64,000 nucleotides of DNA, from the NCBI GenBank assembly GCA_013239625.1, contig MU053594.1:646355-710354 (forward strand), given 5' to 3'. Of this stretch, positions 1-64,000 are shown piece after piece; position 1 is the stretch's first letter; every line of letters begins with the position of its first letter. Made by a program: the position numbers and the translations under genes. The notes under the pieces are model-generated. The model was not told where the DNA came from. It made no database searches and saw nothing but the letters and a program-made list of their open reading frames with translations. Source of the DNA: Lama guanicoe. Its lineage: Eukaryota.

Positions 1-1546
1 ATGAATGGCCATTACAAGAACAACTAGCATGAACGGGTTTGGGAAGAGATCTAACTGCCTGGAAAGCAGGCAGAACACAGTTCCCTCGGGGGAGCACACT
101 GTATGCCATGGGCCCTGATCGGCAACCTTTTCCTGAGAGAATGACCAGAGAGTCATGACTAATCCAGTGGGCCAACAATAATGGAGCGCTTTTAAAGTGT
201 CTGATCTTTCACCTCAATTGAGCTGTTTTCTGAGGGACTCCTACTTCCCGCCTGGCACGTACCAGATGCTGGAGGAGCAGAAGGAGAATAAGATACAGAA
301 CTTGCTGTGAAAGAGGACAGGAAATGGGAAGAGACAGACTTGCAAATTTTTATACCATAAGTGCCAAGAACAAATTCTGTACTGTGAGATAAAAAAGGAA
401 TAAAGACGTAATTCTCCCTAAAGGAGATCATGGAAGGCTTCTTGGAGGAAGTGGCCTCAGAGACCATAATTGAGAAAGGAATTGGGAAGAAGCAGGGACC
501 ACTGAGCATCATCCTCTCAAAAAACTTAAGATGATGTTTTCTGAAATGGAAACAGAAGGTGCCGGCAATAGCTGGGTCTGCCTGTTTGCCATCATTGCTG
601 TCCATCCTGGAGGGGACAGGATCTTTGGGTCTCTCCTCCATCCAGTAATCCTGGTATATTTGTTAGAATTACAGATAAGAAAGGAAGGTGGGAGCAAAAG
701 AACCAGTCTTCCCTCTGGGAGCCCAGCGCTGCGCAGAGTGAAGGAAGCAGTGAAGATAAGGGGCTGGGTACCTCTCCCAGGGCACCAGCAGCTTGCCTAT
801 CAGGCTGGTCCATGAGGTAAACTCCAGACCTCAGTTTGTCACATGCCAGGAAGATAGAATGCTTTGTCTCTGCTTGCAGCGTGCACCCCCGTTGCTGGAG
901 AGATTACCACTTCCTGGGCCGCAGATGTAATTAGATGATCAATCATAGAAAGTGTAAAGCAAAGGCAGACTCAGGGGAGAGAGATTTGTTTTTACTGTAT
1001 CACTTTAAATATCAACCGGGCAGAAAGGACCCCAAGGGAGTCTGCGCTTCAGAAACAGTCGGATACAGGCCTCCAGAGAGAGGACTCCAGTCTTCAGGCA
1101 GCGCTAAAGTGGTAGGAAAATCTCTGCTTTGTCCAAAAGTCCCCAGTGTCTCCCAGAGCCTCCCCAGCCTTAAGGGTTCCCGTCTCCTTGCTGCCACCAG
1201 CCTTAATGGTGAGGATCAGGTCAGAGGATACCAGAGCATTGTTCGGACACAGCCTTTGCAGTTCAGCAAGTATTTGCAACTCTGTTACCCTGGATACCTT
1301 TATAAAACAGAGGATGCAAACTTAAATGTATTCTAGGGGCTGGAAATAAATGTAAGCTGAGTGTAGGGTCATAAGGATTGGTGGGGACTGTGGTAAACTT
1401 GAGGGCACTGTACCCCAACCAGCTGGAGCAGAATGTGGCAGCAGGAGGAAGGGGTCTTTGCAAAAGCCTTGGGGCCTGGCCCTTGCAAGCTGGGGCAAGT
1501 GGGGAGAATGCAGTGGGTAAGGAGCACAGGGTAGAGAAGGACCCCC

Positions 1547-1573
1547 NNNNNNNNNNNNNNNNNNNNNNNNNNN
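1547..1573. other. Assembly gap (27 N)
   Basis: Run of N. Confidence 1.
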
Positions 1574-1754
1574 CACAGGGGAGGAAGGACCCCCACCCCC
1601 CCCACCCCCTTCCATCCCTGGAGTGCAGATTCAGCCTCTTCCCCATAAGCTGGTTGGGGAGGGCCTCCGCCTTCTTCACTTAGTATTGCTCTGTGTAAAG
1701 ACGCTGCTCTACTCAGTCCTAGCTTGTGGTTGCCTTGCCCGAATGCTGACCCAG

Positions 1755-2135
1755 TGTTTCCAAAATCCTGTACGTCTTTTTATGAGAATCTGTATTTTAA
1801 TGTGAAAGCTCCAAATTTTATTTTATTTTATTGAATTATAGTAGATTTACAATGCTGTGTTAGTTTCTGACATACAGCATAGTGATTCAGTTATATATAT
1901 ACATACATACATATATATACACACACACATATATATATTCCTTTTCGTATTCTTTTTCATTATAGGCTATCACAAGATATTGAATACAGTTCCCTGCACT
2001 CTATGGTAGGACCTTGTTGTTTATCCAGATTTTAAATATTGGCAAGAAACTGCAATTTTTCAACAATGCTATGTAAACCCAACAAAACTTATCTGCAAGC
2101 TAAATGTGGTCCGTGGGCCGCCAGTTTGCAACTTT
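1755..2135. mobile_element. Old hAT-Charlie-type MER, interrupted by the L1 above
   Basis: Terminal motif ggtccgtgggccgccagtttgcaac typical of Charlie/MER non-autonomous elements. The sequence continues across the L1 TSD. Confidence 0.5.
1821..2023 (-). mobile_element. L1 3' end (cetartiodactyl type) with internal TA/CA microsatellite
   Basis: ttgaattatagtagatttacaatgctgtgttagtttctg...cacaagatattgaatacagttccctg. TSD tccaaatttta (1810-1820) / tccagatttta (2024-2034). Confidence 0.8.
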
Positions 2136-5100
2136 CGGCATGAAAGGGTTAGCTAACCCGTGCTGAGTCTCTTCTCCTGGGCTTGTGGAAACGTCTAACT
2201 AAGTAGTAGGCAGCCTTGCGTAAAAGAAGGGTTTTAGCAGCCTCCACTTTTTCCGTACAGCGAAATGGACCGATCCCATACTCTGGCGTGTTCTGGCTTG
2301 CCCAAGGTCATCACTGCTTTGGGGCTTATGGCATGTAGCTCGTTGTAGGAAGATAGCAAACTCTGTTGCTCAGATATGCAACGGCTTACACGTCCTTGAC
2401 AGCGACTTTGTGCGTGAGAGCGCATGCCTTGCGAGTCAAAGCCGGGTGCCTTGGCACCAGTGGGTGATTTGCACGAACGTGGCAGCTTGAACTAATCCCC
2501 GAGAAAAGCTTCCCCTCCCTCCTGCCAGAGCCATCACAGCTCTCCGTCAGCCTGTGCCTCGGGGAGCTGTCACAGCCTCATTACTGCTAATTCATCTTCA
2601 CTTAGAGCATCAAAAGGCTGGCTGGTTTATCAAACCCGGTGGGCGCACGGGAAGTTTGTTCAGCCACGTTATTTTGTTTGCCATATTGGGCTCAGAAAAC
2701 TTAGCTCATCTGTGTCCCAGCAGTCCCAAGTGTTTATGTTCTGCCTCAGATGGTCTCAGGATGGGAAGCCAGTGCGACAACTCCAGCCAGAGGTGTTTCC
2801 TTAGTGACGCGCCTCGCGCGCTTTCCCCGAGCATCTCTCCTTCTCTCCCTTCTCCCCCCTCCCCCAACCCCATAAGTGGGTCTCTGCGTTAAAGTTACCC
2901 AAAGAGGGCCTGGGTGAGAAGGGTTTCTGGTCCCATTAGTCATCCTCTGTGGCTGAGCAGCTCTCCTTTCTGGGAATTCCCTGTGTCTCAGGAAACACTC
3001 CTGGATTTGAATTACTGGCTTCCGCTGTTGTCTCCATCCTGCCCCACGTCAGGGAGCTGAGCAACAAGTCCAGAGAATCAGCCCTTTCCCCAGATGCCCG
3101 GGGAAGAATAGGGCAGGAAAACCTCCCCAAAAGTTGTCTCAAGAAGCAGCATCGAACAAAGAACCCTAACAGGCCCCGTGGCCCCGGGCTGCTCCCTGAG
3201 CATCTGGGACACCATCCATGAGCGCAAAACCTGCGGCGTACACGGCTCCCCCCAAATCCAGAGGGAAATGAGAGAGGGGTGTCAGGCTTAGACAGAGACC
3301 CTTATAAAGAAAGGATTATTTCCAGGAGGTGAGCAGTCTGGGTGGGGACTGGATATGTAGCGGGCTCCCGAATGCCAGCTGGTGCCCGTGTCTGCTGACA
3401 AATCTCTAGGGGAGATGAGCAGACACAAGGGGTTGGATGAATTCAGATTAGACTCTGGAGAGGTGCCCAGAGAGCCTCCAGACTTACTCTCCTTTGGCTG
3501 ACATGACAGCTTTGAAGACGCAGACGGTGATGACAGTGATGGTGGCCATGACGCCAGCTAATACCTGCTGTTTTCTGAGCGCTTTCTACGAGCCAGAGAG
3601 AGAGCCATGAAGGGTAAAGCAGGGGACCCACCTAGAGACCGTAATTACATCCCGGTAATGAAAGCAACCAGCTCTGTAGACTTGAGTGGGTCCTTTCACT
3701 TTTCTGGCTCTTAGTTTTTTTCATCTGTAAAATAAAGAGGTTCTATTAGACATTTTCTAAGGTTTCTTCCACGAGTATAATTCATCTACATCAGGAGAAT
3801 GGGAGCAATGGGGTGTCTCCTCTGGGCCAGAGACTATGCAAGAGGCTTGATGTATCTCATTTAACCTTCAAAATAACCCCACGAGGAAGGTAATCTCACC
3901 TTGTTTGCGAGCCATGCAAAGCAGCGTGACTGCGGCCAGCGCCCACCAGCATCACCTACACTCATGAACGCATACCAAGCTGGTGGGCTTCTCAGTAGAT
4001 GCTGGACGATCCGCACGGGTTTAAGCCAACCTCTGCCTGTCACAGGGACAGGACGGACACAGAAGCAAGGAAGTCCCAAACAGCAGGGGGATGTGGCATC
4101 AGTCACCGGGGCTCCTTAGTGAGGACGTGGGTATGATCGATTCACATTCGACAAAGGAGGGTCTAAACTGAAGTGCTAATGGCACACTAACATTTTTATA
4201 AGTCTTCAGACTTTGCAGGACACTTTGAAATACATCATTTTTTCTCAGTTATTCCACCACTCTCTGAAATTAGGTATGACTGTTCTCCTATTAAAGTCTT
4301 ATTAATTATTAATTTGAGATTTAAGGAAGTGGCTCATGCACGGCAACTGGATTATCCTTCTGCCTGTCAGACACCCGCAGTTAGGTGAAAGAGTCCAGTG
4401 TGATGGCTGCTCCACACCTCGCAGTGCCCAGCAGGCCTCCCTGGACGCCTGGCCCACCTCTGCCTCCAAGAACAGAGACATCTCATATCTCTTGTATCAG
4501 TAGAATTTATCAGGAAGGCTCTGGGTCAAGTGGGGCTTTTCCTTGATGATCTGGAGGGAAGAATCAAGTTTGCTGCAAATCTGCACGGCACAGAGTGAGT
4601 AGATTATAACCAAGGTCGCCTGCCTGGTGCCTCCAACATCTTGAGGCTTTTAGCTCAGGGCTGGTTGGTGGGAGCTACATGCTGGATGTGGCTGGAGTCT
4701 GTCTGGAATTTTGAGAGGTTTGGGGGCCACAGAGAAATAGAGGGTCTCTTTCTCTCAGGACCCCTCATCCCAGCGTGGGTCTTTTGCTGGGACCTAGTGC
4801 GGCTCAGCCCCCTGCTCCCAGCAGCCATAGCACCCCTCTCAAGGATGCTCGTTTCCAAGTGTCGAGCAGCTACCGCTCACAGGCCCCTCCGTTTGCATCT
4901 TCTAAGTTAATTTCACAACCACTCCAATGAGGAGGGATTTATTGCCTCAGTTTTACAGATGAGAAAACCGAGGCCCAGAGCTATTACGCTATCAAGTCCA
5001 TATTGCTAGCAAGTATTGGAGGTAAGACTCCAATATTGTCTATTTGATTTAAAAAAAAAAAAAACCAGGCCACATTGACTCCTCTCCTTCAATTCCCAGG

Positions 5101-5909
5101 ACAGCAGGAAGCCACTTCTCTTTCTGTTTTGATCATCACTGCTTAGGAAAAGCCTCAACATTGCAGACAGGGATGGGGAGAGGGGGAGGTCTGCAGTGCC
5201 AGTGGGCACGCAGCTCGTTAGTCAGACTCTGTGCCCACCACCGAGACTGCCCTCCCGGATCTACTGTCATCATTTGGAAAAGGAAGTTATGGGCTCTGTC
5301 TGGGACCCCCAGCCTGTCTCTGCAGCAAGGTCACTGCCCCCTGCTGCCTCCTGTGGCTGTGCTGTGTGCCCCTCCTCTGAGTGAGGTGCCAGCAGCCCAG
5401 GCAGGGTTAGATGCCCAGACCCACAGCACCGCCCCGTTGGGTCTGCACCCCGACCCCAGAGAATGAAAGAAAACACAGGAAGGAGCTGGAGGAAGGCAGG
5501 CTGAACCTGCCAAGAGGGATGAGCCCGGAGGCAGCCCGCCCTCCTCCGCTCTGCCCAGAATCCTGCGTGTCTGTCCTCCTCCGCACTTCGTCCAGGCAGC
5601 CTGATGCCCTGGAGACCCGAAGAGTGTCGTTTTCTGGAAGACATCCAGTTGCCTAAGGGCGCTCCGGACTCTGAGGAAGCTTGGGTATGGTCTGGACCTC
5701 AGCTTTCCTCTTTTTAAGGCTGTGAGGGGATCCTAGGGGGCCTGGTGACGCCAGTCTGAGACCTAACAGCCGGGTGAACTGAGGCCCTGGACATACCCTT
5801 GAAGGATCTGTGTTTGCAGTGAGATAGAGGCACCTGTCCATCCCACAGACCTCGCTCCCTCCAGCAATAGACCCACGCTCGACTCAGACTCAGTTCCTGA
5901 TATAAGGAA

Positions 5910-6090
5910 AAGAGTCTGGTTCTGGAGGCAGATACGCCTGTGTTCAGAAGTCACTGCACTTGGGTGAACTTGGACAAGTGACTCACCCTCTCTGTGCCTG
6001 TTCCTTCATCTGTAACATGGAAACAGTATCTAATCTCACCGGGCTGCTGTGTGGGTTCAGTGAAATGCATGTGTACAGTGCTTCACACTG
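5910..6090 (+). mobile_element. MIR SINE
   Basis: ttggacaagtgactcaccctctctgtgcctgttccttcatctgtaacatgg core. Confidence 0.75.
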
Positions 6091-6404
6091 GAGCGCAGTA
6101 GCCGTTACATTTGCCACTAAAGTGGGCATCCGTCCCACATCTGTCCCTGCCAGCTGAGCCAAGGTCCTCTGTGAGAGGGAGGAGACAGCTCATTAGACCA
6201 AGGAAGGGTCCCGGGGCTCCAGCTAGCCTGGACAGGGCGCAGGAGTGACGGGGACAGGGAGGGTCTGTCAGACCCAGCTCACAAGAAAGGAAGCCAGCAT
6301 TTAGAATAAAGGAACAGGATTGAAAAGCTAGCTTGAAGCCTGGTTTACAGCCATGACTTTTTAGGGAGGGAGAGTGGGTAGTGGGGACTAAAACACAGAT
6401 TAGA

Positions 6405-7200
6405 CTTTTTAAGAAAGTTTATTATAGAAAATTTTAAACATATATACAATTAAGAAGAATAGTACAATGAATGTCATTTATCCATCTCTCAGATTTAACC
6501 ATCATCAGTGGGTTTTGCTTCATTTGTACCATCTCCCATGTTATTTTCAGATAAACCCCAGACATCATATAATTTCAACTGTAAATATTTCAGGATGTAT
6601 CTCTAAAAGATAAGGACTCTAAAATAATTAACTGGAATGACATCGCCACACCAAAAAATTGTTATCAATGATTCCTTAATATCATCCAAAAATGTACTCT
6701 TTAAATGTTCAATTGTCTCATGAATGTCAAGGATCATTAAAAGTTGATCTCTCTCTCTTTTTTTTAAAAAATATTTTTTGAAGAGCGACTTATTATTTAG
6801 TTTTTTGGGGGGAGGGGGAGGTAATTAGGTTTATTTATTTTTTTATTTTTAGAGACAGTATTGGGGATGGAACCCAGGACCTTGTGCATGCTAAGCAGGC
6901 GCTCTACCACTTGAGCTATACCCTCCCCACAAAAGTTAATGAATAAATTAACATTTGGATAAATGTTGGATGGATAAATGATGTTCATTGTACTCTTGAA
7001 TCAAGGATTCAAAATAAGGTCCATGCGTTGCCATTGGCTGATAGGCTTTTAATTTTCTTTATTATTAAGGCTCTCTCCCCACCCGCATCTTTTTCTTTTG
7101 TTTCCTTGCAATTTAGTTTTGGAAGAAACCAGGTCGTTTGTTCTGGTACATTTTCCACAAGCTGGATTTTGCTGATTGCATTCCTGTGGTGACGTTCTAC
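6405..7200 (-). mobile_element. L1MC4/5-like 3' fragment (host of the first Vic-1 SINE)
   Basis: aaattttaaacatatatacaa...ccccagacatcatataatttca...gtatctctaaaagataaggactc...aattccttaatatcatc-like motifs. Confidence 0.65.
6749..6930 (-). mobile_element. Vic-1-type tRNA-derived SINE
   Basis: Reverse complement reads GGGGAGGGTATAGCTCAAGTGGTAGAGCGCCTGCTTAGCATGCACAAGGTCCTGGGTTCCATCCCC...AATAAACCTAATTACCTCCCC. Flanking aaaagttgat/aaaagttaat is a TSD candidate. Confidence 0.9.
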
Positions 7201-10200
7201 CCTCCATTCGTCTTTGAGATACGTGGGTGTCATAAAGTTAAAGCTTGCTTGCCATTGTCCCCCCTGTTTCGGAAAGGGCTTTATCCTGGTGGAAAAGAAG
7301 TGTCCCCAGTGTCCCCAGTGCCAGCTGCTGGAGCTGAACGGTGGGGGGACAATGAAAGAGGGGCTTCTCGAGGGCTCCCGGCAGTGTGACGGCTGCCGGT
7401 GGTTATGGGGACAGGACTCTTTCTCTGTTGTTATGAATAGGGACGCCTTTTCATAAAGCAGAGCAATTTTCTGCCAAATAGTGAGGATTGTTTTTCCTCC
7501 TTCTAGAGCAATAGGTTCAGGATTTGTCTCCCTCTTGACTTTCAAGAGCATGTTTTCTCAAATCTTTCCTGAAATTAAAGTAAAGGTCAAGGAGGCTGGT
7601 CTGAGATCCAGCCCTCCCTCCCCTCCAGCTCCTGCTGGCGAGTCTGGCAGCGACGTGGGCCTGCCTCCTGGACTCCTGTGACCCGGTCCCCAGGGCAAAC
7701 CGAGCTCAGCTTCCCAGTCCTCTGCTTCCTGGGGGGACGTTGAGGAGGGAGAGAAAGAGAGAGCAAAGGAACCAAGAAGCAGTGCCGGCCGGTGGACTCG
7801 GTGCTGAGTTTAGGTTTCCTGAGCGATTTCTGGAGGCTTCCTTCTCCCCTTTGGGTTCCCTTCCCCTGGGAGGGGGCCCTGAGCCCCATGCCCTCCACCC
7901 TGCCGCCCACCTGCCAATTTTCTGCTCCGCACGAGAGCTGCCCCACTGATCTGCCCCTTCCCGCATACAGGGCTGAGCGGTGAGGATTTTTAATCAAAAG
8001 ACACACTGCAGGCAGAGAATGGTACCGCCACCACCCCACCTAGCAGTGCAGGAGCCGCTCCCCCCGCCCCCTCCCCACACTGAGTCACTCCAGCTAACAG
8101 TTAATTAATTTGTGACACTTTGACAGTTAGTGAGGAGACATTTTTACGGAGCCATCCAAATCCACAGGGATGGGGCTGTCAGGCAGACGCCCCTTCCTGC
8201 AGGCACCCCTCACTCTCCTGGAGACCTGGGAGGCCTGGACGGGGCGGAGAGGCCCTGAAGTCCTCTCTAAGCCCCCCACGTACCTAGGGGCATGTGGCCA
8301 GACCCGAGACCATTGGCCACTTTGGGAAGAAGCAGAAACACGTGGGGGCGTCCGTGGAGAGAGCATCAGAGGTGAGGTCCAGTCATGCTCAGCTCTGATC
8401 TCCAGCTCCCAGACAGACTCCCCATCTGGAGCCCCTTTCCACAGCCGGGGGAGGAGCTGTGTGCGCTGCAACCTCTCCCTGGGACACTTCACCTGCTGCA
8501 GCTCCTCAGATGGGCTGGGTCTTGGCTGTACTCAGTGCAACCCCGTGAGGGCCTTCGAGCCGCTGGTCCTGCTGAGTGAGGAGCTGGCTCCGGGCCACTG
8601 CCTGGCCGGCTGCGACTTCACGCCCTCAGGGGTGCTAGCGGAGAAGCTGTGAAACCCTGGGGCGCCAGGCTTTCCTGTAGCCCAGAAGCCACCCCCATCA
8701 ACTCTGTGCTTCCCTTTTCTACAGAATTCAGGTTATCTCCCCATCCACTTCCCTCACACGGGGCATTCTCTTTTTCTTTCAACGCCTTTTAACCCTGTGT
8801 GCCCAGGGATGGCCCCCCTGGACAACTCCCTGGATGGGCCCCCACCAGCAGGGCATCCAAGCCCAGCTACCTCATGACTGGGACCCAGAGGGCCAGGGAG
8901 AGATCTCAGAGGAGGCTACTGGTACCCCTCGACAAGGATCCAGGAAGAAACAATAACCAGGGTAGAAAAAGACCCAGGGAACTGACTCCTTCTCACTTGC
9001 ATGAGACACTAGCTCCCACGGACGCCTCTCAGGCCTTTATTAAGCACCCACCGTTGCCAGGCGCCCTGCTGGGAGGTGAGAAGACCATGACGAGACAAGA
9101 CAGGTGTGATCCGTGCACTGCTGTAGCTCACAGTTTGGCAAGAGGAGCAGGCACTAAACAAATAATGAGACAAGTACCAACTTAATTACACCAGCGATGA
9201 GTGCCACCAAGGAGCCCATGTGCTGGGAGAGCTTTCAGCAAGAGGACAGCTCTGAGCCAGAGCATCAGGGAGGCGCCTGGGGAGCAGGGCCGTCCTGCAG
9301 TGTGAGAAGGAGGAGGTCAGCCAGGACAGGGTCCTGAGCCCCTGGGGGAAGGGCTGGGCCTGGGTGGGCGCTGGGGCCCTGGAACCCCAGGGGAGGGAGC
9401 AGGTGGTGTCTCTGCTGGTCGGTTTGTGACTCTGGTGACAGGAAGCTGAGTGAGCATCCCAGGGCAGCTTCTGTTTGCTGCGAGGCGGGAGGCAATGCCT
9501 GGCCAGCTTTAACTCCAGGGAGCAGTGGTACAGGCTCTGAGCTGCAGACCAGCTAACCAGCCTCAGCTTGGACCACTGAAGGCCCTGGCTCCAGCCGGGT
9601 GGGCCCGGACACAGCCAGACTTGGGAGAGAGCGGGAACAATTCACCCAAGCTGTCCCACACGGTCTAAGGAAACCTGCGCGGCTCTCCCCACGGGGAACC
9701 TGTCTGAGTTCTGCTGCTGAGCTGCTGGGAAGCCCACACTTTGCTCCCTCACTGCCCCTGTGGAACTCCAGGTTGGACCAGGGAGGCTTGCCAGGCCTGG
9801 AGGGGCACCAGGGGGTGGTGTCAGTGTGTGGCCTCCCTTCCCCCTAGGCTACTGCAGGCAGGCTTCCCCACTAGCCCAGCTCTCCCAGAGCCATTCAGAC
9901 CCATCCCCCAGCAGCAGCCCTGAGGCCCTGGGAGGAATGGCACGCAGCCATCGGGAGAGTCCCACTCCTGAACTCTTGGAGATGAGGAATTTCTGGGAGC
10001 TGGACCTTGCCAGAGCCCCAGATGGGAGAGTGCCCCTCCTCCACAACTGGGAAAAAGTAAATGGGATTTCTTCCAACTGCTGCTGCCTGAGCCGGACCCA
10101 CAGCCTCACCACCCAGCTCCCCTGTGCGTCTGGGCCTGGGGTGCCGGGAAAGATGTATGTGGGGAGAAGAGGGGGAGCCCTGGAAGTGACAGCATCCGTC

Positions 10201-11620
10201 ACCCCTCCCTCACAACTCAGTCTCCCCTGTTCTCTTTCCCAACTTTCCTCTCCCCCACTTCCTGCCCCACCTCCTCCCCAGAACCCCGGGCTTGGCAGCC
10301 TTTCCACTCCTTGGCCTCTCCAAGTGGAAGGTGACTGTTCCCATCCACCCTCCACACCAGCCTTCCCCAGGTCTGGGCGGGAAGGCTCTGGGCCGCCAGG
10401 CTAGGGCTCTGGGCGCCCCTGCGGAGGCTGCCCTCCCGAGTTCAGTAAGTGAGGCCTTATTTGGTGAGTCTTCTCCTTTTCCTTTTCTTCTTCTAGAAGG
10501 AAAGAAGAGGGGCCTTCTCCCCACCTTCTCCCCTCCCACCCTTCCTTCCCAGAGGTGCCAGAGGAGCTGGAGAAGGGCCCACCCCCAAGCCACAGCCCGG
10601 ACCTTCGTCTGAGGTGCTGAGGGTGACCTGGGTCAGGAGGGTCCTGGGGAGGGCCCGTGCCACTCCCTCTGATTCCCACCCAACTCCAGCCCTCCCAGAG
10701 AGCTGCTTTTGCGATGCAAATACCAAGTTCCTCCCCCTCCCTTCTTTTTCATTGAAATGCTTCAAGTCTCAGAAAAGAGGGGAAAATGATGTGTTTAAGA
10801 CAGCAGTGTCTCACCCGCCATCGAGCCCGATAAGGGATTGTTAAATTTTAATTAGACAATTTGATTCCTTCAAATGCCAGATTCTCAGGGGAGGCAGCAC
10901 CAGGGAAACAGTTTGCTTGAGTTTATGCTGCGCCAAGCGTTCCTCACCCCCCACCTCCGGGCCTGCGCCCCAGAGTTTCGCTGGTAGAGGGAGTCAAAAC
11001 CAGAGAATGGCAACCTCTCCTCCCTCCTCCCCGCCCAGCCAGCTCTTCTCTAGGGTCCCAGGTGCCCCAACAGATTGACCCTTTGGGCCCCAGCCCACCA
11101 GGCTTGGGACCAGGGGTGACCACAGCCTCCGAGTTCTTCCTAAAGGAAAACATCAATTTGTGGTGTCAACCCTTAACTGTGTAGCTTTAGAGGAGTGTTT
11201 CTTCTTCCAACATACTTTTGGTGAGCTGTTTCTGTTTATAGCCTGGGGAGGGACTGGGAGAGCAGCCCTCCTCCCAGCTCTAACCCCCAACCCCCTGTGC
11301 AGCGGGATGGTCTGAGCAGGGTTGTTACGGAAACGACAGCCAGCCAAGAAACAGGCACCACTCGGAGGGTTGGAGCACTCAGATGTATTACGCCGGCGGG
11401 CTCAGAGCTCCGCCGAAGCTCTGAGCACCTCCAAGACGTGCGCAAGCACAAGCTTGCGGTATTCGGCCAATAGGCATGGAACAGCTTTAGCAGCATCGTT
11501 ATCACAAAAGTGGAGGCAGGGAGGCAGCAAACCAACCTTCCAAAGCCAGATATGTATCTTTGAAAATCCAGCTGGCTAGCAAAAGAAAAAAAATGAACAG
11601 CAAACCAACACTAATTTACT

Positions 11621-11766
11621 TAGATTTACAAGTTAGTCCCGCAGAGCTCAGCTCAGTATTCCGATACCTAGATTTGTGAGTTATCTTGTTAGCCCAGCCC
11701 AGCCTCTCCTTCACATTCTTAGACTTGTGAGTTATCCTGTTAGACAAGCCTGGCTTTTCCTTCACA
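11621..11766. repeat. Degenerate tandem repeat, about 50-bp unit, 2-3 copies
   Basis: tagatttgtgagttatcttgttag...ccttcaca at 11669 and tagacttgtgagttatcctgttag...ccttcaca at 11720, with a weaker copy at 11621. Confidence 0.8.
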
Positions 11767-12379
11767 GGGTGGTCTGCTGGCCGGGGCAGCCTGGGAGCGG
11801 GGCGGGGGCAGCTCAGCCCCAGGTGTCTGTCTGGGCTCACACAGCACCTCAGCTTGCAAGCTAGCTCATTTTCAAATTGGGGCATACACAGAAAATGGTA
11901 GCAGCTAGGGTAAATGGCCGAGGTGCTGGGGGCTGGACACATCTGGCTCCCGGCTCGATCCATCCCAGACATCTCATGGGGAAGCTCTGCTGCACGGGCT
12001 CTGAAGAGAGCTGGTGTCCCAGCAGGCTGGCGTTAGGCAGGCCGTTGGGGAGAACTTGATGGGGAACTGGTGACCTGGAAGGGGCAATGAGTACCGGAAA
12101 CATACGAGGACCAGGCGATCTCTGGCACTTCGACTGCAGGCCATACAAATGGAGTTTCCCCTGCTCCTGGCTCCCTCCACCTCCCACCCACCAGGGCAGC
12201 TGCTTACGAAGAGCCTGAGTGGCCCCAGAGCACGCCTGGACCCTCGTCGCCAGCGAGGCTGGGGTGGGAGCAGCGCATGCTCCATCTTGCTGCCCTGGGA
12301 AGGTGAGGATGGTGCTTTGCAGGAGAGGCAGCCATCCGCGAGTGAGGCCTGGCGCCTGCAGTTCTCTCTGGTAGCTTGC

Positions 12380-12698
12380 GATGCCTTAATAAAATACCCT
12401 GGGTGGCTTAAACAACAGAAATGTATTTTCTCACAGTTCTGGGAGCTGAATGTCTGAGATCAGGGTGCTGGGCTAGCCAGGTTCTGGTGAGAGCTCCCTT
12501 CCTGGCTTGCAGATGGCAGCCTCCTCCGTGCGTGCTCACCTGGCAGAGAGAGAGAGATCAAGCCCTCTGGTGCCTCTCCTTATAAGGGCAGTCATTCAAT
12601 CGGGAAGACTCTACCATCATGACCTTCTCTAGGCCAAAGGCCCTGTTTCCTAACAGCATCACATTTAGGGCTAGGACTTCGTACGAAGTCCATAGCAG
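12380..12698 (-). mobile_element. MaLR LTR (MLT1A-like)
   Basis: ggtggcttaaacaacagaaatgtattttctcacagttctggg...ggttctggtgagagctcccttcctggcttgcagatggc...cttataagggca. Confidence 0.85.
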
Positions 12699-14019
12699 GA
12701 GGCTCAGACCATCCATCACCTCCCAGGAGACAGGACCAAGGAGCTCAGCCCCTAGGAACTAAGAAATGGCTGTGACCGTGCATGTATTTGGAGCTTTTGC
12801 TCACAAGGCAGGGGATACCTGGGAGGAAGATGGAGGTGGCATGTGGAGGCTGGTGAGCAAATTGATCATATTTTCATGACCCCCAAATCAAAATGCTTGT
12901 TCTAACAAAAGAAAAAAAATTTAATAATATGCAGTCTTCTTTATCTGAAGTCTTATAAATGTAAGAAAAATTCGCCTTGGGTTATACATTTAGCCAATCT
13001 CTTTTTTTAAGAAGAGCAGGACATTTGGACCATCCTGGCAAATCCAGGGTGTCAGCTGTTGTGTGATCTTGGCACTTCCCACCTACACGAGCCCCAGAGT
13101 GGGTGCTGCTCTCACCTGCCTTCTCCGGACCCAGGACCAGACCAGACTCACCTGGAGCTCTCTCCTCCCCCAACAGGCACAGGCTCTGACATGGATGGAG
13201 AAACTTGAGGTACAGGCAAGGGCAGGGATCTAACTAGCAGGTCCTCCGGGTGTCCCTGGAGTGAGGAACCCCGCAGGCAGGCCTCTCCTTTGTGCTAGCT
13301 TCCCCCATGGTGCCCCTTGGAGCCCTGGGCAGAAGGAACAGAGGAAGAGATGGGGCTGGAGCTGGAGCAGGGGGAGCCTGGGGACCAGCCGTGTTCTCAG
13401 GCCTCCTGAGAAAATGCCAGCAGGGAAATGCCAGAAGGTCACTATCTTTTATTCATTCTCAGATGCACATCCTCTCCGACATTTTAATGGCTCTGAAACC
13501 AGAATGCATCTTACAATTGGCCCCATCTTAAAGCCTAAAGCTTTTGTATTGGGGTTTGATGGCATCTTGTTTCTTCCCTAGTGGTACCTGAGACATCGGT
13601 ACACCTTACATTTAATTCTGTCTTAGAGCCTAGGAAACATGGCCATTGGTATATAGTCTCTGGCTGTAGCAGGTGGGCTGGGAGAGCATGCTCTTCCAGG
13701 CCACTTGCCACCTCATCCTGAGGGTCACTCAGATTTATCCAGCAACCACGACCCAGGCATACACTGCCTTTTCTTTCCTTCACTCCTTCTCAAGGAGTCG
13801 ATTGCTACATCTTGGAATTCTTCTCTCATCTAGACCCTCACTTTCCAATGACAAGACATAGGAGGAGTCCAGCTGGACCTCTGACCCTGATGGGCTGCAT
13901 TTGAACAGCACCTGTCACTTCATCTCTCGGAGCCTGAGGCTTGTCTGATTGCTTGTTTCTTTGAACGATGTTACCTGGTTTTTTTTTTTTTTTAAAGATT
14001 TGGCTTTTCCTGAGGGTTT

Positions 14020-14195
14020 ACCTGTGCCGGCCACACATGCATCATCTTACCTAAATCCTCACAACAATAATTGCTCTCCCTATTTTGCAGATGGGAAAAC
14101 TGAGGCTCAAGAAAGCCCAATAATCTGGCCAAGACCCCTGGCCTAGGAAGGCGAGAGGTGGGATTTAGCCCAGGTGTTTTGGTCTTCAGCCCCTA
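14020..14195 (-). mobile_element. MIR SINE
   Basis: aatcctcacaacaa...cctattttgcagatgggaaaactgaggctca core (reverse). Confidence 0.75.
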
Positions 14196-16589
14196 TGTGA
14201 TACTGGTACCTCTCCATCCGGGGAGAAGGGAGGATTTGCTGACAGCCGAATCCCCACTCCTCTTGATGTTGTGTGAGAGCTAGCCAGGCAGCCCCTGCTG
14301 GTGGGTGACGTCAGCCCCACTTAGGAAGGATGCTGAGGACGCAAGAAGGACTGGGCTCACTCTGGGTGCTGGTTAGTAGGGTCTTATAAACATTTAGGCA
14401 TGTTCTATGTTTCTCCATTTTTTCAACAATGAAATTATATTACATTTGTATCAACAAAAAGCAACAAGAACAATTGAGAAGAAATGCTCCATTAGAAAAT
14501 GCAGTGCCTGAGGTGTTTCCAGCTTCTGGTGAGACTTGCTCTGCAGGGTAATGGGCACGGGAGAGGAATGAGTGCTCACCGCCGACCCCTCCCTGAGGGG
14601 CAATGCTCACATTTGCCATTGAAATTGTACCCATAATGTAAGTTTTGGCTGTTCTTCCTGCTCCAGGAAGCCCTCCATGAACACTCCAGCTGTGCCCGTG
14701 CACATGTGCTGTCTGGTGTCTGAACATCACTTTACTGGGCACTGTGGGGTGCCACCCGGACACTCTGTGGGTCTAAAGGGCTCCTTCCCCAACCACAGGG
14801 AGTGCTGGCAACTGACCATTCCAGCCGGTCTGGCTTCTGGGCGATTGCCCCCCTGCTGAGGAGAGATGCCTCTTTCAAGGTCACATCTTTTCCCTGGACA
14901 GGACACAACCTATGTATGGCGTTATGAAAGGGAGGAAAGGCTCGACCCTGTTGCCCTAATTCAGGCAGCTGCGCAAGGCTTTCTGAGGTGGTCACCAAGG
15001 CTTTGCTTGACTGTGAAGCAGCCCGGTTTCTCCACTGCCCCATCCTGCCTCCTTCACTTCCCTGCCAGTCTTGATCCCGAGAGCACCCCCAACACATCTG
15101 TGTGCTGACATCCTCCTCACAGTCTGCTTTCTGAGGACCCAGCAGCACCCACGATACTCCTGGGCTGCACCTCTCCTTTGTCGCGTATTAACCTAATGGT
15201 CTACGTTAATAGTTACATTTCAAGTGCGGAGGGTTTTTCTTCCCAGTTGGACTCACAGAGCCTCTGATGCAGTTCCACAAACAGCTTTTAAACACTTCCT
15301 GCCTGCAAATCACAGCGTTAGGAGTCGGAGGAGAAGAACAAGACAGTATGCTCTTTTGTTTATTTCACAAAGAAGATGAAGTGTGAGCCAGACACGGTGT
15401 AACCCTTGAGATGCTCACACCCCAGTTAACACAAATGGGGAATGTTCCAGAACAACGCCCTGAAGCAGTGCCTCCCAAGGAAGGAGGCAGATGGTCCAGC
15501 CGAGGGGACTTGGGATGGATTCCAGGGCAGGAAGACTCTGAGCAAATCTTGCTTTGAAGAATTTGTAGGGACTGGTCAGGAGAAGCGAGGGAGAGGAGGC
15601 TTTCCAGACACTTTTCTGATTTGTAAAGTGGGAATAAGAATGACAAGCCTTAGAGGTTGTTTTGAGGATAAACGAGACAGTATATTAAAAAAAGAAAAAA
15701 AATTGGCAACCTTTCAAATCCTTTACAAGTAGATGAAGTTACCACCGTAGAATCGTGCTGCAGAATCAGAAGTGTGGTTCGGCATGGAGAATGAGTGGGG
15801 TGGGGGAGACAGGACTGAGAGTCCCCATCAGATGCCACTGGCCTTACCCAGAGAGGGACTAAGGAATGGGAGGAGGGGCAGAGAGGAGCAGTCAGGATTC
15901 CCAGGGGAAAGGAGCATGTCTCCAGGTCCCTGGCAGTGTTTGGCTCCCGTTGAGCTCCATAGATGCTGACTGAGCAAATGCATGGCGGGAGCAGCCCCTG
16001 TGGCCCGATCGATGCCTGCATGCAGGTCTCCCGCTGTGGGCTTTGCAGAGGGCAGCTCCATATGACACAGTGCTTCACTACTTTGGAACTGGAAGACTTG
16101 CTTCAGGGGTAGCAGTCACCCCGTGTGGAGTGGAACTGGGCATTTTGCTTCCCCGAAGGGGCTCCAGAATGGTGCTGCTGGCTCAGACATCTTCCAGCCT
16201 CCCCTGCTGAGAGCTGGTGGAGCAGGTGTGTCAGAGGGATGAGGGTGTAGAGGTGGGCAGACCCTTCTCCAGGGCTCCTCTCTGACCTGTGGCAGCTGGG
16301 GTGCCCTCCTCCCTGGTTTGGACAGTGTATCACTTTGAAACGGAATGGCATAAATTGCTGGATTTCAAATCCGTTTGGGTAGCAAAACCCCTGGAAGTCA
16401 CTGCGCTTTGTGTGGAGTACCTTGAAATGCTGAGCATTTAGTTTCATTGTGTAAATTAGGAACACTTTTGTTAGCAGGAAAGCCCACTATATTAGATGTG
16501 CATTATATTTCAATCACCACCAGAACACAGGGTGTCAAACTCATCGGTGCCCGCTGCTTTTCAAGTCTGCCTTTGAGCCCCCTGCTTCC

Positions 16590-17915
16590 TTTTCTCAGTG
16601 AGTAGAATTACCAAGCCTCCTGGAGTCCAGAGCAGAAATCTGGAGTTGGCCTCGTCTCCTTCTCTCCCTGCTTCCCCCAACCCCAACTCTCACGCCACGT
16701 CTATCCAGGGACCAGATACCATGAAACTGACTTCCAAGTTAGCTTCTGATTCTGAACATGTCTCTCCATGCTCATACCCCAACTTCATTCAGGTGACCAC
16801 CATCTCTTACCTGAATTACAGCCACAGCCTCACTCCCCTCTAACATCCCCTCTATACTGCACAGCCAGTGACCTTTCCAAAACCGCAATCCAATGGAGTC
16901 ATCCCTCTGCATCCAGCCATTCGGGGGGCTCCAAGCTTATAAGACCCCCATCTGGCCCCAGAATGGCCCTCCAGTTTAATTTCCTCCTGCTTCATCATCA
17001 TGCCCTATTTTTAGCCAGATAGACATATCTGCTTTTGGAGCTGTGTTGTGTTCTCTCTGGCTGGGACGTCTCCCTGCACTCAGTTGCCTGGCTGACTCTG
17101 CTTTCTTCTTCATCTCAGATGATGCCTCTTTCAGGAAGTCTTCTCCCCTGAGATGAGACGCCCGTTCCTCATGGCTCTCAGTGCAACAGTGTAGAACCTC
17201 GTCAGCTCTTACGTGGGTTCCTGCAGCCTCTGAGCCGGTGTCCTGTCTGCCACCCCACTTAGCCCCGCCCTTTTCCATTCTCTACCCAGTAGTGAGAATC
17301 TTCTCTCTGAAAGGCAGATCTGATCATGTGCCTCCCACTGCCCTAGGGTCACATCTACACTAGCATGGCTTATAAGACCTACGATCTCACCTGTTGCAAC
17401 CTCTCCAGTTCAGTTCATGCCAAGCCCACCATCCTCCATCTGTTCTAAACCTCTTGCTAACCTTCCAGCATGGCACCCACTCTCTGGTTCTGCTATTTGC
17501 ATAACTGCTTCCTAAGGTCTGGACCCTTCCCCTGGCTCCCAACTCTTTACCTAATTCCTGCACATCCTTCGGGTGTCTGTTGAACCTCACTTCCTTGGGA
17601 AATTCTTTGAATCCTTAAAGTAGGCTATGCCTCTCTCCCCATTCCATTTCCTAGTGCCTCCCACTTGTCGGTTTAATTGCTTGGTTAATTAGCTATTATT
17701 TCTTTTAGAATGCAAGCTGGAGAACCATGCATATCTTGTTCCTGCCTCTGTTCCCAGCACCACATAGAACAATGTTCAGTAAATACTTACCGAATCCGGA
17801 GTGAACGAATTTCCATTCTTAACGCTAGAAGCTGGAACTCCTTGTGAACTTGTCTTAAGTGTGTGGGACATGGGATGTGCTTAATAAGTGTTTATTGAGT
17901 AAACGAATGAATGAA
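16590..17915 (+). mobile_element. L2 fragments upstream of DRD2 exon 2
   Basis: L2-type motifs (caccatctcttacctgaatta, cttcaggaagtcttc, tagaatgcaagct, gttcagtaaatacttac...gaatgaatga). Confidence 0.6.
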
Positions 17916-18186
17916 AGATCAACTCTTTTCACGGTGATTGATTTTACTCTACTTTAAAAAATTATACCCTCTCGTTTGTGTTACCATCTGCAGATTTGCT
18001 AGCAGATTTGTGGCAGCAGGCCTCAAAGTCGTAAGAAAAGTTTTGGATGCAAACGTCAAAATCCTGAGGCTGGAGAATTCTCTCTTTTAACCTCCAGTGG
18101 CAGCAAGCTTTGGGAGTTCCTCCCGCTCATCCCTGTGTCTGTCACTCCCGAACAGAGCCTGGCCACCCCGTGGCCCCGCCGCCCCA

Positions 18187-18471
18187 ATGGATCCACTGAA
18201 CCTGTCCTGGTACGATGACGTTCGGGGGAGCTGGAACTGGAGCCGGCCCTTCAACGGGTCCGAGGGGAAGGCTGACAGGCCCCAGTACAACTACTACGCC
18301 ATGCTGCTCACCCTCCTCATCTTCGTCATCGTCTTTGGCAACGTGCTGGTGTGCATGGCCGTGTCCCGCGAGAAGGCACTACAGACCACCACCAACTACC
18401 TGATCGTCAGCCTGGCCGTGGCCGACCTCCTGGTGGCCACGCTCGTCATGCCCTGGGTGGTCTACCTGGAG
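18187..18471 (+). CDS. DRD2: Dopamine D2 receptor, exon 2 (first coding exon; exon starts at 18156): N-terminus, TM1, TM2
   Basis: ATG at 18187 gives [11 protein letters not shown]...[45 protein letters not shown]. Acceptor AG at 18154-18155, donor GTAGGT at 18472. 285 coding nt. Confidence 0.99.
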
Positions 18472-21400
18472 GTAGGTCTGGGCCCCGCCTGGCTCGGCGC
18501 CTTCCCCGGAGTCCAGGCTCCTCGCTGGTTCCTCCCAAGAGTGTGCCTTTTTGGGTGGTCTCTTCCTCCACTCTGTAAGCTGAGTCTTATAAAGTGGGCA
18601 GATTGTCTCGTTAATAATCCCAAATGCCACTTGGAGAGTGCTTGCCTAGTACCAGGCCTCGTGTTCGCCTTTACAGTCAGTGCCCCAACCCCTGCCCCGA
18701 GTCAGCATCTTAGAGAGGCTGAGCCGGATGGTCAGAGAAGTTAAGCGGCAGGTCCAAGCTGGAGCTCTGGTCCCGGGGAGTCAGTTCAGTAGGTCATGTT
18801 GGAGACGGGAATCACTGACGAGGGTCCCGGAGGATGGGACAGGCTCGTGCTTCATCCTCTCTCCTCGCTTCATACTGGGGGCTCCTGCCCTGCATTCTCC
18901 TCCCCTCCCTTCTGCCCGTGTGTCCTAGCCTGCATCTGGGACCTCCAGGTAGAAGGACACTGCACCCCCTTTCCTCAGGAAGGACCACATAGTGGCCCAT
19001 GGCTCAGCCAGGAACGCAGCCCAGCTCCGCGCCTGGAATAGCGAGTAGGCAGCCCCCGCTACGGGCCAGGCACTTCACAGACACAGACTTAGCAAAAACG
19101 CATGCTGATCCTGAGTGGACAGCATCCTTCTCACCTGAAGGAAGAGGAAACAGAAGGTTTGAGAAGTTGCCTGTCTTCACCTAGATCACACAGCAAATGG
19201 AGAAACCTCTGACAGAGAAGTCCCGAAGGGGCACCCACCTCCAGAGGACACTTTTCAGAGCTGGCAGGCAGATGAGGGAGGGTCTGGGGAATTCGGGCGG
19301 CACAGGCTGCATCCTGCTCTTTTCTCTGCCCAGGGCTCTGGGGCAGAGTCTGGGTGCTTGGGAAGCTGACCAGGTGTTCAGGAAAGAGCCAACGCCAAGG
19401 TCACTAAGGTCTCTGAGCTGTTCCCTTCCCGCTCCTGACGAGAGGGGAATTGACCTGTATCACAGAGACAAGCCCCTTCCTGGGAGGGAAGGGCTTCCAC
19501 CTTCCAAAAAAGTCATGAAGCCTTTGTAGGTTTAAGCAGAGGAGAAGCAGCCGAGGTGGGGAGGGGGCTGGCCTCCCTGTCCCTCCGTGACTGCACGTTT
19601 ATGCAGACCCCTCGACTCTGCCCGTCCCATGTCCTGGCTGAGGGGATGCTCTCTGAGGAGCCCCATCCTGATTCCCCTGCTCCCTTGCAAAGGAGGTTCC
19701 CACCCCTCAGACCATCAGGGAAAATTGATGGGTGGCTGGCTGGCCAGGCAAATAGCCTCTCTGTGCCTCATTTCCTTGTCCATAAAATGAAGATAATAAC
19801 AGTATTTATGTCATAGCACTGCTTAAGAATCACGTGAGTTAATATATGAAAATTGCTTAGAACGGCACTGGCCACATAGCACCGCGCAAAACTAGCCATG
19901 ACAATGGTGATGAAGGTGAAGATGAGGATATCCACCCCTCCCACACTGAAGGACCGTCCCAGTGCCCAGGCAAAGAGGCACCCTCCTCCAGAGTGAGGCG
20001 TCCTCTGCCCAGGGTTCTGAGCACAAGTTCTGGGCCTCCAGACCCACCACCCCTACCCAGGCACTCTAAGGCAGGGCCCAATCTGTGCATCAGGGCTCCC
20101 GGGCACCTGGAAGCCCTTCACACAGGTGTTTTAAACACGCCTCTTCACCATTATTTTAAAGGTGAAGCTCATTGTTTCCAGGGACGGTGGAGCATGGCGT
20201 CTCAGGGAGCGGTGCTCAAACTCCCATTAAAACAAGAGCTGGACTGGGGGCCCTGCTTACACGACACGGTCTCAGCTACTTATTGTCCCTGGGGAACGTC
20301 CCAAGTGGAGTCTCACCCTATCCCGGCATCCTTAAAACATCCTCGCAAACACATACTGTACTCTCTCCAAGAGATGCTCTTCTTGTCCAGAATTTTCCAT
20401 CCTGTTCCATCTCCAGGGGTGTGAAACACCTCTGTTAGCCTGCCGTGTTGACATCTGACTAGGTGGCCCTGGATGGGCATTATTTACTCTGCGCTGTATA
20501 TGGAAAGCACGCTGGCTTGCGAGTGAGAGGGCCGGGTTCAATTCCTGACTCCACCACTTTCCATCTGGAGCAGCTCCTCAGAGAGGAGAGCCAGGGCCCA
20601 CGGGTCTGCACGTGCCGTTTCAGCCTCACAGCCCGTGGAGGGGAGGGTTCGCTGCGCGCATTTTCCAGAAGAGCAGATGTGACTGATTGAGGAAGTGAGC
20701 AGACTAAGATTTTGTACTTTTTATTCACTCCGTCAACATGGATGAAATGATCAGTGTCCTGCCCCACCCTTGGGGCTGGGGGCCAAGGCCCTGGCAGGGC
20801 CACTACAGTGCAGCCTGATGGAGATGACCACGGAGCAGCCCCCGCAGGAGGTGTGGGAGCATCACGGGGTGAGGAGGCGCACGACCCAGTCTGGAGGCGT
20901 TAGGGAAGCCTGGCAGGAAGAAGCGGTGCTTTCAGAAGGATTATCCAGGAGAGGGGGGAAGGCACTTGCACTCCTGGCAGAGAAAAGAAGTGTGCAAAGC
21001 CTCTGAGCAGGGAGGGGTGGCGGATGGGAGTAGCTGGCTGGAGGCGTCCAGGGGCAGTGGCCTCAGAGGTTTGCTGTCACATTCTACAGAAATGCGTGTG
21101 AAGCGTTTGGAACAGTGCCTGACACGTAGCTAGTGCTTCGTGTGTGCTAGTGAGTGTCAGGATTTAGCTGAGCCAGCTCGAGGCGGGTCCTGGAGGCCTC
21201 GGCCTCAAGTGAGCAAGAGTGTTGATGAAGGTGTCCAAAGGTGTGGAGGAAACAGCCGTGCGGTGAGACTAGGAAACCTGGGGACCGGTCCTCCCTCTGT
21301 TGCTAAATCACCAGGTGGTCTCGGGCAAGTCTCTTGCCCCCCACCGACCCCTAGTTAGTCTGTCTTTGCCACGACCATCTCTCCGTTCCTGCTTTACATT

Positions 21401-22830
21401 TACCTGGTACTTTTTACATAATCATCTCGTCTTTTTGACGAGCTAGACATCCCCTTCCAAGGCAGCTCAGGAGAGAGCATAGGACGTGCTGCCCAAAGAG
21501 CTTGCTGGGAACTCCAGCCCTGCTGCACACGAGCTGGGTGTGCCCTCTGAGTTTCATTCCCTCATCCCGGAGCGGACATAAGCAACCCCTTCCTTCACAG
21601 GCTCTAAGAACAATAAACGAGGTAAAGTATGCGCTCACAGTAGATGCTTTAGAAACAGTGGCCACCAACACACTATCTTGAGCCATTGATTCAACCGCCC
21701 CCTAACTGCATTTTAGAACAACTGTTCCTAGGACCTCGGAGGAAGCCCCCCCTTCTTCTGTGCTCCAGGAAGGCTTCTGGGGACAGGGATTGAGAGCTCC
21801 CTAAAGACAGGGACTATGTCAGGAATGTTTACCACTGTACCTAAGAGTCTAGGACAGAGCTGGACACAAAGTAAGTTGCTCGATAGGTGTCTGAAGGAAA
21901 GAAGGAAGGCAGGGGAGAGGGAAGGGAGCAGGGAGGATGGGGAAGAAAGCCCTGATATCTCAGACCTAGATCCCCAGGGCGATGAAAGCCGCTCAGAAAT
22001 GCTCGTCCCAGGAGGTCATCAAGGTGGAGCACAGACCAGGTGGCCCTGGGACCCTTCCCGTGGCCCCCTGAAGGTAGACTCTGTTGATGCCAGGGGAGCC
22101 AGCCCCTTCCATCCCCTCCACCACCATGCCCCGCCCTGCCCTGCCCCCCGACATCCAGTTCCTGCCCGCCTGGCCAGAGCTTGGACACCCTTGCCCCATG
22201 TAAGCCCCAGAGAGGGCAGCATCACACAATAAGCGTCCTGTCTGCTGGGAAAAGCCGCTGTTTCCTCCACGCAGAGCTCATCACTGCACTTAAATGCCAC
22301 CGATTGTTTTTATGTCTGAGAACAGCGAAGGGGGCAGTGCTGAGAACGAACATTATCACTTGGCCGGCCGCCATGCTGTGCCCCGCAGAGTGGGTACCGC
22401 GCTGCTCCGGTCACCGGGAGGGGCTGTCTTGCTCCTCTTTTCTCCGATATATTGTCACCCAAGTTGTATCTCCCTGTCCTGACTCTGTCCTTGGGGTGGA
22501 GCCTGGTCTAAACTCCCATGGTTGCTGGGGCCAGCCTGCTGTGCGAGTGTGCGTGCCTGTGTGCGTAAGCAGGAGGTGTGGGGGTATGGGTGTGCACGGG
22601 GCGGGGGGATGAGTGTGTGTGTTTGTGGGGAGAGGGGTGCAAAACGCCCTTGCTGGGAGCCAGACTCCTCGTCTTCCATCGAACCTGAGGTGCACCGTCG
22701 CACACCTCCCCCAGCGCGTTCTTTTCTTCCTGAAGATCTAGCCGAGGTTTTCCTTCTTTCGTTCTCCAGGTGTCACAAGGAGCAGAAATGTCTTCCCTGT
22801 TTCCTCATCACTGTCATCACCATTGCTCTT

Positions 22831-23013
22831 TTTTTTTTAATATTTTATTTTGTTTGTAGGTTTTTGGGGGTTTTTTTGGTTTTGGGATTTTTTGGGGTGG
22901 AGGAGGTAATTTGGTTTATTTATTTAGTTATTTTAATGGAGGTACTGGGGATTGAACCCAGAGCCTCGTGCATGCTAAGCATGTGCTCTAACCACTGGGC
23001 ATACCCTCCCCTC
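22831..23013 (-). mobile_element. Vic-1-type SINE in DRD2 intron 2
   Basis: Same tRNA-like head and A-rich tail. 14-bp TSD tcaccattgctctt (22817-22830) / tcaccattgttctt (23014-23027). Confidence 0.92.
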
Positions 23014-23505
23014 TCACCATTGTTCTTAATAGATACTTACTCGCCTACTCTGTGCCACACCCCACCCTGGGCACTGAAGGAGTGGCCTGACTCTCCCAGA
23101 AACCTGGGCTAGGGTGGGTTCAGACACTGAGCTAAAAGGCAGTGAGCGAGTCACCACACTTTTCTGAGGCTCAGTTTCCTCACTGGTAGCATGGGGATCG
23201 TAAGGTGTCCACACAAAGGTTTTAAGGATGAGAGTTCAAAGCTGAGGCACTTGTAAAGGTGGGTCATTTTTCTTCTAGCACACTTCTTGGCACAAAGTGG
23301 CCTCGTGTGGAGGAGAGACGGCTAGGGCAAAGGCTTCAGACACCCTTGGGCACAACTCCCCATTGCTGCCCCCCTCCCCCAGCCGGAGATCCACAAGCCC
23401 CCCACCGAGCCCATGGCCCGATCTGCCCCGGGGGACTGAGCCACTGCGCCGCTCTCAAGCTAATCTCCCCTCTGCTGCCCACCCTTTATGTTGCTTCGTC
23501 CCCAG

Positions 23506-23615
23506 GTGGTGGGTGAGTGGAAATTCAGCAGGATTCACTGTGACATCTTTGTCACTCTGGATGTCATGATGTGCACAGCAAGCATCCTGAACCTGTGTGC
23601 CATTAGCATTGACAG
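23506..23615 (+). CDS. DRD2: DRD2 exon 3 (ECL1, TM3 with the amine-binding Asp, start of DRY)
   Basis: cccag|[52 protein letters not shown]. Donor GTGAG. 110 nt. Confidence 0.99.
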
Positions 23616-24644
23616 GTGAGCCCAGCCAGGGTGGGAGAGGTGACCCAGACCATTCACCTCTGGGGCTGCCCCACCTCTCCTTCAGGGTCAGGCTCGGTCT
23701 ACTATGCCATATGGCGGGTTGTGTGCCTGTGAGCCCACGTGTTTGTGTGTGTAAGGGTGCGCATGCGCACATGTGTGTGGGAGTGTGTGTCTGGCTGGGA
23801 GAGGTCAGACCCCCTAAAGGAGGCTGTCTTGCAGACAGTGATGCTACCAAGAGTACCCAGACAGTGACTAGCAAGGAAGAGAAAGCACTAAATGTAACCG
23901 AGCCCTACCTCTGTCACTGCTTACTTACGTGACCCTGGGCAGATTGTGGAAGTTCTCAGAACGCTAGTCTCATTGTCTAGAAACCCTGGCCACCTGCGGC
24001 CCTAGTGTCTGGTTGTGCGTTTCATGTCCAGCACAGGGCGCACGGCCAAGGGGGCCCAGGCCGTGCTCGCCTTGCTGAGCTGTATCCTCGGAGCCTGTTA
24101 CTGATTCGCACACACAGGTACGTGGGCTCCCAGAGGCTCTGGCTCCCCTCGCAGGGTTCTTGGAAGATGGAACGAGCTAACATCTGAGAAGTGCTGGATG
24201 GAGGGATGTGGGGTGCCATGCACAATGACGGCTACTGAATGAGACCTAACCCTTGCTCTGAGGGGCCTGGCTACCAATCCACCAACAAACACTTTTACCC
24301 TCCATGGGGCCAGCAGACATGCAGGGGGTACAGTTTCAAAGGTGCCAAGACCCAGGCCGTGGCTCCTCAAAAAGCCTGAAGTCCAAGCAGGGCAACTGGA
24401 GTAATAGGTCTGGTCCAGGATTAAATGGTAGATGGTCAGTCATTGAGCACTTGACTGGACATCACCAACTGTCCTCACTGTCTGAGTCGGGGACCAGAGA
24501 GAGGGTTGATTCAGAGTAGACAGGAGGTGGATTGACTGTCTGTCCCCCCATAGTGGGGTGTCTCTGGTGTGTGCACGTTGTTTAGTGAGCGGTCCCTCAG
24601 CCCGCATCCCAGACTCAGGGTCCCTGCACCCCCCGCCTGCGCAG

Positions 24645-24781
24645 GTACACAGCTGTGGCCATGCCCATGCTCTACAACACGCGCTATAGCTCCAAGCGCA
24701 GAGTCACTGTCATGATCACCATCGTCTGGGTCCTGTCCTTCACCATCTCCTGCCCACTGCTCTTTGGACTCAACAACACAG
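24645..24781 (+). CDS. DRD2: DRD2 exon 4 (ICL2, TM4)
   Basis: gcag|[52 protein letters not shown]. Donor GTGAGT. 137 nt. Confidence 0.99.
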
Positions 24782-25945
24782 GTGAGTCCAGCCTCTGTCT
24801 GTCTGGGGCCCTGCCCCCGCCCCTGTGCAGGACCCTGAGGGAGCTGAACCCTGGCGCAGACGCCGGTGGTGGCCCATTCACCACCCAGGACTGAGGCCAG
24901 GCTGGGCTTCCTGGGCCAAGCCCAACTCCTTGCACCTGGTAGAGTCAGACAGGAACAATGGCCCAGGCCGTGATGGAGTTGTGTGAGGAGTGGGGATAGT
25001 GATTCAGGAGGGTACCTGGACGTTTTCAACTTTGTTTATTAAATGGAAGCAGACCAGGAAGCCTTGTAAACCACATGTGTGTGCATGTCTGTGTGTGTGC
25101 ACCCACGAGAGGAGGCCGCTGGGCCTCCATCACCCCTGACAATGGTGTCTGTGTAATGAAGCTACAGCCCCAGGGCTGGGCAAACCCAGGCCAGGCTAGA
25201 TCTACCTGGAGCAGGAAAGGTAGAAACAAACAGAAGGCTAGCTGCCCGCGGCTGGTCCTGTGCGAAGCAGTCAGGAGCATCTCAGACAGAGGAGGCCCAG
25301 AGTGGGGGGTGGAGCTTGTCCTCATCTGGGAGGTGAGATGATACTGGGGACCATTACCGGATAGGATGCAAGGAAGCCTTGAAAGCATGTGGTTCAAAAT
25401 CTAAGTGTTATGGGAATTCCAAGAGGCAGGAATAGGGCTAACCGAGCTAGGATTATCTGGGAAGAGCCTGGGAGAGAGGACAAACACCTGCTAGATGTGA
25501 AAGGGAAATTGGAAACACAGTGGATCACAGGTGAGTTCAGCAAACAGGACCAAGTCATCTTGTTCCTAAAGTTAAAAGGTGTCAGACCTCCGCGCAATAC
25601 ACAAGAAAGGCTCAAGTGATGGTTTGCTCTTTTTAAATAATTTTCTTCCATCTTTTTTTTTCGGGAAACCGTGGCTCCCTGTGTTTACTCCTGGATGACA
25701 AAACTCGTGATGAAGTTATGAGGTGATAGTAAGGGAAACCCTTGGAAGCAGTCATCACAGCTTAGCTTTTTGCTCATGCTTGTTTCTAATACTTTGATTT
25801 ACGCTGTGTATTTATTACATCTAATATTTCCAGGCTGCCTTAGGCGTCTAGTCATGTTTTCTGTAACGCTGCTTCTTGGCCGGGAAGGCACCGTGGCCCC
25901 CGGGGGCCTGCTGACCTCCCACCCCTGGGGCTCTCCTCCCCCCAG

Positions 25946-26136
25946 ACCAGAACGAGTGCATCATCGCCAACCCCGCCTTCGTGGTCTACTCCTCCATCGT
26001 CTCCTTCTACGTGCCCTTCATCGTCACCCTGCTGGTCTACATCAAAATCTACATCGTCCTCCGCAGGCGGCGGAAGCGGGTCAACACCAAGCGCAGCAGC
26101 CGGGCATTCAGGGCCAACCTGAAGGCCCCGCTCAAG
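25946..26136 (+). CDS. DRD2: DRD2 exon 5 (ECL2, TM5, start of ICL3)
   Basis: cccag|[78 protein letters not shown]. Weak donor GTCCCG. 191 nt. Confidence 0.98.
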
Positions 26137-26649
26137 GTCCCGAGATCCTTCTCCCCCAACGTCCCTGTCTAACCATGACCCGGGGGCTCTCCGTGCTCGG
26201 TGGGGGCCTGGGACACTGCAGCCACCGGGGTCCAGGCTGGAGGAGCTCCGAGGAGCTGAGCGCAGGCAGATTCCGAAGGCTCGGACATCAGTGGGCGACG
26301 TGAACCTCCAGGAGTGGGAGGTTGGGAAGGGGGCGGAGACCACCTGGGAGGAGAGCTTTGTCTGAACGCAGCAGCTCTTGGTGCCTTCGTGGCTCTTCTC
26401 TCCCTCTTTCCTTCCTCCTCCTTTCCTCCCTCTGACCCTTCTGTCTCCTTTTCCATCCCTCTGACGCCTCCATCCCATCTCCTTTATTTCCCATGCTTTC
26501 CCCTCCTCTCTGTGCGTACCTCCTTCTTCCTCACCTGCTCCTGCCCACTTCCCTCCTCTGCCTCTCTTTCATCTCCATGCTGACGTCTTGTGACTGCTCC
26601 CCTCTGCTCAGCCCTGCCTGAGGAAGATGGTAGGTGGGCAGGGAAGGAA

Positions 26650-26880
26650 CAAGAGCTTGGGGCTTAGAGACAAAAAGTTCCAATCCTGGCACCACCACTT
26701 TTTTTTGCTGTGTGACCTTGGGCAAGTTGCTTAACTTCTCTGAGCCTCAGCTTCCTCATCTGCTAAATGTGAATCATAATACCGATCTCACAGGGTGGTC
26801 TTGAGGATTCAGTGGGAGAGGGATGGAGTGTGCCTAGAAGGGTGCCAGGTCCCCAGCAGGTGCCACATAAAAGTTATGGC
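26650..26880 (+). mobile_element. MIR SINE in DRD2 intron 5
   Basis: gctgtgtgaccttgggcaagttgcttaacttctctgagcctcagcttcctcatctg core. Confidence 0.85.
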
Positions 26881-27078
26881 CCTTTCGTTCCCTGTCCAGC
26901 TCACTTCTTCCCATCACAGTACCAACCTTCACCCTCACCTCAATTGCCCCTCAGGCCCCAGCCTCCTAAGCTCTGCCCTTCTCTGAGCTCCAGTGCCCAG
27001 TCAGACTACCCCACATTGGATTTCTGTCCCCCTTGCCCCATCTCCCTGTTATGACCCATGTGCTGGCTCACTCCACAG

Positions 27079-27165
27079 GGCAACTGCACTCACCCTGAGG
27101 ACATGAGACTCTGCACCGTTATCATGAAGTCTAATGGCAGTTTCCCAGTGAACAGGCGGAGAGTG
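27079..27165 (+). CDS. DRD2: DRD2 exon 6, alternatively spliced 87-nt cassette (included in D2L, skipped in D2S)
   Basis: ccacag|GGC AAC TGC: GNCTHPEDMRLCTVIMKSNGSFPVNRRRV (29 aa). Donor GTAAGT. Phase 0 at both ends. Confidence 0.99.
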
Positions 27166-27429
27166 GTAAGTGTTCAGGTCAGGGACTCCAGGGCCCTGTC
27201 TTTCTGCCTCTTGGGAAACCCACCCGCGGTGATTCTCAGAGACCTCACCAGCTGGTCAAAGGGATAAGCCCCTCCCAGGATCCCCTGCTTTGCCTCAGCT
27301 GAGGCCAGACTCACCATGCACACACATAAGCAGGCATGGAGCAAGACTGTTCATTCCTGCAAGGCACAGAGAGGCACCCCTAGTGCAAGGAAAGGTCTGG
27401 GAGAAAGGACTCGGCCATAACCACATAAG

Positions 27430-27660
27430 CAAAACCATAACAATGGCGATGCCCATTAATCACAAACCTACCATCTTCCTGTTAGCTCGTCAAATCCTCA
27501 CAGCGACCCTGAGAGGTAAGTCTTGTTGCTCCCACCCGTCTTCATTCCGCAGAAGAGGAAACAGAGGCTCAGAGAGGTTGGGTAACACACCCAGGGCTAA
27601 ACAGTTGGTGAGAGTTAATATGGGAGCCCAGACCTCAGTGACTCTGAAACCCATGCCCGT
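27430..27660 (-). mobile_element. MIR SINE in DRD2 intron 6
   Basis: aatcctcacagcgaccctgagaggta...agaggaaacagaggctcagagaggttgggtaacacacccaggg. Confidence 0.75.
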
Positions 27661-28766
27661 GTTCTTCCCACTGGCATACGCTGCCTTACAGACAGGCAGG
27701 TTCTGGGGCGGGAGGGAGGCTGGGTGCTGGGGGAGGAGCGAGCGGAACAGCTGGGGCGGGGGTGCCCACAGTAAAGGGCAACCTGTAAGTGGAGCCCAGA
27801 AACGCAGAATCACAGCAGACCCCAAGTTTCCCAGTAATAGTAGCACCAGGGTCCAAGCAGCAGGTGTCCCATCCCCCGACTGGGCAGAAGATGGGCCCAG
27901 GAACGCACAGAGGGCGGCACACCGAGTCCAGGTCAGGCGTCTTCAGGAAGCAGGAACCCTGCTAGTCACCTGCACATTCACTGTTCACCAGCAAAGGCAG
28001 GACTCCACGGAACCATGTGAGATGGATGCCAAAACGGGGACTCAGGATCGGGGCACTTCCACACACAGTGAGGCTGCATTTCAGAAGCTCAAGCTTGAGA
28101 CCCCCAAGGCCTGGAGCAAGGGAGCATGAGGAATGCTCTGGGAGCCCAGGAGGACGTGGGCTCCTCCAGATCAGCCCAGCAGGGGGGTGAGGGGCTCAGG
28201 GGTTCGCCCTTCCACACCTGCATCAGTCTACCGGGAGAAACAGCACACCTGTGCTGTGCTGGTGCAGGAGGCTCGTCAGCCTGGCAGCCCCTGTTTCAGC
28301 CTGGCAAGGAGAACGGGGGTGCCCTCTATGCAGGAACATGAGTTCCTGGAGGCAGGAACGGAACATCAATCAGTAACTTATTCACAGCCGCTAGCTTGGC
28401 ACCTGGCACTCAGTAAGTGTTGTTCAGTTAATAAAACAGAAGTACCTTGGTACGAAGCCACCACAGGATGGTCGTGGGGTCATCGAGGCTGCCTGAGGAT
28501 TGCTCTGCAAAGAGGGCCGGGTGACCTGGCAAGCTGGGATGGTCGTAGGTCCTAGGTACCCAGATAGCTCCTACTTCCCAGTGATCGTCCTCCTTTCCTC
28601 TCTGGCAGAGTGACCCGGTGGTGTCTGCAGGCATCTCCACACAGGCATAGGGAAGGGCTGGGTGGGCCTGGGTGGGGCCAGGTGAGGCCAGGTAGGTCAG
28701 GTGAGGTTGGGGGGTTGATGGCCAAGAACTTGCCTGGCTTTACCCAGAGCTCTCTGCCTCGTGCAG

Positions 28767-29094
28767 GAGGCTGCCCGCCGAGCCCAGGAACTGGAGATGG
28801 AGATGCTTTCCAGCACCAGCCCACCCGAGAGGACCCGGTACAGCCCCATCCCACCCAGCCACCACCAGCTGACCCTTCCTGACCCATCCCACCATGGCCT
28901 CCACAGCACTCCTGACAGCCCCGCCAAACCAGAGAAGAACGGGCATGCCAAAGACCACCCCAAGATTGCCAGGATCTTTGAGATCCAGTCCATGCCCAAT
29001 GGCAAAACCCGGACCTCCCTCAAGACCATGAGCCGCAGGAAGCTCTCCCAGCAGAAGGAGAAGAAAGCCACTCAGATGCTCGCCATTGTTCTCG
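28767..29094 (+). CDS. DRD2: DRD2 exon 7 (ICL3, start of TM6)
   Basis: gtgcag|[43 protein letters not shown]...[15 protein letters not shown]. Donor GTGAGT. 328 nt. Confidence 0.99.
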
Positions 29095-30743
29095 GTGAGT
29101 CAGCCCAGGCCACCAGCCACAGCCGGGCTTTGCCCAACCCTGGCTGAGGAGAGGAGGTCCCACTGTCTGCCATCCCCCCAAACCATGGCTGGTGGGTCGC
29201 AGGACTGGTACTTTTCAGGCACAGGCTAAGCCCATGGACCTACCTGCTTAGATAGATTCTATAATTATGCTCATTTCACAGATGGGGAAACAGTTTTGGA
29301 ACTTGATCAAGGAGGACGCACGATTTAAACTCAGGCAGTTTGACTCCAGAATCTGAACTTGACCAGTCTCCCATCATGACCCCCAGAACCTCATGACCCT
29401 GGGCAAGTGACTTTGCTCTCTTGTCTCCCCATCGGTAGAGCAGGTTACCTCTTAGGGTTCTGGTCATCAAAATGATACACAGTGTGAAAGCATTTTACAG
29501 ACTGTAAGCAGTACGTGCCAGTGTTGTCATTGCGATTTCTGTCAATTTTGACATTTCTGAGAAATTGGGGAATTCACTTGACTTGATCGAGACGCAGTGG
29601 GGCCAGAGGGTGTTCCTGTGAACAAGGAAAGGGGCTGTGAGGGGGGCCCCATCTAAATGGGGGTGAGTGAGGCGAGGCTCTCAAATAGAAGTCCCTTAGA
29701 AAACAGATCACAAAGGTGAAAAGTCAAGGGCTGGACTGATACGGGTAGTGGGGACAGGAGGGACTGTAGCACCCACGGTAGTTGTGACGCCAGTCCACAC
29801 TCACCATCCCTGTGACCGCCCGACAGTCCTGTGACATGAAAAGTTCAGGTGTTACTATTCCGGTTTTACAAATGAGGACTTGCAGGCTTAGCAGGTTGGA
29901 GGACTACCCGAGACCAAGTGCAGAGGGTGGCAGAGTGGGGCTGGAGCCAGGCCCTCTGCTCCCGTCATTGGCGGGGGGTGGGGGGTGTCTCTGCTCCATA
30001 GCCCTGCCTTTCCCAGCATCGCTCGGTCCCTGGGGACTCCCGTGTGCCTGTGCGACATTCTGTGCACACAGTGTCTCCACACCGAGGGTCCAGCCGAGCA
30101 GGCGGGCCCGGGTTTGACAGGCAGAGCGATGGGCGGGAGGTCGGAGTTGTGACAGCAGGTGTCCCCGGGCAGGGATTAGCAAAGGTGTCACCGACGGGGC
30201 TAGGGAAGTTGGGGAAAGGCGCAGCAGAAGCCTGGCCATCTGGGGACTTTGACAGACTAGAGTTTGGATCTCAGCTTTGCCAGTGAGTGGAGTGGCCTTG
30301 TGGGCATCACAGAGCCTCCGTTTCCTGGTACCTCATGCCAGGAGGACTAAGCGGGGTGGGTTTCGAGCTCCCCTTCTGGCCCAGATTGCGCGTTCCCCAC
30401 TCCCAACTTCTGCGGAAGGTGTTTTCCAAGCTGGCCAGAAAGGAGAGAAGATATTTCCATTTCTACCGGCTGCCCTGGTCAGGATGTTAATCTTTTGGAT
30501 TTGTTTTCAAGCCCGTTATCCTTTCCTAGGAGATGGGCATTGTTACACGCGCTTGACAGAGGAGGAGAATGAGGGAGGTGAGGTGACTCGCAAAGGAGTA
30601 TCAGAGGCAGGTCCTTCCAAGACCCCAGGTCCCCCTGAGGTGCTCTTGTTGCCTTGGTAACGGGGCGGGGCCTGCGGCACATACCTCTAGCTCTGCCCCT
30701 CCCCAACCCCAGAGGCCAGCCTGACAGCAGTCCTCTCCCCCAG

Positions 30744-30937
30744 GCGTCTTCATCATCTGCTGGCTGCCCTTCTTCATCACCCACATCCTGAACATACACT
30801 GTGACTGCAGCATCCCGCCCGTCCTGTACAGCGCCTTCACGTGGCTTGGCTACGTCAACAGCGCCGTGAACCCCATCATCTACACGACCTTCAACATCGA
30901 GTTCCGCAAGGCCTTCCTGAAGATCCTACACTGCTGA
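30744..30937 (+). CDS. DRD2: DRD2 exon 8 coding part (TM6 CWLP, TM7 NPIIY, C-terminal Cys, stop)
   Basis: cccag|[75 protein letters not shown]. The seven exons sum to 1332 nt, i.e. 443 aa plus stop. Confidence 0.99.
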
Positions 30938-31584
30938 CCCTGCTTCCCACCTCCCTGCCCAGAGGCCTCGCCTCGGTCCCTGGGAGCCGTGGGCAGGGCG
31001 GCCCAGGACGGCCTCGGCCTCCTCTTCGCCTTCAGGCCCTGCAGTGTTAGCTTGGCTCCACGCCCCTCACTGCCCGCACACCCTCGCTCCGCCAGGGCAG
31101 TGCTAGAGAGCCAGGTACAGTGCCAGCCCTCGGGCCGGACCCCTGGCTCAGGGGCAGCTCACAGAGCCCCTGTTCACTTGCAGGCTCTCTCTGCTTGGCA
31201 CCAAAGACCCAGCCGCCTTCTCTGAACTTCCTCCGGGGCTCTGGGGTTGCCAGGCCGGTGTCAGGGCTCAGAGGCCGTGCCTGCGACAGGGAAGGAGATG
31301 GACAATTCACACCCCTCCGAGGCCCGCACCAGGGACGCTAGAGCTCTTGCCAAGGCCCCAGGCTACTTCAGTCCTGGGAAACCCATGTAAATACCGGGTC
31401 TGGATGGACCCCAGAGAAGCCCAAGCCAAAAATCTTCACCCCTCTCCTGCCCGACAGAAGCCCCTCCTTCCATCCACAGCAGCAGGTCCTGACCCTACTC
31501 CAGCTCCCCACGAGGTCTGCACATCCCTGCGAGGGCGGCCCCGAGGGTCTGTGGGGAGAGGACCCCCACCCCAAGCCCACTCTG

Positions 31585-31599
31585 CTGCCCCCTGCTGGA
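31585..31599 (-). promoter_or_regulatory. Candidate CTCF site in the DRD2 3'UTR
   Basis: Reverse complement is TCCAGCAGGGGGCAG. Confidence 0.55.
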
Positions 31600-31946
31600 C
31601 GCAGGTACATCCCTCCTGGGGGCAGATGGGCCAGCTGGGGTGGCAGCGAAGGCCGCCTCCAGATTTGCCGGGGGCCTGTGTTGGGGGTCCCTGAGGTCCG
31701 TCGGGGGGCTGCCCCTGCCTCACTCTGCCACAAGCCACCTTCCTCTTCTCTTCCTTTTGCCCCTTCACTCTCCCGTTCCCTTTCCCTCCCACCGCCTCCG
31801 CCTTAGAGGAGCCCATCGGCTAAGCGGCTGCTGAGTACTGTCGGGTCGGGCTTGGCCCTGCCCTGCCTGAGGGCGGAGGGGAAGCTGCAGCTTGGGGGAG
31901 TCCCCGGGCCCCAAACTCTGTAACATCACTACACATGCTCCAGACT

Positions 31947-31952
31947 AATAAA
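31947..31952 (+). terminator. DRD2: DRD2 polyadenylation signal AATAAA (3'UTR about 1.0 kb)
   Basis: AATAAA about 1.0 kb after the stop, in the context tgtaacatcact...aataaaactttgacaagagtca, which resembles the remembered 3' end of DRD2 mRNA. Confidence 0.85.
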
Positions 31953-33050
31953 ACTTTGACAAGAGTCACATCCAGGGCCCCTCAGGCAGAGGGGACAGTG
32001 TCACCTCCAACCTCCACCTCAAGTGTGGCCGAAGCCTGGTGACTGTGCTGGGATCAGAGCTAGGGTGGCCTCCTGCAGGCCGTTCAGAGGGGGCGGCCCC
32101 GACCCCTGTCAGACAGGACAGGATCTGGGGGGACAGGAGAGGAGGAGCTGCTCCAGGAGGGCCAAGGACAGGACGTGTGTGCCTGCGTGTTTCTCCCTTC
32201 ATCCCACCTCTCCTTCCAAGTGGACTTGAGTGCGCTCAGCCCTGCTGGGTGGCCCGGACCTTCACCTGTCAGCGAACGTTTCCAGTGGGAATCCTGTCAC
32301 ATACCCAGGGCTCCCCCAGTCACCAGAGCAGCAGGGTCCTACCAGCGGGACGCCACGTTGTCCCCACTTCCCACCTCCTCCTCTCTAGGTCCTGGCCCCT
32401 GTGAAGGCCTCATCCTTAGCCCTGCTCTCCCACCGGGACAGAGAAGGAAAAGGTGGCCTTCGAGGTGTGGCTGAGCCTGTCTGTGCTCAGCCCTGGCCCT
32501 GTCTCGCATCAGGAACCCCTTATTCTGGGGCAGGCGGGGAGGCAGGGAGGCCCTGAGTGATGTGACCCGGTGGTCCTCCCTCCTCTTGACCTCCAGACCA
32601 GCCAGAGCTCCAAGCCTTCCAGAGCTACAACTTGGCACCGTTTCAACAACAGAAATTTGGCTTTTTAAAGATGAAATATAAATCAACCCGGTGAAGGAGG
32701 AATATTCTCACCACCTTGGAAATAACAGCAGTGATAACAAACAAGGTGCTGGCACCCACGGGCTCAGGCTCTAGGGAGCTGTCAGGGCATAATTTGCATG
32801 CTAAATACAATATTTTTAGCACCAAAGTTTGGAGCACTTAACTTGCCCTGAACACTTAATTACGGACTTTGATCTCCCTGAGCCTGAATGTAGCGCTAAG
32901 CCCGAGGAGAGGCTCCTGTCCCCAGAACACCTGGTTCCAGGAGGTGTGCAAAACAGGCTCCTAGTCTAGTTCAGCAACCCAGTGAACTCCTGGGGAAGAT
33001 ATCAGACCCCCAAGGGGGACCTCTCAGCTCTGGTACCCACTCCATAACCA

Positions 33051-33109
33051 ACGCATGCACATGTGTGTGTGTGTGTGTGTATGCACACATGCGCGCGCAC
33101 ACACACACA
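33051..33109. repeat. Compound (GT)n/(GC)n/(CA)n microsatellite
   Basis: 59 bp of uninterrupted purine-pyrimidine alternation. Confidence 0.9.
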
Positions 33110-36084
33110 ATCTAGGAACACTCTTGAACCTGATGGGAGCTTAAAAGCTCATCATTAGAAATCTCTGGAGGTCACAGAGGTTCATTGGCTGCAGGAATTC
33201 CACAGATGGAAAAAGGAGGGAGAGAGAAAGAGAGGAAGGAAGGAAGGAAGGGAGAGAGGAGGGGAGGGAGGGAGGGAAGGCAGCCGAGAGAAGTTTGGAA
33301 TGAGCGCTGACAGGGAGAAGAGGGGAAGAGGGCAGGCAGGGGCGGGAGGCGGGGCAGGGGAAAGTTGCCCACAGCTGTCACGAAGCTTCAAGTCTTTCTA
33401 CCAGACAGCAGATTGACAGCCGGAGTGGGCAGGGGGCGGGCTGGGCTCCACCCTGCACCTCTGTGCTTCAGGGGCAAAGGACCCGGTGTGGGACCCAGGA
33501 ACGTCAAGGTGGAAGGGGGCGGCCCAGGCTCTGGCTCTCTCCCCAGGGGCCCGGATCGTGGTTCCTTTGCCGGGACAGCGAGGACAGAAGGGAGGCTGAA
33601 GCAGGCTGAAGTCCTCTGATTTTTTTTCTCCTCTCTGCCGTTCTCTGGACTTCCGTCTCTGCGCCCATCTTTGTCGGTAGAATGCCTTTTAATCAAAGGA
33701 TCACTGATCTGCCTTTACAGAAGGTGGAGTCGGCACCCCCTGACCCCCTCCCCCAGACCGCAGCAAGGAAGCACCACGTTAGGGCGGGAGGCTTCCGGGT
33801 TCGGCACAGCAGGGCACTTTGCATCCGTCCTCTCCGATGTCCACTTGGGAATGCAAGTCCTCCATGCTCCCGGCCCTCTCGGGCATTAGTCCAACAATCA
33901 CAGCTCCTGGCTAGGAATGGTGACCTCTGCCAAGGGCACTAGATGACAATGACAAGGACACTGGAGGCAGCAGCCCCGGCGTGCTCGGCCTGGAACAAGT
34001 AGGCAGGGACTTGGCAAGAAGACTGATGGCAGAGGACTTCCTCAACAGCAGGATGGGAGGTCCCTGAGAGAAGTGACAGCAGAGCCTGCTTCCTGGTGGT
34101 CTCGGAACAGGGACAGTCAGTTGCCTGCAGCCAGGGTCTCTGAGGACCGACCCGCCTTGGGGGCCTTGTCAGTGTGCCCACCCATCTGGCATCCCTTCCC
34201 ACACCACTCCTGTCCTGAGGATGTGTGGCCTGGCCCTGTTCCCTACTGCCTGTCTCCCCCAACCCGGGGCCCCAGCGCTCAGGCTGTGCAGTGGTGTTAG
34301 CACCCACTATCCATCTATGCAGGGGCCGTGGTGGGCCTCGCCTCATGTGATCTTCTGTCCTCTTCATCACGCCCAGGGATTGGTCCCTATGACCCCAAGT
34401 CTGTCATGCAGGAAGGGTGGTGGCCCAGGTGGCAAGGTTGACCTTTCAGCCCAGGTCTTTCAATCCTACATCTTATCTTATTCATTCTTCCCATTCCCTG
34501 ACCAGCTCTGAGCAAAGTTGGAAGAGACTGACTACTGTGTTCAGAAAAAAAGGAGAGAGAGAAGGAAAAACCATTTGGGACAAGACTTTTAGGACGCTGC
34601 CCCTGGGGGGCATGATGGCCATTTGGACTGCCAGAGCAAGGGAGAGTGTGCAGGCAAGTTGGATGCTGAAGGACAGGTGGGACCCAGAGGGCACTGGGAG
34701 GAGAGGGGACCAGGAGTGCGAGCAGGAAGGGAGCCGTGGGGTCGGCCTGTGCTTGTGGGCGCGGTGGCGGGACTAGCTGTAGGGCCAGAGGACACAGGCC
34801 TGGGGACGCTGGAGCCACATACTGGAGGCTGAACAAGTAGGGAGTTGTGTTCTGTTGGTGCGGGTGGGGGTGGCAGGGGAGGAATGCTCTCGAACAGAGG
34901 ATGAGAGATGCCATCCATAAGTTCAGGGAGCCCTGGGGATGCTCTGTTGCTCTGCCCACTGGCTGCTCCCCCTCCCCCGCCATGGCTGGAGACCGGCCTC
35001 CTCCTCTTCAGCCTGGCCCCTCATCACTCTTTCCCGGAGCTCCATGCCACAGGTCAGCTTGGGACAGACACACTCTCCCGGTCTCCTCATTTCCTCCTGT
35101 GTCTAGGATACCTTTTCAGCCTCAAGGCATTTTCCACTGATCACTGGGGATCCCATGGTGACAATTGCAGTGTGAGGGGCCACAAGTGCCAGGACCGGGG
35201 AGGGGCAGACTCCACCAGTTCCCGGAGCCGGCTTGTCCTCTGAGACGTCGCAGAAGCCTGTTTGGACGTCTGCACTGCTGCACTTTAACTCCTGCTGACA
35301 CAGCTTGCCCAGCCTCCCTGCTCCTTCCAGTTTCCTGGCCTCCCAATCAGGGCAAACCCACCAAGGGACGGCTTCTCCCAGCGCAGGAAGCCACCAGGTA
35401 GACCCACCGGGGTCATCTGCATTTCTGGGGACAGCCAATAGGTGGCGACATCTCCCAGGGCCCAGGAGCGTCCTCGGGGAGGGACGGATGGTTTAAGCAG
35501 CGTTTAGGACCAGGAAGGAGGCTCTAGTCTAGATGAAGGTACCGGGTGCATGGGACAGAAACGTGGTGAGAAAGGACAGGACCAGAATGATGGGGAAGAA
35601 GCAAAGTAAAGTGAGTCCCAGCACGAGCTGGTAACACGCATCATCTAATTTCATCCTCTTGACAATAAACCTGTTACAAATAAGGAGGCTGAGCCCAGGG
35701 AGTCTGGGTAAAGACCCCACCCCAGCTCTGCCAGACTCCAACCTCCTCACAGGCGGGACCCCCTCCTCTGCCACCCCTTCCCTCACCCGACACGCCGCTG
35801 AGAGCGTCTTGGGAATGAGTGATTCCTTCGGATTGCATCTGCCCTCAGCTCGGAGTGACAGCAGCTCCCAGTTGCCTCTCATATTGAATCTAAGCTCCAG
35901 AATTGAGACGAACATCAAGGTCACCCCAGAGGTGCCCACCCTCCCGTCCCCATCTCTTCCGCTGTCTGCACCTGCACCCCCAAAACGAAAGCCCTTCCTG
36001 ATCAACCCCGCTCGGCTCGCTAACAGACTGGTTGGGGAGAGGGAGACTGTAGACTGCACCGTCCGCCAGCCACCTGTGGCCGCT

Positions 36085-36228
36085 TAAAGTTAACCTGTTG
36101 AAATGAAAAGTTGGGTCCCTCAGTTGCACCAGCCATAGTTCAAATGCTCAGCAACATGTGGAGTTAGCGGCAGACATGGAAGATATCCATCTTCTCGAAA
36201 AGTTCTGTTGGACAGAGCTGATCTAGAG
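36085..36228. mobile_element. MER3/MER33-like hAT fragment
   Basis: ctcagttgcaccagccatagttcaaatgctcagca...gaaaagttctgttggacagagctgatctaga. Confidence 0.65.
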
Positions 36229-37133
36229 TGACCCCTACATTAAGAGTTGGGGTCCCTTAGCTAAGTGAGGAGGAAGGGGGGAGCAGGCTAGTGGAGGGGA
36301 CAGGAAGGCTCAGTTTGGGACACTGAGTTTAGGGTCTACAGGACCTCCACGTGGAAGTGCCCCATAGGAAATCATGGGTTCCTATCCCCCTCCCCCTCTA
36401 GTCTCCCCAAAACAGTTTTGAAATTCACCTAGAGACCTTCTCCTTAGGAATTTCAAGGGCCCCACAACAATCCAATTCTAAACACCCCGAGGAGACCTCT
36501 AGAAGGCAGCTGTGTTGAAATGGGACTCAGAGTAGATGCCGTGTGTGTCTGCATGGGTCTGTGTCTGTGTCTGGCTAGGGCTGGCTTGAGAAAGGTGAAG
36601 AAGATTCTAGTAGGCAATGAAAAGGCTGTGTTGGCTGGAGCTGGCCTGAAATCACCTCAGTTATCTCTCGGAGGAAGGGAGTAGAGAAAGCAAGGGTCTG
36701 AGGATCTCCGCTTAGACCCTGGGATCGTCAGAGTTGAAAAGAACCCTAGGGCATCTCTGTGCGGTCTCTGCCATTTACAGGACAATAGGTGCACGAACAT
36801 GCAGCCCCACACCCCTTCCCCGGCTCAGGCAGAATCCCACGCTTGGATCTAGACTCAGACCTCAGGGTGCGAGAAGCCACCAGCACCATGCCCCCTCCCT
36901 TTCCTCCTGCTCCTGCATGTTCTAGGAAACACAGAACTCCCAGGGCCATTTGCAACTACAAGTTTTACCCAGGGCTTCATTGCAGGGAGAAGGTGGGGCT
37001 GCCCCACGCCCCCAAGTCCTCAGGAGTCTCCCCTCAGCCAACCTGGAGAGGAAAAGACAGCCATCCCTGGGGGTGTGGGTTGAGGGGGTGTCTGCGGTGA
37101 TGCTAAGGAAAGTCATAGAGAGAAACCACGCAA

Positions 37134-37146
37134 CGCCCCCTGGTGG
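37134..37146 (-). promoter_or_regulatory. Candidate CTCF site between the DRD2 and ANKK1 3' ends
   Basis: Reverse complement is CCACCAGGGGGCG, matching the CTCF core consensus. Confidence 0.6.
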
Positions 37147-38167
37147 TTGCTCTCAGTTCTGGCTGCTCTCCAGCTAATACCAGGATCCTGCCCTAGATTC
37201 CAGTTTAACTGGTCAAGGGTAGGGCCAAGTATTTAAAAACGCTTTCCTTTCTCCCCACATGCCCACACCTCGCCCAGGAGATCCTAATGTGCAGGCTTGA
37301 TTTATAACCTCTGTTCCAGGGCACAACTCAACTCAGTGCTGCCTCAGGGCTCTCTGTGACAGCCGGAGGCTGTGGCTTGGTGAGGGGAGTATCCAGGGGC
37401 CGTGAGGCTGGCACCAGAGCCCAGGGATCACAGGGTGGGAGACGCAATGCCACCAGCTCTGCTAGAAAGGTCTCAGGCACTCGGCATGTACATGGGGCCA
37501 CCGGCATCCTCTGCTCTGCCTCTGTCATCCCATGCTCACGTGAACCTGGTGAGTGATGGCCCCACGCCCAGCCCTCGAGGGTGACACTCAAAGGTGTGCC
37601 TGCCAGCTGGCTGGGGTTGTCCCCAGCCAGTGGTTTGGGCAGAGGATTCCTTTTCTCTGACAGCTAACAAAACATCCTTTAATTGGAGAGTCTGCTCCAT
37701 CTGCCTGAAGAGGGAGAGAGGAGCAGGATAGAAGCCTGAGGGTGCTGGTCCCCCCACCACAACCTGCAGTCCCGCCCTGCCCCCTCCCATCAGTGGGCCA
37801 GCCCTGACAGGGCCTGAGAGGAAGGAGAAGCCGCTGGCCGCTGAGCCAGGGCTCAGTCACACAGGCTGGTGCAAGCAGCCCCAGTCTGCCCCACACCCAG
37901 TGGGAGCGAGCTCCCTGCACCACAGGCGAGGAGGAGGTCCCTGCCCTGTGGGCTCCACACAGAGCCCAGATAACCTACCCACCGTGTGACATCACCACCT
38001 CGCCCCCTCCCACATCCGCACCCGCCTCCTTCTCGGTGAGAACTCATCCCTATGTAATATACACACACCGCACCACACACACACGCACACGCGCGCACAC
38101 GGCCCATAGCAATGCCACTGGCCCCAGAGGTCAGTCAATCTCTAAGCAGGGGGCTCAGATCCACGGC

Positions 38168-38173
38168 TTTATT
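38168..38173 (-). terminator. ANKK1: Candidate ANKK1 polyadenylation signal
   Basis: TTTATT on + (AATAAA on -), about 715 nt downstream of the orthologous stop. Confidence 0.45.
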
Positions 38174-38887
38174 GACATCAGGGTTTGAAACCTGGCCCGG
38201 CACAGCAAAGGCTGGGACAGGGGGACCGAGGACCCGTGTAGGATCCCTCGTGGGCAGTTGGAGCAGATCCTTTCCTCCTCCGTAAGAGACTGGGGACAGA
38301 CCCAGGCACCGGGACCAGGGCCATCAGGAAGGTGGTCAGTGTAGTCGCAGGGGCCTGGCTGGGGCTTTCAATGGGAAGTGGAAATTTCCTCCAAACTTTT
38401 GCTCCTGGCCATGCACAAAGCACACGCGCCTGGCAGCCCTGAGCAACACCCCCCTTCCACCACCCAGGGGGCAAGTCATGCAGACATGAGCTGGGAGGGA
38501 ACAATTTCTCCTCCTCTGTGCCTCCCTCCGATTTCAGAGAGGGTTTCTAGGATGCAAGGGCCCCTGTGAGCTCAGGAGCAAGTGGTTAAAGTTGCCAGGA
38601 GCCTTGGGAATAAAGAAGGAACTCACTTTGGGGGCTGGGGTCCAGGTGCAGGAGGAGGAGGCCAGGGGTCTGCTGGAGATGCACACAGAGGAGGAGCTGA
38701 AAGGTAAGGGGACCCCTTCCTAGCTACAACTAGTTGAGCTACAACTCAGTGTCCCCCTTCCTGGCCCTCCATCACCCAGGAGATCAGGTTCCTGTCTCCT
38801 CTCAAGGTCAAAGGGGCAGGTGGCAAGTACAAGAAAGGGGCCCTGTCAGAAGTCCAGCTGCACTTCCCCCAGGAGACCCCAGGTTGT

Positions 38888-40192
38888 CTAAACTTCCGTC
38901 TGGGCTCCAGGCTCAGCCCTGCCCAGAATGGCTAGCGAGGGATCCTTGTCCTCTAGGAAGGTGACAATGCCCTGCTTTTGGCTCCGGAGGGCCAGCTGCA
39001 GGGGGGTGCAATCCACCCCATCCTGGGTGTCCAGCCAGGCACCGGCCTTAATCAGCACTCTGAGGATGGCCATATTGCCTGTGAGGGCAGCCAGGTGGGC
39101 AGGTGTCCAGCCCACTTTGTTGCTGGCATGCACGTCTGCCTGGCGCTTCAGGAGGTTGGTGACACACAGGAAGGCACCGCTCTGGACCGCCAGGTGAATA
39201 GGTGTCCAGCCTGACTGCTCGGCAGCATTGGGGTCAGCCCCACATTGCAGGAGTACTGACACCACCCCCTCTGCCCCATGGCGAACAGCCAGGTGCAGGG
39301 GGGTTCCAGCTCATGCCTCCGGGAGCCCCCACGTCCGCGCGGCTCTCAGCCAGCAGGCGGATGATCTCCAGGTGGCCCTTGTAGGCTGCTAGATGCAGGG
39401 CTGTCCAGCCCTGCCGGGTCGGCAGCTCAAGGCTGGCCCCGTACCTGAGCAGCATCTTGCAGATGAGGTGTTTGCTCCTGGCAGCCGCGATGTGCAGCGG
39501 GCCGCAGCCGCTCTGGTCAAGGGCATCGGGGGCCGTCCCACTCTTTAACAAGTGTTGGATGGCCCTCACTTTGCCTTGCTCCACCGCCAGGTGCAGTGGT
39601 GTCCTCAGGTTTCTCTGCCCAGCATCCAGCTCGGCCCCCTGCACCGTCAGCAGCTTAACCAGCCTGACGTGGCTGAAGTAGGCAGCCACATGGAGCGGGG
39701 TCTTGCCCTCAGCTTCACGCAGGTTGGGGTCAGCCTGACGGGAGACCAGAAGCCGTGACACGTTCTCAAAGTTGTTCTGCGCAGCCAGGTGGAGTGGGGT
39801 CCACCCCTCATGCTCCTGGGCGTCCACACGGGCCCCGTGGTCCGGGAGCAGACGAGCGGTGCGGTCATCCCCATTCTGGGCCGCAAAGTGCAGCGGGGCC
39901 CAGCCGTCCTCATCCTCCAGGTTGGCGTCGGCGCCGTGCTCCAGGAGCAGGGCGCAGAGGTCGGGCTGCTGATCCTGGGCGGCGATGAGGAGGGGCGTGT
40001 AGCCGCAGGCTGTCTGGCAGTCCACATCGACCTCGTGGGCCAGCAGCAGCCTCACCTGCTCCAGGCTGCCCTGCGCCACCAGGAAGTGGAGAGGGGTGAC
40101 CTTGTTCTGGCATAAATGCAGCTGCTTATCACTTGGGACCAGGCTCTCACTGTCTGAGAGCTGCAGGACCTGCTTCAAGTAGTCTGCTAAGT
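38888..40192 (-). pseudogene. ANKK1: ANKK1 exon 8 (about 12 ankyrin repeats), +1 frameshift in repeat 9
   Basis: The ankyrin array is split over ORFs 39234..40178 and 38888..39265. TGG AAC CCC CCT is seen where TGG ACC CCC CTG (WTPL) is expected, at 39298-39305. Orthologous stop TAG at 38888-38890. Confidence 0.97.
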
Positions 40193-40654
40193 CTGCTGGG
40201 AGGAAGATGAGATTGAGAAAAGGACCTCTGACCTATCCAAAGGTCATCCTGGCCATCCCCCTGCCTCCCGGAAGTACCATCCAGAACCAAGACATAAGGA
40301 GGGCAATGTCTTTCTCGATACCCCAGATCTCTACGTGGGCCCCACTGTCCTAGAGAGCTGAGTCTGGCATCTTTACGTACAGATGAGGAAGAAAGAGGCT
40401 GGGGTGCAAATTCTGACTCCACCCCTTAGCATCATGTGTCCTCTGCCTCTTTAAGCCCCTAGATCCTGATCTGTAAAGGGCTCACGAATAATGCCCACCT
40501 CACGCCACCACTGGGAGGACAAATCACGTAGGTGAGAACCTCCAGAGGAGCGCTTGGCACAAAGTAAATAAATGCAAGTTGAAGATCAATTTGTGGTGAC
40601 GCTTTGGGATCTGAACTCCTCCTGAGGTCATTAAGGATCCACTTCCTCCGGCTC

Positions 40655-40840
40655 TTCCCAGTGGTACATTAGAATTAAAAGCAACAATCTCCAAAACAGA
40701 ACAACAAACAAACGAAAATCACTGCCCAGGCCAAACCCCCAGAGACTCTGATTGAATTTTTCTAGGGTGGCTCAGGCAACATGTATTTTTTTCACTTCCC
40801 AAGTAATTCTAATTTCGCAGCCGTGGTTGGAAACTGATGC
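40655..40840. mobile_element. MER5A-like hAT element
   Basis: cccccagagactctgattgaat...atgtatttttttcacttcccaagtaattctaat...ggttggaaactgatg. Confidence 0.7.
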
Positions 40841-41101
40841 TCCCCGATCCCTCAGGCCGGGAAGGGAGGAGTCCGGCCTCAAAAGAACACAGACCTGAAG
40901 GGGAAGCAAAGCCAGGACCCCCAAGGGCGTGTGCATTTCTGGAACACAGGGCCAAGTGCTGGGAAAGGGACACCTGGACTCCTGATTTGTGATGGGCCTG
41001 GGGAAGAGGGCGGGCCAGCGAGGCTGCGGAAAGGATAGGGGTTGATTCCACTTTCTCCTCGCTGTGGGTTCTCTGATTCCAGCTGTGTGCTCGGGACTCA
41101 C

Positions 41102-41138
41102 CGCTGTCTGTCAGCTCCTGACCGACCTCCTCACCGAC
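41102..41138 (-). pseudogene. ANKK1: ANKK1 exon 7
   Basis: cccag|VGEEVGQELTDS G|GTGAGT. 37 nt. Confidence 0.9.
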
Positions 41139-41798
41139 CTGGGGAGGCGGAAGCAGATGTGGAGGGGAGACCAGGTGGGCAGGGTAGCTCTGGTCTGTGC
41201 CGTCCTCCACACCTCCCCTCTCTCCGGCACTCTCTGCCACCTGTCAGGACTCCCAGCCCACCCCATCCTCGGAGACCCTCTCCTCTCTCACCTCTGCCAC
41301 CAGCTGTGTCTAGAGGAAAACCCTGCGCAGGAGATACCCTCCCAGAAAGAGGGGGCCCAGGGCCTTGAGTTCCCCACAGGCCACAGGGAAGGCAGGGGGG
41401 CTCCTTCAGTTTAGTTGGGAGCCACACGCTAGCCCATGGCTGGCCCGCAGGTGAGGCTATGGACCGGCGAGCAGGGATGATGCTCGCTGACACCCACGGT
41501 GGGAGAGCCTGAGGGAGCCCGGGAGAGCCGCGGTCTCCCTCCGCAGGACCCGCTCTGTTTCATCCCACACATGTAAGCGAAGGCATGTCCTTCTCAGAGG
41601 CTCTCGGCTACCACCAGCCCTTAGACCACCTTTGAGCAAATCAGGAAAAGGTGTCCCCGAGTGGCTGCCTGGCTTGGCCCGCGGAGGCTGAACCGGCTCC
41701 GGTCCCCACCTGCCCCTCGGCCATGCGGCCTGCGAGGAGGGCACGCCCGTGCGCGCATCCTCAGCGCCTGCCAGAGAGCGGGCGCCGCCCCCACTCAC

Positions 41799-41917
41799 CT
41801 GCCGGGGCCCGCGCAGGCGCCGTGTGCAGGACACCTTCCTGGCCAGGGCCTCGCTCTCCGGGTCGGCCACAGCGCTCTGGAGCAGGGACAGCAGCATGTC
41901 TGTCTCGATTGTGATGT
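41799..41917 (-). pseudogene. ANKK1: ANKK1 exon 6
   Basis: gcag|AC ATC ACA: DITIETDMLLSLLQSAVADPESEALARKVSCTRRLRGPRQ|GTGAGT. 119 nt. Confidence 0.95.
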
Positions 41918-42590
41918 CTGCTCCACGAAACAGAGAGAGAGCAAAAGAAGTGACAGGCTGGCCAGCAGTTCCCTCCCCGTTTTAAATACGCTAACATGTC
42001 CTGGGTCCTCCATCCCAAAGCCCATCCCGGGGCTCGGGGCCATCCGCACATGCGCACCAGAAGGGAAGCGAGCTGGGTCCCAGCCTTGGCTCAGTGGGGC
42101 CACATCTGGCAAGTCGTCGACCCTTTGAGGGTCAGACCTTTTCAATAGAATGAGGGGGCAGGGCTAGGCGATCTCTAAGACGCTCACGTTTACACGTATA
42201 TGTGCGTTTACATAATCCCCGAAGGAGGGGATGACCTTAGGGTCCATCCATCCTGTGATCTCACGGTCTGGGAGCATTTCACAGTGAGGACACTGCAGCT
42301 AACTGGAGACCCAGAAGCAGCAGAGCCAGGCCCAGATGCCTTCGGAAAACGAGGGTTTTCTCCTCTACCTCCCAGAGGGGTCTACACTAACCCGAAGAGC
42401 CTGGACTGCAGTTCTCTGGCCCCACGGGCCATCCCCCTGCACTGTGGTGCAGAATCTGCCCCAGTGCCATCAGGGCCCTCCCTGCAGAGCTCTCAGGAGT
42501 GGCTTGGGGCTTCAGTCATCTCTCCAGGCCCACCAAGATCCCTACCCCACCCCCTTCCCCAGTCCTTGTGTAGGCCAGGCTGATGAAAAC

Positions 42591-42745
42591 CTGAAAACCA
42601 AGGCCTCTTCTTGGGGTCCTGGTCCCAGCAGTGCCTCATGAGGTCCACCACCTGCTGGACTTCACCCGGCCACTCATCGGAGGCAGGCTGCGGGGATGCC
42701 GCGCACCTGCGGCCACTCGGATGATAATGGTCATCATGTTGAAGC
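42591..42745 (-). pseudogene. ANKK1: ANKK1 exon 5 (subdomains X-XI), frameshifted
   Basis: acag|GFNMMTIIIRVAAGAR in one frame and SPQPASDEWPGEVQQVVDLMRHCWDQDPKKRPWFS in another. 155 nt, not a multiple of 3 although both ends are phase 1. Confidence 0.95.
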
Positions 42746-43282
42746 CTGTGACGGGAAGCCCAGGCTGTACGGTGCTGGGGGACAGGGGCGGAGGGGCTGG
42801 GCAGGAGGCTGGGGCTCTGAGGATCCTGACAGGGCAGGGCACACAGCAGGGGCTTCATAAATGCACGGTGAGTTAAGGGTTAAACTACAGGCCGACCTGA
42901 GGTTCAGACTTAAGCAGCTGGGTCTCTGGTCCAGCTCCAGCCCCTCCCAGGCCACGCCGGGCCACGCCCCTCGCTGCCAGCCTTTGCTGTCCCAAGGCGG
43001 CAGGACTGAGCAGCTGGACTAGTTTACTTTGAACTTCACTAGGTTATCCAAGTTCCCTGATAATCTGTTTACCTGGCACCTGGGTGGCAGGGCTGGGGGT
43101 GGAAGAGGCAGGAAAGAGCACTTGGAAGCCAAGGAATTAGAGGCAGAAAGCGTGGCCTGGGCTGAGTTTTGTCCTGCCTTTCACTGTCACATGAGCTCTA
43201 GGAAGTAAAGGGGAGGAAGGATGGGGGGGGGGGGGGGGACCCTTCCAGGACCCCACCTGCCACTGCCACCATCACCTGTTAC

Positions 43283-43332
43283 CTGAGCACGGTTTCTTCT
43301 GCGTGAGGAGCTCCCTGATGACAATCCCAAAG
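43283..43332 (-). pseudogene. ANKK1: ANKK1 exon 4 (subdomain IX)
   Basis: tgcag|C TTT GGG: SFGIVIRELLTQKKPCS G|GTAAC. 50 nt. W>R and Y>C at conserved positions. Confidence 0.95.
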
Positions 43333-43596
43333 CTGCATACAGGGGACAGTAACCCTGAGTGACTTTCTTGGATATCCACGGTCACCCCAGCCAGGGGGGT
43401 CCCACGGACCACACAATCCCAGGTTAAAGCCTCTCCAGCCAGAGCCGCCCTCCATCCCTCCTCCTCCCACGTGGGCAGGGTGGGGCCAGACCTCATCCCT
43501 GTCCTGCCCTGCCTTCTGGGCCGGTGAAGTCCAGGCAGAGGGTTGACAACAAGCTACTTCCTGGGTGTGTGGCAGGGAGCCCAGCCTCCTCCTCAC

Positions 43597-43748
43597 CTGT
43601 ACACATCGTATTTGGGCCCCGGGCCCTTGTTAGTCTCCAGGAACATCTCAGGGGGGATGTAGCTCAGTGTGCCCTGCAGAGCTGACCTCTTGATGTATTG
43701 TATCCGGGTCGACTGTTCCATCCACTTGGACAGGCCGAAGTCTGAAAC
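43597..43748 (-). pseudogene. ANKK1: ANKK1 exon 3 (DFG, activation loop), open frame
   Basis: cccag|VSDFGLSKWMEQSTRIQYIKRSALQGTLSYIPPEMFLETNKGPGPKYDVY|GTGAG. 152 nt. Confidence 0.97.
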
Positions 43749-44189
43749 CTGGGAGGAAGCCAGAGGTGGCGATGGGGGTGGGGCAAGACAGTCTGGCCTC
43801 CAGAAAACTGCCTGGACTTCTCATCCCTGCCCTGTCTTCATTTCCAGTCTAGTGTCTCCACTGAGAGCATGAGCTCTCTCCTGGGGCTGCCACATACGAC
43901 ACAATGAACGTGGACAAGTTAGTTATCTTCTCAGAGCCTCAATTGCCTCACCTATAAAATGGAAAAATATGGGTACTTAGGTCCTAGTGCTACTATGAAC
44001 ATGAAATGAGGAAACAGGCAAAAAGCACTCAGAACCGTGCCTGGTGTAGCACGTGGTAGGTGCAGCCATTACCCAGAGGACTGTGGAGACAGCTGCCAGC
44101 TTCGGTGAGCTTCCGTTCACCCCACTGCCACGAGCCCTGAAGCACTTACACCATGTCTGTTATCCCGCACTTTGATTATATCCATTGAT

Positions 44190-44580
44190 TCATTCAGACA
44201 CTGACTGACAATTCACTGAGTGCCAACTAGGCCAGGCACTGAGGACAGGTCTTTGCACCTATGGCTCTCCTAAGTGCTTATTCAAATATAGTCACTAATG
44301 AAAAAGTTTCACAAATGGCTATACACTTACAATCGGGGTTAGCCACGTGGAGATACAGAGGGACAATGACGGTGTATAACAGGGGCTTGTAGGGGTGGAT
44401 CAGGGAAAACCTCCCTGAGGAGGTGCTGTTTAAGCTGAGAGCTGAAAGATGAGTAGGCATTTGCTAGGGGGAGTGGGGGAACACTGTTCTTGGCAGTGAG
44501 AACAGAATGTGCAAAGGTCCTGGGGCAGAAATAAAAGTGTGACGTGTTTTATAAGAACTGAAAAAATGGCCATTGTGATC
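44190..44580 (-). mobile_element. L2 fragment
   Basis: cactgagtgccaactaggccaggcactg...cagggaaaacctccctgaggaggtg...ctgagagctgaaagatgagtagg...tgtgcaaaggtcctgggg. Confidence 0.7.
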
Positions 44581-44888
44581 TTTTTAAAGAATCATCTCAT
44601 CCTTTACATGCATCCTCGTTTGAAGCAAAGAACGGGACAGACTGGGGTTATTCTACCCACTCTGGAAATGAAAGACTGAGATCCAAAGAGGTTTATTGCA
44701 GGCATCCTGATACCCAGTTTCATGCACCAAATTCCAATCTGCTTTAGGTGTGATCCCTGCCTGTAGTATTTGTCCATGAAGGGAGCTGCTTAAAACCCTT
44801 GACAGGTCAGTCAGGCGGGTAGATAATCTTGCTCATCGGGAGAAGACTCTGGAGTAAAAGGGGCAGAGAGGTTCACCAGGGACCTTAC

Positions 44889-45183
44889 CTTGACATGCAT
44901 GTGGCTGTCCAGGAGGATGTTGCCTGGCTTGAGGTCCAGGTGGAGCAGAGGTGGCTTAATGCTGTGGAGGAAGTTCATGGCCAGGCTGGTCTCATGGATG
45001 ATGCGGAACTTGAGCTGCCAGCAGAGGCTGTGGGTGGGCAGCGTCTTCTCCAGGGAGCCATTGGCCATGAACTCCATCACAATACCCAGGGGCTGCTTGC
45101 ATACCCCATAGATGGCCACGATGTGCTGAAACTTGATCTTCTCCATTTTGGCTGCTTCTTCAATGAGGCAGTTCACCTCGGAG
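44889..45183 (-). pseudogene. ANKK1: ANKK1 exon 2 (kinase subdomains III-VIb), open frame
   Basis: atag|[53 protein letters not shown]...[23 protein letters not shown]. 295 nt. Confidence 0.97.
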
Positions 45184-46284
45184 CTATGGAGGGGCAGGAG
45201 CACGAGATGGAAGGAGGTGACCCTTTAATTACAAGTGCAACTAGCAGAACACACAAACTAGGCTTGCTGCCAGGCTGTGCGACCCAGAGAAGCCTCGGGA
45301 GCTTGCAAGGCAGTGGAGGAGGAAAGAGGCATGAAAGGATGCTCAGGGGATGCCCAGATGAGGGTCCAGATGGCCCCAGCAACGAGTCAGCAAGTAGATG
45401 AATCTGCAAATTTAAGAGGGAGCCCATTCTATAGAAGTGGCCACAAAAAGCCTACCATTTATTCTGGCTACTTGTCTGTAAGTCTGTCTCCCCCCAGGAG
45501 ATCGCAAGCCCCTGGAGAACCAATGGCATGCTTCCTACTTCTGTTTTAAAATATCATTTATTGCCATTTTGATTATGAAAGTAATACATATATCTTGTAG
45601 AAAAATCTAGGGAATAGAAAAGAAAGTTACATCTTCAGTAATCCAACCTTCCAGAGCTGGCCTCTGTTCGTCACTTAGTATATTCTTTCCCAACACATTT
45701 CAATACATTTTCTCCCTCCCTTTCATTCCTTTCTTCTCTCCCCCTCGCCATCACATAGTGTGGGCTGTTTTATGACCTGCTGTTCCCTGTTAGTGGAGCA
45801 TCCTACGTCCTTATTCTCCCAAAGCGAGCTCTGTAGTGGCTGCGTGGTATTCCACTTTAGAGATGAACTTTAATTATCCATCTTTGTCCTCCCCACAGCA
45901 CATGGCCATGCACAGCACAACGCATCCTTGTGGAACTGAACAGAAGTCAAGACTTACGGGAAAGCCTTACAAAATAAGCATTTGCAAACCTTTCACTCCT
46001 TTCACTATACCTGCCCACGGAACAGTAAATATGCAAATTGTTAGGGGTTGCTCAGGGACTGCGGGGATGAAGGTTAAGGAGAAATGACATTTTTAAAAAG
46101 CAAAGTATTTGCAAAGCTGCGTTGGCCCTGCAGTCAGAGGCTGCTGGAAATGTGCTCGCAGGACGTCCCTGGGAAGCCAGCCAGAGATTCTTAACCTCTA
46201 GGAAAAAACCCCTGCTCTCCCTCACATCTGGAAGGGTTGGCTAGTCCAGGTTTCTGCTGTTCTCTTATTTACTTCTCTACTGTT

Positions 46285-46440
46285 TATTTTTTTTAAATAC
46301 AGTTGAGTTTGTTTTATTTATTTTTTACTTTTGGGGAGTAGGTAATTAGGTTTATTTATTTTTTAATGGAGGTACTGGGGATTGAACTCAGGACCTCATG
46401 CATGCTAAGCACACGCTGTACCACTGAGCTATACCCCCAT
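46285..46440 (-). mobile_element. Vic-1-type SINE in ANKK1 intron 1
   Basis: ggaggtactggggattgaactcaggacctcatgcatgctaagcacacgctgtaccactgagctatacccc. Degenerate TSD tttacttctctactgtt / tttactttctttaccgtt. Confidence 0.9.
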
Positions 46441-46753
46441 CTTTTACTTTCTTTACCGTTCAAGGGATCTCCCTCTCCCTCTGATATTTTTTTTAAATAT
46501 TTTTAAATCTTGTCCTTTTGAGTTCACAGGAACTAGAAGACCTGTGTCATGAAGTAGAAAAAGCAAGGGATCTGGGATTGCACTGCTCTGATTTCAAATT
46601 CCATTTTCACCACTTATTTTCTGCATGACCCTGAACAAGCAAACTTGCCGGGCCTCAGTTTCTTAACTGTAAAATGGGAACAACAGTAATTTGCACAATT
46701 AACCCTTGACACCCAGACTTCTTGAAAACACTTGCTGCATCCGTTGTCTCTCT

Positions 46754-47164
46754 NNNNNNNNNNNNNNNNNNNNNNNNNNNNNNNNNNNNNNNNNNNNNNN
46801 NNNNNNNNNNNNNNNNNNNNNNNNNNNNNNNNNNNNNNNNNNNNNNNNNNNNNNNNNNNNNNNNNNNNNNNNNNNNNNNNNNNNNNNNNNNNNNNNNNNN
46901 NNNNNNNNNNNNNNNNNNNNNNNNNNNNNNNNNNNNNNNNNNNNNNNNNNNNNNNNNNNNNNNNNNNNNNNNNNNNNNNNNNNNNNNNNNNNNNNNNNNN
47001 NNNNNNNNNNNNNNNNNNNNNNNNNNNNNNNNNNNNNNNNNNNNNNNNNNNNNNNNNNNNNNNNNNNNNNNNNNNNNNNNNNNNNNNNNNNNNNNNNNNN
47101 NNNNNNNNNNNNNNNNNNNNNNNNNNNNNNNNNNNNNNNNNNNNNNNNNNNNNNNNNNNNNNNN
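46754..47164. other. Assembly gap (411 N)
   Basis: Run of N. Confidence 1.
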
Positions 47165-47199
47165 AAAAACACTTTGCATCCGTTGTCTCTCTCTTTTCC

Positions 47200-49040
47200 T
47201 CATCTCCCACCACCCCCTTCCATCCAGTTTCTGGTCTTAATACTCCACTGAGCAGCTGTTAGTAAAGTCACCAATGACCCCCACTGTAGCCTACTAGCAA
47301 TTTCCAGTTCTCGGCTTAGGGTCAGTTCATCTGTGGTTCCTTCGCGGGTTCCCATTCTGTTCCTGGACCAGCTGGCCCAGTCCCAGGCCCTCTTCTTTCC
47401 TCCCCTCACTCTGTGCCATCTCTAGGCAATCTCAGAACTTCCAACTGGGTATTCAGCATTTAATGCATCTAAAGCTGAACTCTCCATTCTCCCCTCAATC
47501 CTGCTCCTCCCTCAGCCTTCTGCATCCCAGTGAGTGGGGCCTACATCCTTCTAGCCTTCAAAGGTCCTGATGTTATCCTTAATTTCTCCCTTCCTCTCCT
47601 TCCCTTGGCGCATCCTATCAGCTCCACCTTCAAAATATAGCAAGAATCCAACCACACATCACCACCTCTGTCCACTGGCATCTTGGCCCCAGCCTCCCAA
47701 TTGGCTTCTTTACTTCTGTCTCTTTTCCTTCACTGGCAGCCAGAGTGATACTCTTAAAATACCAATCAGCGCATGTCACTGTTCTGCTCAGGACCACCCA
47801 GTGTTTCTCTTCTCATTCACAGTAAGAGCCGAAGGTCTGACGCTGGCTTATTCGGCCCTGCCTGTCCTGCTCCTAGGTGTAGATCACTGATCTCGTCCCC
47901 TGCTCATCACTCCTTCCCCGACTCTCTTCCTGCTGGAAGGACTTCTAGTTCTTCCTCCATCATGTCAAGGCTATTCCCACCTCAGGGCCTTTGCACATGC
48001 TCTTCCCTCTGCCTAGACCACTAAGAGAGCTTAAGAGAGCCACATGGCTTGCTCTTTCTTTGCTTCAAATCTCTATTCTCAAATGGTACCTAGTTAGTAA
48101 GGACTTCAAGGCTATAGAAAATAGCAACCCTATTCCAACTCCAACCATCCTTATCCCTCCCAGAAGAGGAGGAGGAAGAAGATGAGGACAAGGAGGAGGA
48201 AGAGGATGGTGAGAAGGAAGAGTCTGATGATGAAAAAGATGGAGGAGAAGACGTAGAAAGGAAAGATGATGAAGATGAAGTTAGGGAAGAGGAAGAATTT
48301 GGACGTGATGGAGAAGTTGATGAAGATGAAGATGATGAGGATGAAGGGGAGGAATAAAGTGGGAAAGGTGAAAAGAGGAAGAAACAGATGATGAAAGACA
48401 GATGATTAAGACCCCAACTAACCTGCAAAAAAACCACACCTTGCTTTATTGGTGTTTATTGGCTGGACTGCTCAAATAGATTTGGTAGCAGTGTTTTGGT
48501 TTTTGTTTTTATAAGGTAGCTCTGGTACAAACTCCAGGACACCCACGCAGCTGAAGAGCCAAAGAATAGCGGTTGTGACATTCTGCCTTCCTCCATTTAG
48601 TCCCTCTTGGAAATCCACCAGCAAGCTTGGGGACTTCACCCCCCAAAAGTTAGAAGCTTTGTTAAGTTTTCGTGTAAGACTCTTGCTTTAGCCTGGAGAG
48701 CTGTGACTGGTAAGTCGGTCATCTGTGGCTACCAGTTACACTGAAATTGTAACAGCATTTTTTACTTTCTGGACAACAGAGAAGCATTGTAAATAAAATC
48801 TTGCCATTTGGAGAGAGGAAAGCCCACAAATTAGTATTTCCAGATCAAATGTTTCTTTGGAAGGTCAGACTACTCAACTCTCCTCTTAGGAATTTTAATC
48901 AATGAAAATGTCAAATGGTTGTAAGGGATATGGATAAAAATATTTGTTTGTTGGTTGATTTGTTTGTTGTCTGTCTTCCTCCATTAGATTATAAACTCCA
49001 TGAGGGAAGGAACTTTGCTTTGTTCACTCAGCGCTTAGAA
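47200..49040 (+). mobile_element. L2 element split by the ANP32B retrocopy
   Basis: aaagtcaccaatgacccc...aagctgaactc...cctcagggcctttgcacatgctcttccctctgcct before 48160, and tgtctgtcttcctccattagattataaactccatgaggg after about 48960. Confidence 0.75.
48163..48810 (+). pseudogene. ANP32B: 5'-truncated processed pseudogene of ANP32B (acidic C-terminal tail plus 3'UTR)
   Basis: Translates EEEEEEDEDK...EEEEFGRDGEVDEDEDDEDEGEE*SGKGEKRK..TDDE..DD*. It runs directly into 3'UTR-like sequence (gagccaaagaatag, ctgtggctaccagttacactga, ttgtaaataaaatc) remembered from ANP32B mRNA. No introns, with an internal stop and small indels. Confidence 0.88.
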
Positions 49041-49599
49041 TGATTGAACGTCATCGATGTCCTAGCTTCAGTGACCACCTAAAACAAATGACTCACACAT
49101 TTCTGTATTGTTAGCTCAGTGCTTTACTCTGAAGCCTCCTGGAAAGTCCTTATCGGCTGTTTAAAGGCGCCTAAAACGCCACATGTACAAAAGTGAACTC
49201 ACAGTCTTTCTCTCCAAACCTGGGCCTTTTTTCATAGTCTATTTATTAATTATCAACAACCTCATTGAATGAACATGAACACCAGTTACGTGCCAGGCAC
49301 TGAGGACAGAGCAGTGAACAAAACAGAGCCAGATCCTGCTCTCAAGAAATAGACATTCTAGTGGACCCTTTGTTTCTCTGGGCCAGCCAGACACCAAGTA
49401 TCAGCAAATGTGGTGGGATTGAGACTGGAGCCTCATCTCAATGGGAAGGCAGAGTAGAAGGAAAAAGGTAGTAGGAGGGAAAAGGAAGCACGCCAAGGAG
49501 TGGCCATCGTGCGTGTGACAGGACTTGGGAGGCGTCAGAGAGAAAAACAAGGACAGAGACTTCAGCATCCCAGGCTCGACCTGCCAGCAGGGCCTGTGT

Positions 49600-50620
49600 G
49601 AGGGCCGGCGAGTGGCTGGACAGGCTCTCAGGCCAGCAGACGTCTCCTGCAGCCGCGGCAGCCTGCGATGGCTGCCCCGGGGCCACATCGGCCAGCCAGG
49701 GGAAGGGTGAGTGCGGTTCCCCCGGGGTCACTGAGCATCCCTGAGCCCAGGGGCACAGCCCCTCAGCAAGCCCGGCGCTGCCTGGCCTGCGAGTCTGGGG
49801 CGGGGTAGAGGGTGGCAGAAGGCCTTAGGGAACAGTCCTACCAGGCTGACCCCCAGGAGGAAGGAGGAGCTGGAAAATAGGAGGCGGGACCAGTCTGGGA
49901 GGTCGGATGGAACAAAGGCATCTCTGCAGGGTAGTTCCTGCTCACCTTTGACCTCGGTGGATTTCACAAACAGGTTTGATTCCACACACAGGGCCAAGGG
50001 TATTTCAGAGACGGAAACAGAGCTGTGCCTGGGGAGCTCAGGCCACTGGACAGAGTGTAGAAACTCTGAGAGGACGATCCTCAGCCTCAACCCGGCCGCC
50101 CCTCCCTCAGAAGCTTCCCAGGCTTCGGTTTCCCCTCCATGAAAGGAGTGGGGAGGTCCTGGTGGCGTCAGGCAGGAGGCAGGGGGGCACTTGATGGCGT
50201 GCTCTGTCCGCCAGCGCTTGGGCCGGGCCTGGAACACCTGGCCGAAGCCGCCGCTCGCCACTCGGCGCCAGTCGCCCTCGAAGTCGTCGCGGGTGAAGAC
50301 GGGGAGGCTGCCCAGCCGCTGCTCCACGCTCGCGGCCCCTCCAGGCTCCGCGCGCTCCCTGCGCGGCTGCAGCCGCCGCTTCCTGCTCCGCAGGTCCCAG
50401 GAGGGTGGGGATGGGGAGGCAGGCGGCCCTCCCTCCTTCCGCGCAAGGAGGAGCGGCTCCTGCCCCGCAGGGCCGGGGAAAACCCAACCTGAGCCCTGAG
50501 GCCCCTGGCAGCGATGGGGGCTTGGGGCTGGAAGAGGGAACATTCCTCCACAGCATCCCAAGAGACCCCGCCCCGCCCCGGCATCCTCCCTCAGTCTCAG
50601 CCCGCGATTTCCAACCCCCC
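49600..50620. promoter_or_regulatory. CpG island / promoter over ANKK1 exon 1
   Basis: Visibly CpG-dense and GC-rich, with tandem GC boxes (ccccgccccgcccc, about 50566-50579) upstream of exon 1. Confidence 0.75.
50159..50342 (-). pseudogene. ANKK1: ANKK1 exon 1 (disrupted)
   Basis: EQRLGSLPVFTRDDFEGDWRRVASGGFGQVFQARPKRWRTEHAIKC. No ATG between 50159 and 50540. One base missing in the C-run after TGC (50182-50187). The donor reads AG|GACCT rather than AG|GT. Confidence 0.9.
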
Positions 50621-53600
50621 ACCCCCAGCTCTCAGCCCTTGAGCCTGGGTAGGTGCTGGGAGAGGAAGTCGTTCCGAATTTGGAAGCAGGAATCTGGCCA
50701 GAGAGGTCTGCCCCCTTTGATTTAGTTCTAAGTGGAAGTTGATTCACTTATTCATGCAACTTTTACAAGTTTCTGCAAGGTTCGAGGTTGTGCGAGGCGT
50801 CTCCGTGGTGGTGTGGGGGAGCCTGGAAGGGGGACCCTTCCATAGCAAGTACGGAGTAAACAAGTTGTAATGGGGATCTACTCGGCTGACTCTGCTGGCC
50901 TGACTGGCTTAAAGCTGTTGTTGGCTTTTTGTTTGTTTCTCTGTCAATCAGTCTCCGCGTGCTAAAGGTCACCAAGGAGGGGTCAGCAAGACCCATGGGG
51001 TGAGAGGCTGGACACCTGTCTGCAGGGCGCTCCCCTTCCTGGCACTGCTCTCGGCCCCAGCCTCAGAAGGGTCAGCACACCGGTTCTGGGGATGACCATG
51101 GGGAGGTGAGCTCCTTGGCCCAGTTACTGGGGGTGCTTGTTGCCAGGGGCCAGAGATGAGGCTCCAGGAGCCACTCGGGCATGACCAGGGCCCTGTCTGC
51201 TGGGAGGAGGGGCAGCCTGAGAGGGGATGACCGCAGGGCAGTGTTGGGGCCGTAGAGGAATCTGGCCGAGGGCTCAGTGCAGACTTGGGGCAAGAGGGGA
51301 GAGAAAATGTACCTGCAGAGCAAACGTGGCTGCTGGGCGGATGGGAAGCTGTCCTGGTGGGTGAAGTCAGCCAATGGCAAAGGGAAGGGAGGTGTCCCAG
51401 GGTAGCACATCTAGGGAGCCTCCTCTTCCTTTCTCCGGACTCCCTGCTTCCTTCCTCCTTCCTGGCAGCCACTGTGGGAGATCCCTTGGTCCATGTCTGG
51501 GGATACAAGTGAGGAGGCAGGAAAGCCTCCTGGTGCTAAGCCAGGTGGGCGGCTAGTGTTGGGGGGGGTACCTCCGGGTCCTTGGTCCATGGAGCTGCCC
51601 TCTCATCTGAGAGACCCACAGAGCAGGGAAAATTATCAGTGCCTGAATAGGTGGCCCTTCCAGGGCAGGTGCTACTAAAGGAACTGTCACAAGACAGTGC
51701 AGGAAAGTCACTTCTCACCAGTAGCTGGGCAGGTGGATGAAACCCACAGGGAACCCCCAGAGTGACCATCCTCAAGTTTGAGGAGGCCTCCTACCAGAGG
51801 AAGACATGCCTTGCCTCTGGCCCTAACCTGTAGAGGCATTCATCCATGACTCTTACCAGACTCCTAGGGAACAGCGTGGGCATGACAGGTGAGCAGGGAC
51901 CCCAGGTGGGAGAACTTGCTCTTCCGATAACAATTCACATGCAAACCCCCAGGATGAATGCTGGTGGGCAGAGTAAGGACTGAAGATTGGTCCAGAGACA
52001 GTTGCCAATATCGAGCATCAACTTTGTCCCAGGACCAGTGGTTCCTTTGCCTACGTGTACACTTTATAGATGTGGTCTTGTTCAAGTCCATAATAATGCT
52101 ATGAGGTTAATGTCTACCTCTTTGTAGGGGATGAGGGAACTGGTCTTGAAGACAGTGAGTAGTGAATGGCCACACAGCTAGTAAGCAGGAGCTGAGATTC
52201 AAACTGAAGTCTCTTTGGTCCTCGTGGAAAGGGTTGGGCATAAAAGGAGTAAGGAGTCGCCTTTAGAAGATAAGGGGGAAAGGAAGGAACAAGATCCTGC
52301 TCCCTGGAAGAGGATGGAGGGGAAAGATACTGCATCCTGAGCAAGAGACGTACCACAAAGACGATGTTAGAGGGAAGCCCCTGGCTTGCTTTGGTTGGAG
52401 CAAGACAGGGAACAGGAGAACTGATTGCCCCTGGAGCAGTCCTGCCTGCCCCAGATAAGTCTCAAATGCTCCCCCAGGAATGTTTAGAAGATGGCAGAAG
52501 GTGCTATGGTCAGGAATATGAGACCACAGAGATGTTTCTCACCTCCACTGAGTGGGTGAGCATGGAGACTGGGAAGGTGGCCCACTGGCCCTGAGGAAGG
52601 TTGACTCTGGCTCTGACCTTCAACAAGCTCTGACCAGTGAGCTGGGGGAAGTGCCAGGGCTGAATGGCCCAAATCCATTAAAGAAATTCCCCGTGGCCCA
52701 GTTACACCTGAAGTGGCTCTCCAGGGAGAGCAAGAAACCAGAAGCTGCCATTGGCCCTCTGCAGAAGCCACTGCAGGAATGCTCAAGAATTGTCCCATGG
52801 GAGGAGACACCCAGGGCGCAAGGCCGGCAGCCAGGTTCCTGAACAAAACTACTCTGAATTTCTTTACAGGGTGGCTGGAGGGGCATGAAGGACCCCGGGA
52901 TGTATTACTATTGACCTACCTGTTGAAAAAGCCAAGCTGAGGGTTCAAGCACCCCTGAGGCTTCTGAAGAATCTGGCAGAACAGATGTGTGATTTACCTC
53001 TAGCAACTGGAGTTGTTAGACTTGGCTTCTGCTGCCCCCTTTGTCTCTCTAAAGTCTGCTTTACAGACTCTCTACTGGGCCAGGACATGAGCCTAGTAGA
53101 ATTGGGAAAAAGTCTGAGAGAAGTAAGGAGAGGGGCCGTTCCGGAATATAAAGTCACAGAAGCGAAGAGTTCCTGGGATCCCTCATTAATAAGGGTGATG
53201 CCTAAAGGTTCAGGAAAGAGCAAGGTCAACCTAGAGGCTCCTGATGTCTTCCCAGTGGTCTGAGTGCAGATGCTCCTAAGTCCTGCCTGCCTGGGAGGTC
53301 CACAGCCAGTGGGTGGAGAGGACAGAGCTGGAGAGGAAAGCACCACCTTCACTGCCCCTTCCACCCACTAACCGAAAGGGGTGTGACTATGAGAATGAAC
53401 CGGGTGGGATAGTCTGACCATGATCCGATCCGATCCCACCAGAAAGACCAAGAAACAGGCTCTAACCAATAGGAATTTTGAGGAATTTTGCTCCAAGAGG
53501 CTCTGAGTCCTTCCTGTTGACTCTATCAATATATTTTATTTTAGCAGATCAGGGATGGAAATTTTCTGGACTCGGCATTATTAAATGAATTTTATATGTG

Positions 53601-54139
53601 TGTGATTATTCTGGTGAGGGAGCCTGCCACCCTAGACCAGAGGACCGGCAGTTTAGCTCTGCAGTTCTCGGGAGGATGCTGCAATCCAACGTGAGCCTTT
53701 CCCCAGACCGGAATGACAAGCTTTTTGCACACAGGGAAATTCCCCAATCTGTCCCCATTCTCCACCCTGCCAACGTGTCACAGAAGGACACCTGGATGAA
53801 TTCTGGCAGGCTTAACCTCTGGTAGCTCGTGAACCGAGGTGAGGGCAAGGTTGGTCAAGATGAAGGGATGTGTTCAGGAAACTGGGGCATCTGCCCAGGA
53901 AGCAAGACTCTCCCAGAGAGAATGGGATGGAATGAAGCAGCAGCAGCAGGGCTTAAATGCAAGAGCACATGAGGCAGGTAGACCTGCGTTCAAACCATGG
54001 CTTGTTTCCTTCCATTTATCAGCAGTTGGGCCTTGTCACATGACCAAAACTCTCTGGGTTCCATCTGTGAAATGGGATGATAATAGAAGACTCAATTCAG
54101 AAAGTTGTGGTAAGGGTTAACCTTCAAAAATACCCCTAA

Positions 54140-54747
54140 ATGAACACCCATAAGCAAAAAATGAACCAACCTACACCTCACATTATCCAAAATTAACTCA
54201 AAGTGGAACATTGACTTAGATGTAAAATATAAGACTATAGAACTTTTAGGGAGAAGGATAGATGAACATCTTCTGAACCTAGCATTAGGCACAAAGTTCT
54301 TAGGCTAACACCACCCACAGCCTCCACAAAAGGAAAAACTGAGAAATTGAACTTACTCAAAATTAAAACCTTTCACTGTGTGCAAGATCCTCTGATGAGG
54401 ATGAAAAGTCAAGCTGCAGATGAAGAGAAAATATTTGCAAACCACATATTTGATAAAGTGCTAATTTTCTAGAACATACCAAGAAATCTCCAAACTCAAC
54501 AGTAACAAAAAAATAATAGTAAGCTCTCCCATTAGAAAATGGAGAAAAGATGTGAACAGATGCTTCAATGAAGAGGATATACAGATGGCAAATAAATGCA
54601 TCAAAAAATATTAGCACTAGTCATTAAGGAAATGCAAATTGAAACCACAATGAGATGTCACTACACGCCTATGAGATTGACTAAAATTTAAAAAAAAAAT
54701 GCAGGCGAGAATCCCTCATATGTTGCTGGTGGGAATGGAAAATGATA
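54140..54747 (+). mobile_element. Degenerate L1M ORF2 3' fragment
   Basis: aaaattaactcaaagtgga...gagaaaatatttgcaaaccacatatttgataaag...gaaatgcaaattgaaaccacaatgagat...ttgctggtgggaatg. Confidence 0.85.
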
Positions 54748-57565
54748 AGGCTGGTGAGATGTACTGAAGGCAGGGCTTTGACTAATTACACTCACCAGGA
54801 CTTTGCCTGAGGGTGAAGGATATCTCTGGAAGCTGTACCTTAGAAAGGTCTGTATTAGCTCCATCACATTTGGCTTCTGGAGAAATTTCAGGATTACATA
54901 GTTGTAGCGGGGATGTCTCTTTGTCTCTGCTTCTTTGGGCTGGGAAGAAAGCAATGTGTCCCTGAGACTGTCAAAAGCCCTTTTCCACCAGTGAGAGGGA
55001 AACGGATATATATGTGCTGGTAAACTTGGATGGAGTATGGAGTATGGAAAACTGGCACTTAGGGTGTCAAGCAGCTGGAGTCTGGGGTTGGGAAAAGAGA
55101 GTCCTCTGGAATTCATCCAGCTCTGAGCTATCCTCTCTCTCCTGGAGGAGTTAACTAGGGGTACCACGAAGAGAAAGGAGCATTAAATCAGGAGTGATTT
55201 GAAGTGAAGGAGATGACTTATTGAGGATGAAAACTGAAGCGTCAACTCCTTTCCAAGTATAAGTGGGGGTGGGCATGGAGCGCAAGGGCTGGCTGTCCAC
55301 AGAAACCAAGACTGGTCTGAGCAAGAGCCTAGGGGCACCTCCAGGTGATAGCACTGAATGATGTTGGAACAGGTAACCGAAGAGAGTCATGAGTCTTTTT
55401 TGCCTTGAAATTCAAAAGGGTAAGAGACCCCCTCATCTCCTTGGCCTGGTGATGGAGATTCTGCTCAGGTGGCAGGGCATGGGCGGGGGGGCTAACGGAG
55501 CTGTCTTCAGGTCAGGAAGGTGAAGGACGGCAGCAGAGCACATTCTCCTGACCCAGCCCTGGATGTAGTCCGAGTTTCATTCTTTCTCCCGCATCTTCTC
55601 TCTCTACCCACAGCCCCATGCCCAACCTTGAAACGACTTCCTTCTAGCCTCTTCCAGGAAGGTGTCTCCCACCCCCATGTCCCTTGCTGGGCTAGAAGCC
55701 TTATCTCTGTCCCATAAACATCACACTAGGCCCAGTGGTAAGTGATTCCCCGTGTGCCTGCCCTTCTCCCTTGGCCTGGTGCCCCTTGAGAGAAGAAACT
55801 GTGTGTCTGTCTTCTGTGAGTGCCCAGCTCTCATCCCAGGGGATTCAGTAAATGGACGCTGTTAGTTACTGCAGTATTTTAGCCCAAACCATTACCACCA
55901 GTTGTGGGGTGGAGAGGGGAATGGAAAGTTTAAAGCGGGTGAGAGTAGCCAGACTTCACCCTAGGCTGGTCCTAGTAAGAGTCCCCTAATGCCTTCCCTT
56001 GATAAAGTTTAATTATTCAAGCAACAAGTATTTACTGAGCACCTATTATGTGCTGCACTGTTCTACATACTTGGTCTGAGACAGGACAGCAGTATCCAGA
56101 AATCTGAGCACCTCCATTTCGCAGAGAAAGTGCCCCAGCCTCCCTCCCGCCACCTCACGCCTCTTGGGATGTGTCTGGCGGATCAGATGGGAAGGTAATC
56201 CTCGGCAGCCGGGGGGACTCCAGCTGTTACCTGACAGACTGCTGATGGATTAGCAGTGCTTTCAGATAAAACGTTCAAGGGGTTAGAGTTTCGCTTTCCC
56301 CTCAGTTTCAGATACTGGGCTGTGGCTTGAGCCCGACAATGAACCTGAGGGGAGGCGGGGAGGGACGGTGGGCAGCGAGGGTCAAGGGGAAGGCTGGCTT
56401 CTGGTCCTGGCCCAGCTACGGTTTCCTCGGGGAATTCTGGACAAAATATTGACTCTCTAGGCTCCTCTTTCCTGAGCCTTGGATGGGAAATAATCATAAT
56501 GCCTACCTGACAGGGGTATTGTGCCCATGAAATGAGAACAGGGACATGAAAACCCTTTAAAGAAGTTAAAAGTGCTTCCCTGTGGGAGGCTTTTATTTCC
56601 CTGTCACAGGAAACAGGCTGAGGGCTGAGGGCTCTGCCTGAGACACGAGGATGTCGGGCGGGACTTTGAATGAGGCTCTTTGGCCTACATTTGCTCGGAG
56701 GAAACAAGCGGGGGACCATCCTGTTCCATATCCTGTGGATATTAGGAGAGAGAGCAGCATGGCAGCTGCCTCATACTCCTAAGGAGCCAGTGGCTTGGGA
56801 TCCAGACCAGATAACGTTGCGACTGAGAGGGAAGCCACTGTCTCTGCTGGTGACTCGCCCACATGCTCTTGAGGTCAGAGCCAAGCACACACTCAAGGAC
56901 GTGCCCTGCAGATGACATAGCCTTGGAGTATGGTTATTAACATCTTCTGTTTATGCCTAATTCATTTTCTCATTCATAGGATTTCTCACAGAATACATCT
57001 TCCAGGTCCTTCAACTGAAACTTAAATTCTAGTTGTAGAGAAAAAAAAATAATAAAGACACATAAAAGAATTACATGACAATAAAATATTTAAAAGAGCA
57101 GCGCACCACGGCAGGAATTCAGAGGAAGGACGGATAGTGTGGGCTGGAAAGGGCTTTGAGCACATGCATGTGTGCCTGGATGGACCCGGTGCAGACCTTC
57201 CACCACTTGCTTGACCCCTCCGTGCCTCAGTTTCCTCTTCTGTAAAGGGAAAATAATTACAGTACCCACCTCATTAGGCAGGATCGGACACCTGGTATGT
57301 AATAAAGGGTACCTGCCATTTTTATTATGTCAGGGCTTTGCGGATGTGGAGGGTTTAAAAAAGGGGGAGGAGGTCTTTTAAGTGGGAGGAGAAGCAAGAG
57401 GATGAGAATGAACAGAAGGATGCAGACAAGACACACTGGGGGGCTGGCCTAAGAGAAAAAAGTGTGTGATGGGGCACCAGGCCACCCAGCAAATCTTCCT
57501 CAGGCTTCTGTGAGGTGCTGGAACACCATGGTGAACCCCAAAGATGTGAAACCCGGGGTCAGTGC

Positions 57566-58625
57566 CATAACCGAGCAGGACCCTATGGGGCCTTCCCGGG
57601 ACAGACCTTCCCACCCCTCTGCCATGTCCTTCACCTGCCTCTTGTCTATAGAAAAACTTTAGCTTCCCAGACCTTCCTTGAGTTCCAAAGAATAAATTTA
57701 ATCAGAGAAGTGAGAAAATGCAGAAAGGAAAGCAATCAGAAAAGACAGGAAAAAAAAAGAAAAGAAAAAAAGAAGACACTAATGAACTTATCTACAAAAT
57801 AGAAACAGACTCACAGACATAGTAAGCAAACTTATGGTTACTGGTGGGGAAAGGGGGTGGGAAGGGATAAATTGGGAATTCAAGATTTGCAAATATTAGC
57901 TACTATATATAAAATAGATTTTTAAAAATTCTGCTGTATAGCACAGAGAACTATTCAATATCTTGTAATAATCGATAATGAAAAAGAACTTGAAAACAAA
58001 TATACATATGTATCTGTATGACTGAAACATTATTCTGTACACTAGAAATTGACACATTGTAGCTGACTACACTTCGATTAAAAAAATTAGCAAAAGAAAA
58101 TCAATTCTTATTTTAAAAAAAGTAAAGCAAGACAAAATGATGATAGTTCAGCCATTAAACAAAGTGGAGCACCTTTAGTTCTTCCTCAAGGGGGTAATAG
58201 ATAGAGAATATATTGATAATATAGATAATTGACAGATAATAGATAATATTCTGAGCCATATCCTTTGAGCTATTTGGCAGATACTGACATCCCCACCAGA
58301 TGGAAGAAGTTAACTGCATGCTGCCCACAGGCACGCAGACCCCAGGCCAGTTGGAATCAGAGGGTTGATGGTGTTGACTCCGATTACCTCACCACCAACT
58401 AATCAGAAGAATGTCCACAAGCTGACCATGCACCCAATACCCACCGTCCCTCACCCTGTCTTTAAAAACCTTTCCCTGAAAGTCATCAGGGAGGTAGGGT
58501 CTTTCGAGCACTAGCTGCCTGGACTCCTTGCTTGGTGCCCTGGTGCCCCACAGTAAACACTGCACTTTGTCACCACAACCCGGGGGCAGTAGATTGACTT
58601 TGCTGAGTGCAGGTGAGCAGACTCA
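57566..58625 (+). mobile_element. ERV1-like LTR interrupted by an L1 3' end
   Basis: Starts aaccgagcaggaccctatggggcc. TATA-like tttaaaaa near 58461 and agtaaa polyA-like signal near 58552. Termini and TSD are not clearly resolved. Confidence 0.65.
57770..58090 (+). mobile_element. L1 3' end nested in the LTR
   Basis: aatgaacttatctacaaaatagaaacagactcacagacatag...gggataaattgggaattc...ctgtatagcacagagaacta...gactacacttcgattaaaaaaa. Confidence 0.88.
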
Positions 58626-60728
58626 TAAGAAGGCCCTAAAATCAAGCCAACTCTAAGGCTCAGGGAGATCACACTGGATGAGTAATGTGCAAAGGCCATG
58701 TGAAATTTTGGTAATATGTAAAGGACAATAATAGATACACTGATTTAAAATTGTACCTAAAACATATGAATCATGGTTCTTACTCATGTCCAGTATAAGG
58801 AATGTGTATAAATGTTGTCATGGTTCAAGCAAAATAATGTGAGTGATGTATCAGCAAAATTTCAGAAAACTGAAAAAGCTCTGTGCCCTTCCTCCGTCTT
58901 TACCCACCCACTCCACCCCCCGCCACACACACACGCAGGGCACACACTCCGCCCAGCACACACCCACAGACAGACGCCCACATGCACACACACCAGGGAA
59001 AGAGTTTGTCCTTTATCCCATAGGCAGCTGTGAGAAGATGCCTGAGAGGCACACCACATAATGAAAGCGATGTTTAAGAGGATTATCCTGGCTGCAGTGT
59101 GCAGGCTGGTTTAGAAGACGGATTGAGACAGGGAGAGCAGCAAGGAGGCTATTACAGTCATTCAAGTTAACCAAATCCCTTGCCTGTCTTTTCCTTATTC
59201 CCCACTCCCCTGCCCCAGTCTTGAGAACGTAGTGCAGAGTTCAGAGAAGTCTAATCCTATTGGACGTACATCTCAACCCTAGATGCTCTCCTGTGCACAT
59301 CCCTGACCCCACCTTGATTCCCACCAGCCCTCCTCACCAGCCCAGTGCTCCACTTCTGCAGGCCAGTCTCCATCCCGGGTAACACTGGACTTGGAAGCTC
59401 CCTTCTCCCTCCCCCACATTCTGGCAGAGCCAGACCCTTCCAATCCTGATACAAATCCTCACATTTAAGAACTCAGGAAAAGAGCACATGTGGCTGGCCA
59501 GGCAGGGGACATCTACAGAAGCAGCTGACTCTGATATAATGACAGCGGTGGTGACTACCATTTCCTGGGGGCTTGCTGTGTGCCCAGCATGATGCTGAGA
59601 ACTTTTCAGAAACCATCTCATTTAATCCTTACCACAAACCTTTGCAGTCAGCATCATAACTCCCGGACCCTGACTCTTCACAGATGAGGGAACTGAAGGT
59701 ATGTAATTATAAGAGGTGAAGCTGGGCTTCGAACCCGGGTGTCAGGATGCACACGATGCCTGCCCTCCAACCACTGCATTTGCTGCATCCCAGAGGCTCC
59801 CTTGGGTCCCTGCCTTTCTCTGCACCTTGGTTCAGAGGGTTCTCGTACATCAAGGGTAGCTCACCTGGTCTTTTGGAGTCTTGATTTTCTTCTTTGTAAA
59901 ATGGGGGAGGGTGGCTTGGGCAACACAGTTTTGAGCAGTGAATTATATTTAGCAAATAAAATCAGATGGATTCCAATAGCAGATATTAGATTCGATGGTC
60001 CCTGAATTATTTTCAGCTTGGACATTCTAGGAACTTTTGTCCTCATCACCCATTCCAATATTTCTCTCTCTCTTGCCGTGCCTTTGATCTAGGCTAAATC
60101 CCTGTTGCATGTGAACTCATCCGTTTTTAAGTGGAAATTCATCTCTCGGCTGCTGAGAGATGAAGTCTGTGTGTGTCTGCATGTGTATGGGTGGACTGTG
60201 GCTCCAGGGGACATGAGGGATCTGAATGAGCAGATGGAGCTGTTGAAGATTAAAAGCACAAATGTGAAGTTGAAGACAGACAAGTGACAGGGGGCGCGAT
60301 GCTCAGGCTGAGCAGAATCAGCGCATCTGGCAGACAGCCACACTCCTGCGGGGAGGGGAGCCCAGCTTCGGACCTGAGCCGACCCGAGGCTGGGGTGGCT
60401 GGCGGTGCACACTTGCAGTCTCTACTCCCACGCTCTGCTGGCACCCGAGGGCCCTCCCCCAACCCCCTTCCTGAGCCAGACCAGAGAAATCGGATCCTGG
60501 CCTCAGGGCAAAATCAGACCAAGGGGCAGACTGCCTCCAGGGAGAACCCATTCTTCATTTTGTCTTTTTGAAATTGAGATCAAATTAGAGGTCCAGCAGG
60601 CTTCAGATCACAGAAGCCCAGTGCTTCACGGGCACACAGCAGCAGGACTGGGAGCTGTCGCCTGTGTTCTGCTCTGACCCACGCCTCCTTTCCAGGGCAC
60701 TCAGGGAGGGTGCGGCCCACAGCACTGG

Positions 60729-61246
60729 TGAGGTGGGAAGCCCCATAAAAAAGACTGGCAGGAGCCCCAGGCAGGGCCACTACTTCCCTGCCAGCACCAA
60801 CCGGTCCCCTGGGCCACCGGCTTTATCTCACTCTTTGCCTCTGAAATGCCTTACTTCTAGGAAAGTGGAACTTCTCCCTAAAATTCTATTGGTTCCTGAG
60901 CTAACTCCTGATTGGTCCATTTGTAGTGCTTTATTTGCATGGAGCTCAGTCCTGATAGGTTATTTTTCTCACACCTGATTGGTCCATTTCCCTCACTCCT
61001 GATTGGTCCACTTCTACAAATCTTGTTCCTAATCAGTCAACTTTTGTTACACCTTATTTATATATGATGTTGCAAAGTGTAAACTGGCAGCCTATAAAAG
61101 CCTGTGTAAACCTACAGACGGGGTCCAGAGCTTGGAGTGTTAACTCCTCTGGGCCCGCTGGGTAATAAACCTGAGTTCACCAACTCTCTGAGTGCCCGGA
61201 TCCAGGTTGGTGTCACCACTGAGTTGTAACACACTTTTCTGTAACA
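60729..61246 (+). mobile_element. Complete solo ERV1-like LTR (518 bp)
   Basis: TG...TGTAACA termini, 4-bp TSD CTGG (60725-60728 / 61247-61250), TATAAAA at 61093, AATAAA at 61164, four ATTGG boxes. Confidence 0.85.
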
Positions 61247-61819
61247 CTGGGGCTTAAGGAGAAAAGAATTACCCCTACCCTGATGACTGGGTACTGGAGG
61301 GACAGTCCTTGGAATCAACAGATTCTCTTGATTGTAAACTGAGGTCAAATAGCAAGTGACAGGGAGCATCTGTTTGGGGAGGGGGCTTTGGGGACTTGAT
61401 CCCAGCACCCATGGCCCTTCCTGCATAAGGAGGGCTCCCAGCCAACTGCACACTGGGTCCTGCGGATGTAAATGCAGCCTGGTCTCAGGCCTTGGAAGGC
61501 AAGGAGGCCCCATCACGCTGGGGTGAGCCCTGCTCTGAACCCCACCACACCCAGGCGTGGGGCCTGCAGACCTCACAGCCTCAGAGGTAGCATGGGAGGC
61601 TGGCGGCAGCTGGGTCTCAGGGGATCCTATTTGCCCCCAGGCAGAGGGAGGGAAAGGCAAACATAAGGGCCACGTAACTTTTTGCCTCAGCTGAGATGGC
61701 TAACCTAGTGGGGTGGGCAGATTGGTGAGTGTGGGAGGGGGCAGAGGATGAGATCATGGTTATTTTTGGCTTCAAAATAACAGACACTCTTAAATAAATG
61801 CCTTCTATTTTCCAGTCAT

Positions 61820-62200
61820 CTGTTCCAGGCACTGCATACATGTTCTATCCAAACCCAAGAACTCTGGAGGTAGGGATGGTTGCTCCCATTTTACAGAGAG
61901 GAAACTGAGGCTCCGGGAAGCTAGGTAACTTTCCCTCAAGCCACGTTTAGCAAGTGAAGGCGTTATTTTACACACAGAAGGATTTAAAATCCAGGCTGGG
62001 GGCAAATTCCGACTCTTCAACCTACCTGCTATGTGATCCCAGGTAAGAAGTACTTATTGCCTTTACATCTTAGTTTCCTTCCCCATAAAGTGGAGATAAC
62101 ACCCACCTCACAGGGCCTTTGTGAGGCTTAAATGGGTCGAATCTTTAGACACTTGTTACAATGCCCGGCGCAGAATGAATGCTCTACGGGTGACTTATTT
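61820..62200. mobile_element. Two back-to-back MIR SINEs (- then +)
   Basis: cccattttacagagaggaaactgaggctc (-) followed by ttagtttccttccccataaagtggagataac...gtgaggcttaaatg (+). Confidence 0.7.
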
Positions 62201-64000
62201 ATTCTCTCTCTACAGGCTGGGCAGTCGCCTTGGGAAAAGGAATGACTTGTAAATGTTTTCTTCACCTCCAATTACTCTCTCCTCTTATGGGGATTTCTGA
62301 AGTGCCCGTATTTTCAAGGCATTTAGAAAAGGAGACTTTTTGCTGACAAAATCATGGAGGATTAAACGTCATCTGGTCTTAGCACACTTCAGGTGGTAAT
62401 GTCTTCCTCGGTTCTCCAAACTGGGAAGCTCTTGTTCTAACAAATCTTCAGGGAAGTGCCTACAATAGCACATCCTGCCTGGTTGCCACATGTCCTGCCT
62501 CTTCTCGTCATTTCCTCCTCCCAGCATCTAACCTCCATCCTGCCTGGCTTCCCACTAGAACCACCGGCACCTCCTAGTCTAGGACAGCTGTTTACCACCC
62601 ATGACCTGGCACCTCTGCTGTGGCTTCGAGGTGGTTATTAAGTTCCATCTCGGTCATGTCTCTTTAGGATGGACAATCCCACTGCCGGTGGGCCCAGCAG
62701 ACCACCTTTCTGGAAGAAGCCGTGATCCTGAGGGTGGTTAGGACGGCGCTAGCGGCTCTTGGCACAGGGAGATGAGCCCCTTCCTCAACATGTAGACAGT
62801 TTTCCCCAGGCTGCCTGGGAGCCCTGTGTGGTAGTGTGTGTTGGAGGCGATCAGACTAGGGAGGGTGGGCTCCACACTAGAGATGGAGACACTGGGGTGT
62901 AAAACATCTCTCTCCACCTGCCAGAGGAGCGCACTTCTCGGGTGCAGCCAGCCCCTCCTTCAAAGCAGAGAGACGATTGCTCTTGGCAGGCTCTCTGAGG
63001 CAAAGATAATAATATAATTTGACTCTCCCCACTCTTCAGGGAAGAGATTACACGTATAATAGCCATTTTCAAGAACCTGGAAGGAGGAGGCACCCGAACT
63101 TCACATCAGAGGAGACAAGTCTGCTGGTTATGTACATAGGCAGCCTTTCCCGTTTTGAAAGCTCTACTGAATTCTCTCCGAAAACAGCAAATTTTGCAGC
63201 CTCTAATTTTCTTCTCTGTGTTGTGTTTAGCATCAAGCCTAAGAGATCCCTGTGCCGTTCAGTCACCTCTTGAAGTGTGTTTGTTTGCAGGATGGCACTG
63301 AGTGGGCAGGTCCCAGCCTCTGTAATGTGGCCTGTCACTTGCCTGCCACCCGGGGACAGTGCCAAGGCACCGTCACCACGTACTCCAGTGAGCTTTCTCC
63401 AGCCCCATGCGGTGCGCTGGTCCCAGAGTGAGACTCTCAGGGTTACTGACTTCCCTCCGGCCCCTCAAAGAACCAAGTATCTGTCTTGGTTCCAGGAGCA
63501 GGATTCTTAATGCCAGCCAAGGGCTCTCTCTCTTTGTGAAGAACCATTTGTTTGGGTGTGTTGAACAAACTCTCTCAGGAGGAGGACGATTTCCTGTCTT
63601 TCCTACGTGGCCCAGAAAACGTCCAAGCTCTGATTGCTTAAAGGTCACATGCTTACCCTTTCCCAGGCCCCCCAAATGTAACTCAACTGACGTCAGAGTC
63701 AGCGCCCTCAGTCTCAGGATGGAGCCTGGAAATCTCTTACATCTGTGCAGCACTTGCAATTCCTAGTGCCTTTCCCTCCAGAACTTCATTTAATCTTCAC
63801 AGCAATGTTGGAGCTAGGTTGGACAGGTATTTGTCTAGCTTTTCCAAAAGCTCAGAGAGGTTAAGAGATTTAGCCAAAGTCACACAGCTGCCAGCTAGCA
63901 GGGTAGGACCCTAAGTCTTTAGAACTTTGGTCTGAGATTCTTGGCATTCACTACACCGTGCAGGTCCTGCCTCACCCCGAAACAGCCACGTGATTGTTCT

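Follow-up and report, generated by a model that had tools for sequence, protein, structure and literature searches.

ANKK1 as a probable unitary pseudogene beside an intact DRD2 in a camelid genome assembly

The human TaqIA variant, which has long served as a 'DRD2' marker, is located in ANKK1, and the locus considered here raises the question of whether a camelid outside the genus Camelus still possesses a working copy of the gene. The window (i.e. the whole stretch of DNA that was analysed, 64,000 nucleotides) had been read in a preliminary description as holding a lost ANKK1, with five candidate lesions, next to an intact DRD2. We reason that ANKK1 is a real unitary pseudogene in this camelid (with a probability of roughly 0.7, on the evidence of one gapped assembly), since the Camelus records that cover the lesion sites are free of them, the gene is present as a single copy, the synteny is kept and the control genes are clean.

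The ANKK1 copy lies on the minus strand, and its eight exons, placed by tblastn and three-frame views, have a spliced length of 2294 nt (as assembled):

50336..50159, minus strand: remnant of exon 1, kinase N-lobe including the AIK lysine (tblastn, three-frame view)
45183..44889, minus strand: exon 2, kinase, open, HLDLKPGN intact (Pfam PK_Tyr_Ser-Thr, E=9.6e-17)
43748..43597, minus strand: exon 3, open, DFG intact, AG/GT splice sites
43332..43283, minus strand: exon 4, open, carrying W216R (IVIWE motif) and Y225C
42745..42591, minus strand: exon 5, with a -1 frameshift at 42698/42697 and L245P
41917..41799, minus strand: exon 6, open, AG/GT splice sites
41138..41102, minus strand: exon 7, open, AG/GT splice sites
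40195..38888, minus strand: exon 8, ankyrin repeats, stop TAG at 38890-38888, with a +1 frameshift at 39305-39298

The kinase plus ankyrin architecture is present (Pfam), with the ankyrin repeats contained in the single large last exon, where Ank_2 is matched at E=8.7e-60 before the frameshift and at E=1.3e-21 after it. The best protein matches come from Camelus (92% identical in the main reading frame of exon 8; 710 of 761 residues, or 93%, over the whole gene), and records named ANKK1 are 78-92% identical, as against 37-60% for a RIPK4-like locus elsewhere in this genome. As the gene is situated between TTC12 (upstream) and DRD2 (downstream, tail to tail), domains, identity and position together establish the locus as the true ANKK1 (RIPK5) orthologue. 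The gene names, gene order and camelid origin given in the preliminary description thus agree with the matches, domains and neighbours. Judged by its 93% protein identity to Camelus, the animal is most likely a South American camelid, probably related to llama or alpaca. RIPK4, the closest paralogue, shares the kinase plus ankyrin architecture but occupies a separate locus on another contig, where the exons seen are open and unbroken.

The neighbouring DRD2 is intact, as had been described (7 exons, 1332 nt, 443 aa, all introns GT-AG), and the best PDB match of its translation is the D2 receptor 8tzq_R:

18187..30937, plus strand: DRD2 coding region, 7 exons, tail to tail with ANKK1
18187-18471, 23506-23615, 24645-24781, 25946-26136, 27079-27165, 28767-29094 and 30744-30937, plus strand: the DRD2 exons

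All five of the candidate lesions proposed for ANKK1 were recovered at the places given for them, on the minus strand, and one upstream ATG bears on the first of them:

junction at about 50330..50337, minus strand: lesion 1, deletion of about 17 nt, conserved initiator ATG gone (deduced from proteins, without a DNA alignment)
50541..50543, minus strand: upstream ATG sharing the open kinase reading frame, possible N-terminal extension of 69 codons
50187-50182, minus strand: lesion 2, -1 frameshift in a C6 run of exon 1 (three-frame view)
50158-50157, minus strand: lesion 3, exon-1 donor GA instead of GT, following ...CCACCAG (splice table: CACCAG/GACCTCCC)
42698/42697, minus strand: lesion 4, -1 frameshift in exon 5, CGG-C-ATCC where CGG CCA TCC is expected, outside any homopolymer
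39305-39298, minus strand: lesion 5, +1 frameshift in exon 8, TGGAACCCCCCTG, AA followed by C6

At the start of the gene the dromedary protein reads ...GAWRGRADPMAASVEQ and that of the dog ADPMAAG, whereas the window offers GAWRGR/ERG in one frame (a continuation of the dromedary upstream open reading frame, ..GAWRGR) and AEPGGAASVEQ in another, which continues into AASVEQRLGS. The deletion between them cannot be placed more exactly, because the word GGCCGCG stands on both flanks. Within 50337-50560, ATG occurs only at positions 50556 and 50543, with none between 50337 and 50542; hence the assertion that no ATG lies within about 200 nt upstream holds literally, but, given the in-frame ATG with an open frame at 50543, the loss of the start codon is by itself weaker than had been stated. 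At the exon-1 frameshift the window reads KCPPASC where KCPACLLPDATS is expected (dromedary), the frame switching from KCP.. to CLLPDAT. The indels had been said to sit in or beside short homopolymers, which is true of exons 1 and 8 (both touching C6 runs) but not of exon 5. When the spliced frame is read as assembled, the first premature stop falls at codon 63 (45175-45173, exon 2).

The only GT near the end of exon 1 (AA/GTGCCC) was considered as a rescuing cryptic donor and rejected: it keeps the phase but deletes the catalytic lysine. The remaining splice sites are canonical, as previously noted (7 of 7 acceptors AG and 6 of 7 donors GT, i.e. 13 of 14 intact), exons 2, 3, 4, 6 and 7 do keep open frames, and no nonsense substitution was found across the ANKK1 exons. 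The intact catalytic motifs, the five open exons and this lack of nonsense substitutions were counted against the pseudogene reading.

The orthologues of Camelus (dromedary XP_031299563, 764 aa; C. bactrianus XP_010968502; C. ferus EPY86659) show what the gene looks like when undamaged: over 761 aligned residues they share 93% identity with the window copy, along with the eight-exon layout and the neighbours, but they keep the ATG, the frame at the sites covered and the 764-aa open reading frame, where the window copy has five disabling lesions. Two dromedary records (P0122 and P0123) have MAASVEQ..KCPACLLPDATSS, all five Camelus records have ..AGVRPSLQPASDEW.. and ..MSWTPLHLAA.., and the Camelus proteins are intact at every lesion site that they cover. 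Protein records place an intact ANKK1 also in hippopotamus and many other mammals.

How far the lesions might instead reflect errors of assembly or consensus, i.e. homopolymer miscalls and misassembly of a GC-rich exon 1 over a gene that is intact in the animal, is the alternative that bears on most of the evidence. Two of the frameshifts lie at C6 runs, three lesions fall in a first exon of 72-74% GC (73.6% over 50159..50336), the weakest kind of region for short-read assemblies, and the assembly is gapped, as had been remarked (N gaps at 1547-1573 and 46754-47164, the latter in ANKK1 intron 1); the conserved catalytic motifs and splice sites, together with an amino-acid rate that is not significantly above that of Camelus, would also suit an intact gene. 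Such a scenario needs five independent errors within 2.3 kb, though, whereas the controls taken from this assembly, which add up to about 8.4 kb of coding sequence with 6 homopolymer runs of at least 6, have none. TTC12 (about 20 exons, 2157 nt, each exon a single alignment in one frame), a RIPK4-like exon (426 codons) and another long exon (1214 codons, with 5 runs of at least 6), the latter two located elsewhere in the assembly, are all free of frameshifts, as is DRD2. Thus, 4 indels in about 2295 nt of ANKK1 stand against 0 in the roughly 8.4 kb of controls, and by our own arithmetic the chance that all four would land in ANKK1 is about 0.002. DRD2 and TTC12 are weak controls for homopolymer error, because together they hold only 1 run of at least 6 as opposed to the 4 of ANKK1; among runs of at least 5, indels affect 2 of the 8 in ANKK1, none of the 7 that DRD2 and TTC12 contain together and none of the 13 in the long L006 exon (a comparison of low power). 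Moreover, three of the five lesions (the 17-nt deletion, the GT>GA change and the exon-5 -1) are unlike homopolymer error and atypical of consensus errors in general, no ANKK1 lesion lies near either N gap of the window, and invariant sites of the gene carry radical replacements as well. We therefore regard error as an unlikely source of the pattern.

The three other explanations accept the lesions and differ in what they would mean. A null haplotype might be segregating in the species, so that the loss would be polymorphic instead of lineage-wide, and a single assembly leaves room for this; five lesions on a single haplotype would imply a long neutral decay that is hard to square with a persisting functional allele, and the public sets contain no annotated protein from close relatives, so that we deem a segregating null improbable. 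That the window copy is a dead duplicate of an intact ANKK1 residing elsewhere appears extremely improbable: although the assembly may be incomplete, this is the sole ANKK1 locus and it occupies the conserved TTC12-ANKK1-DRD2 position. No second locus was found in the 2.05-Gb assembly (beyond it, the best-scoring locus is RIPK4-like and 37-60% identical), and the exon-1 and exon-5 DNA each match only themselves. Scarcely more credible is a locus that still yields a shortened or alternative product, for instance from the upstream ATG at 50543 with its open frame or through a cryptic donor, for any product would meet the exon-1 -1 shift and its stop at codon 63, and the shifts in exons 5 and 8 persist downstream.

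No ANKK1 protein about 100% identical to the window was found in a collection of 5.8 billion proteins; this absence of annotated protein is indirect evidence for the loss, and could stem from the same assembly problem or from filtering. Among open reading frames from independent run assemblies none matched the exon-8 frameshift near 100% identity, which is uninformative, and a metagenome scan for host-derived contigs returned one unrelated locus (39% identity). Of 24 matching sequencing runs, 14 DNA runs under 5 organism labels contain 0.81 or more of the 31-mers sampled, a measure that does not resolve single lesions; RNA runs had shares of 0.05-0.20 and were not used as evidence.

The replacements and the rate of protein change were assessed in an alignment of 38 full-length records not labelled 'LOW QUALITY', hand-picked from a pool of 120 matches and four further cluster members. 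The radical missense changes mentioned in the preliminary description were confirmed there: H40P, W216R (in the IVIWE motif of kinase subdomain IX), L448P, G505S, A551T and L663I occur at columns that are invariant in 36 other mammals, and Y225C and L245P are further replacements in the window. In a relative rate comparison, 25 changes are specific to the window and 16 to the dromedary (p=0.21), with 6 and 5 changes, respectively, at invariant columns. Unique changes at invariant columns make up 7 of 29 in the window and 34 of 219 pooled over 14 other mammals (p=0.28; Crocuta, with 25 of 78, was left out as an outlier). Amino-acid change in the window is thus modestly, and non-significantly, faster than in Camelus. 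The lack of clear relaxation in comparison with Camelus was counted against the pseudogene reading.

Under the unitary pseudogene reading, a microhomology-flanked deletion of about 17 nt would have taken out the start codon, the exon-1 donor would have changed from GT to GA, and three 1-nt indels would throw exons 1, 5 and 8 out of frame. A normally spliced transcript would then stop at codon 63, within the kinase N-lobe, and would probably be removed by nonsense-mediated decay. We infer that the lesions exist in the animal itself and are fixed in its lineage. The suggestion that the loss was 'probably fairly recent' is unsupported, as four indels together with a damaged splice site point to neutral decay over millions of years; the lesions are probably several million years old. 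The claim of a natural ANKK1-knockout lineage rests on one assembly and is not established.

Recurrent loss of RIPK5/ANKK1 in vertebrates has already been published (eLife 2025, PMC12119088), and the present case looks like one more lineage of a gene known for it. The losses described there affect this very gene and are likewise lineage-specific, but they are scored, in the portions cited here, as presence or absence of RefSeq proteins, without lesions and with no camelid named. The RefSeq-derived RIPK5 list of that paper (PMC12119088, supplement 4) has C. bactrianus as present and no Vicugna entry, a point on which those portions of the text are silent; the same portions give RIPK5 no known function or interacting proteins (PMC12119088). 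The weight of our case is moderate, because recurrent RIPK5 loss was already published and the case rests on one assembly. Literature searches found nothing on ANKK1 in alpaca and nothing on gene integrity for ANKK1 and cattle; for ANKK1 and camel, no title or abstract dealt with the camelid gene, and for ANKK1 as a pseudogene, only the eLife 2025 paper (PMC12119088) was relevant among the matches listed. An engineered counterpart, as distinct from a natural one, exists in the mouse, where the only knockout data come from a screening cohort: according to the cited part of the Lexicon screen report (PMC8409770) the Ankk1 null is viable, and in that cohort alone its body fat was about 129% of the wild-type value, a finding that was not independently replicated.

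A wider and more doubtful proposition is that ANKK1 is dispensable across much of Artiodactyla, i.e. dead in South American camelids, independently decayed in ruminants and drifting under weak constraint in Camelus. It would be consistent with the public models of ruminant ANKK1, which are fragments or 'LOW QUALITY' (DFG reads DFD in two deer models), and with the 5-6 changes that Camelus has at columns invariant in other mammals, as compared with 0-2 along the longer branches of hippo, horse and rhino. If it were true, llamas, alpacas and perhaps cattle would be natural knockouts for the question of whether ANKK1 affects DRD2 expression at all. Candidate-gene studies that rely on ANKK1 in camelids, and perhaps those in ruminants, may be directed at a pseudogene. 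If the loss in the present lineage is true, a large, farmed and behaviourally studied mammal with a dead ANKK1 beside an intact DRD2 would constitute a natural test, from which one could learn whether normal expression of the D2 receptor, or the control of body fat, depends on the ANKK1 protein.

On its minus strand the window carries a gene of eight exons (38888-50342), all of them located by tblastn searches in which ANKK1 of dromedary, hippopotamus and human served as query. In protein searches, the main reading frame of the last exon had its top match in Camelus dromedarius ANKK1 (92% identity), followed by ANKK1 of many other mammals (78-88%); by Pfam, exon 2 encodes a protein kinase domain and exon 8 encodes ankyrin repeats, which lie on either side of a frameshift. 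DRD2 lies tail to tail with it on the plus strand, 8 kb past the ANKK1 stop, with seven coding exons joined by GT-AG at every junction (1332 nt, 443 residues), the first of which matches the solved D2 receptor 8tzq_R end to end (E=3.5e-51). Since TTC12 is also found upstream of ANKK1, on the same strand and contig, the locus is the conserved TTC12-ANKK1-DRD2 block, in agreement with the preliminary description of ANKK1 beside an intact DRD2. At 54806-54877 (minus strand), 24 residues match, at 79% identity, the segment linking the TTC12 and ANKK1 parts of the fused C. ferus model EPY86659; this match may represent a final exon of TTC12 or an artefact of annotation. Intron 1 contains a purine-rich simple repeat (48090-48455) that translates into runs of Ser, Glu and Asp in more than one frame, and within 46001-48000 its GC content falls to 0.37 around a 411-nt N gap.

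Viewed in three reading frames, ANKK1 bears all five lesions initially listed, and, as had also been noted, its remaining splice sites are canonical (7/7 acceptors and the other 6 donors).

Candidate disabling lesions of ANKK1
Exon 1, minus strand: start codon lost (dromedary GAWRGRADPMAASVEQRLGS, dog ADPMAAG; in the window, ...GAWRGR closes one frame and ...AASVEQRLGS opens the other)
50187-50182, minus strand: C6 run one base short (KCPPASC, expected KCPACLLPDATS)
Splice donor of exon 1: reads GA
Exon 5, 42698/42697, minus strand: one base missing in a non-repetitive context
Exon 8, 39305-39298, minus strand: one base extra at AA+C6

The spliced gene measures 2294 nt and its unedited reading halts at codon 63, in exon 2. 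At the start, protein comparison implies that ~17 nt including the ATG would have been deleted between two copies of GGCCGCG. The closest upstream ATGs lie at 50543 and 50556, and because the former is in frame with its frame open, loss of the start codon would not be decisive by itself; the reported lack of an ATG in exon 1 and the ~200 nt before it is literally correct, but its weight is reduced by this upstream codon. The other ATG (50554-50556) is conserved with the dromedary start MLWRNVP..., at which the first version of the dromedary RefSeq record (842 aa) begins, and falls out of the kinase frame here, since the number of deleted bases is not divisible by three.

We consider it fairly probable (about 0.72, from one assembly) that ANKK1 is here a real, lineage-specific unitary pseudogene of a non-Camelus camelid. 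A dead duplicate was ruled out: in a six-frame search of the whole assembly (2.05 Gb, 55,231 contigs) ANKK1 exons occurred only at the window locus, the second-best locus being RIPK4-like (37-60% identity), and the exon-1 and exon-5 DNA matched only themselves. Assembly error would be the other explanation, given that two frameshifts touch C6 runs (as the original homopolymer caveat held, although the exon-5 site is non-repetitive), that runs of 6 or more are commoner in ANKK1 (four, vs one for DRD2 and TTC12 combined) and that three lesions sit within an exon of 72-74% GC. Nevertheless, internal controls from the same assembly showed no frameshift in DRD2 (1332 nt), TTC12 (~20 exons, 2157 nt, each a single-frame alignment to C. 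ferus), a RIPK4-like exon of 426 codons or an exon of 1214 codons that contains five homopolymers of length 6 or more. ANKK1 has 4 indels in 2295 nt and the controls 0 in ~8.4 kb, and the chance of all four falling in ANKK1 is ~0.002. Moreover, no N gap lies near any lesion, and neither the deletion of ~17 nt nor the altered exon-1 donor (GT>GA) nor the base missing from exon 5 is typical of consensus errors, so that we hold assembly error to be improbable. Of the sampled 31-mers of the locus, 14 DNA runs labelled as five organisms contained between 0.81 and 0.94, a measure too coarse for single bases.

The lineage-specific character of the pseudogene was assessed against the 90%-identity cluster of dromedary ANKK1 (five Camelus records, three species). 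Both dromedary records covering exon 1 have the ATG and an intact exon-1 end, and the exon-5 and exon-8 sites are read through in 5/5 records. The conceptual protein of the window (X at breaks) is identical to dromedary at 710/761 positions, hence too distant for a Camelus genome, and we infer that its source is probably a South American camelid.

Selection was explored in a protein alignment of the window with 38 full-length ANKK1 records of mammals, chosen by hand. By parsimony, the window lineage has 25 replacements and dromedary 16 (not significant, p=0.21), with 10 ambiguous and 41 common to camelids. At columns invariant in 36 outgroups the window has H40P, W216R (in the IVIWE motif), L448P, G505S, A551T and L663I, and the dromedary lineage five changes. 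By a common count, unique changes at otherwise invariant columns number 7 in the window, 6 in dromedary, 2 in hippopotamus, 1 in horse and 0 in rhinoceros; the invariant-column proportions do not differ significantly from those of 14 other mammals (p=0.16 to 0.28). At the protein level, relaxation appears neither confirmed nor refuted. Although its ORF is intact, ANKK1 of Camelus shows 5-6 replacements where the 36 other mammals are invariant, and it (perhaps camelids at large) may be under weak constraint, the difference being non-significant. As for age, the fairly recent loss proposed at first is not supported; four indels and a splice lesion within 2.3 kb suggest several million years of neutral decay (a rough figure based on mammalian indel rates).

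The equivalent of human Glu713 (TaqIA) lies in exon 8, downstream of the window frameshift, in a column with Lys in 30/39 sequences (window and Camelus included), Arg in 6, Glu in 2 (human, dog) and Gln in 1. The spotted hyena record stands far above all other species in unique changes at otherwise invariant columns (25) and in singletons (78), and thus reflects either gene decay or poor modelling. Both cetacean records (bottlenose dolphin, franciscana) stop early at ...LQLALWS, ~30 residues short of the usual C-terminus. The publicly available ruminant models (fallow deer 'LOW QUALITY', red deer, muntjac, sheep, wild yak) are fragmentary: they lack exons, read through introns and have damaged motifs (DFG to DFD in both deer), and the best 120 matches to kinase exon 2 included birds and reptiles and no ruminant or pig record; ruminant ANKK1 may have decayed too.

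No protein of ~100% identity to the window exons, at any length searched, was found among a collection of 5.8 billion, and literature searches on ANKK1 with alpaca or camel found no description of its loss in camelids. Recurrent loss of RIPK5 (ANKK1) among vertebrates has been published (eLife 2025, PMC12119088), and Vicugna pacos is in the species list of that study; in the available portion of its accession table, the initial 18 of the 27 'Vicugna' cells all fall outside the RIPK5 column, which is already blank by the row of the 17th, the other nine cells lying in blank rows, and C. bactrianus is present in that column. In the available text of a mouse study (PMC8409770), the Ankk1 knockout is viable, with body fat raised in the screening cohort only. 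The probable camelid loss of ANKK1 would be one more case of a known kind of event.
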